IMG/VR virus record: IMGVR_UViG_3300017987_005478
Location: 63,918 to 127,917 of that record
DNA length: 64,000 nucleotides
Source: a virus
Lineage: Duplodnaviria > Caudoviricetes
Reading direction: 5' to 3' (one strand)
Position 1 is the first letter of the stretch; every line of letters begins with the position of its first letter. This document shows positions 1 to 64,000 of this stretch, piece after piece. The notes below the pieces were generated by a model that had not been told where the DNA came from, ran no database searches, and worked only from the letters and a program-made list of their open reading frames with translations. The translations under genes were made by a program, and so were the position numbers.

Positions 1-1
1 C

Positions 2-811
2 AATTGTCATATTATGAACATTGTGCTCAATACCACAATCCATATCCGCTGGCAGAATCTTCCAAATAGCTGGCAATAGTTTATCAGCCATATGAACATC
101 CAATTTGTCATCGATGATTTTATCAAATTGAATGCTCAATTCATCAGATTGTTCCACCAACTGACTCTCATCGAATACATTTGAGAAATCGTAATATGGA
201 CTTTTTGCAATATCCACAAATGTGATATCACTGCTGATTCCCGCTTCTGACAACATAGATACCAACTTGTGTAGATAAGGAACGGATTCATTATCGACTG
301 TGATTTCTGCCACAGGGTCTTTAATCAATTCTTTACCATACAAGTTCTTTAACGCCAGAAGTTTTGCATATCCAGATAAACTCTTATCAAGTCTATGCGG
401 ATCTACCTTATCCGGATCCATTACAATAACTGGATCCACAGAGGCAGTATAACCATTGATATGGTCGACCTCAACCATCAAATCTTCAAACATAGGCATT
501 ATTTCTTTTGAGTTATTTGAGATGATGGTGTAATGAATATCATTCTCATTACAGAAATTAACAATTTGGGCGAGATCCTTCCGCAATAAGGGTTCGCCGC
601 CATAAAGGATGTGGAATGCATTCGGATTGTGTTCTTTAATTTTTGCGAGAACTTCCAGAATGTATTCCGTTGACATTTCATGTTGGTGGTAATGTTTCAT
701 GTCCGGATATTTATCCGGTTTTCCTTTATAGTTCCTCACCAGAGCACAATATTCACATCGTAAATTACATCTCCTGGTGAGCAACCAACTCACAATCTGG
801 ATTTTGTCCAT
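2..811 (-). CDS. Radical SAM protein (3' end runs off the window; absent from ORF track)
   Basis: Manual translation from ATG at 811 (RBS AAGGAGG): MDKIQIVSWLLTRRCNLRCEYCALV...LYGGEPLLRKDL; CxxxCxxC and GGEP motifs; frame open to the window edge. Confidence 0.9.
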   Translation of the reverse strand, partial: MDKIQIVSWLLTRRCNLRCEYCALVRNYKGKPDKYPDMKHYHQHEMSTEYILEVLAKIKEHNPNAFHILYGGEPLLRKDLAQIVNFCNENDIHYTIISNNSKEIMPMFEDLMVEVDHINGYTASVDPVIVMDPDKVDPHRLDKSLSGYAKLLALKNLYGKELIKDPVAEITVDNESVPYLHKLVSMLSEAGISSDITFVDIAKSPYYDFSNVFDESQLVEQSDELSIQFDKIIDDKLDVHMADKLLPAIWKILPADMDCGIEHNVHNMTI

Positions 812-824
812 TCGGCCTCCTTCT

Positions 825-1034
825 CTAGAAATATACACCTGACTTCCTAGATAAACAATCTAGGTAAAATTCATCAGCGCATTCTTCTGTGCAAAATCTT
901 GCAAATCTTTCTTTACCTTGATGATCGACCCAACAAGACTTTACAGTTGTTTGTCCGGTTTTTATACCTTTCCTGCAATTCAAACATTTCGTTCTTTTCC
1001 CTTCGAATACTTCCTTAATTAAATTCTCACGCAT
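825..1034 (-). CDS. Small Cys-rich (zinc-binding) hypothetical protein
   Basis: CLNC...FCTEEC, TRASH-like Cys spacing; co-oriented in the operon. Confidence 0.6.
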   Translation of the reverse strand: MRENLIKEVFEGKRTKCLNCRKGIKTGQTTVKSCWVDHQGKERFARFCTEECADEFYLDCLSRKSGVYF

Positions 1035-1156
1035 AAAAACCTCTCTTCACAAAATTATCCAAAGAATCAATAACCAACATGGAATTGAGAAAATTACTCC
1101 ATTTGCAATACCAACCACGGGTCTATCACACGGGTATTTAGCTTTGAATAACATAA

Positions 1157-3337
1157 TTACCCCCTGAAGCTGAGAACTTCGTCAGATTCGATTTGGTCAA
1201 TATGACGATGTGAAATAACTCCAACCCACTTATCCTTTGACACCATCTTTATGAGATTTGCTACAAAGCCGATGTTTTCGTCGTCAAGAGCATCAAATAT
1301 CTCATCAAAGAGTAAGAGATTAAATTCCACATCTTGAATCATACTCTGTAAATCACATAAAGTTAAAATTGTCCCAATATCAACTATTCGTTCTTGACCA
1401 CCTGACAATTTCACTCGCGCGTCAGCATGTGTGGTGTTATCAAAAACCTCAACTGAGATCTTATCTCGAAACTCCCCAGCCTTTGTAGCTTTGAGAGTAT
1501 CGAATGTAACAGAATATCTCCCGTTGGACAGTTTATACATATATTCAGCAATTTTCTCATTCATAAATGGAATTGCTTCATCAATAAGCATAGACTGAAT
1601 ACCCGATGGAGAAAATCCTATTCTCCAAAATTGAACCATCTTCAATTCACGTTCTAGAGTTTCTTTGTTTGTTTGATACTCCTCAGTTTTACTCCTAAGT
1701 TCTTCTAACTTTACAATCAAAGAACGAAACATTGATTTGTCAAATTCACTTTCCTCTTCTCGTTCAAGAGCTTCTTTATTACCGGCGTAGTCAACTTGCG
1801 TGCTCTGCAGCTCTTGTTGGAATGAAACCCTCTGATCCAAAACTTTTTGGAGTTCTTGTTTGGACGTACTTAGCACATCTTTCTGTTTCTCCAATGTGAG
1901 TTTCTTACCCTCAATGGCTTTTGTCCATTCTAGTTTGGTCTCTACAACCATTGCGTCCAACTTTGTTATTGCTGCAGTAAGTCGCTCTTGCACACCTGCT
2001 GTTTTTTGGTCCTCTTCCTCCTTTAATATAAGAAACTCTTCGTTTCTTTTCTTTTTAATGTCGTCAGACTTAATTTGACACTCGTTCTTTCTATGTTGAT
2101 TTTCTCGTAGTGCCTTTTGGTTTGTTGTAAGACATGTTTGAAGGGCGTCAATTTGCTTATCAAATCCAGCTATTTTGTCATTGATATGCCCAATACATTC
2201 CTTTGTAATTTCTTGAAGACAAGTTGGGCAAACAGACAATTCAGAATCAATTCCTAGATCATTTGATCGATCCTCAAGACCTTTTATCTCACTTTCCTGA
2301 GATGCAATCGTCGCCAGCAGTTCTGTTTGATCAGCATCTAGAAGTTTGACTTCTTCGTCCACATCCTTTAATTGTGCGTTGTAATGCTCTGAGATTTCAT
2401 CTCGTTTTAACTGGAACTCTTCTAAAACCAATGTTTTTGCTTCTTGTGCGTCCTTCTCCATACCTGCGAGAGTTGCCTGCGCTCGAGTTTCAATCTTATC
2501 TCGTTCAGCCTTCTTTTCTGACTCGATAGAATCTAACTCATTATTGACAACAGCTAGTTGCTCAAGCACATCTTGCATCTTTGTGTCAAACCCATCAGAC
2601 TCCTTTATTTTGTCTTCAAGGTCATGAATTTTGGTTATGAGCAAAGATTTGATGGTTTTGAGATTGTTGAGAGCTTCGTCCTTATGTTGCTCGAATTCTT
2701 TTTGCAATTCCTTTTGTCTCTCAATATCAGACGCCGTTTGTGTTATCAGACTCGTTGAAACAGAAATATCATTGACAAGCACTTGAATATCATTCTCGAC
2801 ATCTTTTACTTGCCTACCAGCCTGTTGATGAAACATAACATAATCACCGAGCTTCAGTATCTTTCTAAAGATCTCTTTTTGCTCAGAATCTTTTAGGTCA
2901 GTAAAGAAAGTCTTCACTTTTTGACCAAAGAGAAGGGTATTTGTAAATAACTTATACGGAACCAAGAGTTTCTCAATTTCTGGCAGAACCTCTTTATGTC
3001 CTTTATGGGTCACAACATCATTCTTTTTGAGTGTGACTGTATTACCTAATCGAGTAAATTTCACATAACGGTCTACTCGATAAACATCATCCCCCACTGT
3101 AAATTCAACCCACACATGACAATTTTTCTTCGTTTTGTCATTTAGGACATCTTCACCTCTTCCCTTTTCACAAACCCCGTATAAAACATAGGGTAATGCT
3201 TGGAACATTGATGTTTTTCCAGAACCATTTGGTCCAGTGACCAATATTAATTGTCCATCCACAAAATTTATTTCAACTGGTTCGATATGGTTGCAGAAAT
3301 TCTTCATCCCAAGATGTCGAAATTTCACTTGCTTCAT
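1157..3337 (-). CDS. SbcC/Rad50-like recombination ATPase (T4 gp46-like)
   Basis: Walker A GPNGSGKT, long coiled coil with CPTC zinc hook, LSGGQ signature, Walker B LLLFDEIFD, ISH. Confidence 0.95.
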   Translation of the reverse strand: MKQVKFRHLGMKNFCNHIEPVEINFVDGQLILVTGPNGSGKTSMFQALPYVLYGVCEKGRGEDVLNDKTKKNCHVWVEFTVGDDVYRVDRYVKFTRLGNTVTLKKNDVVTHKGHKEVLPEIEKLLVPYKLFTNTLLFGQKVKTFFTDLKDSEQKEIFRKILKLGDYVMFHQQAGRQVKDVENDIQVLVNDISVSTSLITQTASDIERQKELQKEFEQHKDEALNNLKTIKSLLITKIHDLEDKIKESDGFDTKMQDVLEQLAVVNNELDSIESEKKAERDKIETRAQATLAGMEKDAQEAKTLVLEEFQLKRDEISEHYNAQLKDVDEEVKLLDADQTELLATIASQESEIKGLEDRSNDLGIDSELSVCPTCLQEITKECIGHINDKIAGFDKQIDALQTCLTTNQKALRENQHRKNECQIKSDDIKKKRNEEFLILKEEEDQKTAGVQERLTAAITKLDAMVVETKLEWTKAIEGKKLTLEKQKDVLSTSKQELQKVLDQRVSFQQELQSTQVDYAGNKEALEREEESEFDKSMFRSLIVKLEELRSKTEEYQTNKETLERELKMVQFWRIGFSPSGIQSMLIDEAIPFMNEKIAEYMYKLSNGRYSVTFDTLKATKAGEFRDKISVEVFDNTTHADARVKLSGGQERIVDIGTILTLCDLQSMIQDVEFNLLLFDEIFDALDDENIGFVANLIKMVSKDKWVGVISHRHIDQIESDEVLSFRG

Positions 3338-3338
3338 A

Positions 3339-3686
3339 TTATTCTCCCCAGATATCGTCGCCGTAAATCTCCTTTAAGAGCTCGAGCTCTTTTGGTTTTA
3401 ATCTCTGCATTTTCTTCAAGGTCTTGACCCCGAAAGTTTTGAACAATTCTTTCCGAAGTTCTCTTTTGGACATAGAGTTTCGAATAGATTGCACAAATGC
3501 TTTGACATATCTTCTACAATTTGGATAATCTTTTATGTCTATCATCAACATTGTTACAGTTGGAATATTCATATAGATCATCTTTTGTTTTTGTAATTCC
3601 TCAGCGGTCTTTGGCGTGCCTTTATTGACATCCTGACCAAGGTCAACATTACGTCCCATTATTGTTTCCTCTCTCTGAAGTACCAC
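3339..3686 (-). CDS. Hypothetical protein (start possibly 3659)
   Basis: ORF packed between gp47-like and gp46-like genes. Confidence 0.55.
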   Translation of the reverse strand: MVLQREETIMGRNVDLGQDVNKGTPKTAEELQKQKMIYMNIPTVTMLMIDIKDYPNCRRYVKAFVQSIRNSMSKRELRKELFKTFGVKTLKKMQRLKPKELELLKEIYGDDIWGE

Positions 3687-3844
3687 TCGATGGCTCCGCT
3701 GATATGATATGCTGGACCCATCAGGATTAACAGAAAATAGTAATCCGGTTTGAGTTCTTTCCCTTTTCGATAGTCATTAATACCGACCGTGACCGAAGTT
3801 ACTATACCGACACCAAGCCAGACGATGATGAGTAAGATGTACAT
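3659..3844 (-). CDS. Small two-TM membrane protein
   Basis: MYILLIIVWLGVGIV...YYFLLILMGP after RBS GGAGG; two hydrophobic segments. Confidence 0.55.
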   Translation of the reverse strand: MYILLIIVWLGVGIVTSVTVGINDYRKGKELKPDYYFLLILMGPAYHISGAIEWYFRERKQ

Positions 3845-4854
3845 TCTATTTCCTCCCCTGTCGTAGCTCGAATGATATCCAATGCACATCTTAGATAAGC
3901 TTCCTGTTCTTCAGCAGGAACTTCCTGAATTTCCATATACCGCTTCAGCTTATCTACAGTGGACATACTCGAGTCAATTCCTCTATTCGTAATATCTTTC
4001 TCGACCTTATCAATAATTCGAAAATCTTCTCGTAAATCCTCAACATTCACATCACCCGAAATTCTATGAAGATTTACAATATGACCTTCTTCTTGTAATT
4101 TCTTCGCTTCGAGGACTTGTTCTTCTTTATTCTCCGACGTGATTTCAATAACATAATGTTTCTTGTAACCTGTTGTTGGGACAGATTGCACACTGTCGGC
4201 TTCAGTATCAACCACCAAAAAACGTTTTTCCTCGTGTTTCTCACCCCAGTCCAATTGTATAATAGAACCTGGGATAATTACATTGCCTATCTCTTGCGGA
4301 GCATGATAATGTCCGAATATACACCGCCCATACCGTCGCAGGTCGCCGATCTTGATGTCAGATATAATAGATATACCGCTATTTAATTGCGCCTCATTTA
4401 ACCCTAAATGCGACACTAGAAAGGGTGAGGTATTCTCCTTTATTGTCTTGACCATCGTTTTTGCATGCCATGGAACAAACAATATTTCCTCGACTTGCTT
4501 CGGCTCGTGCATCATTACCACGTTTGGTTCATTATCCACACATTTGAGAGCAGATACTCCTTCACCAGACTTCGAAGACATATCATGGTTTCCATCTATA
4601 ATCCAAAAGGTAAGCTTAGGATTATAATCTCGTATCCAATCTAATAATACAGATTGAGCCAGAGAATGTATAATGCTCTTTGTATGGAATGTGTCACCCG
4701 CAATAACAATATTCTCAATAGAATGAGCAATCGCATATTCTGCAATGTCTCGTAATACGAAGTTAAGATAATACAATCTCTCAGGCATCCCTTTGATTAT
4801 AGGATCTTGAGAATACATTGAGAGATGTAAATCTGCTATACCAATAAATTTCAT
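3802..4854 (-). CDS. SbcD/Mre11-like nuclease (T4 gp47-like)
   Basis: Metallophosphoesterase motifs ADLH, AGD, GNHD, GHYH; start adjusted to MKFIGIADLH (ATGA overlap with upstream gene). Confidence 0.93.
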   Translation of the reverse strand: MKFIGIADLHLSMYSQDPIIKGMPERLYYLNFVLRDIAEYAIAHSIENIVIAGDTFHTKSIIHSLAQSVLLDWIRDYNPKLTFWIIDGNHDMSSKSGEGVSALKCVDNEPNVVMMHEPKQVEEILFVPWHAKTMVKTIKENTSPFLVSHLGLNEAQLNSGISIISDIKIGDLRRYGRCIFGHYHAPQEIGNVIIPGSIIQLDWGEKHEEKRFLVVDTEADSVQSVPTTGYKKHYVIEITSENKEEQVLEAKKLQEEGHIVNLHRISGDVNVEDLREDFRIIDKVEKDITNRGIDSSMSTVDKLKRYMEIQEVPAEEQEAYLRCALDIIRATTGEEIECTSYSSSSGLVSV

Positions 4855-5285
4855 ATCGTTTCTCCGTCTTTCGAACCCCAACCACCGTGACGAATACCCC
4901 ATTGACCATCTACTATTTGATCAATTTTGTCTTGTATTTCTTTATTACTGATATTGAAAATTGCTCCACAACCCATAGATGAATCCCATTTTCTTATTAC
5001 TAGCTCAAGCTCTTCAAGAATGTCCAGAACCGCCCAATATGCAATGTATTCAACACCATCCTCACAATATGTCATCACATCGCTTGCTATCAGTCCGAAC
5101 TGAGATACAACCATGTCTTCAAGAGATTCAGCCTCCGGATCCTCATTTGTAATCCACTCTTTATAATCTTTTTTGGATTGCTCTGGTATTAGATGTAGGA
5201 ACTTTTGTATTTCTAATTTCTCTGGAATAAACACCATAAACGAGGTTGAGGAACTATTCGTTACCTCACTTGCTCGAAATTTCAT
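4851..5285 (-). CDS. Phage hypothetical protein with N-terminal VTNSSSTSF motif
   Basis: MKFRASEVTNSSSTSFMV resembles the widespread phage (F)VTNSSS(S/T)SF N-terminus family. Confidence 0.65.
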   Translation of the reverse strand: MKFRASEVTNSSSTSFMVFIPEKLEIQKFLHLIPEQSKKDYKEWITNEDPEAESLEDMVVSQFGLIASDVMTYCEDGVEYIAYWAVLDILEELELVIRKWDSSMGCGAIFNISNKEIQDKIDQIVDGQWGIRHGGWGSKDGETI

Positions 5286-5466
5286 ACGTCCTCACTGAAA
5301 TTGTTCTTTTTTTGCCTCTAACTCGTATCTCTTGTTCTGGTTTCTCCATGTTGTGACGTCTCCACAGTTGATATGACTTACAATAAGAGGAACATGTCAC
5401 GCCTACAATACATTCATCACATGGACATAATACCGGAACTTCACCGACTTCATAAGGGTTTATCAT
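5266..5466 (-). CDS. Small Cys-rich protein (CPCxxCxVxxxCxxxC)
   Basis: CPCDECIVGVTCSSYC; same motif in 14002..14370. Confidence 0.6.
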   Translation of the reverse strand: MINPYEVGEVPVLCPCDECIVGVTCSSYCKSYQLWRRHNMEKPEQEIRVRGKKRTISVRTYEISSK

Positions 5467-6866
5467 AATTTGCCTCTAAGAATTTTCATAGCAGTTTTTT
5501 CATCTACTGGGTGCAAATTACGAGCTTGGTCGACAACAATATGTTGTACAAACCATCCCTTCGACTCATAATATTGTTTACGTCCATAATAACTGCTTGA
5601 GATTTCTGGACACCCGATGTCAACCATGTCGATAACGATTGGTTCTTGTTTGTCTGGATAAGCTCTGTTTATTCGACCAACCATTTGATGTATATTTTTG
5701 ATTGGTGAAGTCATAATACAGACATCTTTCCATTGAGCATCTACACCATCACGGCATTTACCTGGAGTTGAGAACGTCATTCTTTCTTCTAAAGCTTCCA
5801 ATGGGCATCCAGCCGTAAACATTGCTTTACTATTATGTTCTATATCGTCAAAGACAGCATCCAAGACTTTTAATCTTTCAGCAATATACAATACATGACG
5901 ACTTCGAAATTTCTCAAGTAAAGCTTTGCTCACACCCAACACCATTTCTGAATTCTTTATGAGATTAAGATATCTACTCCTTTGGAATTGACCTTCCCAT
6001 CTGAGATATTTAAATCTCTTTGGAATATCAACTCCGAAATCAAATAACAGGACCGTTACTCTTGCTGGTAGTGTATCTGATGTATCTTCATCCTTATATG
6101 TATCTCCAAGGTGATACTCAATAATATCTGTATTACCATCCCATCGATATGGTGTTGCGCTCAACCCAAATACCACTCTAGATGGAATATGAATAGACGC
6201 CTCAGAAAATGTGGGTGCTCCTATTGTAGTATGAACTTCATCTCCAATAAAGATTCCCACTCTAGCTTTATCAAGCTCAACTAAGAACTGCATTCGTTTT
6301 CGATTTAAGATTGACAATAGAGTTTGGTTTGTGGTGATAATCACCGGTTTTTGTAAATCTTCCTCAAATTTAGTTGAGGAAAGTCTAGCAATATCATCCT
6401 CCTTCAAATTCGTAAATGTAAGAAATCTATTCTTCCACTGCTCGACCAATGAATCACGGTGAACAAGAATCAAAGACTTCTTCTTTCTTGTCGCAATCGT
6501 ATAAATACTGATCACAGTTTTACCCATTCCAGGTTGTAGCTCAATAATACCACTGTCGTTCTCGAGCATATATTTTATAGCATTTTCTTGGGCTTCATTC
6601 CGTGGAGTAATATTATGACTAATTTTGATATCTTTCCCTTCATGTGATACGTCACGTATTTTACAATCGACATATTCATGAATAGGAAAGAACCTTGGAA
6701 TGGTCAGATAATTTGGTGTTTCTATAAAGAATTTTTGTATGACGTAATCTGGAGTATTGTATTGCTTTTGTCTCCTGAATAAGTGCGCTCTGATCTTGTG
6801 ATAGAACGTCTCATTTTTATACTTCTCAGGAATTGTAATCCCAGATCTTCTCGTCAGTTCAATCAT
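5463..6866 (-). CDS. uvsW: SF2 DNA helicase, UvsW-like
   Basis: LQPGMGKT, DEVH, SAT, QMVGRINR motifs; 467 aa. Confidence 0.85.
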   Translation of the reverse strand: MIELTRRSGITIPEKYKNETFYHKIRAHLFRRQKQYNTPDYVIQKFFIETPNYLTIPRFFPIHEYVDCKIRDVSHEGKDIKISHNITPRNEAQENAIKYMLENDSGIIELQPGMGKTVISIYTIATRKKKSLILVHRDSLVEQWKNRFLTFTNLKEDDIARLSSTKFEEDLQKPVIITTNQTLLSILNRKRMQFLVELDKARVGIFIGDEVHTTIGAPTFSEASIHIPSRVVFGLSATPYRWDGNTDIIEYHLGDTYKDEDTSDTLPARVTVLLFDFGVDIPKRFKYLRWEGQFQRSRYLNLIKNSEMVLGVSKALLEKFRSRHVLYIAERLKVLDAVFDDIEHNSKAMFTAGCPLEALEERMTFSTPGKCRDGVDAQWKDVCIMTSPIKNIHQMVGRINRAYPDKQEPIVIDMVDIGCPEISSSYYGRKQYYESKGWFVQHIVVDQARNLHPVDEKTAMKILRGKL

Positions 6867-6869
6867 TTG

Positions 6870-7304
6870 TTACTCCGAATATTCCGTCATACTTCCATCA
6901 TTTTCCCAAACACGAATCCAATCTAGGACCAGCCGAGAATCTATTTTATTGACGTAATTTTGTATCTTCAAGAATAAGTATTCCGCAAAGACCTCCGCAG
7001 TCGGGTCAACATCTTCATCATACAAAACTCTTGTTTTAAACCCAGCCTTGGTTGAAAATTCTTTCACTGTAGTGTCAGAATTATTTACTAAAATAGCATG
7101 GTCGAACTGATCCAACATTGGTTCTACAATTGTCTTAATATCTTTAAAGTCAATAACCATGTCATTGTCATTCAACACAAACGACGAAATTTGTACCTCA
7201 AGTTTTAAGTTGTGACCGTGAATATTTTTACAAAGACCTTTGTGTTTACTCAACCTGTGACCCACAGGCACTTTAAAGATTTTTCTAACACGCCATATAG
7301 CCAT
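6870..7304 (-). CDS. queD: 6-carboxytetrahydropterin synthase (QueD/PTPS)
   Basis: GHRL...CKNIHGHN, MVIDF, FDHA, PTAE, VWE motifs. Confidence 0.93.
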   Translation of the reverse strand: MAIWRVRKIFKVPVGHRLSKHKGLCKNIHGHNLKLEVQISSFVLNDNDMVIDFKDIKTIVEPMLDQFDHAILVNNSDTTVKEFSTKAGFKTRVLYDEDVDPTAEVFAEYLFLKIQNYVNKIDSRLVLDWIRVWENDGSMTEYSE

Positions 7305-7307
7305 CCG

Positions 7308-7790
7308 TTACCCTCCTTGACATGGTATTGGGTTAAGACTTCTCCAACCGTCGTCTTTCCCCAAAAAGAATTTTCTATTACCAATAAACAGAGTGCTTTC
7401 ACCATTCTCACACCCAGTTTCAATTTTACCTTGAAGTTGATAACATGGAAACATTTGAATATCTCCATAACTATCTTTTTCACCATAAAAGAACTTTGTC
7501 TTGTTGATATAGACAATTGCTCTGCCCTCATCATCAACCAACTGACAATCTATGGTTGGTGTGCCCTGCACCGTTTCAATCTTTTGTTCTTTGTCAGTAC
7601 TAGTTGTTACGGTAATTTTTACCGGTGAGTTCTCAGAAACAACTCCAGCAATCTCCTTGATGTTGGCGACGCCTTCTTTTAATTCTTCCTTATTATCCTT
7701 GACGTAATCAAGAACAAGACCAGCTATTGCACCAATAATCACAATAGCGATCAACAACTCGAACAACGTAAATCCTTTCTGTGATTTCAT
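7308..7790 (-). CDS. Type IV pilin/pseudopilin-like protein with prepilin N-methylation motif
   Basis: MKSQKG|FTLFELLIAIVIIGAIAGLV class III signal (G|F, E at +5, hydrophobic helix); four Cys in C-terminal domain. Confidence 0.85.
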   Translation of the reverse strand: MKSQKGFTLFELLIAIVIIGAIAGLVLDYVKDNKEELKEGVANIKEIAGVVSENSPVKITVTTSTDKEQKIETVQGTPTIDCQLVDDEGRAIVYINKTKFFYGEKDSYGDIQMFPCYQLQGKIETGCENGESTLFIGNRKFFLGKDDGWRSLNPIPCQGG

Positions 7791-9130
7791 AACAATTCCT
7801 TTCCCGCCTTACTATATTGGTCCAAGACGTATTTTTCGATATTCGTTAAGTTATCTTTTAATTCCTTCACTTTTTCTTGGAGTTTAGCTGTATCCGTATC
7901 AACAGTTAATAATTTTTGAATTGGATACTTGGAAAGAATTTCCTTAACCACGTTCGATCCAACACTCGATTGATTTGACAACTCCATTACTTTTTCACTC
8001 AGCGGTGCTTGTCTAAATTTTTTGTCAGTCATTAATTTAGATAAAGGACCCCGCAACATGGACAAAGCAGTCAATTCTTTGATTGACTCGTTGGTCTTAT
8101 CTATTTCATGATTCAACATTTTGATATTAACACCAGTGAACATTTTATAAGTATTCAATAACATTTCATCAACAGGCACAACTCGAGTCTGATTATTGGT
8201 ATCTGTCATTGTTATTTCAAATGTTACCGATCCTGTCGTGGCTTCTTGAATAGCTTTGAGACAAGCTTTATAAATCTTATCTCGGTTTCTTTGCTTTAAG
8301 ACACTGAAGACAATCTCAGTTCCGACCTTTTTACTTGAAGAGTCAATATATCCAATATCCTGGTTATCTAACATCTTCTTTATGGCTGCTTTATTGAGAA
8401 TGGATTCAAATCTCCGACCAGGCGGCCAAGATTTCACGATGACTTTGCAAAGAGCAGCGTTGGTTTTAATAACACCTTTCATTGGTATTGCTGCTTTTCC
8501 CGTGGTGAGTAATTTCTCCAAAGTTTTTGCATCAGCTATAATTTGACAATCCGACCTTGGAGATATGGTGGGTTTGGTTTTCCTGATCCCAAGCAACCAC
8601 ATGAGTCGCTTATGGAGATCAGAAATTAAATAGGTTGGTATGACAGTCCGATAACCAAAACCAATACCTTGACTATAATCCTTTCCAATAAGACATACAG
8701 GAAACATAGTTGGAAGAAAAAGCGGTTCTTTATCATCTTTTGACTCGCTCTCAACCCAAGGCACGTGTTTGATATACTTAAACATTAAAGAATAAGTTCT
8801 CGAACTCAATTTACATTCCGTGTATCTCATAGCCGCAGGTGGAGATGGATCTACTCCAATGGAGCTTCCAAAATTTCCTTGTTTTTCTAGAAAACCTTGA
8901 TTAGCCATTTGGACTATCGTTCCATATGTAGTGCTGTGTGGATGGAACCGAGCAATACAAGTTCCATCCACCCTTGGACACTTTGCAAATTTCTCTCTTG
9001 CGACCAGATACGCAGATAACAATACCCTACGCTCGACTGGTTTTAACCCATCCAGATCTAAAGGAAATGATCTGAAAGCGTTAATATAGTCACCGTAGCT
9101 TTTATACTTCCTTGGTATTATCTGGTCCAT
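7787..9130 (-). CDS. Type II topoisomerase A subunit (GyrA/ParC/T4 gp52-like, no C-terminal pinwheel)
   Basis: DGLKPVERR, FHPH, QGNFGS, catalytic AAMRYTE. Confidence 0.95.
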   Translation of the reverse strand: MDQIIPRKYKSYGDYINAFRSFPLDLDGLKPVERRVLLSAYLVAREKFAKCPRVDGTCIARFHPHSTTYGTIVQMANQGFLEKQGNFGSSIGVDPSPPAAMRYTECKLSSRTYSLMFKYIKHVPWVESESKDDKEPLFLPTMFPVCLIGKDYSQGIGFGYRTVIPTYLISDLHKRLMWLLGIRKTKPTISPRSDCQIIADAKTLEKLLTTGKAAIPMKGVIKTNAALCKVIVKSWPPGRRFESILNKAAIKKMLDNQDIGYIDSSSKKVGTEIVFSVLKQRNRDKIYKACLKAIQEATTGSVTFEITMTDTNNQTRVVPVDEMLLNTYKMFTGVNIKMLNHEIDKTNESIKELTALSMLRGPLSKLMTDKKFRQAPLSEKVMELSNQSSVGSNVVKEILSKYPIQKLLTVDTDTAKLQEKVKELKDNLTNIEKYVLDQYSKAGKELL

Positions 9131-9140
9131 CCGGTTCTCC

Positions 9141-9293
9141 CTATTTCTGTTTTTCTTTTAAGCGTCTGGTTTTCTTCTCCATTCGCTTTTTATGTTTTTC
9201 CTGCTTACGCAGCTTGTTGGTCTCCCGTCTCTTTTCTTGTTGGTACTTCTGTGATGCTGGCTTCTTGCTGTTCCGTCCTGGTCTTTTTGACAT
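9141..9293 (-). CDS. 50-aa very basic protein (absent from ORF track)
   Basis: RBS GGAGG then MSKRPGRNSKKPASQKYQQEKRRETNKLRKQEKHKKRMEKKTRRLKEKQK*; fills the gap before the topoisomerase A gene. Confidence 0.6.
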   Translation of the reverse strand: MSKRPGRNSKKPASQKYQQEKRRETNKLRKQEKHKKRMEKKTRRLKEKQK

Positions 9294-9777
9294 GCGTTCC
9301 TCCGTGCACATGATATCTTAGAATCCAAAAGAATGTGTATAATTGGTAGTTATCATATAATTCAATCGTGAATTGCCTCTGATTATCCTCATACGACCAA
9401 TAAACCCACTCGTCACGAAATCCTTCACAATATACTGAGTTGATTTTCTTGTCTTTAAATAATCCAAGAAAGTCAATACTCAATTCGACTCCAACTGGAG
9501 CACGAACAGACAATTTCCAATCATAGAAATTATATCGTGCAATGAATCGAAAATCATTCCATGTCAACTCAAATACCGGAAGAGTTACTGATTTGGACGT
9601 ATGGGTGCTAATAACCATAACACCATCTCGAATACCTCTAAATTCTTCTTGTGATCTAGCAAGAATGCTTGGAATGGTATCCCGAAACATCTTAACTTGA
9701 GGCCACAGACCTCCTTTGTAGATCAGATTTTCGTCTGGTTTGTTTTTGTTAAACCATTCTTGAAGTTTCTCGTACAT
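9205..9777 (-). CDS. Hypothetical protein between topoisomerase subunits
   Basis: 190-aa ORF, aromatic-rich, HTSKS motif. Confidence 0.7.
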   Translation of the reverse strand: MYEKLQEWFNKNKPDENLIYKGGLWPQVKMFRDTIPSILARSQEEFRGIRDGVMVISTHTSKSVTLPVFELTWNDFRFIARYNFYDWKLSVRAPVGVELSIDFLGLFKDKKINSVYCEGFRDEWVYWSYEDNQRQFTIELYDNYQLYTFFWILRYHVHGGTHVKKTRTEQQEASITEVPTRKETGDQQAA

Positions 9778-9778
9778 C

Positions 9779-11575
9779 TTAAATCTCCCACGTACCTTCC
9801 AGGAGTTTGCGCTTTTGGTCTGCTCCAGAGAACAGTTTTGACATCTTTGTAATATTAGACGTCATCTTAATTGGCACTAACTTTCTTTTCTTTTCATTAA
9901 TTGCAACTTCCCCAAGTTGATCTGGATTTAATTCAACCAAACCCTTCAGGCGCACTATTGGTTTATTCTCTTTTTTCGCTTTTTGTATTTCGTCATCCGT
10001 CCATAACGGAACAAAGTTCTTTTTCTCATTGATTGCATACAATGGAGTCTCAACAAGATAGTAATGTCCATTTCTAATAACATCTGGCACCAATGTGGCG
10101 AGAATTAACGTCACCAGACAAAAGATATGAGCGCCATCCTCATCGGCATCAGTTGCACATATAATTTTGTCATACTTCAAACCAGATATATCAAAGTCAG
10201 GACCCACGCCGGTTCCAAGAGCCATAATCATCTCCGAAACCTCTTTATTCTTTATGATATCCTTTGCATTAACCGCATTGGGAATTTTACCACGTAATGG
10301 TAATATAGCATGCTTCTTTGGATCTCGACATTCCACAAATCCACCACCTGCGGAATCCCCTTCCACGATAAATAATTCACCATGAGATGATGTGCAATCT
10401 CTGAGTTTGGTAAACTTGGTTGATGCTCGTTTACCGTTAGTTTTTGCCTTAACTTTTCTAGCATTGAGTCTTGCTCGGTATTCCGCAAATCTCTCAAGCA
10501 ACTCGGTTAATTGTTCAGGGTTCGCCGCGAAATGAGCTTCAATTTTTGCTTTGAGCTGTGTCACAAACTTACCCAATGTCGCCTTTCTATTTGTCAGCTT
10601 ATCTTTGGTCTGTCCGGAGAATTTTGGCTCCTTTAAACTGAGCATTAAATATGCTCTTAGACCCATAAGACAATCGGCTGGCATAAAGTTAAACCCTAAT
10701 TTCTTGCCTTTGGCGACGAAGAAATCTCTGAGAATCTCATAGAGGGCGTTAACGTGAGTTCCCCCGCTGTCGACAGGTAAGAGATTGACTGAGGATAATA
10801 CTCTCGGTGATACACTACCATTCATCGCATATGTCATCATGACATGGAAAGCTTCAGGTCTTTCCAAAGCAGAAAACTTCATTAGACCGACGTGTTGTTC
10901 TCCGTCATGCATGATATGATCCATAAAATGCTCATCCAACGTCAGTTTAAAAAGTTCTCTTTTGTCGTCGACATTGAGAATAAATGTAATGTCTTTGCTG
11001 AGTTCAGCTGAAGCAGTGCTCAGACGTCTCTTAATCCGTCGAACATCGGGTATGAGATTCTCAAAGATTTTCTTGGAAGGCTTGAATTCAATTTTGGTTG
11101 AGAAGGGTTTTTTATCTGTATAAGGTTTAATAGATTTGCTTTTGAGTTTTCCATTTGCAAATCTGAAGACTCCGTGTTTATTGTTTCTGTAAACTTCCAC
11201 CAAGTAATGATCACTCAGAGCAGAGACAGCACACAAACCAACACCGTGCAATCCACTTGCAATTTCATATGCTGTTTTTCTGTCCTGAAATTTTGCTCCT
11301 GAGAATAGTTTTGAGGATATTCTAACTGGAGTATTATCACTTAGCGGAATCCCACGACCATTATCCAATACGGCGCAAACACCAGTCTTAGTATCAATAT
11401 TTACTGCTATAATTGACCCATGACCACCTTGAGCCTCATCCAATGCATTATCAAGACATTCCTCTACAAGATGTGCAGGTGTTTCAGTGCCTCCAACATA
11501 CATTCCGGCGTTTAACTGGATATGGGTAATCTCATCCAACACCTGCACATCTTTTGCTGTATATCTTTTTACCAT
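9779..11575 (-). CDS. Type II topoisomerase B subunit (GyrB/ParE/T4 gp39+60-like)
   Basis: ECLDNALDE, DNGRGIP, GLHGVG, VEGDSA, PLRGK, TDADEDG, RLKGL. Confidence 0.96.
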   Translation of the reverse strand: MVKRYTAKDVQVLDEITHIQLNAGMYVGGTETPAHLVEECLDNALDEAQGGHGSIIAVNIDTKTGVCAVLDNGRGIPLSDNTPVRISSKLFSGAKFQDRKTAYEIASGLHGVGLCAVSALSDHYLVEVYRNNKHGVFRFANGKLKSKSIKPYTDKKPFSTKIEFKPSKKIFENLIPDVRRIKRRLSTASAELSKDITFILNVDDKRELFKLTLDEHFMDHIMHDGEQHVGLMKFSALERPEAFHVMMTYAMNGSVSPRVLSSVNLLPVDSGGTHVNALYEILRDFFVAKGKKLGFNFMPADCLMGLRAYLMLSLKEPKFSGQTKDKLTNRKATLGKFVTQLKAKIEAHFAANPEQLTELLERFAEYRARLNARKVKAKTNGKRASTKFTKLRDCTSSHGELFIVEGDSAGGGFVECRDPKKHAILPLRGKIPNAVNAKDIIKNKEVSEMIMALGTGVGPDFDISGLKYDKIICATDADEDGAHIFCLVTLILATLVPDVIRNGHYYLVETPLYAINEKKNFVPLWTDDEIQKAKKENKPIVRLKGLVELNPDQLGEVAINEKKRKLVPIKMTSNITKMSKLFSGADQKRKLLEGTWEI

Positions 11576-11577
11576 AG

Positions 11578-12861
11578 TTATATCCTCACAATGTAGCCGG
11601 TCTTATTTACTTGGTCAATAACACCTTCTTTCTGAATGACCCATATAATTTTCTTAGGAAGCAATTGTCTCGAAATTCCGTTAATATTATCACAACCACC
11701 ATCTGTGAATGCTAACACAACATCCGGTTTTAACTCACGTGCTCGCTCAAGACCCGGAAACAAAGTTGTTCCGCCTCGACCTTTAACCTCAAAATCAATA
11801 TCCCGAACCTTCTTACACTCGTATTCTTTTTGAATCTTTGTGTCATTCTCAATAACCGTCGTCTTACAATGACGATCATTTTCAATTATGTTCTTGATTC
11901 CTTTTAAACCTTCTTTAATATCGTCAGGCGACATACTACCTGAGGTATCAATCAAGACCACAATGTTGAATGAGAAGTCTCGAGTCCGACCTGGAAACGG
12001 CGAGATCTGAGGGAGATTTTGTTCTCCGATTGCAAACACGTAAGTCCGTTTACGATTAATCCTGGTAAAAGATCTCTTGAATTTACTTAATCTTGAACCT
12101 CTCACCAGTTTTCTAATTACTTGATAATATGGAACTTTTGGGGGAGTGAGCGCCTTATCTATCAGTTCCTTGACAAATCCCGGTAGCTCACCTCGCTTCT
12201 TTCGAAAATTCTTCAAAGAATCTTTGATGATTTCTTCGACATAACCGTCAATCTTTCGTGATAAGGAGCTCACATCAGCAACCTGAGAGATTGCTTTCCC
12301 CCAAGACCCATGATCGTCCACCGCATCATAGTCTTCACCAGCACCACCAAACTGCATTTCACCACCCATCTGTTTCATTTGATCTCTGACTTCATCTAAC
12401 AGGTGATGATAATAATGCTCGGTCGACTTACCATCTTCCATATCATAAATGTCAGGAAAACAACCCGCCCATGGTTTTCCGGCTATCGTTACTTCCCTTG
12501 GCATTTCTATGATAGGATTAACAGCACAATCAGCTGCAGTATTCCAAATCCTAGCCTTGACAAATTTAATTTCTTTCGAGACCTCGTTTGAGAGTATTCT
12601 CAATAATCTGGACACATGTTTATTCAACACATGCATTCCTTCATGTTCAAGAATTTTCTCTATAACTAAATCATCTGTTTCTTTCATCAATGCTGGATTA
12701 AATATCAGGGAAATGGTACCATCTCGTTCTGGTCCAACCCCCATTATAGATGGAAGAGTATCTGAAGCAATGCGACGAATCCTACCAAATAGATAACCCC
12801 AATAGCTATGTCGTAATGCCATTTTTGCTATCTGTTTTTTGAGGCGTTCGCTTTGATCCAT
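11578..12861 (-). CDS. DUF2201-like HExxH metallopeptidase-like plus VWA domain protein
   Basis: LEHEGMH; MIDAS DTSGS, GRGGT, FTDG; adjacent to MoxR-like ATPase. Confidence 0.88.
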   Translation of the reverse strand: MDQSERLKKQIAKMALRHSYWGYLFGRIRRIASDTLPSIMGVGPERDGTISLIFNPALMKETDDLVIEKILEHEGMHVLNKHVSRLLRILSNEVSKEIKFVKARIWNTAADCAVNPIIEMPREVTIAGKPWAGCFPDIYDMEDGKSTEHYYHHLLDEVRDQMKQMGGEMQFGGAGEDYDAVDDHGSWGKAISQVADVSSLSRKIDGYVEEIIKDSLKNFRKKRGELPGFVKELIDKALTPPKVPYYQVIRKLVRGSRLSKFKRSFTRINRKRTYVFAIGEQNLPQISPFPGRTRDFSFNIVVLIDTSGSMSPDDIKEGLKGIKNIIENDRHCKTTVIENDTKIQKEYECKKVRDIDFEVKGRGGTTLFPGLERARELKPDVVLAFTDGGCDNINGISRQLLPKKIIWVIQKEGVIDQVNKTGYIVRI

Positions 12862-12863
12862 TA

Positions 12864-14096
12864 TTATTCTCCCTCTTCATCACGACCTGTTTTGACAATA
12901 GCTTCATAAAACATGATCTTATATTCGGGTATTTTCAACATTGCTGAATGAAGCTTTGTAACATATTTAAATTCTGGAGTTTTGCGATCCAGACTATCAA
13001 TATCGGTAACATAAATCGCCGCTGTATCAATAGGCAGGTCAACCAGAAACTGAGCAACATTTTTCTTCTCTTTGTTCGTATAGTCCGGTCGAGACGTCGT
13101 CATAAAAGTTAAGAATGACATCATCACCTCTCCAAGAGATGCGTTATCATTCTCTTTCTTCATAGCGAGAATCTTTGGTCTCACTTTGACATAATCATAG
13201 AAGATATCTTTGGGATTAATTCCCTTACCTTCTCTAAGAAACTCCATAAATTTCGAAGTCATAGAGACGTTTAACAATCCAGAAGCTAATGCCTCAATTT
13301 CAGCCATATGTTTCTCAATACCACCGTTCAATTGAAATTTCCAGAGGTGGTCGGATAATTTCTCATAACTCGCTGGGTTTGCATAAACGGCACCGAGTTT
13401 CTGAGAATCCCAGTCATAAAGAAAATCAGGATGAGTCTGAATAAACTCAATGATAACTTCATGGAATTTTTGCTCAATTGCATACTTCAAGAAATCATTT
13501 GCATTTACCTCAACGTATAGATGCAATTGACGTCTTAGACCTGCTGCATCCTCCATTGTATCCATTTGATATTCAGAATCATCTGGATTGTCAATGGATA
13601 TCACAAACCAATGAGTTGGAAAATCCAACAAATGAACTTTATATTCGTTTTGCACCTGCCAGAGCAACTGCTGCAGGGCATGATCGCCTCTAGAACATTC
13701 ATCAATGACAAATATTCCATAACTCTCTTTGTCTTTAGGGACAAAATCAGAATACAACATCTTAAAAGATGTGTCTCCATTATTGATGATTGGAAACGGA
13801 ATGATAAAATCGTCTCGGGAAAGAACAGGAGCTTTTACCATAATCATTTGAAAATGAACTCCCAGTTCTTCAGATAATTCATTTGTGATCTGATTTGTTA
13901 TTTCAGTCTTGCCAACACCAGCCGGTCCTACAATTCTGAAGCATTGTCTTTGTACGTTTCGTCCTTGTTTCCACGTATTGATTGTGTTTTTAATATCTGC
14001 TTTAAGCAACTCCTTGATTTTTGAAATACTTAGAACAGAAATGTTTAACCTTTCGTAATATTTTTGTTCCTGTACCTGTTCTTCCTCGCTCGGCAT
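12864..14096 (-). CDS. MoxR-like AAA+ ATPase
   Basis: GPAGVGKT, FVIDE, NP sensor, LRRQ arginine finger; typical pairing with DUF2201/VWA gene. Confidence 0.85.
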   Translation of the reverse strand: MPSEEEQVQEQKYYERLNISVLSISKIKELLKADIKNTINTWKQGRNVQRQCFRIVGPAGVGKTEITNQITNELSEELGVHFQMIMVKAPVLSRDDFIIPFPIINNGDTSFKMLYSDFVPKDKESYGIFVIDECSRGDHALQQLLWQVQNEYKVHLLDFPTHWFVISIDNPDDSEYQMDTMEDAAGLRRQLHLYVEVNANDFLKYAIEQKFHEVIIEFIQTHPDFLYDWDSQKLGAVYANPASYEKLSDHLWKFQLNGGIEKHMAEIEALASGLLNVSMTSKFMEFLREGKGINPKDIFYDYVKVRPKILAMKKENDNASLGEVMMSFLTFMTTSRPDYTNKEKKNVAQFLVDLPIDTAAIYVTDIDSLDRKTPEFKYVTKLHSAMLKIPEYKIMFYEAIVKTGRDEEGE

Positions 14097-14370
14097 CTTT
14101 GATCTCCTTTTTCCGTTTCTTCTTTACTGGCGTTTTCTCTATGTCCGCCACGGATAAATATTCCATACTGACTAGTTTTCGTGCCGTCTCTACATCTTCA
14201 CCAGTATGTTTTTCTACAATTCGTTTTAGGATTCTTTTCCTTCGTTCATAATATGCGGTCCAGTCAAAATCATCTACCTTTGTGGTTAAACTTTCAAAAT
14301 ATGGTTTTGCGTTTTCACACATTTCACGACATGGTAACGTAACTAAACAGTCATCACATGGGCATTTCAT
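14002..14370 (-). CDS. Cys-rich protein (CPCxxCxVxxxCxxxC)
   Basis: MKCPCDDCLVTLPCREMC; basic C-terminal half. Confidence 0.6.
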   Translation of the reverse strand: MKCPCDDCLVTLPCREMCENAKPYFESLTTKVDDFDWTAYYERRKRILKRIVEKHTGEDVETARKLVSMEYLSVADIEKTPVKKKRKKEIKDAERGRTGTGTKILRKVKHFCSKYFKNQGVA

Positions 14371-14403
14371 ATCTCACCCCTTAGTAATTCAATATTCGTA
14401 TTT

Positions 14404-14432
14404 AAATATAAGAGGGGACCGAAGTCCCCTCT
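14404..14432 (-). terminator. Intrinsic terminator after SSB-like gene
   Basis: Minus strand AGAGGGGAC-TTCG-GTCCCCTCT then TATATTT; C(UUCG)G tetraloop. Confidence 0.85.
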
Positions 14433-14447
14433 TTGGGAGGAGGTAAT

Positions 14448-15395
14448 CTAGAAGCTCAAGTCCTCAAATGAGAACGGAGCTTCCTGGGATTGAGCAGCAG
14501 GCTCCTGCTTCTTCTCCTGCGTCTCCTGTGTGGGAGCTTCACTTTGTCCTCCAGTATTTGCTTGTTCAGTCGGTTGGTTATCAGGGATTTGTGAACCCTC
14601 AGGGGCTGCAGCCTGTCCATAACCACTTCCGGCTGCGCCCTTTGACCAATCCATTTTTTCGTTGAACTTCTCTAGCGTCTGTTTCGCTATTTTCAGTATT
14701 TCCATCACATTTTGCTTGGGAATGGCGGCTCCCTTCGCAAGTTCAAACACATTCTTTACCCCATACTGGGAATTCGCCTGACCCACGGTAATACATGTCA
14801 CATGGCGCTTGTTATTCACAACTGCTTTTTCGAATTTCTTACTCTCTTCTGTCGGTGGTTCGAATAATGGTTCCAATTCCAACTTACTCATCTCGTTCAG
14901 ATATTCAGCTACTCCCGAATATTTCATCCCCTTCCCCCTGACGAAGATGAAAGTCGGTTTATTTTCCTCTGTGAGTGCGGGTTTGCCACTCTCATCACAG
15001 AGAATACCAGCCACAATCATTTGAGCGCGGCATGCATTACAGAAATCCACAGCCGCTCTTTCTGCAGAATTTATTCCGCATTGACGTCCAGATGTACCCT
15101 TCCAAGGCGGTCCACCTTCTTGATAACTAAAACACTCTACCGTTTCTTTACCCTGCTGGTTCCTAGCAATTTTTGCGAGAACTTGCTTGGTATGTGTAAT
15201 GATCATACACACTGTGCCTTTATTGTACTCGACACCACGGACTTGTAATTTTCCGATTTGCTCCTCAATCCCGACGTGATTTTTTCTTTGAACTCCAGCG
15301 ATATATACACTATGAAAGAATTCATCTTCGGGTTTAATCGGTTCTTTACTTTCGTGTCCTGTCGCATACAGTCCTGCATAGTCTTCGTAACTCAT
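14448..15395 (-). CDS. Putative single-stranded DNA-binding protein
   Basis: 315 aa, Q/E/P/A-rich linker and acidic-aromatic tail FSFEDLSF; own terminator; replication context. No diagnostic sequence match recognised. Confidence 0.55.
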   Translation of the reverse strand: MSYEDYAGLYATGHESKEPIKPEDEFFHSVYIAGVQRKNHVGIEEQIGKLQVRGVEYNKGTVCMIITHTKQVLAKIARNQQGKETVECFSYQEGGPPWKGTSGRQCGINSAERAAVDFCNACRAQMIVAGILCDESGKPALTEENKPTFIFVRGKGMKYSGVAEYLNEMSKLELEPLFEPPTEESKKFEKAVVNNKRHVTCITVGQANSQYGVKNVFELAKGAAIPKQNVMEILKIAKQTLEKFNEKMDWSKGAAGSGYGQAAAPEGSQIPDNQPTEQANTGGQSEAPTQETQEKKQEPAAQSQEAPFSFEDLSF

Positions 15396-15408
15396 AATGT
15401 ACTTCCTC

Positions 15409-15990
15409 CTAACGATTTGGAATTAAACACCAGTTACAATAACTGGAACTTTCTGGTAATGTTACGATTGAAAACTCGTCACTAAACCAACATTTCATGT
15501 TTTGTCCCATTAATTCACTTGAGACAAATTTAAATACTGTCTTGAACTCTGGTAGTCCTGTAAATTCAGGATCATCTACCGTTGTGATGTTGACCCGTCT
15601 GACTTTAGAATTTGTATATCTTCCATTTATGAGTTTTGGATGAGGACAATAGAAAATCACTAATTTTCCATCCACGTTACGGAAGATTTCATTCTTGTAC
15701 ATGTAAGTTTGTGTGTCAAGATCGAAAGCCACATTATCTGCGTTCATAACTCTTGTAATTGACGTATGTTGACGACAGAATTGAAACTTGCCTTTCTTAG
15801 CTTCACAAACTTTACAACCATCAGCGCTTATCGAGTATTTCGTTCCACCTGCTTTAAATTTAGGATTCGCAACTTTGGAGAAGTATGATAAAATTCTTCT
15901 TCGATTAAGCAGGTATTTCATAATTGTTATTGGATAAACGTCGCACTCTAATCGTTCGACAAACATCTCAACACTAGTCAGTTTCATCAA
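15409..15990 (-). CDS. Hypothetical Cys-containing protein
   Basis: 193-aa ORF with RBS GGAGG; CKVC...FCRQH. Confidence 0.7.
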   Translation of the reverse strand: MMKLTSVEMFVERLECDVYPITIMKYLLNRRRILSYFSKVANPKFKAGGTKYSISADGCKVCEAKKGKFQFCRQHTSITRVMNADNVAFDLDTQTYMYKNEIFRNVDGKLVIFYCPHPKLINGRYTNSKVRRVNITTVDDPEFTGLPEFKTVFKFVSSELMGQNMKCWFSDEFSIVTLPESSSYCNWCLIPNR

Positions 15991-16044
15991 CCCACCTCCT
16001 TCACTAAAAATTCAACAAAACAAACAAAAACCCTATCATCCCAA

Positions 16045-16229
16045 ATCCGACCCAAGATTTATTAGTAACAAGAATGTCAGCGCACATTTTTCAGTGCTTT
16101 GCTAACAATAACTTTGATACTAATAAATCTCGAGTCGGATAATATTGTATGATAACGTAGGATACTTATAACTCAATTTTGACGGAGGAAAAGAAAGACA
16201 CTCTTTTCCTGATGAAGAAAAAATTGAGT
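16045..16229 (-). ncRNA. Candidate structured leader or small RNA (two long hairpins)
   Basis: 23-bp arms 16045-16067/16118-16140 pair fully on the minus strand with two G-U pairs, plus inner helices; second hairpin 16171-16229. Confidence 0.5.
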
Positions 16230-16285
16230 GTTAATTGATTATTACTTGTTTTTTACTTGAATAAAACTTGACAAATCACTTCTCT

Positions 16286-16303
16286 AGTAAATTATATATA
16301 TAG
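16286..16303 (-). promoter_or_regulatory. Putative phage promoter, class A (CTATATAT...TTACT)
   Basis: Motif recurs at 27466-27479 and 53135-53152, each at the start of a minus-strand unit. Confidence 0.55.
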
Positions 16304-16325
16304 TTTTGTTTATTAAAAATAAAAA

Positions 16326-16646
16326 TTATTCAGCAATAGCCCGAACCGGTTTGACATAATTCAATAGGTCAACGACCAAATCTGTTGTCTTAAAAGTATT
16401 CAATGCTACTGCAATCGATCTTTTTGCTTCCAAAGGCATTCTCGGATCTGTCAAAGTCATGTGAAGATTTCCTTGCAGATTAAAAACCATTCCATCTCCT
16501 GTCTCTTTGACTTCAACCAAATCTGACCTGTTTATTGTAAGTAAAATTGTGTGTTTTTTGATCGTAATTGTTTTATCTGGGACCTGTTCCTTCTTTGGTA
16601 ACTTCTTGTCATTCTTTTTTGATACTCTAGTCACTGAAAGATCCAT
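16326..16646 (-). CDS. Hypothetical protein
   Basis: 106-aa ORF, last gene of the RNAP gene run. Confidence 0.65.
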   Translation of the reverse strand: MDLSVTRVSKKNDKKLPKKEQVPDKTITIKKHTILLTINRSDLVEVKETGDGMVFNLQGNLHMTLTDPRMPLEAKRSIAVALNTFKTTDLVVDLLNYVKPVRAIAE

Positions 16647-17226
16647 TCTTTAATTCCCCCTCTCTGATCTTCGCTTCGATCATCATTTTCGACTTTTCCG
16701 TAAGATTTACAAACAAACTAATCATATTGTCTTTATTATATGTTCTCAAAAAATCTGAAATTATCTGAGGTAAAAAGTGGGATTCAATCTGTTCATCAAT
16801 TACCAACAAGATTCTATCTGCATTTGACAAGCAAAAATCTCGGATATCAGACCGCAAGTCGATATTCATAAATTTCCAAACATCGGCAATGAAATCAACA
16901 TATTCATACTCTATGAATTTTACAAATTTAAAAATAGATGCGATTTCATTCGGTGTCGGAACCTCAGGAAGATGTAACTCAATCTCGTATACTTCTTCAA
17001 CTTTGTCTACCAGATCACGAGCAAGTTCTCTTCTGTCGTCAATATTATAATCATTATTTAAGATATTTTGATAATGAGCTTTGAAGTCAGGAGTACCTAC
17101 TGAGTTAATCAAATCAATAAAATCATATCGTTTAAAAGCTATTTCGTCTGGATATATTTCATCGTATTCTTCGCTTTCTGGCTCTTCGACAGTTCCTAAT
17201 AAAGCTTTCAAACTTTCTTCAGACAT
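16627..17226 (-). CDS. Acidic hypothetical protein downstream of RNAP beta
   Basis: 199-aa ORF with RBS AAGGAG. Confidence 0.7.
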   Translation of the reverse strand: MSEESLKALLGTVEEPESEEYDEIYPDEIAFKRYDFIDLINSVGTPDFKAHYQNILNNDYNIDDRRELARDLVDKVEEVYEIELHLPEVPTPNEIASIFKFVKFIEYEYVDFIADVWKFMNIDLRSDIRDFCLSNADRILLVIDEQIESHFLPQIISDFLRTYNKDNMISLFVNLTEKSKMMIEAKIREGELKNGSFSD

Positions 17227-17235
17227 GATATCTCC

Positions 17236-20200
17236 TTACTTTGAAAGAATTAATGCTGTCATATAACTTGAGAGCAAATCTCTAGCTGGTGATCCTTTAG
17301 CAATACGAAATTCAGCATTGCCCTTTTGGACAATATCAGCAATAATCTCATTTTTTGTCACATGATCATCTGACAATGGACCCATTAACTCCGATAGCAG
17401 GGTTGGGCAGTTATAAGATATAAATGCGTATGTGTCCATTTCACCCAATCTCTGACCACCTTCTCGCCTTTTACCTGATGTTGGTTGTTTTGTTTTACCA
17501 GTAACAGGTCCTGTGGATCGAGCATGAGTTTTCTCTTCACTGATATGTTCAAGTTTATTGATATACATATATCCAACAGGAACAGGTTTCTTTGTTTTTG
17601 TATTATATTCTGGTAATGTAAGTTTGTATCCCGTTTTTAATCCAAGAAATTTTATCACTTCATATATATTTTGGTGTGAAGGTGATTTAAATGGTGGCAC
17701 CATAACAGGAACAAAACCAGAAGCCTGAACCTGCTTCATAAAAGCCTTAAATTTGGCATCAGACAATTTTGCAAAATTTGTCAGAAATGTTCCACTAAAA
17801 TCTTGTTTTGGGCTTCCATCTAATCTTGGAAATACTTTTCTAAAAAGAGTAAGTACTTGAGCTTTTGTTTTCATTTTTAAAACTTTGTTGCCCAATTCTT
17901 TAGAAATCAAACCTGTATATAGTTCAAGCAACTGTCCAACATTCATACGACCAATAATACCAATAGGATTTACTACAATATCAACTCGGTCGCCCCACGG
18001 AGTTCTTGGCATCAATTCTTCTTTTTCAATTAGACCAATAGTGCCCTTTGCTCCAAATCTATTAGTAAGCTTGTCTCCAATACCAATTCTCAATTCTTGC
18101 TCAATTTTAAATCTGACCAACACACCTTTTATTGGTGTTCCTCGAACAGTAACTTTATCTTTAGCTGATAAACCATGAATACGTCTGGTTCTTCGAATTA
18201 GTTTTGTCAGCTCTGGAAATTTATCATCTGCAGTATTTGAGAAGACCTCAATATCAACAATTGTGCCACCTGGACTCTTTTTGATCATTTGTCCGCCAGC
18301 ATAATCAACACCTTCTTCATCCTCATCTATACCAAGTAATTCCTCCAGTTCGCCCATTGTCTTACGTAAAATTGGTTGACCTTTTTCAACCTTCTCACCA
18401 ATTTGACTGATAAACAGCAGTCGATCTTTTTCAGAAATTAATACTTCTTCAAAAATCCCATGCAAAGAAGTCAGGGTGTCGTCACGCACTAAACGATCAC
18501 TAATAGCAATACTATCCTCAAAGTTATAACCTTTGTAAGGCATAACGGCTACTAATAATGTTCGCCCAAGAGCAATACTGCCATCAGCCACACAACTACC
18601 CTCAGCCAAGATTTGATTGGTTTTAACTGTTTGACCAACTTTTACTTTGGATTGAAAAACACTTAACGTATCTTTACCAGATCCAGATCTTAAATGGACA
18701 GGAATTATTGAAATGTTTTGTTTTCCACCTTTTGAACACTGAATTGTAATATTATCTCCAGTAACAGCGGTCACTTTGCCCGCACACGGACTCTTTTTAA
18801 CGAAATTCTCCGATAACACATTTGTCAGTAATGATTCATAACCAGATTGAACTACAGGAGGTTCTGGATCCTTTAAAGGAACAACCTGTTTTTGTTGTGC
18901 TGAAAGCATGATAACCCTTGCTCCATCATTATTCTCAACAAATGGAGTGAGGGTTGTAGTTGTGGACAATACTCCTGATCCCTCTTTATCTGAAAATTCT
19001 TTTGGTAGAAATAATCCCCTCGCAGAAGTCACAAAAGCGTTTACAGTCAAGTGTTGTACAATACCAATATTTCCACCTTCTGGTGTATCAAGAGGGTCAA
19101 TATTTCCAAAATAACTATTATGAACACTTCGAGCATTAGTTTGGATTGCTCTCTTATCTGGAATGCCTCCAACATTCTTTCCAACGGGCGATGTCCTTGT
19201 CATCGTAGACATCTCTTCTATTGGGTTGGAATATTCCATATCTTGAACAATTTCTAATTGGTTAAAGTCAAGAAGAACTTTCTTTTGGTTAATTTTAAAT
19301 TCAGCATCCTCATTACCAGCTAATCTTTGTTCTCTATAATCTGTATGTGCTGCCTGTACTTGCTTTTGAACCAAATGGACAATAGTTTCAGAACCTCTGA
19401 TTCTTTGGTTGGTTAAATCATTTCTATCTTGGACAAATCCCTCAATTACCTTTGTTGCCATATAATACATAATATCTTTCAAGTTTGAGGGTAATTGTTT
19501 ATTGACTAATACTTGCTTTGCAACAGGATCAACCATATTTTCCAACATATTATTAATTAACCAAGTAGTGTTTACTCTGCCTGTCATGGCAACAAGCAGA
19601 CTGTCAAAATATTCTTTCGTACCAAATTTCTCTTTTATATCATATGTGTGAACTTTGGCTTTACCAAAGGAGTCGCAAAACTCCTCTTTTAGTTCAGTAT
19701 CTACCTTGGTAAATCTGATATATGATTGTCCAATATTGAAGATGAATTTTTCACCTTTCTTTGGTTTGGTGTCTGTAATTTCATAACCCAATCCATAATC
19801 TTTCAATATTTGCTCAAAACCAAAACTGTAAAATGAGATAATCGATAGAGGCAACTTATATGAACCAAAGTAGGCTTCAAGATACTTTAAACGTTTTGTC
19901 CGCTTACTATGAATTCTGAACTTGGAATATGAACTCTCAAAACGAGACTCATAGGGAGCTGGAAATGTAATCGGACATAACACAAGTTGATTAATAAGAC
20001 ACTTCTTTTTACCATAAACTCTAAACGTGCCTGTATTTGGATCAATTTTCGGTATGTCAATTTGGACTACGTGAGGCTTTCCGTCTTTATCATTTAGAGT
20101 TATTTGAGCTGTTTCAATGTCAGATTTATTAAGCTCTCCCTTTGCATGAGCTTTCTTAATAACTTCAACTTTCTTAACAAATAACGGCTGTTCTTTTGAT

Positions 20201-21327
20201 TCCAAAACCTTGAATGAATTTTTCAAATCCTTTTTAAGATTCTTTTGGAAGTCAACTTGTCTTTTCTGAAAAAGGTGTTCTGGCGTCTTTTTATCGACAG
20301 CTTTAGATGGGTTACTTGTAGCAACAAAAACTTCGTCAGTTGATGAAACCGGTTCCTCTGGTTTTAACATTTCATCAGCATAGTTTTTGTCAACTGCAAT
20401 GAGAGCTTTACCTAAATTTTTTGGTGCAATTGCTCTTGCCATTGCTGTGGATTTTTGAGGATCACCATTCCCTTTTGTAAGGATAGCAGCAATTGCAACT
20501 CTTTTAATATCATCACTACTAGCCGCCTTCGACGCGATTTCATCCCGTTTTTTGGGTGAAACCTCCATGTAATCGGCTATCGCACCTCGAATCGCCGCCT
20601 TATTAGCAGGAGTAACCTGGTCACCAATTTCATCCATTACTTCTTTTGTTGTCTCACCAACTTCCATTTCTACTTCTGCCTCAACGTGACGGAGCTTAAT
20701 GGATTTGAGAATTTGATACACTCTTGTGAATTGAAATTCTCTGTCTTTGATAAGAAGTCTATGACGTGACCCATTCTCTCCAACTAAGGTCAAAATCATA
20801 TGATCAAAAGAAAATTCCATATCTTTGAGTTTTCTCAAAACGGGGAATATTTTACGATTAAGTAGAGACGGCATTTCCTTTGAGATATTAACAGAATACA
20901 TCAATACTTTTTGGTAATGAGGGGGATATCTATCAAATGCTCTTTGGAGCATATTCATTAAAAGAAAACCAGCTCTTTGTCTATAATTTGAGACTTTATA
21001 TGTAGTATCAATAGCGGACATATATTTTGTCACATCGTAGAAGATATTTTGTCCAATCGGGACTTTCTGGTTTTCATTATAGGCGTATAACCCGTATGTT
21101 CGATATAGCTTTTTTGTATCTGGAGCTAACCATGTCCTTGGAACCTTCGTTCTGGGTACAACAACATAACGAGCATCAATAGATCTAATTCCGAGATGTG
21201 GATAATCATCAACCAACAAAGAATTCTCAGAAAAATAGACAATGACAAATGGTTCTGCTGCCTTTTGCGGGAAACGTATCCCTTTGACTAGATGTGTGTA
21301 TTGTCGTAACCCTTTAAATTGAATCAT
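17236..21327 (-). CDS. rpoB: Phage multisubunit RNA polymerase beta subunit with long N-terminal extension
   Basis: GTFRVYG..INQL, DTPEGGNIG, NDGARVIM, GYNFEDS, GDKLTNRFGAKG, GRMNVGQ, KLEH, GGQRLGEMD. Confidence 0.95.
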   Translation of the reverse strand: MIQFKGLRQYTHLVKGIRFPQKAAEPFVIVYFSENSLLVDDYPHLGIRSIDARYVVVPRTKVPRTWLAPDTKKLYRTYGLYAYNENQKVPIGQNIFYDVTKYMSAIDTTYKVSNYRQRAGFLLMNMLQRAFDRYPPHYQKVLMYSVNISKEMPSLLNRKIFPVLRKLKDMEFSFDHMILTLVGENGSRHRLLIKDREFQFTRVYQILKSIKLRHVEAEVEMEVGETTKEVMDEIGDQVTPANKAAIRGAIADYMEVSPKKRDEIASKAASSDDIKRVAIAAILTKGNGDPQKSTAMARAIAPKNLGKALIAVDKNYADEMLKPEEPVSSTDEVFVATSNPSKAVDKKTPEHLFQKRQVDFQKNLKKDLKNSFKVLESKEQPLFVKKVEVIKKAHAKGELNKSDIETAQITLNDKDGKPHVVQIDIPKIDPNTGTFRVYGKKKCLINQLVLCPITFPAPYESRFESSYSKFRIHSKRTKRLKYLEAYFGSYKLPLSIISFYSFGFEQILKDYGLGYEITDTKPKKGEKFIFNIGQSYIRFTKVDTELKEEFCDSFGKAKVHTYDIKEKFGTKEYFDSLLVAMTGRVNTTWLINNMLENMVDPVAKQVLVNKQLPSNLKDIMYYMATKVIEGFVQDRNDLTNQRIRGSETIVHLVQKQVQAAHTDYREQRLAGNEDAEFKINQKKVLLDFNQLEIVQDMEYSNPIEEMSTMTRTSPVGKNVGGIPDKRAIQTNARSVHNSYFGNIDPLDTPEGGNIGIVQHLTVNAFVTSARGLFLPKEFSDKEGSGVLSTTTTLTPFVENNDGARVIMLSAQQKQVVPLKDPEPPVVQSGYESLLTNVLSENFVKKSPCAGKVTAVTGDNITIQCSKGGKQNISIIPVHLRSGSGKDTLSVFQSKVKVGQTVKTNQILAEGSCVADGSIALGRTLLVAVMPYKGYNFEDSIAISDRLVRDDTLTSLHGIFEEVLISEKDRLLFISQIGEKVEKGQPILRKTMGELEELLGIDEDEEGVDYAGGQMIKKSPGGTIVDIEVFSNTADDKFPELTKLIRRTRRIHGLSAKDKVTVRGTPIKGVLVRFKIEQELRIGIGDKLTNRFGAKGTIGLIEKEELMPRTPWGDRVDIVVNPIGIIGRMNVGQLLELYTGLISKELGNKVLKMKTKAQVLTLFRKVFPRLDGSPKQDFSGTFLTNFAKLSDAKFKAFMKQVQASGFVPVMVPPFKSPSHQNIYEVIKFLGLKTGYKLTLPEYNTKTKKPVPVGYMYINKLEHISEEKTHARSTGPVTGKTKQPTSGKRREGGQRLGEMDTYAFISYNCPTLLSELMGPLSDDHVTKNEIIADIVQKGNAEFRIAKGSPARDLLSSYMTALILSK

Positions 21328-24300
21328 TATTTCTTTTCCTCAACCAATGTTCCTGTAAGAACTTTCTCTAGAATGCTTGGTTCTACCTCTTCCTCGGAAA
21401 TTAAACCATTACGGATTGCCTCTCCAATATTTTCAAAAGCAAGACCTTGTAGGAAACCGCTAGAAAATACGACCTTTTTAATATTGACAAGAACAGGATC
21501 CCAAGTATTTCCTAATCTAGCTGGTATACTCAAGTTATTTTTATCTCGAATACAATTACTTAGCAAGCATTCCAAATGAACCATATCCATATCTGCTCCA
21601 ATTTCAGCATAAACACGGACAAGTTTCAAAATGAGATGGTCAACACTTTTGAATACTTCTTTGCCTGCAAGCAAACGTTCCACGTATAATGCTTGCTCTT
21701 TTAATTCCAAAGCTTCAAGAGGAATTTCTAAAATAACACTTCCGGGAATATAACGGCAATTAATTGACTTTTTCTTTATAAGCTCGAATTCTTGTTTTTT
21801 GATATCAACAGGATAGTCCAGAACCATATTGAACATTTTGTCTTCAAATTCGATTCTTGAGGATAGACCACTCAACCAAATACTATCCTCTTTTATTTCA
21901 ATATTTTTGCTTTCAGTATAATCCATTAGATCAATTAGTAATTCACAACCTTTTTTACAGACAAGAGATCCACCCTCTTGTACAATATATTTCTTAAGAG
22001 TGGACATATCTAAATCAGCAATTGGATCATTATTAATAATGTCTTGGAGCATATCCTTTTGTTTGATTGTGACAGCTCCGCCTGTGTGGAAGGTGCGCAT
22101 GATTAACTGTGTGCCCTTCTCACCAATGACCTGCGCGGCCAGTACTCCTACATATGGTGTCCGATGTCGTTGTAAGAGTCTACCATAGCAAGTAAGACAT
22201 AATTTTCTGCTACGACAATAGATTGGACTTCTTAATTGAATCACATCACCAGGCTTGAATTTCTCTGGGTCAAATTCTGTTACTTTACCTCTATAAATAT
22301 GAAATCGACCGCTCAATCTACTAATGATATCTTTTGTCAATTTTAATGAAACGGTTTTCTTTGTTCCACAGTCTCTGAGATGTGTATGGGCTTCTAAATT
22401 ATTCAATACAAATGCTAGTTTTCTGGACATATAACCTGTAGTCGCAGTATTGATAACTCGGTCAATAATTCCTTTTCTAGCTCCTGTTGAGGAGTTAAAA
22501 TACTCGGTTGGACTTAAACCATCTGCAAACGATGCGGAAATAACAGGGAGGATATTTCCTTCTGAGTCTGCAATGATACCTTTTGCAACCAGAATCTGCA
22601 TAGGCTGACCCCAACCTTTTGTTGATCCTGATTCTGTAAGATCGTATAAACCAGAATCTTCAAGCTTTTTCTTGACAATAGTATACATTTGTTCTAATAT
22701 CGCCATAGCCTCATCTGTATCTTTGCCTTTTAATTGTTTCTTTAGTTGGTAGACCTTTGCAGGTACTTCAAAATCATCCAGCGTAATACTCGACCCCATA
22801 ATTGTTGCAAATTTAAATCCGAGTTTCTCCATACGAGATATACTCTCTCTTGCAATCTCTCCCCCATATGTATCAACCATTTTGGAAATGATACTATTTG
22901 CAACCTTTTTTGTTGCTCTCTGATTCACAAACGGGTAATTCCTTGGAAGACAACTATTAAACAATGCTTTTCCCATGGTCGTATTAACACCACGAAATTT
23001 GACAGCGATATATGGGTCGGTTGCTTTTTCCAAATCTTCTGGAGAAACCTCTTTTGGAGAATTTTTTGGTTTAACATCTTTTGTGATTGAATATAATCCA
23101 ACCATCATTTCTTTAGACAAAGAAAATGTGATTGCAGTTGATGATGAACCGGATTCTGCTCTGAGCATTTTTGCCTTGGCTTCCTCTTGTGCTTCATCTG
23201 TTAATGGATGATATAACGCCATTGCATCACCATCAAAGTCTGCATTATGTCCGCCAACCTGCATTGTACACATTTGAATTGTATTGCCTGTAATCAAGAC
23301 AGGTTTATATGCTCGCACAGATTCAGCTTGTAATGCCGGGTCACGTTTAGCTAAAACAACTCTATCCATCATAGCTACTTCTGTAGCTTCATAAAATATC
23401 TTATACAGTGTGTCTGGTATTTTATCACCAGATTTAATTGCTTTTAATACTTTACGAACACTGTCCACAGATAGTTCAAGCTCGTTAAATGCTTTAATCT
23501 CATTAGATAACATTTCCTTATCAATTCGACCAGCATATAATAACTGGTGTAAAATAAACGGCTCAAACAGTCCCACAGCCATTCTAAACGGAACACCAAT
23601 TTCATTAACCTTGAGGTCAGGACCTGGTGTAATAACCGCTCTACCGCTAAAGTCTACACGTTTAGAAAGGAGTTGACTCCTAATAATACCTTGTTTTTTA
23701 GCAACCTTAGTATGAATATACTTATGGTGTTCAACAATTGCGGTTTGTAAAGAATAGTTTAAAATATCAAAAAGTGGACCAGAACCAGATGCACTTCTCA
23801 CTTGTAGAGCTTTTCTCATAATGTCCATATAGACATCATTCATGGTATCAATAGTCCATTGGTCATCTTCATCTTTATATGCTGGTCTATGCTCTGGTGG
23901 TATGACAGGCAATCTACTTAAAAAGAGTGTTCCTGTTTTATATGCATTTTGAATGACTTTATTTAGTTTTGTGCGGTCTGTTGTTTCTTCCCTGAATTTG
24001 ATTTTTGGAAACATTTTAATAAATGCTGCAATACCTGTTACACCATTTTCATCCTCTACTAGCGCGCCACTAGCATCTAGACTAAAATTCTTCTCTGTTG
24101 AAATAAACTTGACTATTTTACCATTGAGGCGTATCAGAATTTTTAATGCCTCCGGATGGATGATTTTCGCATGCAAATCAATATACGAAAATGTGCTTCT
24201 TCTTTCTTTATCTGTGATTCCGAAAATTGATTCAGAAAACAGACCACCAACATGGAACTCGCCTGCTCTAGTAAAATATTCAGTTGTTGTAACAGGTTTG

Positions 24301-24341
24301 AGTTTCTTCGTAAACTCATCCATATTCAGGAATCGAATCAT
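21327..24341 (-). CDS. rpoC: Phage multisubunit RNA polymerase beta' subunit
   Basis: GLFSESIFG, LPVIPPEHRP, KRVDFSGRAVI, catalytic NADFDGD, TATTGYMSRKL, DCGT/RSPIYC/CLTCYG zinc site, TQLIMRTFHTGG trigger loop. Confidence 0.96.
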   Translation of the reverse strand: MIRFLNMDEFTKKLKPVTTTEYFTRAGEFHVGGLFSESIFGITDKERRSTFSYIDLHAKIIHPEALKILIRLNGKIVKFISTEKNFSLDASGALVEDENGVTGIAAFIKMFPKIKFREETTDRTKLNKVIQNAYKTGTLFLSRLPVIPPEHRPAYKDEDDQWTIDTMNDVYMDIMRKALQVRSASGSGPLFDILNYSLQTAIVEHHKYIHTKVAKKQGIIRSQLLSKRVDFSGRAVITPGPDLKVNEIGVPFRMAVGLFEPFILHQLLYAGRIDKEMLSNEIKAFNELELSVDSVRKVLKAIKSGDKIPDTLYKIFYEATEVAMMDRVVLAKRDPALQAESVRAYKPVLITGNTIQMCTMQVGGHNADFDGDAMALYHPLTDEAQEEAKAKMLRAESGSSSTAITFSLSKEMMVGLYSITKDVKPKNSPKEVSPEDLEKATDPYIAVKFRGVNTTMGKALFNSCLPRNYPFVNQRATKKVANSIISKMVDTYGGEIARESISRMEKLGFKFATIMGSSITLDDFEVPAKVYQLKKQLKGKDTDEAMAILEQMYTIVKKKLEDSGLYDLTESGSTKGWGQPMQILVAKGIIADSEGNILPVISASFADGLSPTEYFNSSTGARKGIIDRVINTATTGYMSRKLAFVLNNLEAHTHLRDCGTKKTVSLKLTKDIISRLSGRFHIYRGKVTEFDPEKFKPGDVIQLRSPIYCRSRKLCLTCYGRLLQRHRTPYVGVLAAQVIGEKGTQLIMRTFHTGGAVTIKQKDMLQDIINNDPIADLDMSTLKKYIVQEGGSLVCKKGCELLIDLMDYTESKNIEIKEDSIWLSGLSSRIEFEDKMFNMVLDYPVDIKKQEFELIKKKSINCRYIPGSVILEIPLEALELKEQALYVERLLAGKEVFKSVDHLILKLVRVYAEIGADMDMVHLECLLSNCIRDKNNLSIPARLGNTWDPVLVNIKKVVFSSGFLQGLAFENIGEAIRNGLISEEEVEPSILEKVLTGTLVEEKK

Positions 24342-24781
24342 TATTTAAGACCTTTTAAATAACTAGACATAGCATTAAAATCTTTTGTGACGTTAGCTTT
24401 TCTTGCTGCTTCTGGAGCTGGGGTTGGTATACTCTTAACCAAACGAGCCTTGATACGTCTCAACTGCCCTAACGTGAGATCAATTTTATCGGCATCAATT
24501 TCAGGTTCATTTTTCAATCTCTGAGCGAGTTTCAATGAAAAGTCAACCATTTGTGGATCGGCAATCCCCGACACGTTACAAATTGGAAAAGGAATATCAC
24601 GACCAATAGGATTTGTCATATTGATAAAGCATTTTGGATGTTTTTCTTGTTGAGCCTTTCTCATATCTCGATCAAGATACCATTTGAGATCTGAGTGCAT
24701 ATCAAGAGGACTTATGAGTTTATAAGCCTTTCTGAGTAACTCGTCCAGGATTTGAAAGCTTTCTTCTAGCTTAGTTGTCAT
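24341..24781 (-). CDS. Hypothetical protein, first gene of RNAP operon
   Basis: 146-aa ORF whose stop overlaps the beta' start. Confidence 0.7.
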   Translation of the reverse strand: MTTKLEESFQILDELLRKAYKLISPLDMHSDLKWYLDRDMRKAQQEKHPKCFINMTNPIGRDIPFPICNVSGIADPQMVDFSLKLAQRLKNEPEIDADKIDLTLGQLRRIKARLVKSIPTPAPEAARKANVTKDFNAMSSYLKGLK

Positions 24782-24811
24782 AGCAATTTTCTCCCTGTAA
24801 ACGTAATGTAT

Positions 24812-24824
24812 TTATTATTTGTTC
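24812..24824 (-). promoter_or_regulatory. Putative phage promoter, class B (GAACAAATAATAA)
   Basis: Intergenic, upstream of RNAP operon; related motif upstream of many genes. Confidence 0.55.
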
Positions 24825-24847
24825 TAATCTCCGAACAAAAAATGACG

Positions 24848-24879
24848 GAAAACGTCCACCCCCTTTCGAGAGTGGACGT
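24848..24879 (-). terminator. Intrinsic terminator
   Basis: Minus strand ACGTCCACTCTC-GAAA-GGGGGTGGACGT followed by T run. Confidence 0.8.
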
Positions 24880-24883
24880 CCTT

Positions 24884-26329
24884 TCAGAAGTCAGCATCCA
24901 TCTGTCTAGCTATGTTTCTGATCTCGCTATCCAGTTTTCCAGCAAAGAAAAGAGAGTAAAATCTGATCATATCAAGCTCAACTTTTGACAATGGTATACC
25001 TGACAATTTTGAACCATCAACAACATGACAAAAGTTTATTCTGGATATTCTACCAACAAAATAACTCAAAATTTTATGAGGCAGAATTTTTGTATTGAAC
25101 CCAAAAAAGTTCTTTTGTTTATTGCTCACACTGATATACTCATGGACTTTCTTGACTGTGTAACTAGTTGCAATAGCAGGTTGTGACGTTGGGTAATATC
25201 CAAGAAGAGAAATCAAATGTTTATAATCTCCCCGAAAAATTCTCTTCAACAGACCCATTGTATAAACAGATAAAACTGCCGCATGTTCAGGCGACAAAGT
25301 TCTGAAATGTGTATAGGGTATTGCCGTAATTCTAGATAATATGGGAAACACAAAGCATTCACACAAAGGTGAAACATATTCAATTGTGCTTACCCGACTT
25401 TGAAAGGAGATAATGAGTTTGTCATCAGGCTCCTGATCGAAAGTCAAAATTGAAGCTCGTTCTAATTGTTCATATATTTGCTCGTATGCTATTCCCTTTA
25501 ACCTACCAAGTGTGTCATTGTACGAATATGTTTTTAGATTATTTATATTGAGTCCATGTATATCTTCGGTTGAAATTGAGTCGTCGTAAATAATTGACCC
25601 TTTGTAAACTGACCTCAAGAACCATTTAACACTTTCCTCAACCACACCAACAAAGTATGTAATAGGATTCTTGTCTTCTTCACAAAGAATCAGAATAGAG
25701 TTCATAATAAAGTTGAATATCTCGATAACGTGAACATCAATGGTTTTACATTGAATCATCTTAATGTAATCCCACATATATTTGTCCGTAATATTATACT
25801 TAAAGGTCTTCGTCTTGATAACATTGAAGATCTTAAATATGATATCTGTTTCCATAATTTCTTTTGCAATTTTATTATACACTTTTTTGTGTAATCTCTG
25901 ACTCAATTTTAAGTTATCCGAGTTGGAGAAAATTGCATAGACTTTGAGATATCCTGATAATCTTGTGATCATCTCAATTTCGTCAGCTGTAAATAAAATG
26001 GAATTCTTTTTAGCTTTACTTTCATCAACAAATTGGCTAAAATCAATTCCAGAATTGTCAACATAACTATCAACAAATTCCTTTAATTGTCTCACGTTTT
26101 TAAGAAGGGTTGGATATCTATGTTCTTTATTCTCCACATAATCACGAATTAAAGAAACAAACCATTTGTCAAATTCTTTTCCGCAAGAACCAGAAACCCT
26201 CTCAATAAAACTAGAAACAATATGAAATTTGTTTGTGATAGATGAAGAGGTTAAATTGAGTCGCAGAATCTCTTTATCTCCTAAAGAAACTAACCACTCT
26301 TTTGTAGTGCTTTTCTCAAACTTAATCAC
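24884..26329 (-). CDS. Hypothetical protein; candidate sigma-like RNAP specificity subunit
   Basis: 481 aa, directly upstream of RNAP operon; segment NPITYFVGVVEESVKWFLR loosely recalls sigma region 2. ORF is secure, function is inferred. Confidence 0.45.
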   Translation of the reverse strand: MIKFEKSTTKEWLVSLGDKEILRLNLTSSSITNKFHIVSSFIERVSGSCGKEFDKWFVSLIRDYVENKEHRYPTLLKNVRQLKEFVDSYVDNSGIDFSQFVDESKAKKNSILFTADEIEMITRLSGYLKVYAIFSNSDNLKLSQRLHKKVYNKIAKEIMETDIIFKIFNVIKTKTFKYNITDKYMWDYIKMIQCKTIDVHVIEIFNFIMNSILILCEEDKNPITYFVGVVEESVKWFLRSVYKGSIIYDDSISTEDIHGLNINNLKTYSYNDTLGRLKGIAYEQIYEQLERASILTFDQEPDDKLIISFQSRVSTIEYVSPLCECFVFPILSRITAIPYTHFRTLSPEHAAVLSVYTMGLLKRIFRGDYKHLISLLGYYPTSQPAIATSYTVKKVHEYISVSNKQKNFFGFNTKILPHKILSYFVGRISRINFCHVVDGSKLSGIPLSKVELDMIRFYSLFFAGKLDSEIRNIARQMDADF

Positions 26330-26372
26330 AAAATTCCTCCTTACAAAAAATCTTCATTAAAAGGTGGGATAC

Positions 26373-26612
26373 CCAAGCCGCATTAAGCGACTTGGACTAG
26401 GCGGAAATTTGGTAACCCAGCAACGTCCGGAAGTGTTGTGGCGGTTTGCGACAAAACCAAGCACTTGAACCATGTGATATGATTAGATACTTAACAGTAA
26501 CTTGACAGTTACCGCCCTGGTCGCATTGTTTTCACAGTTTACCGTTGCTGGGTTGCCAAAAACTTAGGGTAATATATAGGCGGATCTCAAATCCAGATTC
26601 TACCATATTACC
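26373..26612 (-). ncRNA. Candidate structured RNA downstream of DIP1984-like gene
   Basis: Hairpin 26568-26612; 17-bp inverted repeat 26409-26425/26543-26559; inner crossing helices; hairpin 26373-26395. Confidence 0.55.
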
Positions 26613-26621
26613 AGCATGTTG

Positions 26622-27254
26622 CTAGAGTTCTTCGGGGATTGGAGGGGTGAGCAATTCCGTGGTGGAATTGATGTCGAACAATATATCGTCGATCTGATTG
26701 ATCAAATCAGACCACTCATCTAACAGAGATCTTTTCTTTCTTTCATCGTAGAACTTCACGATTTCAGCGCCGTTTCCTGCAACTGAAGCAAGTGAATCAT
26801 CAACACACATTGCCTCAATTATCATCTCATACAGATGAGCGGCTCCGAATATTTTCTGAGTTTTTGTACCTCCTGATCGAGGTAATTGACAATTTGTTTT
26901 ACCCTCCTCCTGTTTAAAACGTTTTCGTTTTAGCGTTTTCCGAATGCCTAATAATGCTGCGACTCGGAAATGCTGTCCATTAACCGAAACCCAGGTAATC
27001 GAGTTTGTATAGTCGATGTCCGCGCGGATGTTAATAGCTTCCAACAAGAGGTCGAATCCCTCTTGAACCAATTCTAGAATTCGTTGTCGTTGGACCTCTT
27101 CACTCTCAAAGTAAGGTTCGACGGTTGAGAGCATGCTACTATATTTCTTCACATCCTCTACAATCTTCAACATTCTTTGATGTATCTTCCTCGTACGTCG
27201 CAGCGCAGAGGTCAAGGTCTTCGTTAGTTTCTTCTGGGCTTTAGCTCTAACCAT
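26622..27254 (-). CDS. DIP1984-family-like helical protein
   Basis: Pattern LTSALRR...AINIRADIDYTNSITWVSVNG...VAALL...IDDILFDINSTTEL resembles DIP1984-type LAEAL...INxTN...IQxxNxxTEL; recognised by eye. Confidence 0.6.
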   Translation of the reverse strand: MVRAKAQKKLTKTLTSALRRTRKIHQRMLKIVEDVKKYSSMLSTVEPYFESEEVQRQRILELVQEGFDLLLEAINIRADIDYTNSITWVSVNGQHFRVAALLGIRKTLKRKRFKQEEGKTNCQLPRSGGTKTQKIFGAAHLYEMIIEAMCVDDSLASVAGNGAEIVKFYDERKKRSLLDEWSDLINQIDDILFDINSTTELLTPPIPEEL

Positions 27255-27368
27255 TTGTGGTAGTCCTCCCTACTTTTCCTCCCATGTGGGTTATACGTTA
27301 ATAAAATCACACCATAGACAATATATCCTCCTTTCGATTTATTTTTGTCCTAGACCTTGATGGTTAAT

Positions 27369-27398
27369 AAAAAAATCAGACTTGACCACGAAGTCTGA
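27369..27398 (-). terminator. Intrinsic terminator ending a short transcript
   Basis: Minus strand TCAGACTT-CGTGGTC-AAGTCTGA followed by T7. Confidence 0.75.
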
Positions 27399-27465
27399 AC
27401 CTCCCCACATCTGTGCCACCCAGTGTAGACACAAATGTTAAACAATACTCCTTACCAATTCATAA

Positions 27466-27479
27466 AGTAATATATATAG
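27466..27479 (-). promoter_or_regulatory. Putative phage promoter, class A (CTATATATATTACT)
   Basis: Contains TATATTAC; lies just after a terminator, at the start of a new unit. Confidence 0.55.
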
Positions 27480-27514
27480 ACATTATTGTTATAAATGAAA
27501 CATACTGACAACGG

Positions 27515-27554
27515 AAAATAGTCGGTCCTTATACTTCTACAAGGACCGACTATT
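27515..27554 (-). terminator. Intrinsic terminator after amidase gene
   Basis: 14-bp perfect inverted repeat AATAGTCGGTCCTT/AAGGACCGACTATT. Confidence 0.85.
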
Positions 27555-27556
27555 AT

Positions 27557-28069
27557 TTATTTTATCACGAAACGTCTGACCATGGCTTCAATCACACCAC
27601 GATCTATAAACTCACCCGGACAATCCAGATCTTCATTATCTGAAACTTCTTTGTGAAGTTTAATTCTATTTGGAGCTATCTTTAAAAGCTTTAATAATGG
27701 ATTTAAAACTCTAAAAGCTAAAACTTCATAACATCTCTTCTCAGGCACTTTAAATGAATAAGAACCCATCAATGCCACGTGGACAGCAGCGTTATTAACG
27801 CTGGGAGAAATATCATCCCATTCACACATATAGACAAATGGTCTACAAACAATCGGCGCATAGTCTTCTCCAATTTTATCAATTATATAATGATAATTCA
27901 CATCACCTTGTTTTTTCTCAAGAACACCCTTGTAGATACCCGGCATCTGAAATTTCGGATTATCAATTCTCGACGCAGGCTGTTCGTATATTTCGGCCGT
28001 GTGGTGCAGAATAATCCATCTTGTTCTTCTCCTTATTTTAAGGAGACTGGGTCGTAAGGGTATTTTCAT
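27557..28069 (-). CDS. N-acetylmuramoyl-L-alanine amidase (Amidase_2 type)
   Basis: IILHHT, YHYII, LHKE, DCPG zinc-ligand motifs. Confidence 0.85.
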   Translation of the reverse strand: MKIPLRPSLLKIRRRTRWIILHHTAEIYEQPASRIDNPKFQMPGIYKGVLEKKQGDVNYHYIIDKIGEDYAPIVCRPFVYMCEWDDISPSVNNAAVHVALMGSYSFKVPEKRCYEVLAFRVLNPLLKLLKIAPNRIKLHKEVSDNEDLDCPGEFIDRGVIEAMVRRFVIK

Positions 28070-28078
28070 ATTCGTTTC

Positions 28079-37059: not shown

Positions 37060-38211
37060 TTATATCTCCGGATTATATTTCTCTATCAATTCTGTATTTA
37101 TACACTCTGCAACTGCTTCGTCAAACTTCTGTCTGAATTTTTCATCTTCTTGATATGTAATTTTCGCGTCTTTCGTGCGGACCTTCTTTTCAGGATAATT
37201 TTTTAGAAAATTCCAAGCTCCAGTTTGGAGTCGTTTTTCCTGCGCTAAAAAATTGTAACTTGTCCAGAAATTTGAGAACCCCCTGACAAAATCACCAACT
37301 AATTCAACTTCAATGTTTGGCGGAAAGAGTTTACACTTTACAGTTTTAGCTGAAGCAATGATTCCATCAAAACCATACTTGGCTGGATCTAATGCTCTTT
37401 TTGCTTTCATTTCAAGTAATGTAAAAGCATTAAATTTCAAAATATTTCCACCTGGCATACTTTTGCCAGTAGACATAAATCTGAGATCTTTTGCTGGAGC
37501 AAACTGAGTTATCTGGAGCTGATCTCTCAACTGATTTACAGCCAACCAGCATATATTGTACTGAGCGCATCTTGCTACATATTTTGGCACGAGAATAGAT
37601 AGCATTCGAGCTTTATAACCAATAACAGAATTGATATCGTCAACCTGTCGCTCTTTTTCACTCAATGTATTTGCAATTGAGTCCCATACACATACTGAAG
37701 GAATCTCAGGAATTTTCTTCTGTTCTTTAAATAAACACAATGTTTCAAGATGTTTAAAAACTTTTTCAACTGTGATATCTGTATATGGTTTAATTTTTGG
37801 ATTTTTTACACCAAGATTTGCTAATCTCAATGTTGTGGTTGCTTCCTCCGAATCCAAAAATGAAGCGAGAAATTTCTCATACTGCACCTGTCCAGCAGCA
37901 ATGGTTTTGATAGCTAACATACTTTTACCACTACCAGGAGTTCCAACAATGATACTCAAAGCACCAACCGGAAAACCACCACCCAAAATGGCGTCTAATA
38001 CATCAACTCCTGTTGGGACAAGTAATTTGACTCCTGTATCAAAAGACATATCTGCTTTAACTTCAAGAAAATCACTAAACTCTTCATATAATGATTGAGC
38101 TTCTGTTTTCTTTTCTGGTTCTTTATCACTCAGTTTTACACTGTTTAAAACTTCTTCAGGTTTAACAGGTTCTTGAGCAACCTCTTCAGTCTCTGCTTTT
38201 TCGACGTTCAT
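37060..38211 (-). CDS. uvsX: RecA/UvsX-like recombinase
   Basis: PTGVDVLDAILGGG, GTPGSGKS, LDSE, VWDS, KARMLS, VNQLR, PGGNILKF. Confidence 0.92.
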   Translation of the reverse strand: MNVEKAETEEVAQEPVKPEEVLNSVKLSDKEPEKKTEAQSLYEEFSDFLEVKADMSFDTGVKLLVPTGVDVLDAILGGGFPVGALSIIVGTPGSGKSMLAIKTIAAGQVQYEKFLASFLDSEEATTTLRLANLGVKNPKIKPYTDITVEKVFKHLETLCLFKEQKKIPEIPSVCVWDSIANTLSEKERQVDDINSVIGYKARMLSILVPKYVARCAQYNICWLAVNQLRDQLQITQFAPAKDLRFMSTGKSMPGGNILKFNAFTLLEMKAKRALDPAKYGFDGIIASAKTVKCKLFPPNIEVELVGDFVRGFSNFWTSYNFLAQEKRLQTGAWNFLKNYPEKKVRTKDAKITYQEDEKFRQKFDEAVAECINTELIEKYNPEI

Positions 38212-38220
38212 TCAAGCCTC

Positions 38221-38616
38221 CTACGCGGCGTCTTGTTTCAATTCATCCGTCCGTTTTTGAAAATTCTCTACTTTCTTGGCGATTTTTCGAATGTCAAAAA
38301 GTTCTTCTAGAGATTCAGCTTCACCAAGATCGTCTTTTAATAGTCTTCGTCTCAGTTCAATTTCATCCTTGAGACTTTTAGTTATTTCTTTCCTCATATC
38401 AAGCAATGTGTTAAATATACCTGTCGCTGCTTTAACTTTTTCTTCAAAAATTCTAATAAATCTTTGATCCATTTTCTGAGGAAAGAGACTGTCTACTTTT
38501 GTTTTGATAGCATCAAGATCCGTAATCATAGCTTTGATGGCGTCTCGTTGTTCTTTAAATTCACTAAGCAAGCTATCTAAAATTTCTACATTAGGATCTC
38601 TAATTTCATCATTCAT
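38221..38616 (-). CDS. Coiled-coil hypothetical protein
   Basis: 131 aa, helical heptad pattern. Confidence 0.65.
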   Translation of the reverse strand: MNDEIRDPNVEILDSLLSEFKEQRDAIKAMITDLDAIKTKVDSLFPQKMDQRFIRIFEEKVKAATGIFNTLLDMRKEITKSLKDEIELRRRLLKDDLGEAESLEELFDIRKIAKKVENFQKRTDELKQDAA

Positions 38617-38625
38617 ATTAACCCC

Positions 38626-38832
38626 TTATATTTGTTCAGTAAGGACTTGCATCTTACCTGTCACATCATGAGGATTTCTTTGTGAACCGCCCTCAACAAT
38701 CTTTCCGCCTTGTACATATTCACAAGAAAATTGAGTTAATCTATCTCGTCTTGCACCAAAACAAGATCCTGTTTTATTATATGGACACGTCTGTCCATGC
38801 GGACATGCTTCTCCTTCTTTTAACACGAGCAT
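38626..38832 (-). CDS. Small Cys-containing protein
   Basis: CPHGQTCPY...C...C; fills the gap in the operon. Confidence 0.6.
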   Translation of the reverse strand: MLVLKEGEACPHGQTCPYNKTGSCFGARRDRLTQFSCEYVQGGKIVEGGSQRNPHDVTGKMQVLTEQI

Positions 38833-39227
38833 ACTGATTCCTCCAACTGTTTCATTGCTTTAAGACCTTCTATTGCGGCCTCGTTAGTACGTTTTGCGAG
38901 TTGTACAAGTTCAAACCCTAACATATCGTTTTTGATTTTTTCCCATGTTTTACGATTAAAATGTCCATCTGGAAGATCTCTTCCTCTGGTCCAATCCTCT
39001 CCAGCTCTAGGTTTTCTAGAAGAGACCTGACATCCAAGATACCCGGGATGATCATACTTGTCCAATGCAACAAAACGATACACATAATTGTCAGTATACA
39101 ACGCGAAAACCCATTTTGTTTCCTCATTGTTTCCATGACCTGCAACATCCTCCACTGCTTCGTCAAAGTTGACGAAACGACAAAGGTCAGTTTTGACCCA
39201 ATTTCTCAATTCATCCATTTTATTCAT
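38820..39227 (-). CDS. Hypothetical protein
   Basis: 135 aa; YLGC...RKPRAGEDWTRGRDLPDG segment. Confidence 0.7.
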   Translation of the reverse strand: MNKMDELRNWVKTDLCRFVNFDEAVEDVAGHGNNEETKWVFALYTDNYVYRFVALDKYDHPGYLGCQVSSRKPRAGEDWTRGRDLPDGHFNRKTWEKIKNDMLGFELVQLAKRTNEAAIEGLKAMKQLEESVCSC

Positions 39228-39291
39228 AATTCATTCTCCTATTCTACAAAAGACTCCTCTAGACGCAGAGATTTTGTAAAAAAATTATAGT

Positions 39292-39846
39292 CTAGTCGAA
39301 GTAATAATGTACACCAAAACCAACCATGATTTGTTGATCTTCATTGTCAATCTCAATCGTGCCATCTGTATCTGTTAGATAATATCCAGTCTCAATATCA
39401 AAGCCGAGTTCAGGGACGCCCGCAAAGCTCCATTCAAATCCAAAACCAGCACCATATGTTGTGACGTCTGCTTTGTCAGAGATTGAAATATCATCAACTT
39501 TCCCCCATAGACCTTCACCAAAGAAATAGAACTTTGATTGTTCCGATCTTACTGGAGCAGCCATGAGTTTAACACCGTAAAGAGCAAGATCACCATCAGA
39601 TTGTATACCGGTTTCATCTTTTACTTCTGTATTTGAGTAATAAAAATTTCCTTCTGCACCGAACCAGCCGTCTGTCCAGCCTCGGATGCTTACACCCATA
39701 TAGTTATCTTCTGTTGAATTCAGCGTATGAAATCCAAAACCAATTTTGCCAGGATTACCTGAATCTGGTACTTCAGCCAAAACCGGTGTTGCGAACATAA
39801 GAGCAGCAATAACTGCGATTATACTTAATGCCTTAAAAATCTTCAT
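39292..39846 (-). CDS. Outer-membrane beta-barrel protein with signal peptide
   Basis: Signal peptide ending PVLA, alternating aromatic/Gly strands, C-terminal MVGFGVHYYFD beta-signal. Confidence 0.85.
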   Translation of the reverse strand: MKIFKALSIIAVIAALMFATPVLAEVPDSGNPGKIGFGFHTLNSTEDNYMGVSIRGWTDGWFGAEGNFYYSNTEVKDETGIQSDGDLALYGVKLMAAPVRSEQSKFYFFGEGLWGKVDDISISDKADVTTYGAGFGFEWSFAGVPELGFDIETGYYLTDTDGTIEIDNEDQQIMVGFGVHYYFD

Positions 39847-39898
39847 TCTAAAAATTTCCTCCTGTTTTTGAAATGTACTCTGCGTCTAGAGTCGCCTT

Positions 39899-41629
39899 TT
39901 ATATTTCACATGAACCCGTTGCACATTGGACGTCAGCTTCCGTCCTCGTCATCTCAATTACTCCATTCTTACTGAGTAGATATTCTCTTGCGTCTTCTTC
40001 AGAGACTCTGTTCAAAGGTTGTCCGTCTCGACAACCATCTCTATAAACTGTAACTCCTTTCAAGTCCGTAATATACTCTAGTAGTAATGCGCTCAATTCA
40101 TCGTCCGTTGTGTCATGAGGAAGATTAATTGTCTTCGAAACGGATCCGTCAGTATATTTTTGGAGCGCTACCTGGACCTCGAAATGGTCTGTAGGTGACA
40201 AATCGAATGCGTCAACGTACCAATCTGGAATTTCTTCTCCTGATTGTAGGAGCTTTTCATAGATTGGGTGGACATACATTCGATCACCTACTCGATCGTG
40301 CCTCATATATGCTTTCGCGAATAGTGGTTCTCCACTGCCCGTATATTCCGTTAGAAGTGAAATTGTCCCATTTGGAGCAAGGGCCATCAATGTAGTGTTC
40401 CTAATACCATAATTTTTAATATCAGTTCTGATTCTGGCGGGAAGTTTTCTAACGAAAGATGCTTTCTTGTGTTGAATTGGGTCAAATGCTGGAAAGGAAC
40501 CTTTTTCAGCGGCGAGTTCAATTGAAGCGGTGTAGCAAGCGTTGCGGATAAATTGCATTAATCTCTCGATTTCTGCACAGGCTCGTTCACTTCCATAGCG
40601 TAGTTTTTTAGCAAAAAGATATTCCGCTAATCCAAGAATACCAATACCAATTCTTCTTGATTTATGAGCATTGATGTCAATATCTTTAAGAGTATATTTG
40701 TTTACATCAATAACATTATCTAAAAAACGAACTGCAAGTTTAATTGTCCGTTCAAGTTTTTGCCAGTTTGTATTAACTTTACCGGTAATAAAATTTGGTA
40801 AAACTAAAGAACCAAGGTCACAAACACCATACGGTCCAAGAGTTGTTTCACCACATGGATTTGTTCCTAATACAGGTTCAAAATAATATGAATTGTTCTT
40901 TTGAAAATTATCCCAGTTGAGTAAACCAGGCTCAGCACACTTGACCATGTTTGACACAATTTTCTGCCAAATAGTTCTTGCTTTTACTTTACCATAACTT
41001 CTCTGTTTGAATTTGAATTCCCAATCATCGTCCGCCTCAACTGCTTCTAGAAATTTACCATTTACAGAAACGGATATATTGAAATGTGAAATTCTACCAT
41101 CAACTAACTTTGCGTCAATAAAATCACCAACTTCTGGGTGTGATACATCAACATGTGCAATAGCTGCAGCTCTCCTGCTTCCACCACTCTCAATGGTATC
41201 GGCTACAGCATCTGTTGCTTGGATAAAACTTACAAGACCTGAAGACTCTCCACCTTTACCAAAAATCTTGTCTCCTTTTGGTCTTAATGGAGTAAAATTA
41301 ACTCCAACTCCTCCACCCTCTGACCAGAGTATTAAAGAATCTTTAATTAACTGACCTATTTCTTCAATGCTATCACCAACCGGGAGATGATAACAATTAA
41401 ATAATGATCCTCGGGGACGACCACAATTTCTAAGGATTCTACCTCCGGGTAGAAAATCCATATTATGTATCATTTCATGGAATTTTTCAATATAATGTTG
41501 TCTCTTAACTTCGGGTGTTGAAATTACACTAGCAACTCTCAGGGAACATGCGTCCCAATCCTCTCCTTCCATGAAGTATCTGCTTGTTGCAACTTGGATC
41601 GCATTGTCAGTCATTTTGACCTTTTTCAT
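39899..41629 (-). CDS. nrdJ: Class II (adenosylcobalamin-dependent) ribonucleotide reductase
   Basis: FLPGGRIL, FNCY, GGGVG, TNPCGE, CDLGS, RRIGIG, APNGT, SVSKTIN, KGVTVYRDG, C-terminal CATGSC; start adjusted to ATG after RBS AGGAG. Confidence 0.92.
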   Translation of the reverse strand: MKKVKMTDNAIQVATSRYFMEGEDWDACSLRVASVISTPEVKRQHYIEKFHEMIHNMDFLPGGRILRNCGRPRGSLFNCYHLPVGDSIEEIGQLIKDSLILWSEGGGVGVNFTPLRPKGDKIFGKGGESSGLVSFIQATDAVADTIESGGSRRAAAIAHVDVSHPEVGDFIDAKLVDGRISHFNISVSVNGKFLEAVEADDDWEFKFKQRSYGKVKARTIWQKIVSNMVKCAEPGLLNWDNFQKNNSYYFEPVLGTNPCGETTLGPYGVCDLGSLVLPNFITGKVNTNWQKLERTIKLAVRFLDNVIDVNKYTLKDIDINAHKSRRIGIGILGLAEYLFAKKLRYGSERACAEIERLMQFIRNACYTASIELAAEKGSFPAFDPIQHKKASFVRKLPARIRTDIKNYGIRNTTLMALAPNGTISLLTEYTGSGEPLFAKAYMRHDRVGDRMYVHPIYEKLLQSGEEIPDWYVDAFDLSPTDHFEVQVALQKYTDGSVSKTINLPHDTTDDELSALLLEYITDLKGVTVYRDGCRDGQPLNRVSEEDAREYLLSKNGVIEMTRTEADVQCATGSCEI

Positions 41630-41736
41630 ATAAATTCTCCTTAATCTCACGTAATTTGTATTTTGTTCGGTTAATTCAGAATAGTTTCTTAACTAACTAG
41701 ATTCATACTGTTCCTCCATGCGCTTCAAACTATTTC

Positions 41737-42063
41737 TTATTCTCTTCTTTTTATCAAGTCTTTGACTTCTTCCTCTCCCTCTTCCTCTGCGGGTTCATGT
41801 TCTGTATCAAGCGATTCTAACAAATACTCAAACTCTCCAATGTGCTCCTTTTCTTCTTTAGCTACATCTAAAAGAACACGACGCACATTCTCATCCTGAC
41901 AAAAATGTGCCATATTTTCATAGAGATTTGCAGCATCATATTCAGCAATTATCGCCAATCTTAACATTTGATACTCTCTTTGTGGCGATTCCAAATCAAT
42001 AATTGTTTTTAATTTAACAAACAATTCAGTAAGATTCTGTTTCATTTCAGTTATTTGATTCAT
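41737..42063 (-). CDS. Short ferritin-like (rubrerythrin/EncFtn-type) protein
   Basis: LRLAIIAEYDAANLYE...LLDVAKEEKEHIGEF di-iron motifs. Confidence 0.85.
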   Translation of the reverse strand: MNQITEMKQNLTELFVKLKTIIDLESPQREYQMLRLAIIAEYDAANLYENMAHFCQDENVRRVLLDVAKEEKEHIGEFEYLLESLDTEHEPAEEEGEEEVKDLIKRRE

Positions 42064-42701
42064 GATATTTTTCCTTTAAATAACATGTAGTGTTGCTGCT
42101 TATATTGTCCACCTCTTGCAACACCAGTATTTATTAGGTGATATAAACCCTTTAACTTTTTTCCTTGTAAACTAACAGCTATATGTGCCGGAGAATATTT
42201 TTCAACAATACACGAACCTTCATCAAAAACTTTCAGTGTTCCGCCACCATATTCTCCTTTCGGAATCTTACCAACAAATAAAGCTTCTTTATCTGAATGG
42301 GCATGGGTTTTGATTGCAAGAACCTTTGTCCCAGGTTTTAAAGGAACACCCTTTGGAACTGCAAATGAATCCCACTTATCCGATGCAACACGAATTCTCA
42401 AATCTTGATGTTTACCAGCTCTCAAGGCTAGATGATCATGTACAACAAATGTTGTTTTAGTCCCAGGTCGTACTTTGATAGCTTCCGAAACATTTGAACC
42501 AAGTGGACTGTTGTGTTTCATCCCACGCCTCTTCATTTCCTCAACAATAACAGCATGTTTTTGTCTGAGTAATTTCAACAACACTTTATTATCATGCTTT
42601 TTTGCAACAGTATATAACTGATGTGTCCTATAATGAAGGTTAGTTAATTCTTTTAAAGGAACCTTCTTAATTGTTTTTGAAGTTATTAAATCAAGTTTCA
42701 T
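42060..42701 (-). CDS. LigD 3'-phosphoesterase (PE) domain protein with extra N-terminal domain
   Basis: FVVHDH...HQDLRI...SFAVPKG...LAIKTHAH...GKIPKGEYGGG. Confidence 0.88.
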   Translation of the reverse strand: MKLDLITSKTIKKVPLKELTNLHYRTHQLYTVAKKHDNKVLLKLLRQKHAVIVEEMKRRGMKHNSPLGSNVSEAIKVRPGTKTTFVVHDHLALRAGKHQDLRIRVASDKWDSFAVPKGVPLKPGTKVLAIKTHAHSDKEALFVGKIPKGEYGGGTLKVFDEGSCIVEKYSPAHIAVSLQGKKLKGLYHLINTGVARGGQYKQQHYMLFKGKIS

Positions 42702-42913
42702 ACAGCACCTTTTGTTACACGCTTTAATGAAACTTTAAGGACCATTTTAATTAACGCTTTAGCTGCTTTCCAATTTCCTGTATTTGCAATTCTATCCATC
42801 ATTCTCGCTTGACCTGGAGTTGCCCTTTCGTAAAACCGGACCATCTCCTCAAACCCAAGATTTCCAACATAAGCAACCTCAAGCTGAATAATTGATAAAT
42901 AGTTATTTAACAT
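42698..42913 (-). CDS. Hypothetical protein
   Basis: Start adjusted to MLNNYLSIIQLE after RBS GGAG. Confidence 0.6.
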   Translation of the reverse strand: MLNNYLSIIQLEVAYVGNLGFEEMVRFYERATPGQARMMDRIANTGNWKAAKALIKMVLKVSLKRVTKGAV

Positions 42914-43406
42914 CTCCGTTTCTCCGATCCGCCAATGCCAGTCTAGCAAGACCATAAGCGTCTGCTAAATTGTCATCTTTAAAATCGATTCCCCATCTAG
43001 TTCTGATTGACTCCATCATTTGATCTTTTTTCGCGTGTCCATTATCTGTAACAAATTTCTTTAGAGTCATTGGCGGCACAACTTTGTATTTTATATCTCG
43101 ATCAAACATAAACATTGTCATTGAATACAACAATGCACATCGTTCAAAAAGTGTCGGACTTGCCGACATATATGATAATCCTTCAATACACACAGAGTGT
43201 AGCTTTCTAATATTAGCAATAAACTTTACATCATTGAATATATCAAGAATTCTCTGCTCAGGACAGAGATAACATTCTTTATAAGTTGAGATTAATTTTT
43301 CTTGAATCAATTCCCCTTTGTCATTTATAATCACCACTGCATTTCCAGTAAGTGATGGGTCAATACCGACAAAAAACTCCTTATCTTGATAACTTGGCAT
43401 CCTCAC
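42903..43406 (-). CDS. ruvC: RuvC-like Holliday junction resolvase
   Basis: VGIDPSLT, CIEG, VPPMTLKKF, AKKDQM, DNLADA. Confidence 0.9.
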   Translation of the reverse strand: MRMPSYQDKEFFVGIDPSLTGNAVVIINDKGELIQEKLISTYKECYLCPEQRILDIFNDVKFIANIRKLHSVCIEGLSYMSASPTLFERCALLYSMTMFMFDRDIKYKVVPPMTLKKFVTDNGHAKKDQMMESIRTRWGIDFKDDNLADAYGLARLALADRRNGDVK

Positions 43407-43409
43407 TCC

Positions 43410-44132
43410 TTACCCGAATTCAATTGTCACATTTGGTAAATATGTTTGTTTGAATATTTCTTCCATTTCTCGTTTTAATTCTTTACCTTCTTCATAAATA
43501 TCTGCTGATATTGGTATTTCTCCAAACGGAGTTCTCATTTGTCCATCAGCGTATTTCTTACGAATGCGCCCTAGTTTAATCATAATATCTGCAAGGGCGT
43601 ATTTACAAAAATATAATTGTAGATCATTCGGAATGCCGCGATAGTCAGGTGGTTGCACTCTTTCATATTCCACTGTAACGGATGTATCATGTGATGGATT
43701 TATTGGTGAAATACGAATAATATTTGGATGTTCAAATTCATATGTTTTATCATATGAAGAATGCATCATAACATCCATTGATTGTGAAACACTTAATGCC
43801 CATGATTCTAACTCACCATGACTCATCGGACCTAGGGGTGGGTGACCATGTAGAATATGATGTCCTAACGTCCAGTATACTTCAATAACATTTAGAATTT
43901 CCAGTCCTTCTGGTTCTTCCAGATAAAATTCATTCACTCTTCCTGGAACTTGATTAGTCTCTAAAAGTAAGTTCAGGTTCATCTTTTTTACATCAGGAAT
44001 ATAATATGAAAACTCCCTCAACGTATATGTCTCGACAAATTCAAGAATATTCTCGTCAGTCAGCTCCAATTGTTGGAATGGAAAGCCTAAATGGTCTTTG
44101 ATGTAATTAAGGACCCGACTTTGATTTAACAT
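43410..44132 (-). CDS. Neck/head-completion protein, T4 gp13-like
   Basis: YIKDHLG...LELTDENI N-terminus; KYALADIMIKLGRIRKKY...IYEEG C-terminus. Confidence 0.7.
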   Translation of the reverse strand: MLNQSRVLNYIKDHLGFPFQQLELTDENILEFVETYTLREFSYYIPDVKKMNLNLLLETNQVPGRVNEFYLEEPEGLEILNVIEVYWTLGHHILHGHPPLGPMSHGELESWALSVSQSMDVMMHSSYDKTYEFEHPNIIRISPINPSHDTSVTVEYERVQPPDYRGIPNDLQLYFCKYALADIMIKLGRIRKKYADGQMRTPFGEIPISADIYEEGKELKREMEEIFKQTYLPNVTIEFG

Positions 44133-44143
44133 ACATACCTCTC

Positions 44144-45283
44144 TTATGTTCCGAAGTATATAGTGTCAAGATCCTCCTCTATAATTGTAACGTTCATTTG
44201 ATTCAATGCGTCCTTAATTGCTTGACATGGTGCAATACTACAATCTTGGACAATATCTCTCACTTGTTTTCGCCGTTTCACCATCTCGACACTACTTGGA
44301 TCATCTAAATGTCTTGACAGTAGCTCGAACGAAACTAAACGCATATTTTCTGAAATAAGCGAATTAGCCTGTTCTTCTTGAATAACACTATTTAGATATT
44401 TGTTCGAGTTTCGATAGCCAGTAAGATCAAAAATTGGCTTTTCAGCCATGATCATATCATACAATTGATCCATACCACCAACCATATTTACAGCTTTTTC
44501 TAGCATGTCAGAAGCTCGTTTTGGACCAACACCTTTTACACCATCCACATCATCTCCAGAGTCTCCCATAATTGCCATAGCAAATGGTATGTAATCATCT
44601 GGGTGTGGGTTGTCAATTTTAAGACACGATTTCATTCCTTGTCCTCTCCGGACAATTCTTTTTGTCTTAAAAGCTTTCTGAAACATATATACATGTTCCC
44701 CAGCAGTCAAACACTGAAGCAGATCATGATCATTTGAATATACAACATGTGCAGTTTTATCGCTCTTGTCAACTAGATTTCTACTAATCAAGTAGTACGG
44801 AATAAAGTCGGCTTCAAGATGTTGCAAACGAAACAACTTTATGTTTGGAAGTTTGTTGCATGCTCTCTCAGCCAACTTTAGGTTTTTCTGACATACATCA
44901 AAAAATAATTCTCTCTTTTCTCTCTCTAAACCATATAGATCATCTATCCTTCTGGATATTTTATACTTCTTTCTAATGTTAGTATGATATACTGAGGTTC
45001 CAGTCTCAAAGAAAATAAAAATATTTATTTTGAGTTGTCGTTTAATGGCGTAAAGTTTGTGGAAGGCTAAAAAAGAAATAATTGCAGAAAAAATTGAACT
45101 ATCAGAGACATTAGATCTAATAGTATTTTCCACAATATTTTTGATGGTATGCTCCATATACAACGTTTGTAAATTGTTTTTCAAATCCATGTATATGTTG
45201 AGAGTGTCATAATCTCCATACGACACTATCTCGTCCAACAAAGAGTATGTTGGATAGTAGCTTAATATTGATGACGGGTGCAT
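44144..45283 (-). CDS. 5'-3' exonuclease / T4 RNase H-like flap nuclease
   Basis: YKISR, LEADFI, SNDHDLLQ, GDSGDDVDGVKGVGPKRA. Confidence 0.9.
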   Translation of the reverse strand: MHPSSILSYYPTYSLLDEIVSYGDYDTLNIYMDLKNNLQTLYMEHTIKNIVENTIRSNVSDSSIFSAIISFLAFHKLYAIKRQLKINIFIFFETGTSVYHTNIRKKYKISRRIDDLYGLEREKRELFFDVCQKNLKLAERACNKLPNIKLFRLQHLEADFIPYYLISRNLVDKSDKTAHVVYSNDHDLLQCLTAGEHVYMFQKAFKTKRIVRRGQGMKSCLKIDNPHPDDYIPFAMAIMGDSGDDVDGVKGVGPKRASDMLEKAVNMVGGMDQLYDMIMAEKPIFDLTGYRNSNKYLNSVIQEEQANSLISENMRLVSFELLSRHLDDPSSVEMVKRRKQVRDIVQDCSIAPCQAIKDALNQMNVTIIEEDLDTIYFGT

Positions 45284-45723
45284 TACGTCTCCATTCTTAG
45301 TTCATGGTCTAATCTAATAGTATCGCCTGGTCCTATAAACACTTTACCTCTACCAAACCCTGTCGTTCTCCGCATTCCCATCTCAGGTATTTCGATTGTG
45401 ACTTCCTCTATCTCCATACTTTTCTTAACAGGAATCTCTAAATTGAATTTGATAGTCTCAAAGTTAATTGGAACCTCTGTTTTACAAATCAACCACTCAT
45501 CTAAATAAAGTTTTACCTCAGTGTGATGAACCTCTGGCTCTGGTGGCTTATCTTCTTCATCAAAAAACCAATCCCGCCAGTCGCCCCAAATAATCTTTTT
45601 TGTTGTGACAACAATTTCCTTGTTGTCTGTTGTAACATCTACATTACGTTTTTTCTTCGCTGACTCCCATATTTTGGAAAAAGATTTCGGGATTATCGGC
45701 AAGTTTCTTAACAAATTTTTCAA
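45283..45723 (-). CDS. Hypothetical protein (start uncertain)
   Basis: ORF fills the gap; overlaps upstream gene by 80 bp. Confidence 0.5.
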   Translation of the reverse strand: MKNLLRNLPIIPKSFSKIWESAKKKRNVDVTTDNKEIVVTTKKIIWGDWRDWFFDEEDKPPEPEVHHTEVKLYLDEWLICKTEVPINFETIKFNLEIPVKKSMEIEEVTIEIPEMGMRRTTGFGRGKVFIGPGDTIRLDHELRMET

Positions 45724-45835
45724 ACGGAGTCACCTCCTCTAAAACATGTGACTGGCCGCCACACCAGTCACATTTTCGCATGTTATCAGTACCTTCCCAC
45801 TCATGGTGGCAATCATTACATTTATAGTACGGCAT
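45644..45835 (-). CDS. FmdB-like zinc-ribbon protein
   Basis: MPYYKCNDCHHEWE...CDWCG. Confidence 0.7.
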   Translation of the reverse strand: MPYYKCNDCHHEWEGTDNMRKCDWCGGQSHVLEEVTPFEKFVKKLADNPEIFFQNMGVSEEKT

Positions 45836-46602
45836 TACTCCTCCGCATCTTCTCCTGTATCGACCAAAGCAGAACGGGTATACAAATTAATATCAATATC
45901 AGCAATGGTCGTAGAGAATTTATTTGCTGATACATTTGGTTGGACATTAAACATTTGAAATGCAATATCTCCGTCATGGTCAATAATAAACGGTGTAATA
46001 ACCATATGCGAAGAGCATTGCAAAACCTTGTCAGTAACAAGACCCTCTAGAAATTTGGCGTACTGATCTCCAGATTGAGTCTTCGCATATATTGAGGCTT
46101 CTTCACCTTCTACATCAACTTGTACCGTATTGACACTAAAACCAGCAGATACAATACGCATTCTGTCAGAAATGAAACTGGAAATATCCGCACTGAGTAT
46201 GAGATCCTCATCATTCATTGCAAAAATGTTTGCCATCTCCTCTTCAGGTATAAATTTATTATCCATGTAATCAAGATCTGGCATTTCAAATCTCAATACA
46301 GAATATTGATCTGAAAATGAAAATGATCCGTTTTCTCCCTCAGGCACATCAACTGTAATCTCAACCTCTTGTTCAGAAAACATTTTAAGTAAGTCGAGTT
46401 TTTGTTTTAAACCAGAAAATGGAATTGTTATATCACCAACCAAAGGCGTCAGGTCAATCTCAAATACAGAGGTATTTTCATTTGCTCGTTGGCGGACAAT
46501 ACCTTCACGAATATCTGCATCATTACAATGTTCTCTCAACACAGACAAACATCTCAACAATTCGTCAAATTTTTCAGCATCCAAATTAATAGTTTGCTCC
46601 AT
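45835..46602 (-). CDS. Sliding clamp (T4 gp45/PCNA-like)
   Basis: 255 aa, strongly acidic, two-domain size, near primase and clamp loader; inferred largely from size and context. Confidence 0.65.
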   Translation of the reverse strand: MEQTINLDAEKFDELLRCLSVLREHCNDADIREGIVRQRANENTSVFEIDLTPLVGDITIPFSGLKQKLDLLKMFSEQEVEITVDVPEGENGSFSFSDQYSVLRFEMPDLDYMDNKFIPEEEMANIFAMNDEDLILSADISSFISDRMRIVSAGFSVNTVQVDVEGEEASIYAKTQSGDQYAKFLEGLVTDKVLQCSSHMVITPFIIDHDGDIAFQMFNVQPNVSANKFSTTIADIDINLYTRSALVDTGEDAEE

Positions 46603-46617
46603 TACACAATCTCCTTT

Positions 46618-46800
46618 CTATTTTCCCCATCCATCTTGTTTACCGTGGGTAGGCCACAGCTCTTTCGCACACTTATACACACCTGTTCCACTCATTTGTG
46701 AAAAGGTTAGTTCACCTTTAACTCTTTTGATTGTCGCTAGAACTTTCGGATCCTTCTTTGCTACAAGATCCAGTATCATTCTCGCTCGCTTTTTTCTCAC
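46618..46800 (-). CDS. Small hypothetical protein
   Basis: 60-aa ORF with RBS GGAGG. Confidence 0.5.
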   Translation of the reverse strand: MRKKRARMILDLVAKKDPKVLATIKRVKGELTFSQMSGTGVYKCAKELWPTHGKQDGWGK

Positions 46801-47257
46801 TCTTCACCTCCCTCTCCTTTTTCTTCATTTTTCTCTTTTTCTTCTTTTGTATTTGTGCAATTTCTCTTGTTAAAGATTGTACAAATTCCTCGTTATATTT
46901 TTTGACTATTGTTACATAAACAAACTTGTCATCTTTGTTTTCCATTGAATTTGAATAATCCAATGTAACAAAACACTGCTCTGTATTCTCAATAATCTCC
47001 ATAACACGTTCTGCAATATGCTTCGTACCAGAGTCCGAATTAATCGGTATTGAAAAGACCATTAATACAGAATCATCACCTTCATATGTAAAATTGAGCA
47101 TATAAAAATTAGCACCCAATATCTTAAATACATGATCATCCGATGCTGCTTTACAATACAAATTAAAGTAATTGATATCTTCGAGATCACCCGTATACCT
47201 CAAATTTGTATTGATTGTCTTTTGAAAAATTTCTTTCATCCGTTCCTGAATCATCAT
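46718..47257 (-). CDS. Hypothetical protein
   Basis: 179-aa ORF with RBS. Confidence 0.65.
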   Translation of the reverse strand: MMIQERMKEIFQKTINTNLRYTGDLEDINYFNLYCKAASDDHVFKILGANFYMLNFTYEGDDSVLMVFSIPINSDSGTKHIAERVMEIIENTEQCFVTLDYSNSMENKDDKFVYVTIVKKYNEEFVQSLTREIAQIQKKKKRKMKKKEREVKSEKKASENDTGSCSKEGSESSSDNQKS

Positions 47258-47272
47258 TGGTAATTTCCTCTC

Positions 47273-48256
47273 CTAAATTATGAACTTCTCTACAACAACA
47301 GGCGTGTCGTTAAAATCTTTTCCCATTTTATTGTAATAGACAGTAATCGTATCTATAATATGTTTATTGTAATGTTTAATCTTTTTGTAGTAATCAAGAT
47401 CAACATTCCTATCTGATAAAATATGAGCATTGACACGAAATATTGATTCATGAAATGCAATACTTTTTATTAAAGCATGATACGACGTTGAAAGTCCAGC
47501 AGCATATAAACAACTCTGACTTTTCATGTCTATTGTGTCAAAAATATGTTCGGCGTATATGTCAAAAATTCCCTCAGCAAGAACCACATCTCTAGAAAAT
47601 TTCTTCGTACTGGGAAGTTTATAATAATCGAGGAACTTAGATGATTGGACTCTAAGTTTATAATATCGGAAGGATGATTGAGGATCAATATTTCTTAAAA
47701 TGAGGACTGAGCCGTGTTCTGTTAAAAACCCAACAAAATTTGTTTGTAGAAAATCTTTGATTCTAAATAGTTGTTCATCTACTGCAATATCATTCATTGC
47801 AATAAAAGCATTTATATCAAACACCAATCCTTTAATACTCGGAATACTAACATTTGCAAATTTTAAGCGTTGTTGAATATATCGATATTTATACTGAAAA
47901 ATATTTTCATTTAATGGTGGAGTTTTAATTTCTGTCGGACGAATAACATTCCTGTCAAATTCCAACCGTTTTTTAACGTTGGCTTTAACAAGTTCTTTAT
48001 TAACAAATTTATCAGGGTCTGCTCCACTAATATACCTTAATAATTTTGTTATAGTTCCCTTTTGTTCACAACCAGCATGAAAACAATGAAAAATAGGAGC
48101 TTCTATGCTTATCCATAAATGATAGTGACCTTTATCTTGACCTGCTTCACACCAAGGACAACGACAAACGATATTTTTTGGAGTTGTTTTTATTGGATCT
48201 CCAAGGTGGTCTCGCAAGTATTCAATAAATTCGTCTTCATAGATTCCTACTGACAA
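47273..48256 (-). CDS. DNA primase (T4 gp61-like)
   Basis: N-terminal CPWC...HCFHAGC zinc domain, YIQQR, TOPRIM LAEGIFD. Confidence 0.82.
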   Translation of the reverse strand: MSVGIYEDEFIEYLRDHLGDPIKTTPKNIVCRCPWCEAGQDKGHYHLWISIEAPIFHCFHAGCEQKGTITKLLRYISGADPDKFVNKELVKANVKKRLEFDRNVIRPTEIKTPPLNENIFQYKYRYIQQRLKFANVSIPSIKGLVFDINAFIAMNDIAVDEQLFRIKDFLQTNFVGFLTEHGSVLILRNIDPQSSFRYYKLRVQSSKFLDYYKLPSTKKFSRDVVLAEGIFDIYAEHIFDTIDMKSQSCLYAAGLSTSYHALIKSIAFHESIFRVNAHILSDRNVDLDYYKKIKHYNKHIIDTITVYYNKMGKDFNDTPVVVEKFII

Positions 48257-48477
48257 TTGTTTTCTCCATTCTTTTTATTGTTATTACATTTCGCCTTATT
48301 ATATTCAATACTTCGATAGTTTTCAATACCGTTCAAATGTCTTAGGAGGTTAAAGATTGTTTTGTCATATATTTTTGCGATTTTTATAGATTTCTTTGGA
48401 TTAATACCCAAATCGCGCAATCTACAAAAAATGTGGAGCGGGTTCAACACATGTTCGATATACTTTGGGAGTCTCAT
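48247..48477 (-). CDS. Small hypothetical protein
   Basis: HVLNPLHIFCRLRDLG motif; RBS GGAG. Confidence 0.6.
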   Translation of the reverse strand: MRLPKYIEHVLNPLHIFCRLRDLGINPKKSIKIAKIYDKTIFNLLRHLNGIENYRSIEYNKAKCNNNKKNGENNCQ

Positions 48478-48531
48478 CTGTCACTCCGTTACGAGGTATT
48501 TTTATAATGTTCAGTATCTTAGTCCCCTTTG

Positions 48532-48975
48532 TCATTCTTCTTTTGGAAAGGTCAACAATAAACTTTCTTCCATTTCTTCTTTACGGTCTCCGCCGCAAAT
48601 ACCCGCATTGACTCCCGCTCGCCTTGCTTCAACCCAATCCAAAATTCCTTTACCATCACACTTTGTACAGGCGGCAGTCCTGCTACCTCCAGAACCTCCA
48701 CATTGATCACAAATTGCATAAAGTTGGTCATCTCGAAAATCAATATAACCTGTACCAGAACAAACAGGACAATATTCTCCGTTCCACGAATGTCCTTGTC
48801 CATTGTTGAGTTTGGTAACTCCAGTCAAACCAGTTCCACCACACGCCTTACATTCAACAGTTTTCGTAAGGTCCTGATATCTTTTTGCAAAGTTGTGTAA
48901 TTTTTCTGCTCTTCTTCTCTCCGTTGCTTCAAGAAAATTACCCATCGTTATCCTGGCGGAGGTTTTGGTCCGCAC
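48532..48975 (-). CDS. DnaJ-type zinc-finger repeat protein
   Basis: Four CxxCxGxG repeats; no J domain. Confidence 0.8.
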   Translation of the reverse strand: MRTKTSARITMGNFLEATERRRAEKLHNFAKRYQDLTKTVECKACGGTGLTGVTKLNNGQGHSWNGEYCPVCSGTGYIDFRDDQLYAICDQCGGSGGSRTAACTKCDGKGILDWVEARRAGVNAGICGGDRKEEMEESLLLTFPKEE

Positions 48976-49175
48976 TTTCCTTTCTTTCTGTTAATATGTT
49001 GTTCCATTTCATAATCAGATGGTCTCAACACAAAATCTGCAAATTTCTCAGCAAGACTCACCACTTCACTTGGGTGATGTCCTCTGCCATCAAACATCGC
49101 TTTAGCAACTTTCAAACATTCCACTCTTGCCCACTCATTTTTTGAATAAGGTGGGACAATCATAAATTGTTCCAT
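48948..49175 (-). CDS. Small hypothetical protein
   Basis: 75-aa ORF with RBS GGAG. Confidence 0.55.
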   Translation of the reverse strand: MEQFMIVPPYSKNEWARVECLKVAKAMFDGRGHHPSEVVSLAEKFADFVLRPSDYEMEQHINRKKGKCGPKPPPG

Positions 49176-49193
49176 TTTTTCTCCACTCTGCTC

Positions 49194-50180
49194 CTATTTA
49201 CCTTTCGCCGCCTTCGTGTACTGACCGAGCGCTTGGATGACTTCGAGGACCATTCCCATGAAGTGCATACTAGGCACGAGGCAATCTTTATGTGAATTCG
49301 CATACTTGTTAATAACAATCTTCGCAGCAACGTTAATATCTTTGTTGAAAAATAGTTGGTTGTATACACTTCTAAACTCCAAATCATGTTCATTCAATAA
49401 ATTCGTAATAACACCGACCACTTTATTAATCTTGTGCATTTGACCGGCTTTAATATAACTACATATTTCAATCATCGAACTTACTAAAACGCGCTCAGAC
49501 GTGAGCACTGATTTTTTATTAACCTTTAATCGACCTCTTATAGAACTCTGTTGTAAGTGGTCAATAACGCGTCTGACGTCGGGATATAACCCATCAATGA
49601 CAAATTTTACATCTCCCTCGTCATATTTAATACCCTCTGTGTCCAACATTTTGAAACAATATTTTTGGACATATTCAACAGGTATTTGTTTAAAAATATA
49701 CGGGGTAAATCTACTCTGCACAGGCTCTGGAATTTTGGAAAGATAATTACAAGTAATTATGAATCGACCATATTTAACTTGGTACTTCTCAATAACTCCT
49801 CTCAGAGAACTAAATGCTGAATCTGTGAGGTAATCACCCTCGTCAATAAAGACGATTCTCCACCGATCTTTTCCTGCAGGTGGGATTTTGAGGAATGGTT
49901 CAACAACTTTATCAACAAAATCAATACCTCTTGTTTCTTTTGCTGAACCATTAATAACAAGTGTATTATCTTTTGGATTTTGTAATACACCTTGTTTTGA
50001 CGTGATAATTCTTGCGAGAGTAGTTTTACCACCACCAGGCGGACCACTCATTAATAAATTTGGTATTTCTTTAGTTTTAATGTATCTATGTATTTGCTCT
50101 TTATGAGCTTCTGGTAGAACCAAATCTTCAAATTTTCTTGGTCGATATTTCTCAACCCACAATGCTTGCTCTATCTTCAC
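49194..50180 (-). CDS. Clamp loader AAA+ subunit (RFC small/T4 gp44-like)
   Basis: WVEKYRP, GPPGGGKTT, IDEGD, TCNY, QSRF, DVRR. Confidence 0.95.
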   Translation of the reverse strand: MKIEQALWVEKYRPRKFEDLVLPEAHKEQIHRYIKTKEIPNLLMSGPPGGGKTTLARIITSKQGVLQNPKDNTLVINGSAKETRGIDFVDKVVEPFLKIPPAGKDRWRIVFIDEGDYLTDSAFSSLRGVIEKYQVKYGRFIITCNYLSKIPEPVQSRFTPYIFKQIPVEYVQKYCFKMLDTEGIKYDEGDVKFVIDGLYPDVRRVIDHLQQSSIRGRLKVNKKSVLTSERVLVSSMIEICSYIKAGQMHKINKVVGVITNLLNEHDLEFRSVYNQLFFNKDINVAAKIVINKYANSHKDCLVPSMHFMGMVLEVIQALGQYTKAAKGK

Positions 50181-50201
50181 AAATTCCTCCGTTCATATAT
50201 T

Positions 50202-50600
50202 CTAGCATTCTGGTAAATCTTGACATGATGCTAGAAAATGCAACTGCTCTTGTTCACTTACAAATTCACCAATAATATTAGATTTTATCGAATGTTCAAA
50301 AGCTTCTATGGCATCATCACCTGTGATAATATTCGTCAAGTCATCAACATAAATAAATAGATCAGTAATCGCAATCTGCTCAACACCTTTAACCTCTTTT
50401 AAACCCAACACAACTTGAGCTGATTCATCTGGTTTTGCAGCAACATGAAAAAGTAGTTTTACAAGTCCCTGTTCAGCAAAACATGATAGGATCATCATGT
50501 TTGTACATAGAATCTCAACATCATCTCTATCATATTGTTCATGAATATCAACATTCCATGATTTAATTTTTTTGACAATCCTTTTCATAAGTCTTGACAT
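50202..50600 (-). CDS. Hypothetical protein
   Basis: 132-aa ORF preceded by a class B motif (50610-50623). Confidence 0.65.
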   Translation of the reverse strand: MSRLMKRIVKKIKSWNVDIHEQYDRDDVEILCTNMMILSCFAEQGLVKLLFHVAAKPDESAQVVLGLKEVKGVEQIAITDLFIYVDDLTNIITGDDAIEAFEHSIKSNIIGEFVSEQEQLHFLASCQDLPEC

Positions 50601-50642
50601 GTTATCACCTATTTATTTGTTACCCATAGAGAAAAAATAGAC

Positions 50643-50676
50643 AAAAAAAGGAGTGGAGAAACCCCCATCCTTTTTT
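50643..50676 (-). terminator. Probable terminator
   Basis: AAAAAAGGA...TCCTTTTTT hairpin flanked by A/T runs. Confidence 0.6.
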
Positions 50677-50680
50677 CGTT

Positions 50681-50965
50681 TTATACATGCTCTTCCATCT
50701 CCTTAGTCGGAAATAATCTAGCATGAATAGCGCAAATCAAAACTGCAAGTAATGCAATCGGTCCAAGAGCAATCGCCAGAACTGCTGGCACCAAACCCGT
50801 ATATATGTGTTTTGCCCAAAAGACCAAAAATAGCATTAGTAAACTACTAATCGACCATGCCCACTTTAAAAAGTTTACAAAAGGCATTCCGATAGCTATT
50901 AACAACATCCCGAAAATAATTATACTTGTAAAAAACGATAGTTGTGAAATTACTTTCTCACTCAA
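50681..50965 (-). CDS. Small three-TM membrane protein
   Basis: Three hydrophobic segments in 94 aa. Confidence 0.65.
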   Translation of the reverse strand: MSEKVISQLSFFTSIIIFGMLLIAIGMPFVNFLKWAWSISSLLMLFLVFWAKHIYTGLVPAVLAIALGPIALLAVLICAIHARLFPTKEMEEHV

Positions 50966-51215
50966 TTGTCAGCTCTCCTTTCACTGTGACGCAGCCTTTT
51001 TTCTCAACGCTTTCACCATATGATGCTGCCTTATTCATAGCATAAAGAGCATAACACACTACAAAACTTGCGATACACCATAACAAGACCGTAAACACAG
51101 TAGCCTCCTTACCAGAAATCTGAAATGACAAACAAATTCTTTTTGGCTCTGGTGACAGCAGTATATAACCACCTTTTGTAATAATCTGCATCCCAATGTT
51201 TTGTATACTGCTCAA
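50958..51215 (-). CDS. Small membrane protein (start uncertain)
   Basis: One hydrophobic segment VFTVLLWCIASFVVCYALYAM; 5' part overlaps helicase gene. Confidence 0.4.
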   Translation of the reverse strand: MSSIQNIGMQIITKGGYILLSPEPKRICLSFQISGKEATVFTVLLWCIASFVVCYALYAMNKAASYGESVEKKGCVTVKGELTIE

Positions 51216-52347
51216 AAAGAACTACATTACTCCATTCCGACCCCTGACTTCTATGAACAGAAATACAATATCCATAATCAAAAAGATCCATGGTTTTATA
51301 TCCTGTCCTTTTAAATATTCCTTTATTTTTCTTCCTGCCTATTTCATCATAACTACCATCATAAGAATCTTGCCCAAAACAGCAATTATGAACTAAGTTT
51401 GTGTAAAATTCTCCAAAATCATCCATTTCGATTGTCATCTCATAGATTCTTGGAGCTCGTCTTGAAAACCAAACCATTGTCCCAAGTTGACCGTTCATCA
51501 CTTTTGTTGTATGATTATTCTTGAGACAAATCACTCGTTCATCAGGATATGGTTCGGGTAATGTATATTTATATTTATCCCGAATCATTTGGTTAAGTTT
51601 TACCCTAGTCGCATTAAAACCACACAAAATAATATAATTCCTATCCCATGCAATTTTGTTAAAAAGTCTCTGCGTCTCGGCAAATTTCCAACTAAATTTA
51701 TAAACCTTATGAGTATCTTTTGAATACACACCTGGTTTAATATAACCATAATTCCTGATATCCATTGACAACTGAATAATAGGATTATCTGCAGCTTGTC
51801 TATGAATCTTAGTTAACACATGATTTGGATTTTCTAAAACATTAAAGTTATCACCAACAGGGGGAAGCTGACCATGATCACCAACTGCAATTATTGGGAC
51901 ACCATACATTTTCAAATCATTCCAGATCTCAAAGTTGACCATTGATGCTTCATCAACTATTATTAAATCAGCATCAATCTCTTTAGCTAAATGCCAACCT
52001 GCAATGACTTTACGACCTTGTTTATCCACTATATAACGCGGTGTATAAATAAGTCCATGAATAGTGCCAGTATAATCACCTCGAGCAAGAGCGTCTGCTT
52101 CCTTCAATCTTTTTCTCAAAACAGAAGAAGCCTTACCTGTAAAACAACAGAAAGCTATTTTAAAACGACCAATCTTAATCGTCCGTATTCTTTTTGCTAA
52201 TTCGGCAATCAGAAAGGTTTTCCCAGTTCCTGCATATCCTGCAATTGTAAGGAGTTTTTGATTCTTCTGTCTTGGTCTAAATGTAAATAGAGATTTGTTT
52301 TTTATCACCCGATCACAGATTCGCTCTTGTTCCTCGCTGAGATCCAA
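51109..52347 (-). CDS. dda: SF1B helicase, Dda/RecD-like
   Basis: GYAGTGKT, FTGKA, TIH, VDEASM, GDHGQLPPV, HRQ, HRSQGSEW, YTAVTRA. Confidence 0.9.
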   Translation of the reverse strand: MDLSEEQERICDRVIKNKSLFTFRPRQKNQKLLTIAGYAGTGKTFLIAELAKRIRTIKIGRFKIAFCCFTGKASSVLRKRLKEADALARGDYTGTIHGLIYTPRYIVDKQGRKVIAGWHLAKEIDADLIIVDEASMVNFEIWNDLKMYGVPIIAVGDHGQLPPVGDNFNVLENPNHVLTKIHRQAADNPIIQLSMDIRNYGYIKPGVYSKDTHKVYKFSWKFAETQRLFNKIAWDRNYIILCGFNATRVKLNQMIRDKYKYTLPEPYPDERVICLKNNHTTKVMNGQLGTMVWFSRRAPRIYEMTIEMDDFGEFYTNLVHNCCFGQDSYDGSYDEIGRKKNKGIFKRTGYKTMDLFDYGYCISVHRSQGSEWSNVVLFEQYTKHWDADYYKRWLYTAVTRAKKNLFVISDFW

Positions 52348-52349
52348 CT

Positions 52350-52598
52350 CTATTCCTCCTTATATTCTTCTAAAAATTTTGTGATTTCAACAATCACAGC
52401 GCCGAACAACTTTTGATGATCTTTGATCTGTTTGGCGGTGATTTGACTTTCGACAATATTCTTAAGTGGTCTTAATAGTGGGTCAAAATTCACTTCTTGT
52501 CCACCAGGTCCTACTGGTCCTTTTGCCATCGGACATTTTTCTCCTTCAGGAAGAGCTGGATGAAATAAACCACACTGACTACATTGAACACCAGGCAT
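52350..52598 (-). CDS. Small zinc-binding hypothetical protein
   Basis: CSQCGLFHP...CP. Confidence 0.65.
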   Translation of the reverse strand: MPGVQCSQCGLFHPALPEGEKCPMAKGPVGPGGQEVNFDPLLRPLKNIVESQITAKQIKDHQKLFGAVIVEITKFLEEYKEE

Positions 52599-52619
52599 AA
52601 CGTAATACTCCTTTCTGTT

Positions 52620-52632
52620 TTATAATTTGTTC
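52620..52632 (-). promoter_or_regulatory. Putative phage promoter, class B (GAACAAATTATAA)
   Basis: Identical to 36129-36141. Confidence 0.6.
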
Positions 52633-52652
52633 CGAAAACAGAAAAAAGCGAC

Positions 52653-52919
52653 CTAGTCCGGAACACATTCATGTGATTCTTTTGTTCCTTTATAATTCAT
52701 CACTTCTCCAAAATGGTCTGTATATATTTTTAACAAACCAGTATGGTAAGTAATCTGTAATTCCATTTTCTTTATTTCGTGGTCTAGCTCTGCACTGAAG
52801 TAGGAAGTAATTGCGAGTTGTTCTGATATTGGTAAATCATCAGCATCAAGACTACCATATAAAAAAAGTAACGCTATGGCAGTAGCTAGGATCCACCTCA
52901 TTTTACTCACCCCCTTCAA
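52653..52919 (-). CDS. Small secreted/membrane protein
   Basis: MRWILATAIALLFLYGSLDA signal-like N-terminus. Confidence 0.55.
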   Translation of the reverse strand: MKGVSKMRWILATAIALLFLYGSLDADDLPISEQLAITSYFSAELDHEIKKMELQITYHTGLLKIYTDHFGEVMNYKGTKESHECVPD

Positions 52920-53080
52920 AAAAGGATTGTTCTAAGAATAATAATCCACCCTACTACCCATGGTATAAAAAGAGCAAATACCACAGTAAGTAGGATACTA
53001 TAACAGATTGTTGCATCTTTAATATCAGCCCATTTATCAGAATTCCATCCAAACAGACGATAGACTATATCTTCCATCAT
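52916..53080 (-). CDS. 54-aa membrane protein (absent from ORF track)
   Basis: RBS AAGGAG then MMEDIVYRLFGWNSDKWADIKDATICYSILLTVVFALFIPWVVGWIIILRTILF*. Confidence 0.55.
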   Translation of the reverse strand: MMEDIVYRLFGWNSDKWADIKDATICYSILLTVVFALFIPWVVGWIIILRTILF

Positions 53081-53134
53081 ATCTCCTTTTAAAATTTGTT
53101 CGGACTCGATAAAAATACTACTAACAACTATCTT

Positions 53135-53152
53135 AGTAAATAATATATATAG
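53135..53152 (-). promoter_or_regulatory. Putative phage promoter, class A, at the strand-divergence point
   Basis: Minus strand CTATATATATTATTTACT; head of the ~53-kb minus-strand gene run. Confidence 0.55.
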
Positions 53153-53232
53153 AGTTGTGTTCTTTAAGATATTTTCATTGGTTCACGTAACATAATAATG
53201 GAGTAATATTGAATAGTATGAAAGGAGATCTT

Positions 53233-54306
53233 ATGTTGTATATTGCAGAGCGTAGTGTGAATAAATGCTTCTATCCAATTATTCCAAAACGCGGCAAAAA
53301 ATTAGAAGGTGTATATAAAAAACCAGCATTTGAAGCAACACCAGGATCAAGATGGACTCTCAATTGTTACAAATTTATGGATTTTTTAGCTAGCAAAATA
53401 AAAGATATTCATGATACAAAATTTAGACAAGTTAGAGGCAGAAAGTTTAATAGTAAAGAATCAATGGCTTCAGAAGCATTTCCTTTATTACAACATCCAC
53501 ATGAAATTAACAGATTTGATGAACGTGAGAAATTTCCTGAAGATCCAAATGTGAAAAATATCATTCAACTTTATACAAAAACATTTGAGATATCACTTTC
53601 TGAAGTTTTAAAATCACCATGTTTTCTCAAGACAAACACCGCAGTAGTCAGAAATACAATACAAACAATTTCAAATTGTCAATTAAAATGTCGTTTTGAA
53701 TTTAAAACACAAAATCAAAAAACTAGAAAAGAAAATTTCCAACAATCTTGTAATATAGCTAATGGTTATTATACATTATTTCGTGCTGAAGAAATTTCTG
53801 GTGATGAGGGAAAAGATGGTAAAAAATATGGAACTAAGTATAAAATTCATTTTGAAAATAAACTAGGCGCTTTATTTCTGCATAATGTTTTAACCGGAGG
53901 TTATAATATCATCGGAGATAACGAACTTGATCCTTTAGTTGTTTTTAATTTTTATAGATTAACAGAATATGCAAGTATTTTCTTTCGAAAATTTTTGATG
54001 CATCTTAATACAGTTCCTATTATCACAGTCTCTCAAGATCTTGTTTTAGATGCTCTTGGAGTAATAACCCCAAATCAAACTAACAGAAAAAAGTTATTTA
54101 TCAGATTATTGAATGAATTAAGTATTGGACATGACTTAATCACTATAGTATCTAAAAATAATGATTTTTCAGAAGTTAGAATTAAAAGAATTAAACAACC
54201 TAGTATTGATGATGATTATATTCCAAACCCAAATGAACACAACCAATCATTAGCTGAAGATGCTTTGAAAATTACAGATCCGTTTGACAATGTTGATGGA
54301 TGGTAA
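53233..54306 (+). CDS. Putative replication initiator (plasmid Rep/TrfA-like winged helix)
   Basis: FYRLTEYASIFFRKF...LVLDALGV...RKKLFIRLLNELSIG fits a Rep C-terminal wHTH pattern; immediately followed by 21-bp tandem repeats; start adjusted to ATG after AAAGGAG. Confidence 0.6.
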   Translation: MLYIAERSVNKCFYPIIPKRGKKLEGVYKKPAFEATPGSRWTLNCYKFMDFLASKIKDIHDTKFRQVRGRKFNSKESMASEAFPLLQHPHEINRFDEREKFPEDPNVKNIIQLYTKTFEISLSEVLKSPCFLKTNTAVVRNTIQTISNCQLKCRFEFKTQNQKTRKENFQQSCNIANGYYTLFRAEEISGDEGKDGKKYGTKYKIHFENKLGALFLHNVLTGGYNIIGDNELDPLVVFNFYRLTEYASIFFRKFLMHLNTVPIITVSQDLVLDALGVITPNQTNRKKLFIRLLNELSIGHDLITIVSKNNDFSEVRIKRIKQPSIDDDYIPNPNEHNQSLAEDALKITDPFDNVDGW

Positions 54307-54307
54307 A

Positions 54308-54389
54308 CCTATAACCTAGTTAAACTATCCTATAACCTAGTTAAACTATCCTATAACCTAGTTAAACTATCCTATAACCTAGTTAAACT
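54308..54389. repeat. Tandem 21-bp direct repeats (iteron-like), 3 full copies plus 19 bp
   Basis: CCTATAACCTAGTTAAACTAT at 54308, 54329, 54350; partial copy at 54371; no spacers. Confidence 0.97.
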
Positions 54390-54430
54390 TTTCGGGTCTT
54401 TTTTATAATAAATTCAACTGTGTATTCTCC

Positions 54431-54455
54431 TTAATCATTATTATATAATGATTAA
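54431..54455. repeat. AT-rich palindrome in putative origin
   Basis: TTAATCATTAT-TAT-ATAATGATTAA, 11-bp perfect arms. Confidence 0.9.
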
Positions 54456-54682
54456 TGCGACTCCTTACCTTTAGACATATATATGTAATTATCTATGTAC
54501 AAAAAAGGACTCAGAAAAGAGATTGAATAACAAAAAGAAAAGAACATACAACGTTCCCCTTCGTCCATCCGGCGCTGGGGGCGCCTTGTCCTCCGGTCCC
54601 GTTTTGAATAAATGAATATTTTATCAGTAAAGGTAACATAATATAAATAGATTAGAGATCAGTATGAAAGGAGATTTTCGAG

Positions 54683-56566
54683 ATGAGTTATGACGAAAAC
54701 AGAGAGTGGGTTAATCGACAGTTAATTTTTTACGAAGACAAAATTTATAACACTGGTAGCTCACTTTCAATTGACATTGCAACATCTACTTCAGATGGAA
54801 AATCATTTTCCCCACCAAAATTATACTTACGTCTAAGAAGTCTTGATGGAAGAAATAGAACATTCAGTTTAGATTATATTTCTTCTATGGACTTGATTAT
54901 GTCTTTGGTTAAAGCAAACTTCAAAAATCCAGATCTTGTTTGTCAACAAGGAGAAAATAGTGCGGTAACAAAACGAGGCTACAATATCCAATTGCATATA
55001 GTAGCAGGTATTGCACCAGATCAAAGTCAAATAGTTTCAATTAGTTTGATTATAAATGAATCAGATCAAGGTAAAATTGCACTACCATACACGATTTTTA
55101 TGGGTATATTTAATTTGTTTATTCTCTTCAAAGAGAAACAGTGGGAAATTTTCTCAGATTTACAAAATGAATATAACATAAAAATTCAATCGAATACAAT
55201 AAAAGAAATTAGAGGATTTTTAAAGACACTTCCAGGTTATCTTGGAAACACTACTGTAAATAATCAAACAGTTGAAAGTCCAGAGGAGCCAGCTCAAGAA
55301 ACTCCGACAGAATCAAATGAACTTTTAGCAGATTTTGAGAAGTTTGCTAAAGAAACGGATCCAAGAATTCCTGAAGTAGAACATATGGAGATGGAATTGG
55401 CTACTGGTGAAATGGATAAACCAGTTGTACAAGAAGTAAAGAGCAAACTATTTGAAGAAGTATTTCAGAACAGTGTAAAGAATTTTATAGGATTGGTTGA
55501 AACAATTTACCATGATCCAAAATGGCCTACGGAAGCATTTATTTCAAATGTTCAACAAAGATTGGGTATCGAATCATTTATGCCAGGTATTTCTGCCGAT
55601 GAACATAAATCACTTGTATATATGTCCAAAGTAAATTTCTGGACAGCATTACGAGGTTATCTGCAACACCAAATAGTAATTCCAAGTTCTGTTGGAATTT
55701 TGAGATATTCTCCTTCACAAGCACCTGGAGTTGAAAATATAGAATTAGCATATGATATTTTGACACTGTTTGCTTACATACACAGAATCAGGGAACGAAG
55801 AGAATCAAGAGATGCTGATGCTAACAACAATCTGGCGATCACGTACACAGCGGCGCGATGCTTTTTAGATCCTCTCGTCTTTAGTTTCTTAGTTAATAGC
55901 AAACCAGACGTTGTCAAAAATTGTGTGTCAACTCGATATAAATATTATAAGGAAAAAGGTTTCTTCGATCTCGAAGAAGATGTACAACTTAACGAGGTTG
56001 AAGGTTTCATGGATAAGCTCGGACCAATACTCTCAAAAGTGACGGATGTAAAGACTGGTCACGAGTTTGGATATGAAAAAGGTATTTTGTTATTTCCATT
56101 CGAGAATAAACATACTTTAGAACAAATTACAAATGAACTAGTGGATAAAACAGTAAAGATTCGACTTGGGGAAAGTAAAGATGAAAAACCCAAGAAAGTC
56201 GACCATAAAAAGAAAACAGTTAAATACAATTCCAATATTCATAGAGTGTTAAGTGAAGTTGATTTTCTCGAGCAAATTCCAAAATCTATAAAAGAAGCGT
56301 TCATGAAGTATATCATGGAACTCGAAGAAAATTATGATTATGCCGCTTTTCCCCTTGAGGAACTCGGAGATGATGTTGTAAAAGCATTGTATGTCTGGAA
56401 CGAAAGTGATAATAAAAAAGAATCATACACTTCATTTAGAACCAATTTAGAACAATGTATAATGAAGAAGAATGATATTATTGCAAAAGTGAAGGGCTCG
56501 AAGGGTGTTGAAGATACAGTTGGTGGAAATGATGAGGAATTTGATTTTAGTAATTTGGTATTGTAG
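54683..56566 (+). CDS. Large hypothetical protein with acidic-aromatic tail
   Basis: 627 aa, RBS AAGGAG, ends NDEEFDFSNLVL. Confidence 0.8.
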   Translation: MSYDENREWVNRQLIFYEDKIYNTGSSLSIDIATSTSDGKSFSPPKLYLRLRSLDGRNRTFSLDYISSMDLIMSLVKANFKNPDLVCQQGENSAVTKRGYNIQLHIVAGIAPDQSQIVSISLIINESDQGKIALPYTIFMGIFNLFILFKEKQWEIFSDLQNEYNIKIQSNTIKEIRGFLKTLPGYLGNTTVNNQTVESPEEPAQETPTESNELLADFEKFAKETDPRIPEVEHMEMELATGEMDKPVVQEVKSKLFEEVFQNSVKNFIGLVETIYHDPKWPTEAFISNVQQRLGIESFMPGISADEHKSLVYMSKVNFWTALRGYLQHQIVIPSSVGILRYSPSQAPGVENIELAYDILTLFAYIHRIRERRESRDADANNNLAITYTAARCFLDPLVFSFLVNSKPDVVKNCVSTRYKYYKEKGFFDLEEDVQLNEVEGFMDKLGPILSKVTDVKTGHEFGYEKGILLFPFENKHTLEQITNELVDKTVKIRLGESKDEKPKKVDHKKKTVKYNSNIHRVLSEVDFLEQIPKSIKEAFMKYIMELEENYDYAAFPLEELGDDVVKALYVWNESDNKKESYTSFRTNLEQCIMKKNDIIAKVKGSKGVEDTVGGNDEEFDFSNLVL

Positions 56567-56581
56567 AAAGGAGAATTAAGA

Positions 56582-57208
56582 ATGGCGTTAACACTAGGTA
56601 AAGCACTAGACCGCTGTTACAATTTAAGAATACCATTTTTGGATGGTTATTACAATATAGGAGTATTTTTCAACAGACGTTCAACATTTTTGTTGTTTTC
56701 AGTAGATCCTGACTTTCCAAGAAAGAAGACTATTGAAAGATCTCCAAAAATATCAATGTTTAAAAATTTAGAGAGTTCTCGATTTGCAGAAACATTTCTT
56801 GAGTTACATAATTATCGTAGTAATAATCTGGATATATTGAATCAATTTCAAACGGTTCGTCCTGAATATTACCATGATGTTAATACAGTTTTAAATGAAA
56901 CAATAAGTGTAGCTAAAATTGAGTTGGACGATAGAACTCTTTATGATACGTTGACAATATATGGTCTGTGTCTGACAGCATATACAAATGAATTTATATT
57001 TCTTATTGCTGAGAGACAGAGCATTGTAAGGAAATTACAAAAGAAGATTGTTAGAACCACAGCTATGCAAATAGCTACCACACCAGGAATCGCCCTATTA
57101 GACGACTTCTATAATGAAAAGCTAGAGTCCAAAAGACTACATGAAACACCTGTAATTATACCATCAGATGAGAAAGAGGTTATCAGACTTGGCGAACAAG
57201 AGGAGTAG
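56582..57208 (+). CDS. Hypothetical protein
   Basis: 208-aa ORF with RBS AAGGAG. Confidence 0.75.
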   Translation: MALTLGKALDRCYNLRIPFLDGYYNIGVFFNRRSTFLLFSVDPDFPRKKTIERSPKISMFKNLESSRFAETFLELHNYRSNNLDILNQFQTVRPEYYHDVNTVLNETISVAKIELDDRTLYDTLTIYGLCLTAYTNEFIFLIAERQSIVRKLQKKIVRTTAMQIATTPGIALLDDFYNEKLESKRLHETPVIIPSDEKEVIRLGEQEE

Positions 57209-57210
57209 AT

Positions 57211-58686
57211 ATGCCTTCTGACGCTGATATGACGGAACACCGTTATCATTATTATTTCATTCATAATGTATTTGGTCATTTCTTTAAAGATGTTTTGGAT
57301 TATTTTTCAGATTATCTTTATCCAAGATTCCAGTGGACCGTCGTGGGTACATATGAAAAAGCTGTAGAGTATATTGATAAACAAACAAAGCTGGGACGTG
57401 AGGCTGATATGCCGAAGGTTCCAGCTTTGATTTTAAATCCAACGGGTGAATTTACTACTGCGGATGCAGCAGCAGGTGGTCGACAATTATGGAGATTTCC
57501 AAACTTGGCGCCTGGTCTTGCTAATTTGATTTTTGAACCGATATACACAGATGCTAATGTTGAAGTAAATGTATGTTTCTCCAGGTTTAAAGGCGAAATA
57601 GAACTTATTATGCTTCTGCCATCATTTTATGAATATTGTGATTTAAGAGTTTTATTGATTCAGATATTTGGTGGTCTTGAAAGGTGGATATACCCGGTAT
57701 GGTTTAACAGTTTCATTATTTTTGAAGAGGATGCGTGGAACTACACATATGAAAACGATTTAACAGGTGAAAGATACCAAATTGACTGGGAAAATCATGG
57801 AGCATCCGAAAGACTTATTAAATCAACCGCCCGTAATGAAAGAGTCTTTCCTTGTCGGATTAAACCAACATTTAGATTGATGTCTCTAACTGATGGTTCA
57901 ACCAGATATGGAGGAACAGATAGACTTCCTGATTGGAGATTAAATGCCACAGTTGAATACGAAGTTGAGTTCCCTTCATACATGACATTTAGATCAGATG
58001 CTCTTCGTCCATCCGGTTCCCCACCTCCAATTATGAATCTTAAATATGGTTCTTCTTATTCATCTTATGAACAATTCGCTCAAGATATTGGTGACAAAAA
58101 GCATATCATTAGTCAAGGTTCTGATGAATACGAAATCACAAATAGATACTTTCATCAAATTACATCTACTGAAGCAGATTCAACAGCAGACATCCAGATT
58201 GAGTTACCAATAACGATTGATACAACAAGCGAATTAGATAGTTTTGTAGTTGTTACAAAATATGGTTTGATGGCGTATGGTGAACATTATCAACTAATAA
58301 ATAATGGTAATACGCTGGTAATTTTCTCTAGCGATCCTGAAGATGTTCTTATTGATAGATTATATACAACTATACGAGAGAAACAACCAGATGGAACCTA
58401 CGTTAAAAAGAGCGTTGCTACGCAGAGATATAAGAAAGATTTAGATGGTTCTTTTGTATCAACACCATCTGGTCCGTACGTAAAAGATATGCAGCAAAGT
58501 TACTCTATTACAAAGGATGGTCGATTTTATAAAGATCCTCTTGGACCATATGTATATCGAGGTAATGATGTATATGAAGAAAGGGAAGAAGATGATTATG
58601 ATTTAGTTGTCAAAGGTCATTATGTTCCTTTTGAATTAGAAGAAGGGGACTTTATTGAATTCTATATAATGAAACAAATTGCATAA
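57211..58686 (+). CDS. Putative virion (tail-completion-like) protein
   Basis: 491 aa; PALIL...EIELIM...NATVEYEVEFP pattern loosely like tail-completion folds; function uncertain. Confidence 0.45.
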   Translation: MPSDADMTEHRYHYYFIHNVFGHFFKDVLDYFSDYLYPRFQWTVVGTYEKAVEYIDKQTKLGREADMPKVPALILNPTGEFTTADAAAGGRQLWRFPNLAPGLANLIFEPIYTDANVEVNVCFSRFKGEIELIMLLPSFYEYCDLRVLLIQIFGGLERWIYPVWFNSFIIFEEDAWNYTYENDLTGERYQIDWENHGASERLIKSTARNERVFPCRIKPTFRLMSLTDGSTRYGGTDRLPDWRLNATVEYEVEFPSYMTFRSDALRPSGSPPPIMNLKYGSSYSSYEQFAQDIGDKKHIISQGSDEYEITNRYFHQITSTEADSTADIQIELPITIDTTSELDSFVVVTKYGLMAYGEHYQLINNGNTLVIFSSDPEDVLIDRLYTTIREKQPDGTYVKKSVATQRYKKDLDGSFVSTPSGPYVKDMQQSYSITKDGRFYKDPLGPYVYRGNDVYEEREEDDYDLVVKGHYVPFELEEGDFIEFYIMKQIA

Positions 58687-58696
58687 GGACTAAATT

Positions 58697-59257
58697 ATGA
58701 AAATTATTGATAATTATTTAGAACAAATAACAACCGTATCTGATGAAGCAAAAATTGAGAAACGGGTTAATGTTGCTTGTGGTCTCATTATGAAGAAGGG
58801 AGAACAGGGAGAAATTCTTTTACTCTTGATTCAAAGAGCCGCTGATGATCATTGGCCTCTACACTTCGAAGCACCAAGAGGTAAATGTGATAACGGACCA
58901 AATGAAAAAGTAATAGCGTGTCTCAAAAGAGAAGTCAAAGAAGAGACTGGGTTAGATATAAAACCCATTAGATTTATTGATAAATTCTCTTATATTGCAG
59001 ATCAAGGTAAAAGGGAATCTACACAATATAATTTCTTATGCACAATGTCGAGACCAAATCAAGAAATCAAATTAAGTAAGGAGCATGATGATTATAAGTG
59101 GGTTTCTAGTATAGGAGAAGTCGAGTTGATGGTTCAACCAGAATTGAAGAAATCTATTGTAAAGGTATTTAATCCTGACGAGAAAATTGTGGATTATCCA
59201 GAAACTGAGCTATCCGATGAAAAAATTAAAGAAATTCTTGATCCGAATGATGGGTGA
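58697..59257 (+). CDS. NUDIX hydrolase
   Basis: PRGKCDNGPNEKVIACLKREVKEETGL Nudix box; LSKEHDDYKWV. Confidence 0.92.
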   Translation: MKIIDNYLEQITTVSDEAKIEKRVNVACGLIMKKGEQGEILLLLIQRAADDHWPLHFEAPRGKCDNGPNEKVIACLKREVKEETGLDIKPIRFIDKFSYIADQGKRESTQYNFLCTMSRPNQEIKLSKEHDDYKWVSSIGEVELMVQPELKKSIVKVFNPDEKIVDYPETELSDEKIKEILDPNDG

Positions 59258-59261
59258 AGCA

Positions 59262-59741
59262 ATGATTAAATTGTCAATAAAACAACCTGGTGTTTTTGTA
59301 TCTATTCCTGGAATTCCAGAATTTCGAACTCCAGCAAATGTTGATATTTCAAAACACGACGCAGCATTGATTATTTCAATTATGCGTCAACATGGGATAT
59401 CTGACTATGAGATTATTAGCGGCATTTCTGGGACGAAACCACGCCCATCCAGACCTAAGCCGAAGGTTACTCCAAAAGGTCAAAAACCTCGTACGGAGGA
59501 TAGTAAACGACTAGATCGGATTGAAAGAATGTTGGAAAAAGTTTTGGAACAAGGTCTTATTGTCCAAGTAGATAATAAAACAACAAAAAAGAAAAAAGAA
59601 GTGGAGGATGAATTTATCCCTTCAATTGAGACTGAGCATTTGAGTTCTGGAGGTAAAATAACTACCGAAGAAGATACCATAACTGATTCTGATGTAAAAG
59701 AATCTGCTGATCTATTGAGAAAGATGCGAAAGGGAGATTAG
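59262..59741 (+). CDS. Hypothetical protein upstream of actin-like ATPase
   Basis: Start adjusted to MIKLSIKQPG; folded N-terminus, P/K-rich linker, short coiled coil, C-terminal helix. Confidence 0.65.
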   Translation: MIKLSIKQPGVFVSIPGIPEFRTPANVDISKHDAALIISIMRQHGISDYEIISGISGTKPRPSRPKPKVTPKGQKPRTEDSKRLDRIERMLEKVLEQGLIVQVDNKTTKKKKEVEDEFIPSIETEHLSSGGKITTEEDTITDSDVKESADLLRKMRKGD

Positions 59742-59742
59742 A

Positions 59743-60759
59743 ATGTCGAAAAATGTAATATCTGTTGGGTTAGATATTGGCACTATGAACATTTGTTGTG
59801 CGAGGTCTGACTCAAAGAGTGTTAAGACGACTAGAAATGTCTTTTTGGAGATTGACCCTAATGAAATAACAATCTCCGAATTGACAAACGTATCGTTTGT
59901 GGAAAATCAAGAAGAAAATAAACTATTTATAGTTGGTGCAGACGCCTTTACGTTTGCAAATATTTTTTCTCAACCTGTAGCCAGACCAATGGAGTCTGGT
60001 TTAATCTCTCCAAAAGAACTTTATGCGATAGATGTCCTTACGCTAATGGTTAAAGAATTAGTTGGAGATACAAAAGATCAAGAAGTTTATTGCAGTTATT
60101 CTGTACCTGCTGAAGCAATTGATAAAGGGAGATCTATTACATACCATGAAAAAGTTTTTGGGAGGATTTTGTCGAGTCTTGGGGTCAATCACACACCAGT
60201 TAACGAAGCCATGGCAATCGTCTACTCAGAATGCGCCAAAGAAAAATTCTCTGGGATTGCAATTAGTTTCGGAGCAGGAATGGCGAACACGTGCATTTCA
60301 TACAAGGGGATTGAAGCGCTAAAATTTTCAACTGCACGGTCTGGAGATTGGATTGATAATAATGTCAGTTCTTCACTGTCGATCATTCCAAATCGTGTAA
60401 CAAATATAAAAGAGAAACGATTAAACCTTCGTGATGGTTTTATGGCGGAAAAGAATCGTAAGACAAGGCGAGTTCTTGAGGCACTAGAGTATTACTATAC
60501 ATCTCTTGTTGAATATACAATAAAAAAGATAATTAAAGAATTTGATGAAAGAGTTGATATTGAAATAGATGAAAAAATACCTCTTATTGTATCAGGTGGC
60601 ACGAGTCTGCCCGTCGGATTTTTAGATCTCTTTAAAGATACATTAAGAAAGTATGAGTTGCCTTTTGAGCTCTCTACAATTAGACGAGCAAAAAATCCAC
60701 TTACCGTTGTAGCTAGCGGTCTGTTGGTTAAAACTATGTCAGATACTAAGAAAATTTAG
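59743..60759 (+). CDS. Actin-fold ATPase (MreB/MamK/ParM-like)
   Basis: VGLDIGT (phosphate 1), VNEAMA (connect 1), ISFGAG (phosphate 2), VSGGTS (adenosine), VVASGL (connect 2). Confidence 0.9.
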   Translation: MSKNVISVGLDIGTMNICCARSDSKSVKTTRNVFLEIDPNEITISELTNVSFVENQEENKLFIVGADAFTFANIFSQPVARPMESGLISPKELYAIDVLTLMVKELVGDTKDQEVYCSYSVPAEAIDKGRSITYHEKVFGRILSSLGVNHTPVNEAMAIVYSECAKEKFSGIAISFGAGMANTCISYKGIEALKFSTARSGDWIDNNVSSSLSIIPNRVTNIKEKRLNLRDGFMAEKNRKTRRVLEALEYYYTSLVEYTIKKIIKEFDERVDIEIDEKIPLIVSGGTSLPVGFLDLFKDTLRKYELPFELSTIRRAKNPLTVVASGLLVKTMSDTKKI

Positions 60760-60769
60760 GAGGACAGAA

Positions 60770-61015
60770 ATGAGCCGCGTCAAAATTGCAGAAAGTATGG
60801 TCGACGCTTATTTAGATGGAGATACAAGTGTCTTCAAAGATTTTGAACTTGTTGATGAAAAAATTGATAAGTTGGTAGAATTAAATGCTTATCAACAATT
60901 TTTTGTATCAAAATTGAGAGCAACTGGTAAATCTATAGGAGAGATGACAGACGAGGAGAAGAGTGCCTTCTTCACAGATGTAAAGAAAGGTTGGGCAGCT
61001 CAAAAGAAAGAATAG
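60770..61015 (+). CDS. Small hypothetical protein
   Basis: 81 aa, RBS AGGAGG. Confidence 0.7.
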   Translation: MSRVKIAESMVDAYLDGDTSVFKDFELVDEKIDKLVELNAYQQFFVSKLRATGKSIGEMTDEEKSAFFTDVKKGWAAQKKE

Positions 61016-61037
61016 AATATTCGAAAGGTTGTGAAAC

Positions 61038-62339
61038 ATGGAAGGTTTTGAATATCAGAAACCAGTATATAAAGGTAAACAGATTCCAAGTATGGCGATG
61101 AAAAAATTCGGGAATCTACAAAGAAAATTGAAGTTTGTGCAAAAATTAGAGGATTTGAGAGCTGATCCACCCAACATCGTTGTGGCAGAGGCTGTTAGAA
61201 ATGCCTCATTCTCTCAAAATTATTTTTCACAACAACATTTGAAAAAGAAACAAAAGTATGTAATGAGTGTTGGAGTATATCAACAACTTTGGTATGATCC
61301 GATGCGCCGTTGGAAAATTTTAAAACCAGCAGCGATTAAATTTTCTAGGATTTACAATCCCTATATTGGTCATGATTTAACAGATAAGACCATTCTAGTA
61401 ACTCGAACTGGAGGTATTGGAGATCTTTTGTTTATCCAACCAAACCTCACTTACCTGAAAGAAAAATACCCAACATGTAAAATCATCTTTGCGTGTGGTC
61501 CGCAATACCATGCTATGGTTGAAACATGGGATTGTATTGATGAACTTCATACACTTCCTTTCAATTTGTCTGTAATGATTAAGGCTGATTATCATGTTAT
61601 TTTTGAAGGTGTAATTGAAAGATGTGCAGAAGCAAAAACTGTCAACGCATATAAGTTATTCACTCGCTGGCTTGGTTTGGATTTACCTGATGAACGTTTA
61701 AGACCAAAACAAGAACCAAAACCAGACAAATTAGAGGCGGTCAAGTATTGGTTAAAGGACAGAAAAATTAATGACTTTACTGTTATGCAATTGCGGGCCT
61801 CTTCACCAATTAGGACACCACGGCCACAGTTCTGGAGAAATATAATTCACCCGTTAGTTAGAGATGGACATACAATTGTTATTTCTGATGCACCATCAAT
61901 GGAAAAGAATTTGAATGAGTTTATTGCTACTTTAGATCCAGATGTTAGAGATAAAGTATACAATTTTTCCCCACATTCACCAACACTGGATTTTTCAATA
62001 GCGCTAACCTCGTTAGCAAAGATGTCAATATCACCAGATAGCTCTTTTATTCATATGGCTACGAGTCTTGGTATTCCCGGATTTGGAATTTATGGCGCAT
62101 TCACTGGTCATGTACGGCTAACAACATATAAAAATGTTGATTGGATTCAGAGTCCTGCCCAATGTGCTCCTTGTTTTATACATGGACCAAACCCATGTTC
62201 TAAAGCGACTGCAGGACACCCAATATGTTATGACCAAATAGATATAGATGAGTGTTTAGAAAAAATTAAGGGGTTATTAGATGATCAAAATAGCGATGTG
62301 TGTGAGGAATCGGTTGGCAGTGACGAAGAAAGCAATTGA
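61038..62339 (+). CDS. Glycosyltransferase family 9-like (heptosyltransferase-type GT-B)
   Basis: RTGGIGDLL, LKEKYP, SPDSSFIHMATSLG, CAPC...C C-terminus. Confidence 0.88.
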   Translation: MEGFEYQKPVYKGKQIPSMAMKKFGNLQRKLKFVQKLEDLRADPPNIVVAEAVRNASFSQNYFSQQHLKKKQKYVMSVGVYQQLWYDPMRRWKILKPAAIKFSRIYNPYIGHDLTDKTILVTRTGGIGDLLFIQPNLTYLKEKYPTCKIIFACGPQYHAMVETWDCIDELHTLPFNLSVMIKADYHVIFEGVIERCAEAKTVNAYKLFTRWLGLDLPDERLRPKQEPKPDKLEAVKYWLKDRKINDFTVMQLRASSPIRTPRPQFWRNIIHPLVRDGHTIVISDAPSMEKNLNEFIATLDPDVRDKVYNFSPHSPTLDFSIALTSLAKMSISPDSSFIHMATSLGIPGFGIYGAFTGHVRLTTYKNVDWIQSPAQCAPCFIHGPNPCSKATAGHPICYDQIDIDECLEKIKGLLDDQNSDVCEESVGSDEESN

Positions 62340-63096
62340 AGCTCTATATGAACATACAACCACTAACTTTCAATTGTATATTTATGACAATTTAACAAAT
62401 CATAATCAACAACAACACTTTGAATATTTCTGGAATCTTTATGCAAAACAAATGGTGACCCAAGTTACTTTTAATACCAAGGCATCAACATTTAATGCTT
62501 TCTCAAAGGCAGTGGCTCTTAACCAATTTGGTAGGCTACATGAAGAGGATCCAAATAAATATAATTGTGAATTTCTTTTATTTCTTGATAATGATATGCT
62601 TGTCATGCCTGGTTGGGATGAAATTATTTCCCAAGCATGGAAGGAAATAAATGAGAAAGGATTAGATAACGTCCGTGTAATTGGAAAACACCCACATGGT
62701 GGTGTTAAATATATGAAACACCTGACATATAAAATTGCTGGGCATGATGCTGGAATGGGTCAGTTGGGTGGAAGTGGTTTCTGGTGTGTGAGACCAAATT
62801 TCTTTAGTGATGTTGGATATCTTGACATTAAACCCTTGGTTGGGTTAAATAAAAAGCATGACCAAAATTACTGGAGAAAATTAAGAGAAAAATCAGAACA
62901 TTATATTTTAGTTTTGAAGCACTCAAAACTAGTTGTTGATGCGGGAGGTTATGCAGGTTCTATATGTAATGTAATTGGTTATGGTCGTGATAAAAAGAAA
63001 ATGCAGCAAATCAAATATGCGAATCGAGATGCGCAAATTGATAAAATGACTTTTCGAGAATTCTACAAAAGAATGCGAAAATTAACTGGGATTTAA
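62281..63096 (+). CDS. Glycosyltransferase family 2-like (GT-A)
   Basis: IAMCVRNR, IYDN, FLLFLDND (DxD), VGYLD. Confidence 0.82.
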   Translation: MIKIAMCVRNRLAVTKKAIEALYEHTTTNFQLYIYDNLTNHNQQQHFEYFWNLYAKQMVTQVTFNTKASTFNAFSKAVALNQFGRLHEEDPNKYNCEFLLFLDNDMLVMPGWDEIISQAWKEINEKGLDNVRVIGKHPHGGVKYMKHLTYKIAGHDAGMGQLGGSGFWCVRPNFFSDVGYLDIKPLVGLNKKHDQNYWRKLREKSEHYILVLKHSKLVVDAGGYAGSICNVIGYGRDKKKMQQIKYANRDAQIDKMTFREFYKRMRKLTGI

Positions 63097-63097
63097 T

Positions 63098-64000
63098 ATG
63101 AGAGCGATACTTGCGGGTCCGATGATGGGAGAGTTTGGGTGGGAAACTTTGCGTTTTGCGCCTCATGTTTTGTGGCAGAAAATAAGTAAGTATAAAAATA
63201 AGGTTAAATTAATAGTCTATACAAGACCAGATAGATTTGATTTTTATGGAATCAATGCAGATATTTTCGAACCGCTTGAAATAAAAGGAGATTATTCGCA
63301 ATACCAATCTGATTGTTTTAAGTTGCAGGGATTTCCGGAACAAGAATATCATCTCCTGGCTCAGAGAATGAAAGCAAAATATGAAACACAATTTAATATT
63401 GTTGAACACATTTACCCAAGAATACATAGTAGACAATATACAGAAAAGGAGCAATATTTAGCGAGAGAAAGAAAATATCAATTTCAACCTCGTCTAGAGA
63501 ATCTGGAACTATTTGACGCTGCTGTCCCTCATAATAAACCTCTTGTGGTTCTAGCACCAAGGTATAGAAAACAAGGTAAAATGAGAAATTGGCAACACTG
63601 GGATAGATTTTATGACATTATTTCTACTGACGCATTTCTTAAAAAGTTTAATTTTATAATTTGTGGAAGACGCCCAGAATATGTGCCTGATAAACACGGA
63701 AGATTTTTTGATATCAATGATATTGAACTTAAAGAAAATACATCTCTTGTAGGAATAACAATAACTGCTTTAAGAAGAGCAGTTTTGACAGTCGGAAGTC
63801 AAAGCGGCCTCCCAAATTTGTCAAATCTGGTTAAAACACCGACATTACAATGGGGTCATGAAATGGACGCTCATGCGAGAAAATATAACGTAAAGAAAAC
63901 ACCAACTAAATTTTTACTAGACAAAAAGTTTAGTATCAATCCTGAAGTGATTGTTCAAGAAATGAAAAAACTGCTAAAAGGGAAGGAAGTGATCAAATGA
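63098..64000 (+). CDS. GT-B glycosyltransferase-like protein
   Basis: GEFGWE, RNWQHW, VGSQSGLPNLS pattern similar to GT9 C-terminal domain. Confidence 0.7.
   Translation: MRAILAGPMMGEFGWETLRFAPHVLWQKISKYKNKVKLIVYTRPDRFDFYGINADIFEPLEIKGDYSQYQSDCFKLQGFPEQEYHLLAQRMKAKYETQFNIVEHIYPRIHSRQYTEKEQYLARERKYQFQPRLENLELFDAAVPHNKPLVVLAPRYRKQGKMRNWQHWDRFYDIISTDAFLKKFNFIICGRRPEYVPDKHGRFFDINDIELKENTSLVGITITALRRAVLTVGSQSGLPNLSNLVKTPTLQWGHEMDAHARKYNVKKTPTKFLLDKKFSINPEVIVQEMKKLLKGKEVIK

Follow-up and report, generated by a model that had tools for sequence, protein, structure and literature searches.

Almost nothing has been described of the sites and mechanism by which jumbo phages initiate DNA replication. 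Neither "origin of replication" nor "replication origin" occurs in the full texts of two broad overviews (PMC7824862 and PMC13282480), and searches of an open-access library retrieved no paper that links iterons or a replication initiator to a jumbo phage; the only one returned deals with archaeal extrachromosomal elements and is unrelated. The locus analyzed here asks whether such a phage could start replication as iteron plasmids do. In a 64,000-nucleotide stretch of a 127,917-bp viral record (the whole stretch is called the window below), a sequence-only reading had pointed to a Rep-like gene, followed by 21-bp repeats and AT-rich DNA, at a switch in gene orientation, and had taken the ensemble for a plasmid-type origin.

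Layout of the locus

The record is 41% complete and belongs to a phage genome of ∼300 kb. Its genes for beta/beta' subunits of multisubunit RNA polymerase come in two sets, so the description of this virus as a T4-like giant phage holds for its replication genes, which are T4-type, and for these only. Up to 53080, open reading frames (ORFs) of ≥100 aa lie on the minus strand; from 53209/53233 onward, they lie on the plus strand. This change places the strand switch at ∼53.15 kb, as had been claimed. The 357-aa gene is the first of the plus-strand block at this main switch and heads a replication block with genes for Dda, clamp loader, primase, UvsX, and topoisomerase II; gp46/47-like and RuvC-like recombination genes also accompany UvsX in the phage. 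Among the genes of this 41%-complete record, none for a replicative helicase of the DnaB/gp41 type was seen. The features of the locus are as follows.

51109..52347, minus strand: Dda-like SF1 helicase, third ORF of ≥40 aa back from the switch
53081..53232: divergent intergenic region with promoter-like motifs, upstream of the proposed initiator gene
53233..54306, plus strand: 357-aa gene of an unnamed family, proposed Rep-like iteron-binding initiator
54308..54391, plus strand: four direct 21-bp repeats CCTATAACCTAGTTAAACTAT, the fourth with one mismatch, proposed iterons
54392..54552: AT-rich spacer, 20 to 30% GC in 40-bp windows, proposed DNA unwinding element
54553..54600, plus strand: isolated GC-rich patch with a GGCGC/GCGCC hairpin
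54633..54675, plus strand: second copy of the promoter-like motifs and a ribosome-binding site, before the next gene
54683..56566, plus strand: 627-aa gene without a Pfam or PHROG family, conserved neighbor past the intergenic region

All the elements named by the sequence-only reading were found where it had placed them. The 357-aa gene starts with ATG at 53233, after GAAAGGAG, and ends with TAA at 54304-54306, and the array of ∼3.9 perfect repeats begins one base past this stop. Tandem Repeats Finder reports it at 54308-54389 (period 21, 3.9 copies, 100% matches) with a score of 164, the highest among 29 rows for the window. With ≤3 mismatches allowed, the 21-mer occurs four times in the window and in 0 of 100 shuffles, and these four copies are its only matches in the whole 127,917-bp record. 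Sub-words of the repeat, considered as a possible operator, are not above expectation elsewhere, and there is no iteron-like operator upstream of the 357-aa gene. A CRISPR-like array was considered and dropped, as the repeats have no spacers.

An AT-rich, easily melted element lies next to the array, as is usual in iteron-type origins. Windows starting at 54396-54399 are among the least stable 0.03% of the record by nearest-neighbor free energy, as are 60- to 100-bp windows of the divergent region at 53081..53232, and 4 of the 10 least stable 60-bp windows of the 128-kb record fall within 53113-54605. The spacer also holds the palindrome that had been noted, with 11-bp arms (TTAATCATTAT at 54431-54441 and ATAATGATTAA at 54445-54455); it is made of a TAATCA/TGATTA motif and, in a repeat search, extends to 16-nt arms at 88%. 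The GC-rich patch reaches 65 to 72% GC in 40-bp windows (about 54544-54610) and is among only 4 noncoding patches of the 22 with ≥65% GC in the record. Its own fold is no better than those of shuffled sequences (z, −0.4), and RNA folding of the whole intergenic region gives a z of −0.86.

Promoter-like motifs precede the 357-aa gene at 53143-53152 (ATATATATAG), 53187-53197 (GTAACATAATA), and 53215-53229 (AGTATGAAAGGAGAT); the last two have exactly two copies each in the record, here and at 54633..54675. Scans of the region for sigma-70 promoters and terminators showed no excess over shuffles, and Rfam (E up to 1) and tRNA scans returned no matches. The stretch is present as contigs in four DNA sequencing runs from three studies, possibly including its own source, with 0 differences across 6 kb. 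The run contigs end at the array, and array unitigs have 1.7 to 2.7 times the depth of the flanks (DNA runs, contigs only). No RNA sequencing runs with the stretch are listed.

The 357-aa protein and its family

HMMER returned 38 matches including the query, leaving 37 environmental relatives of the 357-aa protein. A word-index search with the family profile yielded 10 unnamed proteins, and the same kind of search with the 357-aa protein returned only the protein itself, an identical copy of which is encoded on a 183,522-bp contig. A peptide motif was noted at the C terminus of the protein. Pfam, PHROG, and NCBIfam gave 0 matches for the protein and 0 for all 37 family members; PDB sequences gave 0 matches for the protein, and the best hit of a PDB profile search with the family was an unrelated protein at E 0.18. 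The Rep3_N (PF01051), Rep3_C (PF21205), and PF10134 HMMs match 0 of the 37 members, and a six-frame search of the whole record for Rep3_N found none at E up to 10. No relative of the protein was detected by blastn/tblastn in 50,697 phage records or by tblastn (E up to 1) in 72,556 plasmid records; related loci in viral contigs were also looked for with P0002 and P0006, without a match.

Profile-profile comparison gave no match either. With hhalign, the family (A1) aligned to 16 RepE relatives with a probability of 0.28% (E 0.22; collinear over 152 columns), to 16 diverse Rep3_N proteins with 0.35%, and to 29 RPA proteins with 0.11% (E 0.52). The broad Rep_3 set comprised 16 Rep3_N proteins of 220 to 420 aa, chosen from 25 ORFs that had been extracted from 25 of 30 loci; the loci came from 35 of 401 genomes with a match. 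In the controls, RepE and Rep_3 matched at 100%, RPA and Rep_3 at only 31%, and RepE and RPA at only 1%; the reach of hhalign is thus short, and it misses true same-fold pairs.

Predicted structures point to plasmid initiators. All ESM Atlas feature neighbors that bear a family name are plasmid initiators (RepA_C, RepC, TrfA, RPA, and Rep3_N), and the feature neighbors have scores of 0.93 to 0.94, with 179 to 190 of 256 features in common. A 20%-identical homologue, P0037, has an Atlas model of modest confidence (pTM, 0.65; pLDDT, 0.62) and matches a family profile built without it at an hhalign probability of 99.4 to 99.7%. TM scores of this model to the 10 neighbors listed are 0.59 to 0.69 by query, over 250 to 258 aligned residues within residues 1 to 339, with predicted models on both sides; 6 of the 10 listed neighbors are PF10134 "replication initiator protein A" over the aligned part. 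By proxy only, through P0037, the family would have full-length structural similarity to RPA (PF10134). On the best reading of these models, the 357-aa protein would belong, as a highly diverged member, to the fold class of winged-helix Rep-type initiators. Its description as Rep-like is supported by proxy, through P0037's predicted fold, which resembles that of RPA initiators; sequence searches and the short-reach profile comparisons show no link to a Rep family.

Conservation in relatives and compositional signals

Related loci were fetched by the protein alone, and 5 of 6 (with our own locus, 6 of 7) keep a 20- to 22-bp array at the 3' end of the gene. The arrays in relatives have period and copy number of 21 by 2.3, 20-21 by 3, 21 by 5.1, 22 by 3.7, and 21 by 5. 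Within the 104,081 bases of the seven loci, arrays of period 20 to 22 with a score of ≥60 occur only from −64 to +67 nt of the gene's stop; at one locus (L010), the array reaches into the 3' end of the gene. No 21-bp array is present at L011, the most distant locus, which shows only a 7-bp repeat and a pair of 10-nt words spaced by 21 bp. Slippage junk is refuted as an account of the repeats, because relatives keep both the place and the period of the array.

The repeat sequence changes with the protein: the array differs wherever the proteins have diverged. Only one pair of proteins is close (57% identity), and its repeats agree at 18 of 21 positions, against a null maximum of 16 in 2,000 trials; the other 14 array-bearing pairs, whose proteins are 26 to 39% identical, have 9 to 14 positions in common, against a null mean of 11.4. 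The arrays are conserved in place and not in sequence, as expected of iteron-type origins, which have three or more phased direct repeats beside the initiator gene.

The surroundings are conserved as well. Relatives have the gene at an equivalent divergent switch, with the clamp loader, an ORF of 131 to 135 aa, and the Dda-like helicase on the strand opposite to the gene in L008 and L011, and with a helicase-sized ORF also on the opposite strand in L006 and L009. The ORF in the Dda position has 404 to 413 aa in L006, L008, and L011 and 396 aa in L009; in our record, this gene matches phrog_325 (E 1.5e-89) and Pfam AAA_19, UvrD_C_2, and AAA_30. The gene is followed by a gap of 380 to 700 bp, past which L006, L008, and L011 have ORFs of about 630 to 660 aa and 210 aa; the former, of 631 to 660 aa, are syntenic with our 627-aa gene. 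Within the gap, TARTCY motifs occur in 2 to 4 copies at the same place as the AT-rich spacer, and a GC-rich interrupted hairpin lies at the same place as the GC-rich patch, with z of −1.7 to −5.5. On the evidence of synteny and of arrays in 6 of 7 loci, the gene, the repeats, and the AT-rich tract behave as one conserved module of the iteron-origin type.

An extremum of GC skew had been predicted for the locus. Cumulative GC skew is indeed lowest here, and also at the equivalent locus in a 149-kb relative (G001), but the signal is largely confounded with gene direction, which the skew follows throughout the record. Third-codon-position counts rescue the test only in part. This skew is −0.05 in counter-oriented and 0.23 in co-oriented genes of our record (P = 0.0009) and 0.06 and 0.21, respectively, in the 149-kb relative (P = 0.009); gene class remains a confound in both comparisons, because the two genomes draw their counter-oriented genes from one and the same syntenic structural block.

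Readings of the locus and comparison with known systems

A starter-like gene with its own ∼21-base repeats and easily melted DNA, kept together in relatives, probably marks the place where copying starts. We consider it likely, with some reserve, that the locus is a phage replication origin with a putative Rep-like, iteron-binding initiator. Counting against this reading are the null sequence and profile comparisons with Rep families, the lack of an array at L011 and of an operator upstream of the gene, and the DnaB/gp41-type helicase missing from the 41%-complete record. Initiator monomers would bind the four 21-bp repeats just past the stop of their gene; spaced by two helical turns, the repeats would present the bound monomers on one face of the DNA. 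The complex may then help to open the adjoining AT-rich tract, where the phage helicase, primase, and T4-type replisome would be loaded, with forks departing both ways along the two co-oriented gene blocks. Binding, melting, and loading are what we infer from the arrangement of the parts.

A transcriptional role for the protein is unlikely. It would be a phage regulator, with replication starting elsewhere, for instance from R-loops or by recombination as in T4, and the repeats would be tandem operators for the operon from 54683 or would terminate or insulate the gene's own transcript. Winged-helix proteins are often regulators, and the lack of a detectable Rep family by sequence suits this account; however, the predicted resemblance spans full two-domain initiators and not a single DNA-binding domain. 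Two co-directional genes with the sole two copies of the promoter-like motif flank the array, but the array stands ∼240 bp before the next such motif, with the GC-rich hairpin in between. The UvsX, gp46/47-like, and RuvC-like genes could support recombination-dependent replication, whereas a regulator gives no reason to expect that the skew minimum, the main point of divergence, and the least stable DNA would coincide here.

We give little credence to a plasmid-maintenance replicon like P1 oriR/RepA, which would keep a low-copy circular plasmid prophage while lytic T4-type replication starts from other sites, and the chance is equally slight that the genome survives between lytic bursts as an autonomously replicating episome (plasmid prophage or carrier state) by means of a stand-alone plasmid-style replicon. 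No ParB_N, ParA-type (AAA_31), or tyrosine-integrase match was found in our record, nor ParB_N in the 149-kb relative, although at 41% and 48% completeness, respectively, the absence of partition and integrase genes is not proven, and 59% of our genome is unseen. IMG/VR classes the record as a provirus, yet PHROG scans of 127 ORFs show phage structural and replication genes along its whole length, without a host flank. The predicted likeness is to plasmid initiator families, but the 72,556 plasmid records hold no relative. Both the position of the module, first in the lytic replication block, and the genome-wide skew minimum there fit a main origin and not an accessory one. The lytic origins of lambda, SPP1, and P4 also work by an initiator and iterons. 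Of the sequence-only interpretation, the iteron-origin-type module is supported and the further step to a very large phage-plasmid is not: no ParA, ParB, or integrase turned up in the 41%-complete record, and a lytic origin can use the same parts.

A centromere-like or packaging-recognition site, with the protein as a segregation or terminase-docking adaptor, is highly improbable. Tandem direct repeats beside the binder's gene are typical of type II/III centromeres and of some pac sites. ParR/TubR adaptors and small terminase subunits are small proteins, unlike this one with its 357 aa and predicted Rep-like fold; no ParA-type partition NTPase was found in the record, and the large terminase gene is ∼85 kb away.

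If the locus is an origin of this kind, a plasmid-type sequence-specific initiator feeds a T4-type replisome, and a name can be given to a protein family of at least 37 cluster representatives that lacks annotation. It would also offer an anchor by which huge-phage genomes from metagenomes could be oriented and binned. As a candidate it is concrete and testable: a single protein and an 84-bp site, with variants of specificity already present in nature. Were the episome reading true instead, switched repeat specificities would resemble incompatibility groups and keep co-infecting giant phages apart.

Among known systems, lambda ori/O, P1 oriR/RepA, SPP1 G38P, and P4 alpha are similar in having repeated sites in or beside the gene of the origin-binding protein and an AT-rich tract; the array that overlaps the 3' end of the gene at L010 recalls the lambda sites inside O. 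Unlike the initiators of these phages, 0 of the 37 family members match those proteins' Pfam families, and whereas lambda, P1, SPP1, and P4 depend on the helicase and polymerase of their host, many components of the replisome are encoded by this phage itself.

Iteron plasmids follow a textbook sequence in which Rep binds the iterons, the DNA unwinding element melts, and the helicase is loaded, as set out in PMC4980987. Those with RPA (PF10134), Rep_3 (RepE of F, pi of R6K, and RepA of pPS10/pSC101), TrfA of RK2, or RepC of RSF1010 have in common the layout of initiator gene, repeats, and AT-rich DNA. As in these plasmids, four to five direct repeats of about two helical turns each adjoin the gene here, and repeat specificity appears, from the sequences, to diverge along with the protein; as in RPA replicons, the predicted fold of a family member is similar over its full length. 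Unlike in iteron plasmids, sequence and profile similarity is undetectable, no DnaA-box-like element or inverted half-iteron operator was recognized at the locus, and the replicon is a ∼300-kb phage with its own RNA polymerases and T4-type replisome genes (clamp loader, primase, Dda-like helicase, and topoisomerase II).

T4 oriE (repEA/repEB) belongs to a phage with the same kind of replisome genes. According to PMC3016281, the iterons of oriE lie where transcription diverges and skew shifts, and dda mutations affect this origin more than any other; our locus likewise joins direct repeats to a transcription divergence with a compositional shift, and a Dda-like gene lies 0.9 kb away. The oriE repeats are 12 nt long, and that review gives them no proven role or known binding protein; the 21-bp repeats here, in contrast, adjoin a conserved gene and diverge in step with it. 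If our reading is true, it could by analogy explain the unassigned iterons at T4 oriE.

The strand-switch locus

The window covers the right half of an IMG/VR virus record of 127,917 bp, with a CheckV completeness of 41%. Among ORFs of at least 100 aa, the coding strand is minus as far as 53080 and plus from 53233 onward, where a 357-aa gene opens; a 21-bp array begins 1 base past its stop. The gene, repeats, palindrome, GC-rich patch and strand switch described in the sequence-only reading proved correct in every detail.

Features of the locus (window coordinates; "contig" denotes the whole record)
53143-53152 and contig 1985, 9745, 33545, 80211, and 91387: ATATATATAG sites, 6/6 intergenic
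53187-53229 and 54633-54675: promoter-like motif plus RBS, GTAACATAATA - 17 nt - AGTATGAAAGGAGAT, before the 357-aa and 627-aa genes
53233 (ATG) to 54304-54306 (TAA), plus strand: 357-aa gene, the first plus-strand gene; RBS GAAAGGAG 8 nt upstream of the ATG
54308-54389: 21-bp array (Tandem Repeats Finder: period 21, 3.9 copies, 100% matches, score 164)
54431-54441 and 54445-54455: perfect 11-bp-arm palindrome within the AT-rich stretch downstream of the array
∼54544-54610: GC-rich patch (65 to 72% GC) downstream of the AT-rich stretch
54683-58686: three conserved downstream genes (627, 208, and 491 aa) without a Pfam or PHROG family

The array is the top-scoring of 29 Tandem Repeats Finder rows in the window. 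Allowing at most 3 mismatches, the 21-mer has four sites in the window, compared to none in any of 100 shuffles, and these four are the sole matches across the entire record. By SantaLucia nearest-neighbor sums, the AT-rich tract starting at 54396 falls in the least stable 0.03% of windows, and 4 of the 10 least stable nonoverlapping 60-bp windows of the whole record lie inside 53113-54605. Only four noncoding patches in the record are as GC rich as the one at ∼54544-54610.

We also examined four public sequencing runs from three studies that contain the stretch. Their 31-mer unitig assemblies all break within the array (54318-54389), with array unitigs at 1.7 to 2.7 times the depth of the flank, as expected for approximately four copies; the runs show no base differences over 6 kb.

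The GTAACATAATA/AGTATGAAAGGAGAT arrangement, with exactly two copies in the record, ahead of the proposed initiator gene and the 627-aa gene, looks like a small promoter class common to these two transcription units. A different word, ATATATATAG (wider context, AGTAAATWATATATATAG), has 6 copies in 128 kb versus ∼1 expected; five of the copies are on the plus strand regardless of the direction of the flanking genes, and one is upstream of the proposed initiator gene, where the two gene blocks diverge. The word may serve as a phage promoter or a regulatory site.

Arrays and spacers in related loci

Related loci were fetched via the protein alone: six metagenome contigs and one viral contig, the latter from the record that is also L011. 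Synteny is kept in the longer loci. A clamp-loader-sized ORF (327 to 328 aa) and a 131- to 135-aa ORF share one strand in L008 and L011; on that strand, L006, L008, L009, and L011 have a Dda-sized ORF (396 to 413 aa). On the opposite strand, these loci carry the homolog of the 357-aa gene and then an intergenic gap of 380 to 700 bp, past which are ORFs of ∼630 to 660 and 210 aa (L006, L008, and L011) and a third of 408 to 491 aa (L008 and L011).

The sequence-only reading had raised the questions of whether relatives keep the repeats and whether repeat sequence covaries with the protein. Across seven loci (104,081 bases; Tandem Repeats Finder, period 20 to 22, score at least 60), such arrays are confined to the 3′ end of the 357-aa gene or its homolog, −64 to +67 nt from the stop. 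Six of the seven loci have one, representing nearer five or six independent lineages since L006 and L007 are close relatives. The most divergent locus, L011, has no 20- to 22-bp array, just a 7-bp repeat and a pair of 10-nt words 21 bp apart. Repeat units vary from locus to locus: the only two closely related proteins (57% identity) have repeats that agree at 18 of 21 positions (null maximum of 16 in 2000 trials), compared to 9 to 14 in the other 14 array-bearing pairs, with 26 to 39% protein identity (null mean, 11.4). Such a pattern would be expected of a protein and its cognate sites, though a single close pair carries the comparison.

Arrays, TARTCY words, and GC-rich hairpins by locus
Window: array, 21 bp × 3.9; word, 54431-54455; hairpin, 54553-54600
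L006: array, 21 × 2.3; word (TAATCCC), 6228-6245; hairpins, 6597-6640 and 6285-6315
L007: array, 20-21 × 3; word (TAGTCC), 1673-1696; hairpin, 1738-1790
L008: array, 21 × 5.1, perfect; word (TAGTCC), 6153-6186; hairpins, 6496-6532 and 6231-6275
L009: array, 22 × 3.7; word (TAATCT), 3605-3625
L010: array, 21 × 5, overlapping the end of the gene
L011: word (TAGTCT/AGACTA), 6040-6077; hairpin, 6165-6217

Between the array and the GC hairpin, the AT-rich spacer carries two to four copies of a short TARTCY word, direct or inverted, which in the window builds the 11-bp-arm palindrome. These words may be bound by a second DNA-binding factor. The hairpin, GC rich and interrupted with a 4-nt loop, precedes the AACATAWW promoter-like motif of the next gene, which in relatives is ∼35 nt ahead of the matching gene's RBS. 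It is kept by place, not sequence, in spacers that are otherwise 25 to 30% GC; in relatives it folds with z-scores of −1.7 to −5.5, and in the window with −0.4. Together, hairpin and words could act as a priming signal, as a terminator that prevents read-through to the next operon, or as binding sites of a second protein; a cruciform is another candidate role for the hairpin.

An unnamed protein family

The 357-aa protein has no Pfam or PHROG family and no match among 50,697 phage and 72,556 plasmid records. Searching 1.84 billion cluster representatives exhaustively with HMMER identified 38 proteins at E ≤0.001, query included, of which 26 were at E ≤1e-10; all except a 104-aa fragment (P0038) were aligned (A1, 37 members). 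Conserved are an N terminus, SERGxN...P...W..CY..MD, and a C-terminal half, F.HNI.TGGY..I...FY.LS..A..YR...L....V...LG....KK.F..II.EL.D..LI. No Pfam, NCBIfam, or PHROG family is common to the 37 members, and the family profile matched nothing significant in PDB sequences and only 10 proteins, all unnamed, in a 5.8-billion-protein collection.

The Rep-like fold proposed from sequence is favored by structural and language-model comparisons but not by profile alignment. In an ESM Atlas feature search with the window's protein, viral hypothetical clusters rank first; the later clusters that bear a family name are all plasmid initiator families (RepA_C, RepC, TrfA, RPA, or Rep3_N), with scores of 0.93 to 0.94 and 179 to 190 of 256 features in common. 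The ESM Atlas model of P0037, an environmental homolog (pTM, 0.65; pLDDT, 0.62), aligns with its structure neighbors at a TM of 0.59 to 0.69 over 250 to 258 residues across residues 1 to 339, and 6 of the 10 neighbors listed are named "replication initiator protein A" (PF10134) across the aligned part. Membership of P0037 is secure: a profile built without it matches it with hhalign at 99.4 to 99.7% Prob over 288 columns. On the other hand, hhalign of A1 gave a Prob of just 0.28% against 16 RepE relatives (a collinear alignment in which the FY.LS..A..YR helix falls opposite RepE NPYAMRLYESL), 0.35% against 16 diverse Rep3_N proteins, and 0.11% against 29 RPA proteins. Controls run by the same procedure gave 100% for RepE versus Rep_3, 31% for RPA versus Rep_3, and 1% for RepE versus RPA; judging by the latter two values, the procedure is short-sighted. 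From the P0037 model and the language-model neighbors, we consider it likely, though unproven, that the protein has a winged-helix initiator fold of the Rep type.

A C-terminal motif, [KTDN][VI][VIL][PDEQ][FILM], follows a basic linker in 12 of the 37 members, 3 to 9 residues from the C terminus in 11 of the 12; the window's protein instead ends (54190-54303) in an acidic tail with DDDYIP and DPF. These C-terminal motifs may be docking peptides for a replisome partner. P0036, a member from another sample, matches this family in its C-terminal half and MutY/HhH-GPD glycosylases (TIGR01084; E, 8.6e-41) in its N-terminal part; the two were joined either by natural fusion or by chimeric assembly.

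Strand bias, phage type, and precedents

The cumulative GC skew minimum is at the locus (contig bin 116,001-117,000); in G001, a 149-kb relative genome, it is in the 42-kb bin, beside the gene, which is at the divergence between 43.2 and 44.05 kb. The extremum anticipated near 53 to 54.5 kb was present, but skew tracks gene direction all through the record, so that the minimum alone proves little. To part strand bias from transcription direction, we compared third-codon-position skew on the coding strand. Co-oriented genes of this record had values of 0.165 for the 93 minus-strand genes of the left arm and 0.225 for the 8 plus-strand genes of the right arm, versus −0.052 for 14 counter-oriented left-arm genes (P = 0.0009 against the right arm); in G001, the values were 0.208 (n = 91) for co-oriented versus 0.056 (n = 10) for counter-oriented genes (P = 0.009). 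These values fit a transcription-independent strand bias that flips somewhere at or left of the locus, though gene class remains a confound, as both genomes have one and the same syntenic structural block as their counter-oriented genes.

PHROG scans of 62 ORFs of the window and 65 of the record's left half revealed phage genes from end to end; no host flank was seen in the record, though it is labeled "provirus." Structural and packaging genes include tail sheath, baseplate, and large terminase; replication and recombination genes include SbcCD-like nuclease, topoisomerase II, UvsX-like recombinase, RuvC-like resolvase, ribonucleotide reductase, primase, clamp loader, and Dda-like helicase. 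Two separate large multisubunit RNA polymerase β/β′-like gene pairs are at contig 47891-54109 (left half) and window 17236-24341. The closest isolates by RNA polymerase, Cobetia phage Carin-5, Yersinia phage YerA41, and Listeria phage LPJP1, are at most 30% identical; given this distance and the polymerase pairs, the earlier label "T4-like" fits the replication genes only.

The suggestion that this genome persists as a phage-plasmid found no support. Searches for ParB_N, ParA-type AAA_31, and tyrosine integrase, each positive in 10 to 14 of 14 control genomes, found none in the record, and ParB_N is absent from G001; at 41% and 48% completeness, respectively, these results are not proof of absence. 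Lytic phage origins can just as well consist of an initiator and iterons, and with nothing positive for a plasmid state, we consider it improbable.

The origin module itself, the central proposal of the sequence-only reading, is favored by the comparative evidence. This evidence depends on seven loci and on a structure predicted by proxy, and we judge that the locus is probably such a module. In iteron plasmids, as outlined in PMC4980987, Rep binds iterons, the DUE melts, and the helicase is loaded. By analogy, the initiator would fill the four sites, whose phasing is two helical turns; it would distort the DNA and melt the AT-rich tract alongside. The bubble would then be handed to the phage-encoded helicase and primase, and forks would depart along the two co-oriented gene blocks. 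We infer binding, melting, and loading at this locus from that parallel.

A full-text term search of two broad jumbo-phage overviews found no mention of replication origins, and in the open-access literature we found no paper that connects giant, huge, or mega-phages with iterons or a replication initiator. The locus is a concrete, testable origin candidate for a phage group without a described origin. As a kind of system, the combination of winged-helix initiator, iterons, and unwinding element is classical. What is new is the protein family, unnamed and, by sequence comparison, apparently beyond the profile reach of known Rep families; the conserved spacer architecture; and the setting, an uncultured jumbo-phage clade with T4-type replisome genes and its own RNA polymerases. 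phiKZ/AR9-type phages likewise have two β/β′ pairs; here these are joined to T4-type replication and recombination genes. T4 oriE offers a partial precedent: as described in PMC3016281, it has 12-nt iterons of unproven role, oriE, oriF, and oriG are at transcription divergences with compositional shifts, and dda mutations strike oriE hardest; here, the Dda-like gene is 0.9 kb from the initiator gene.
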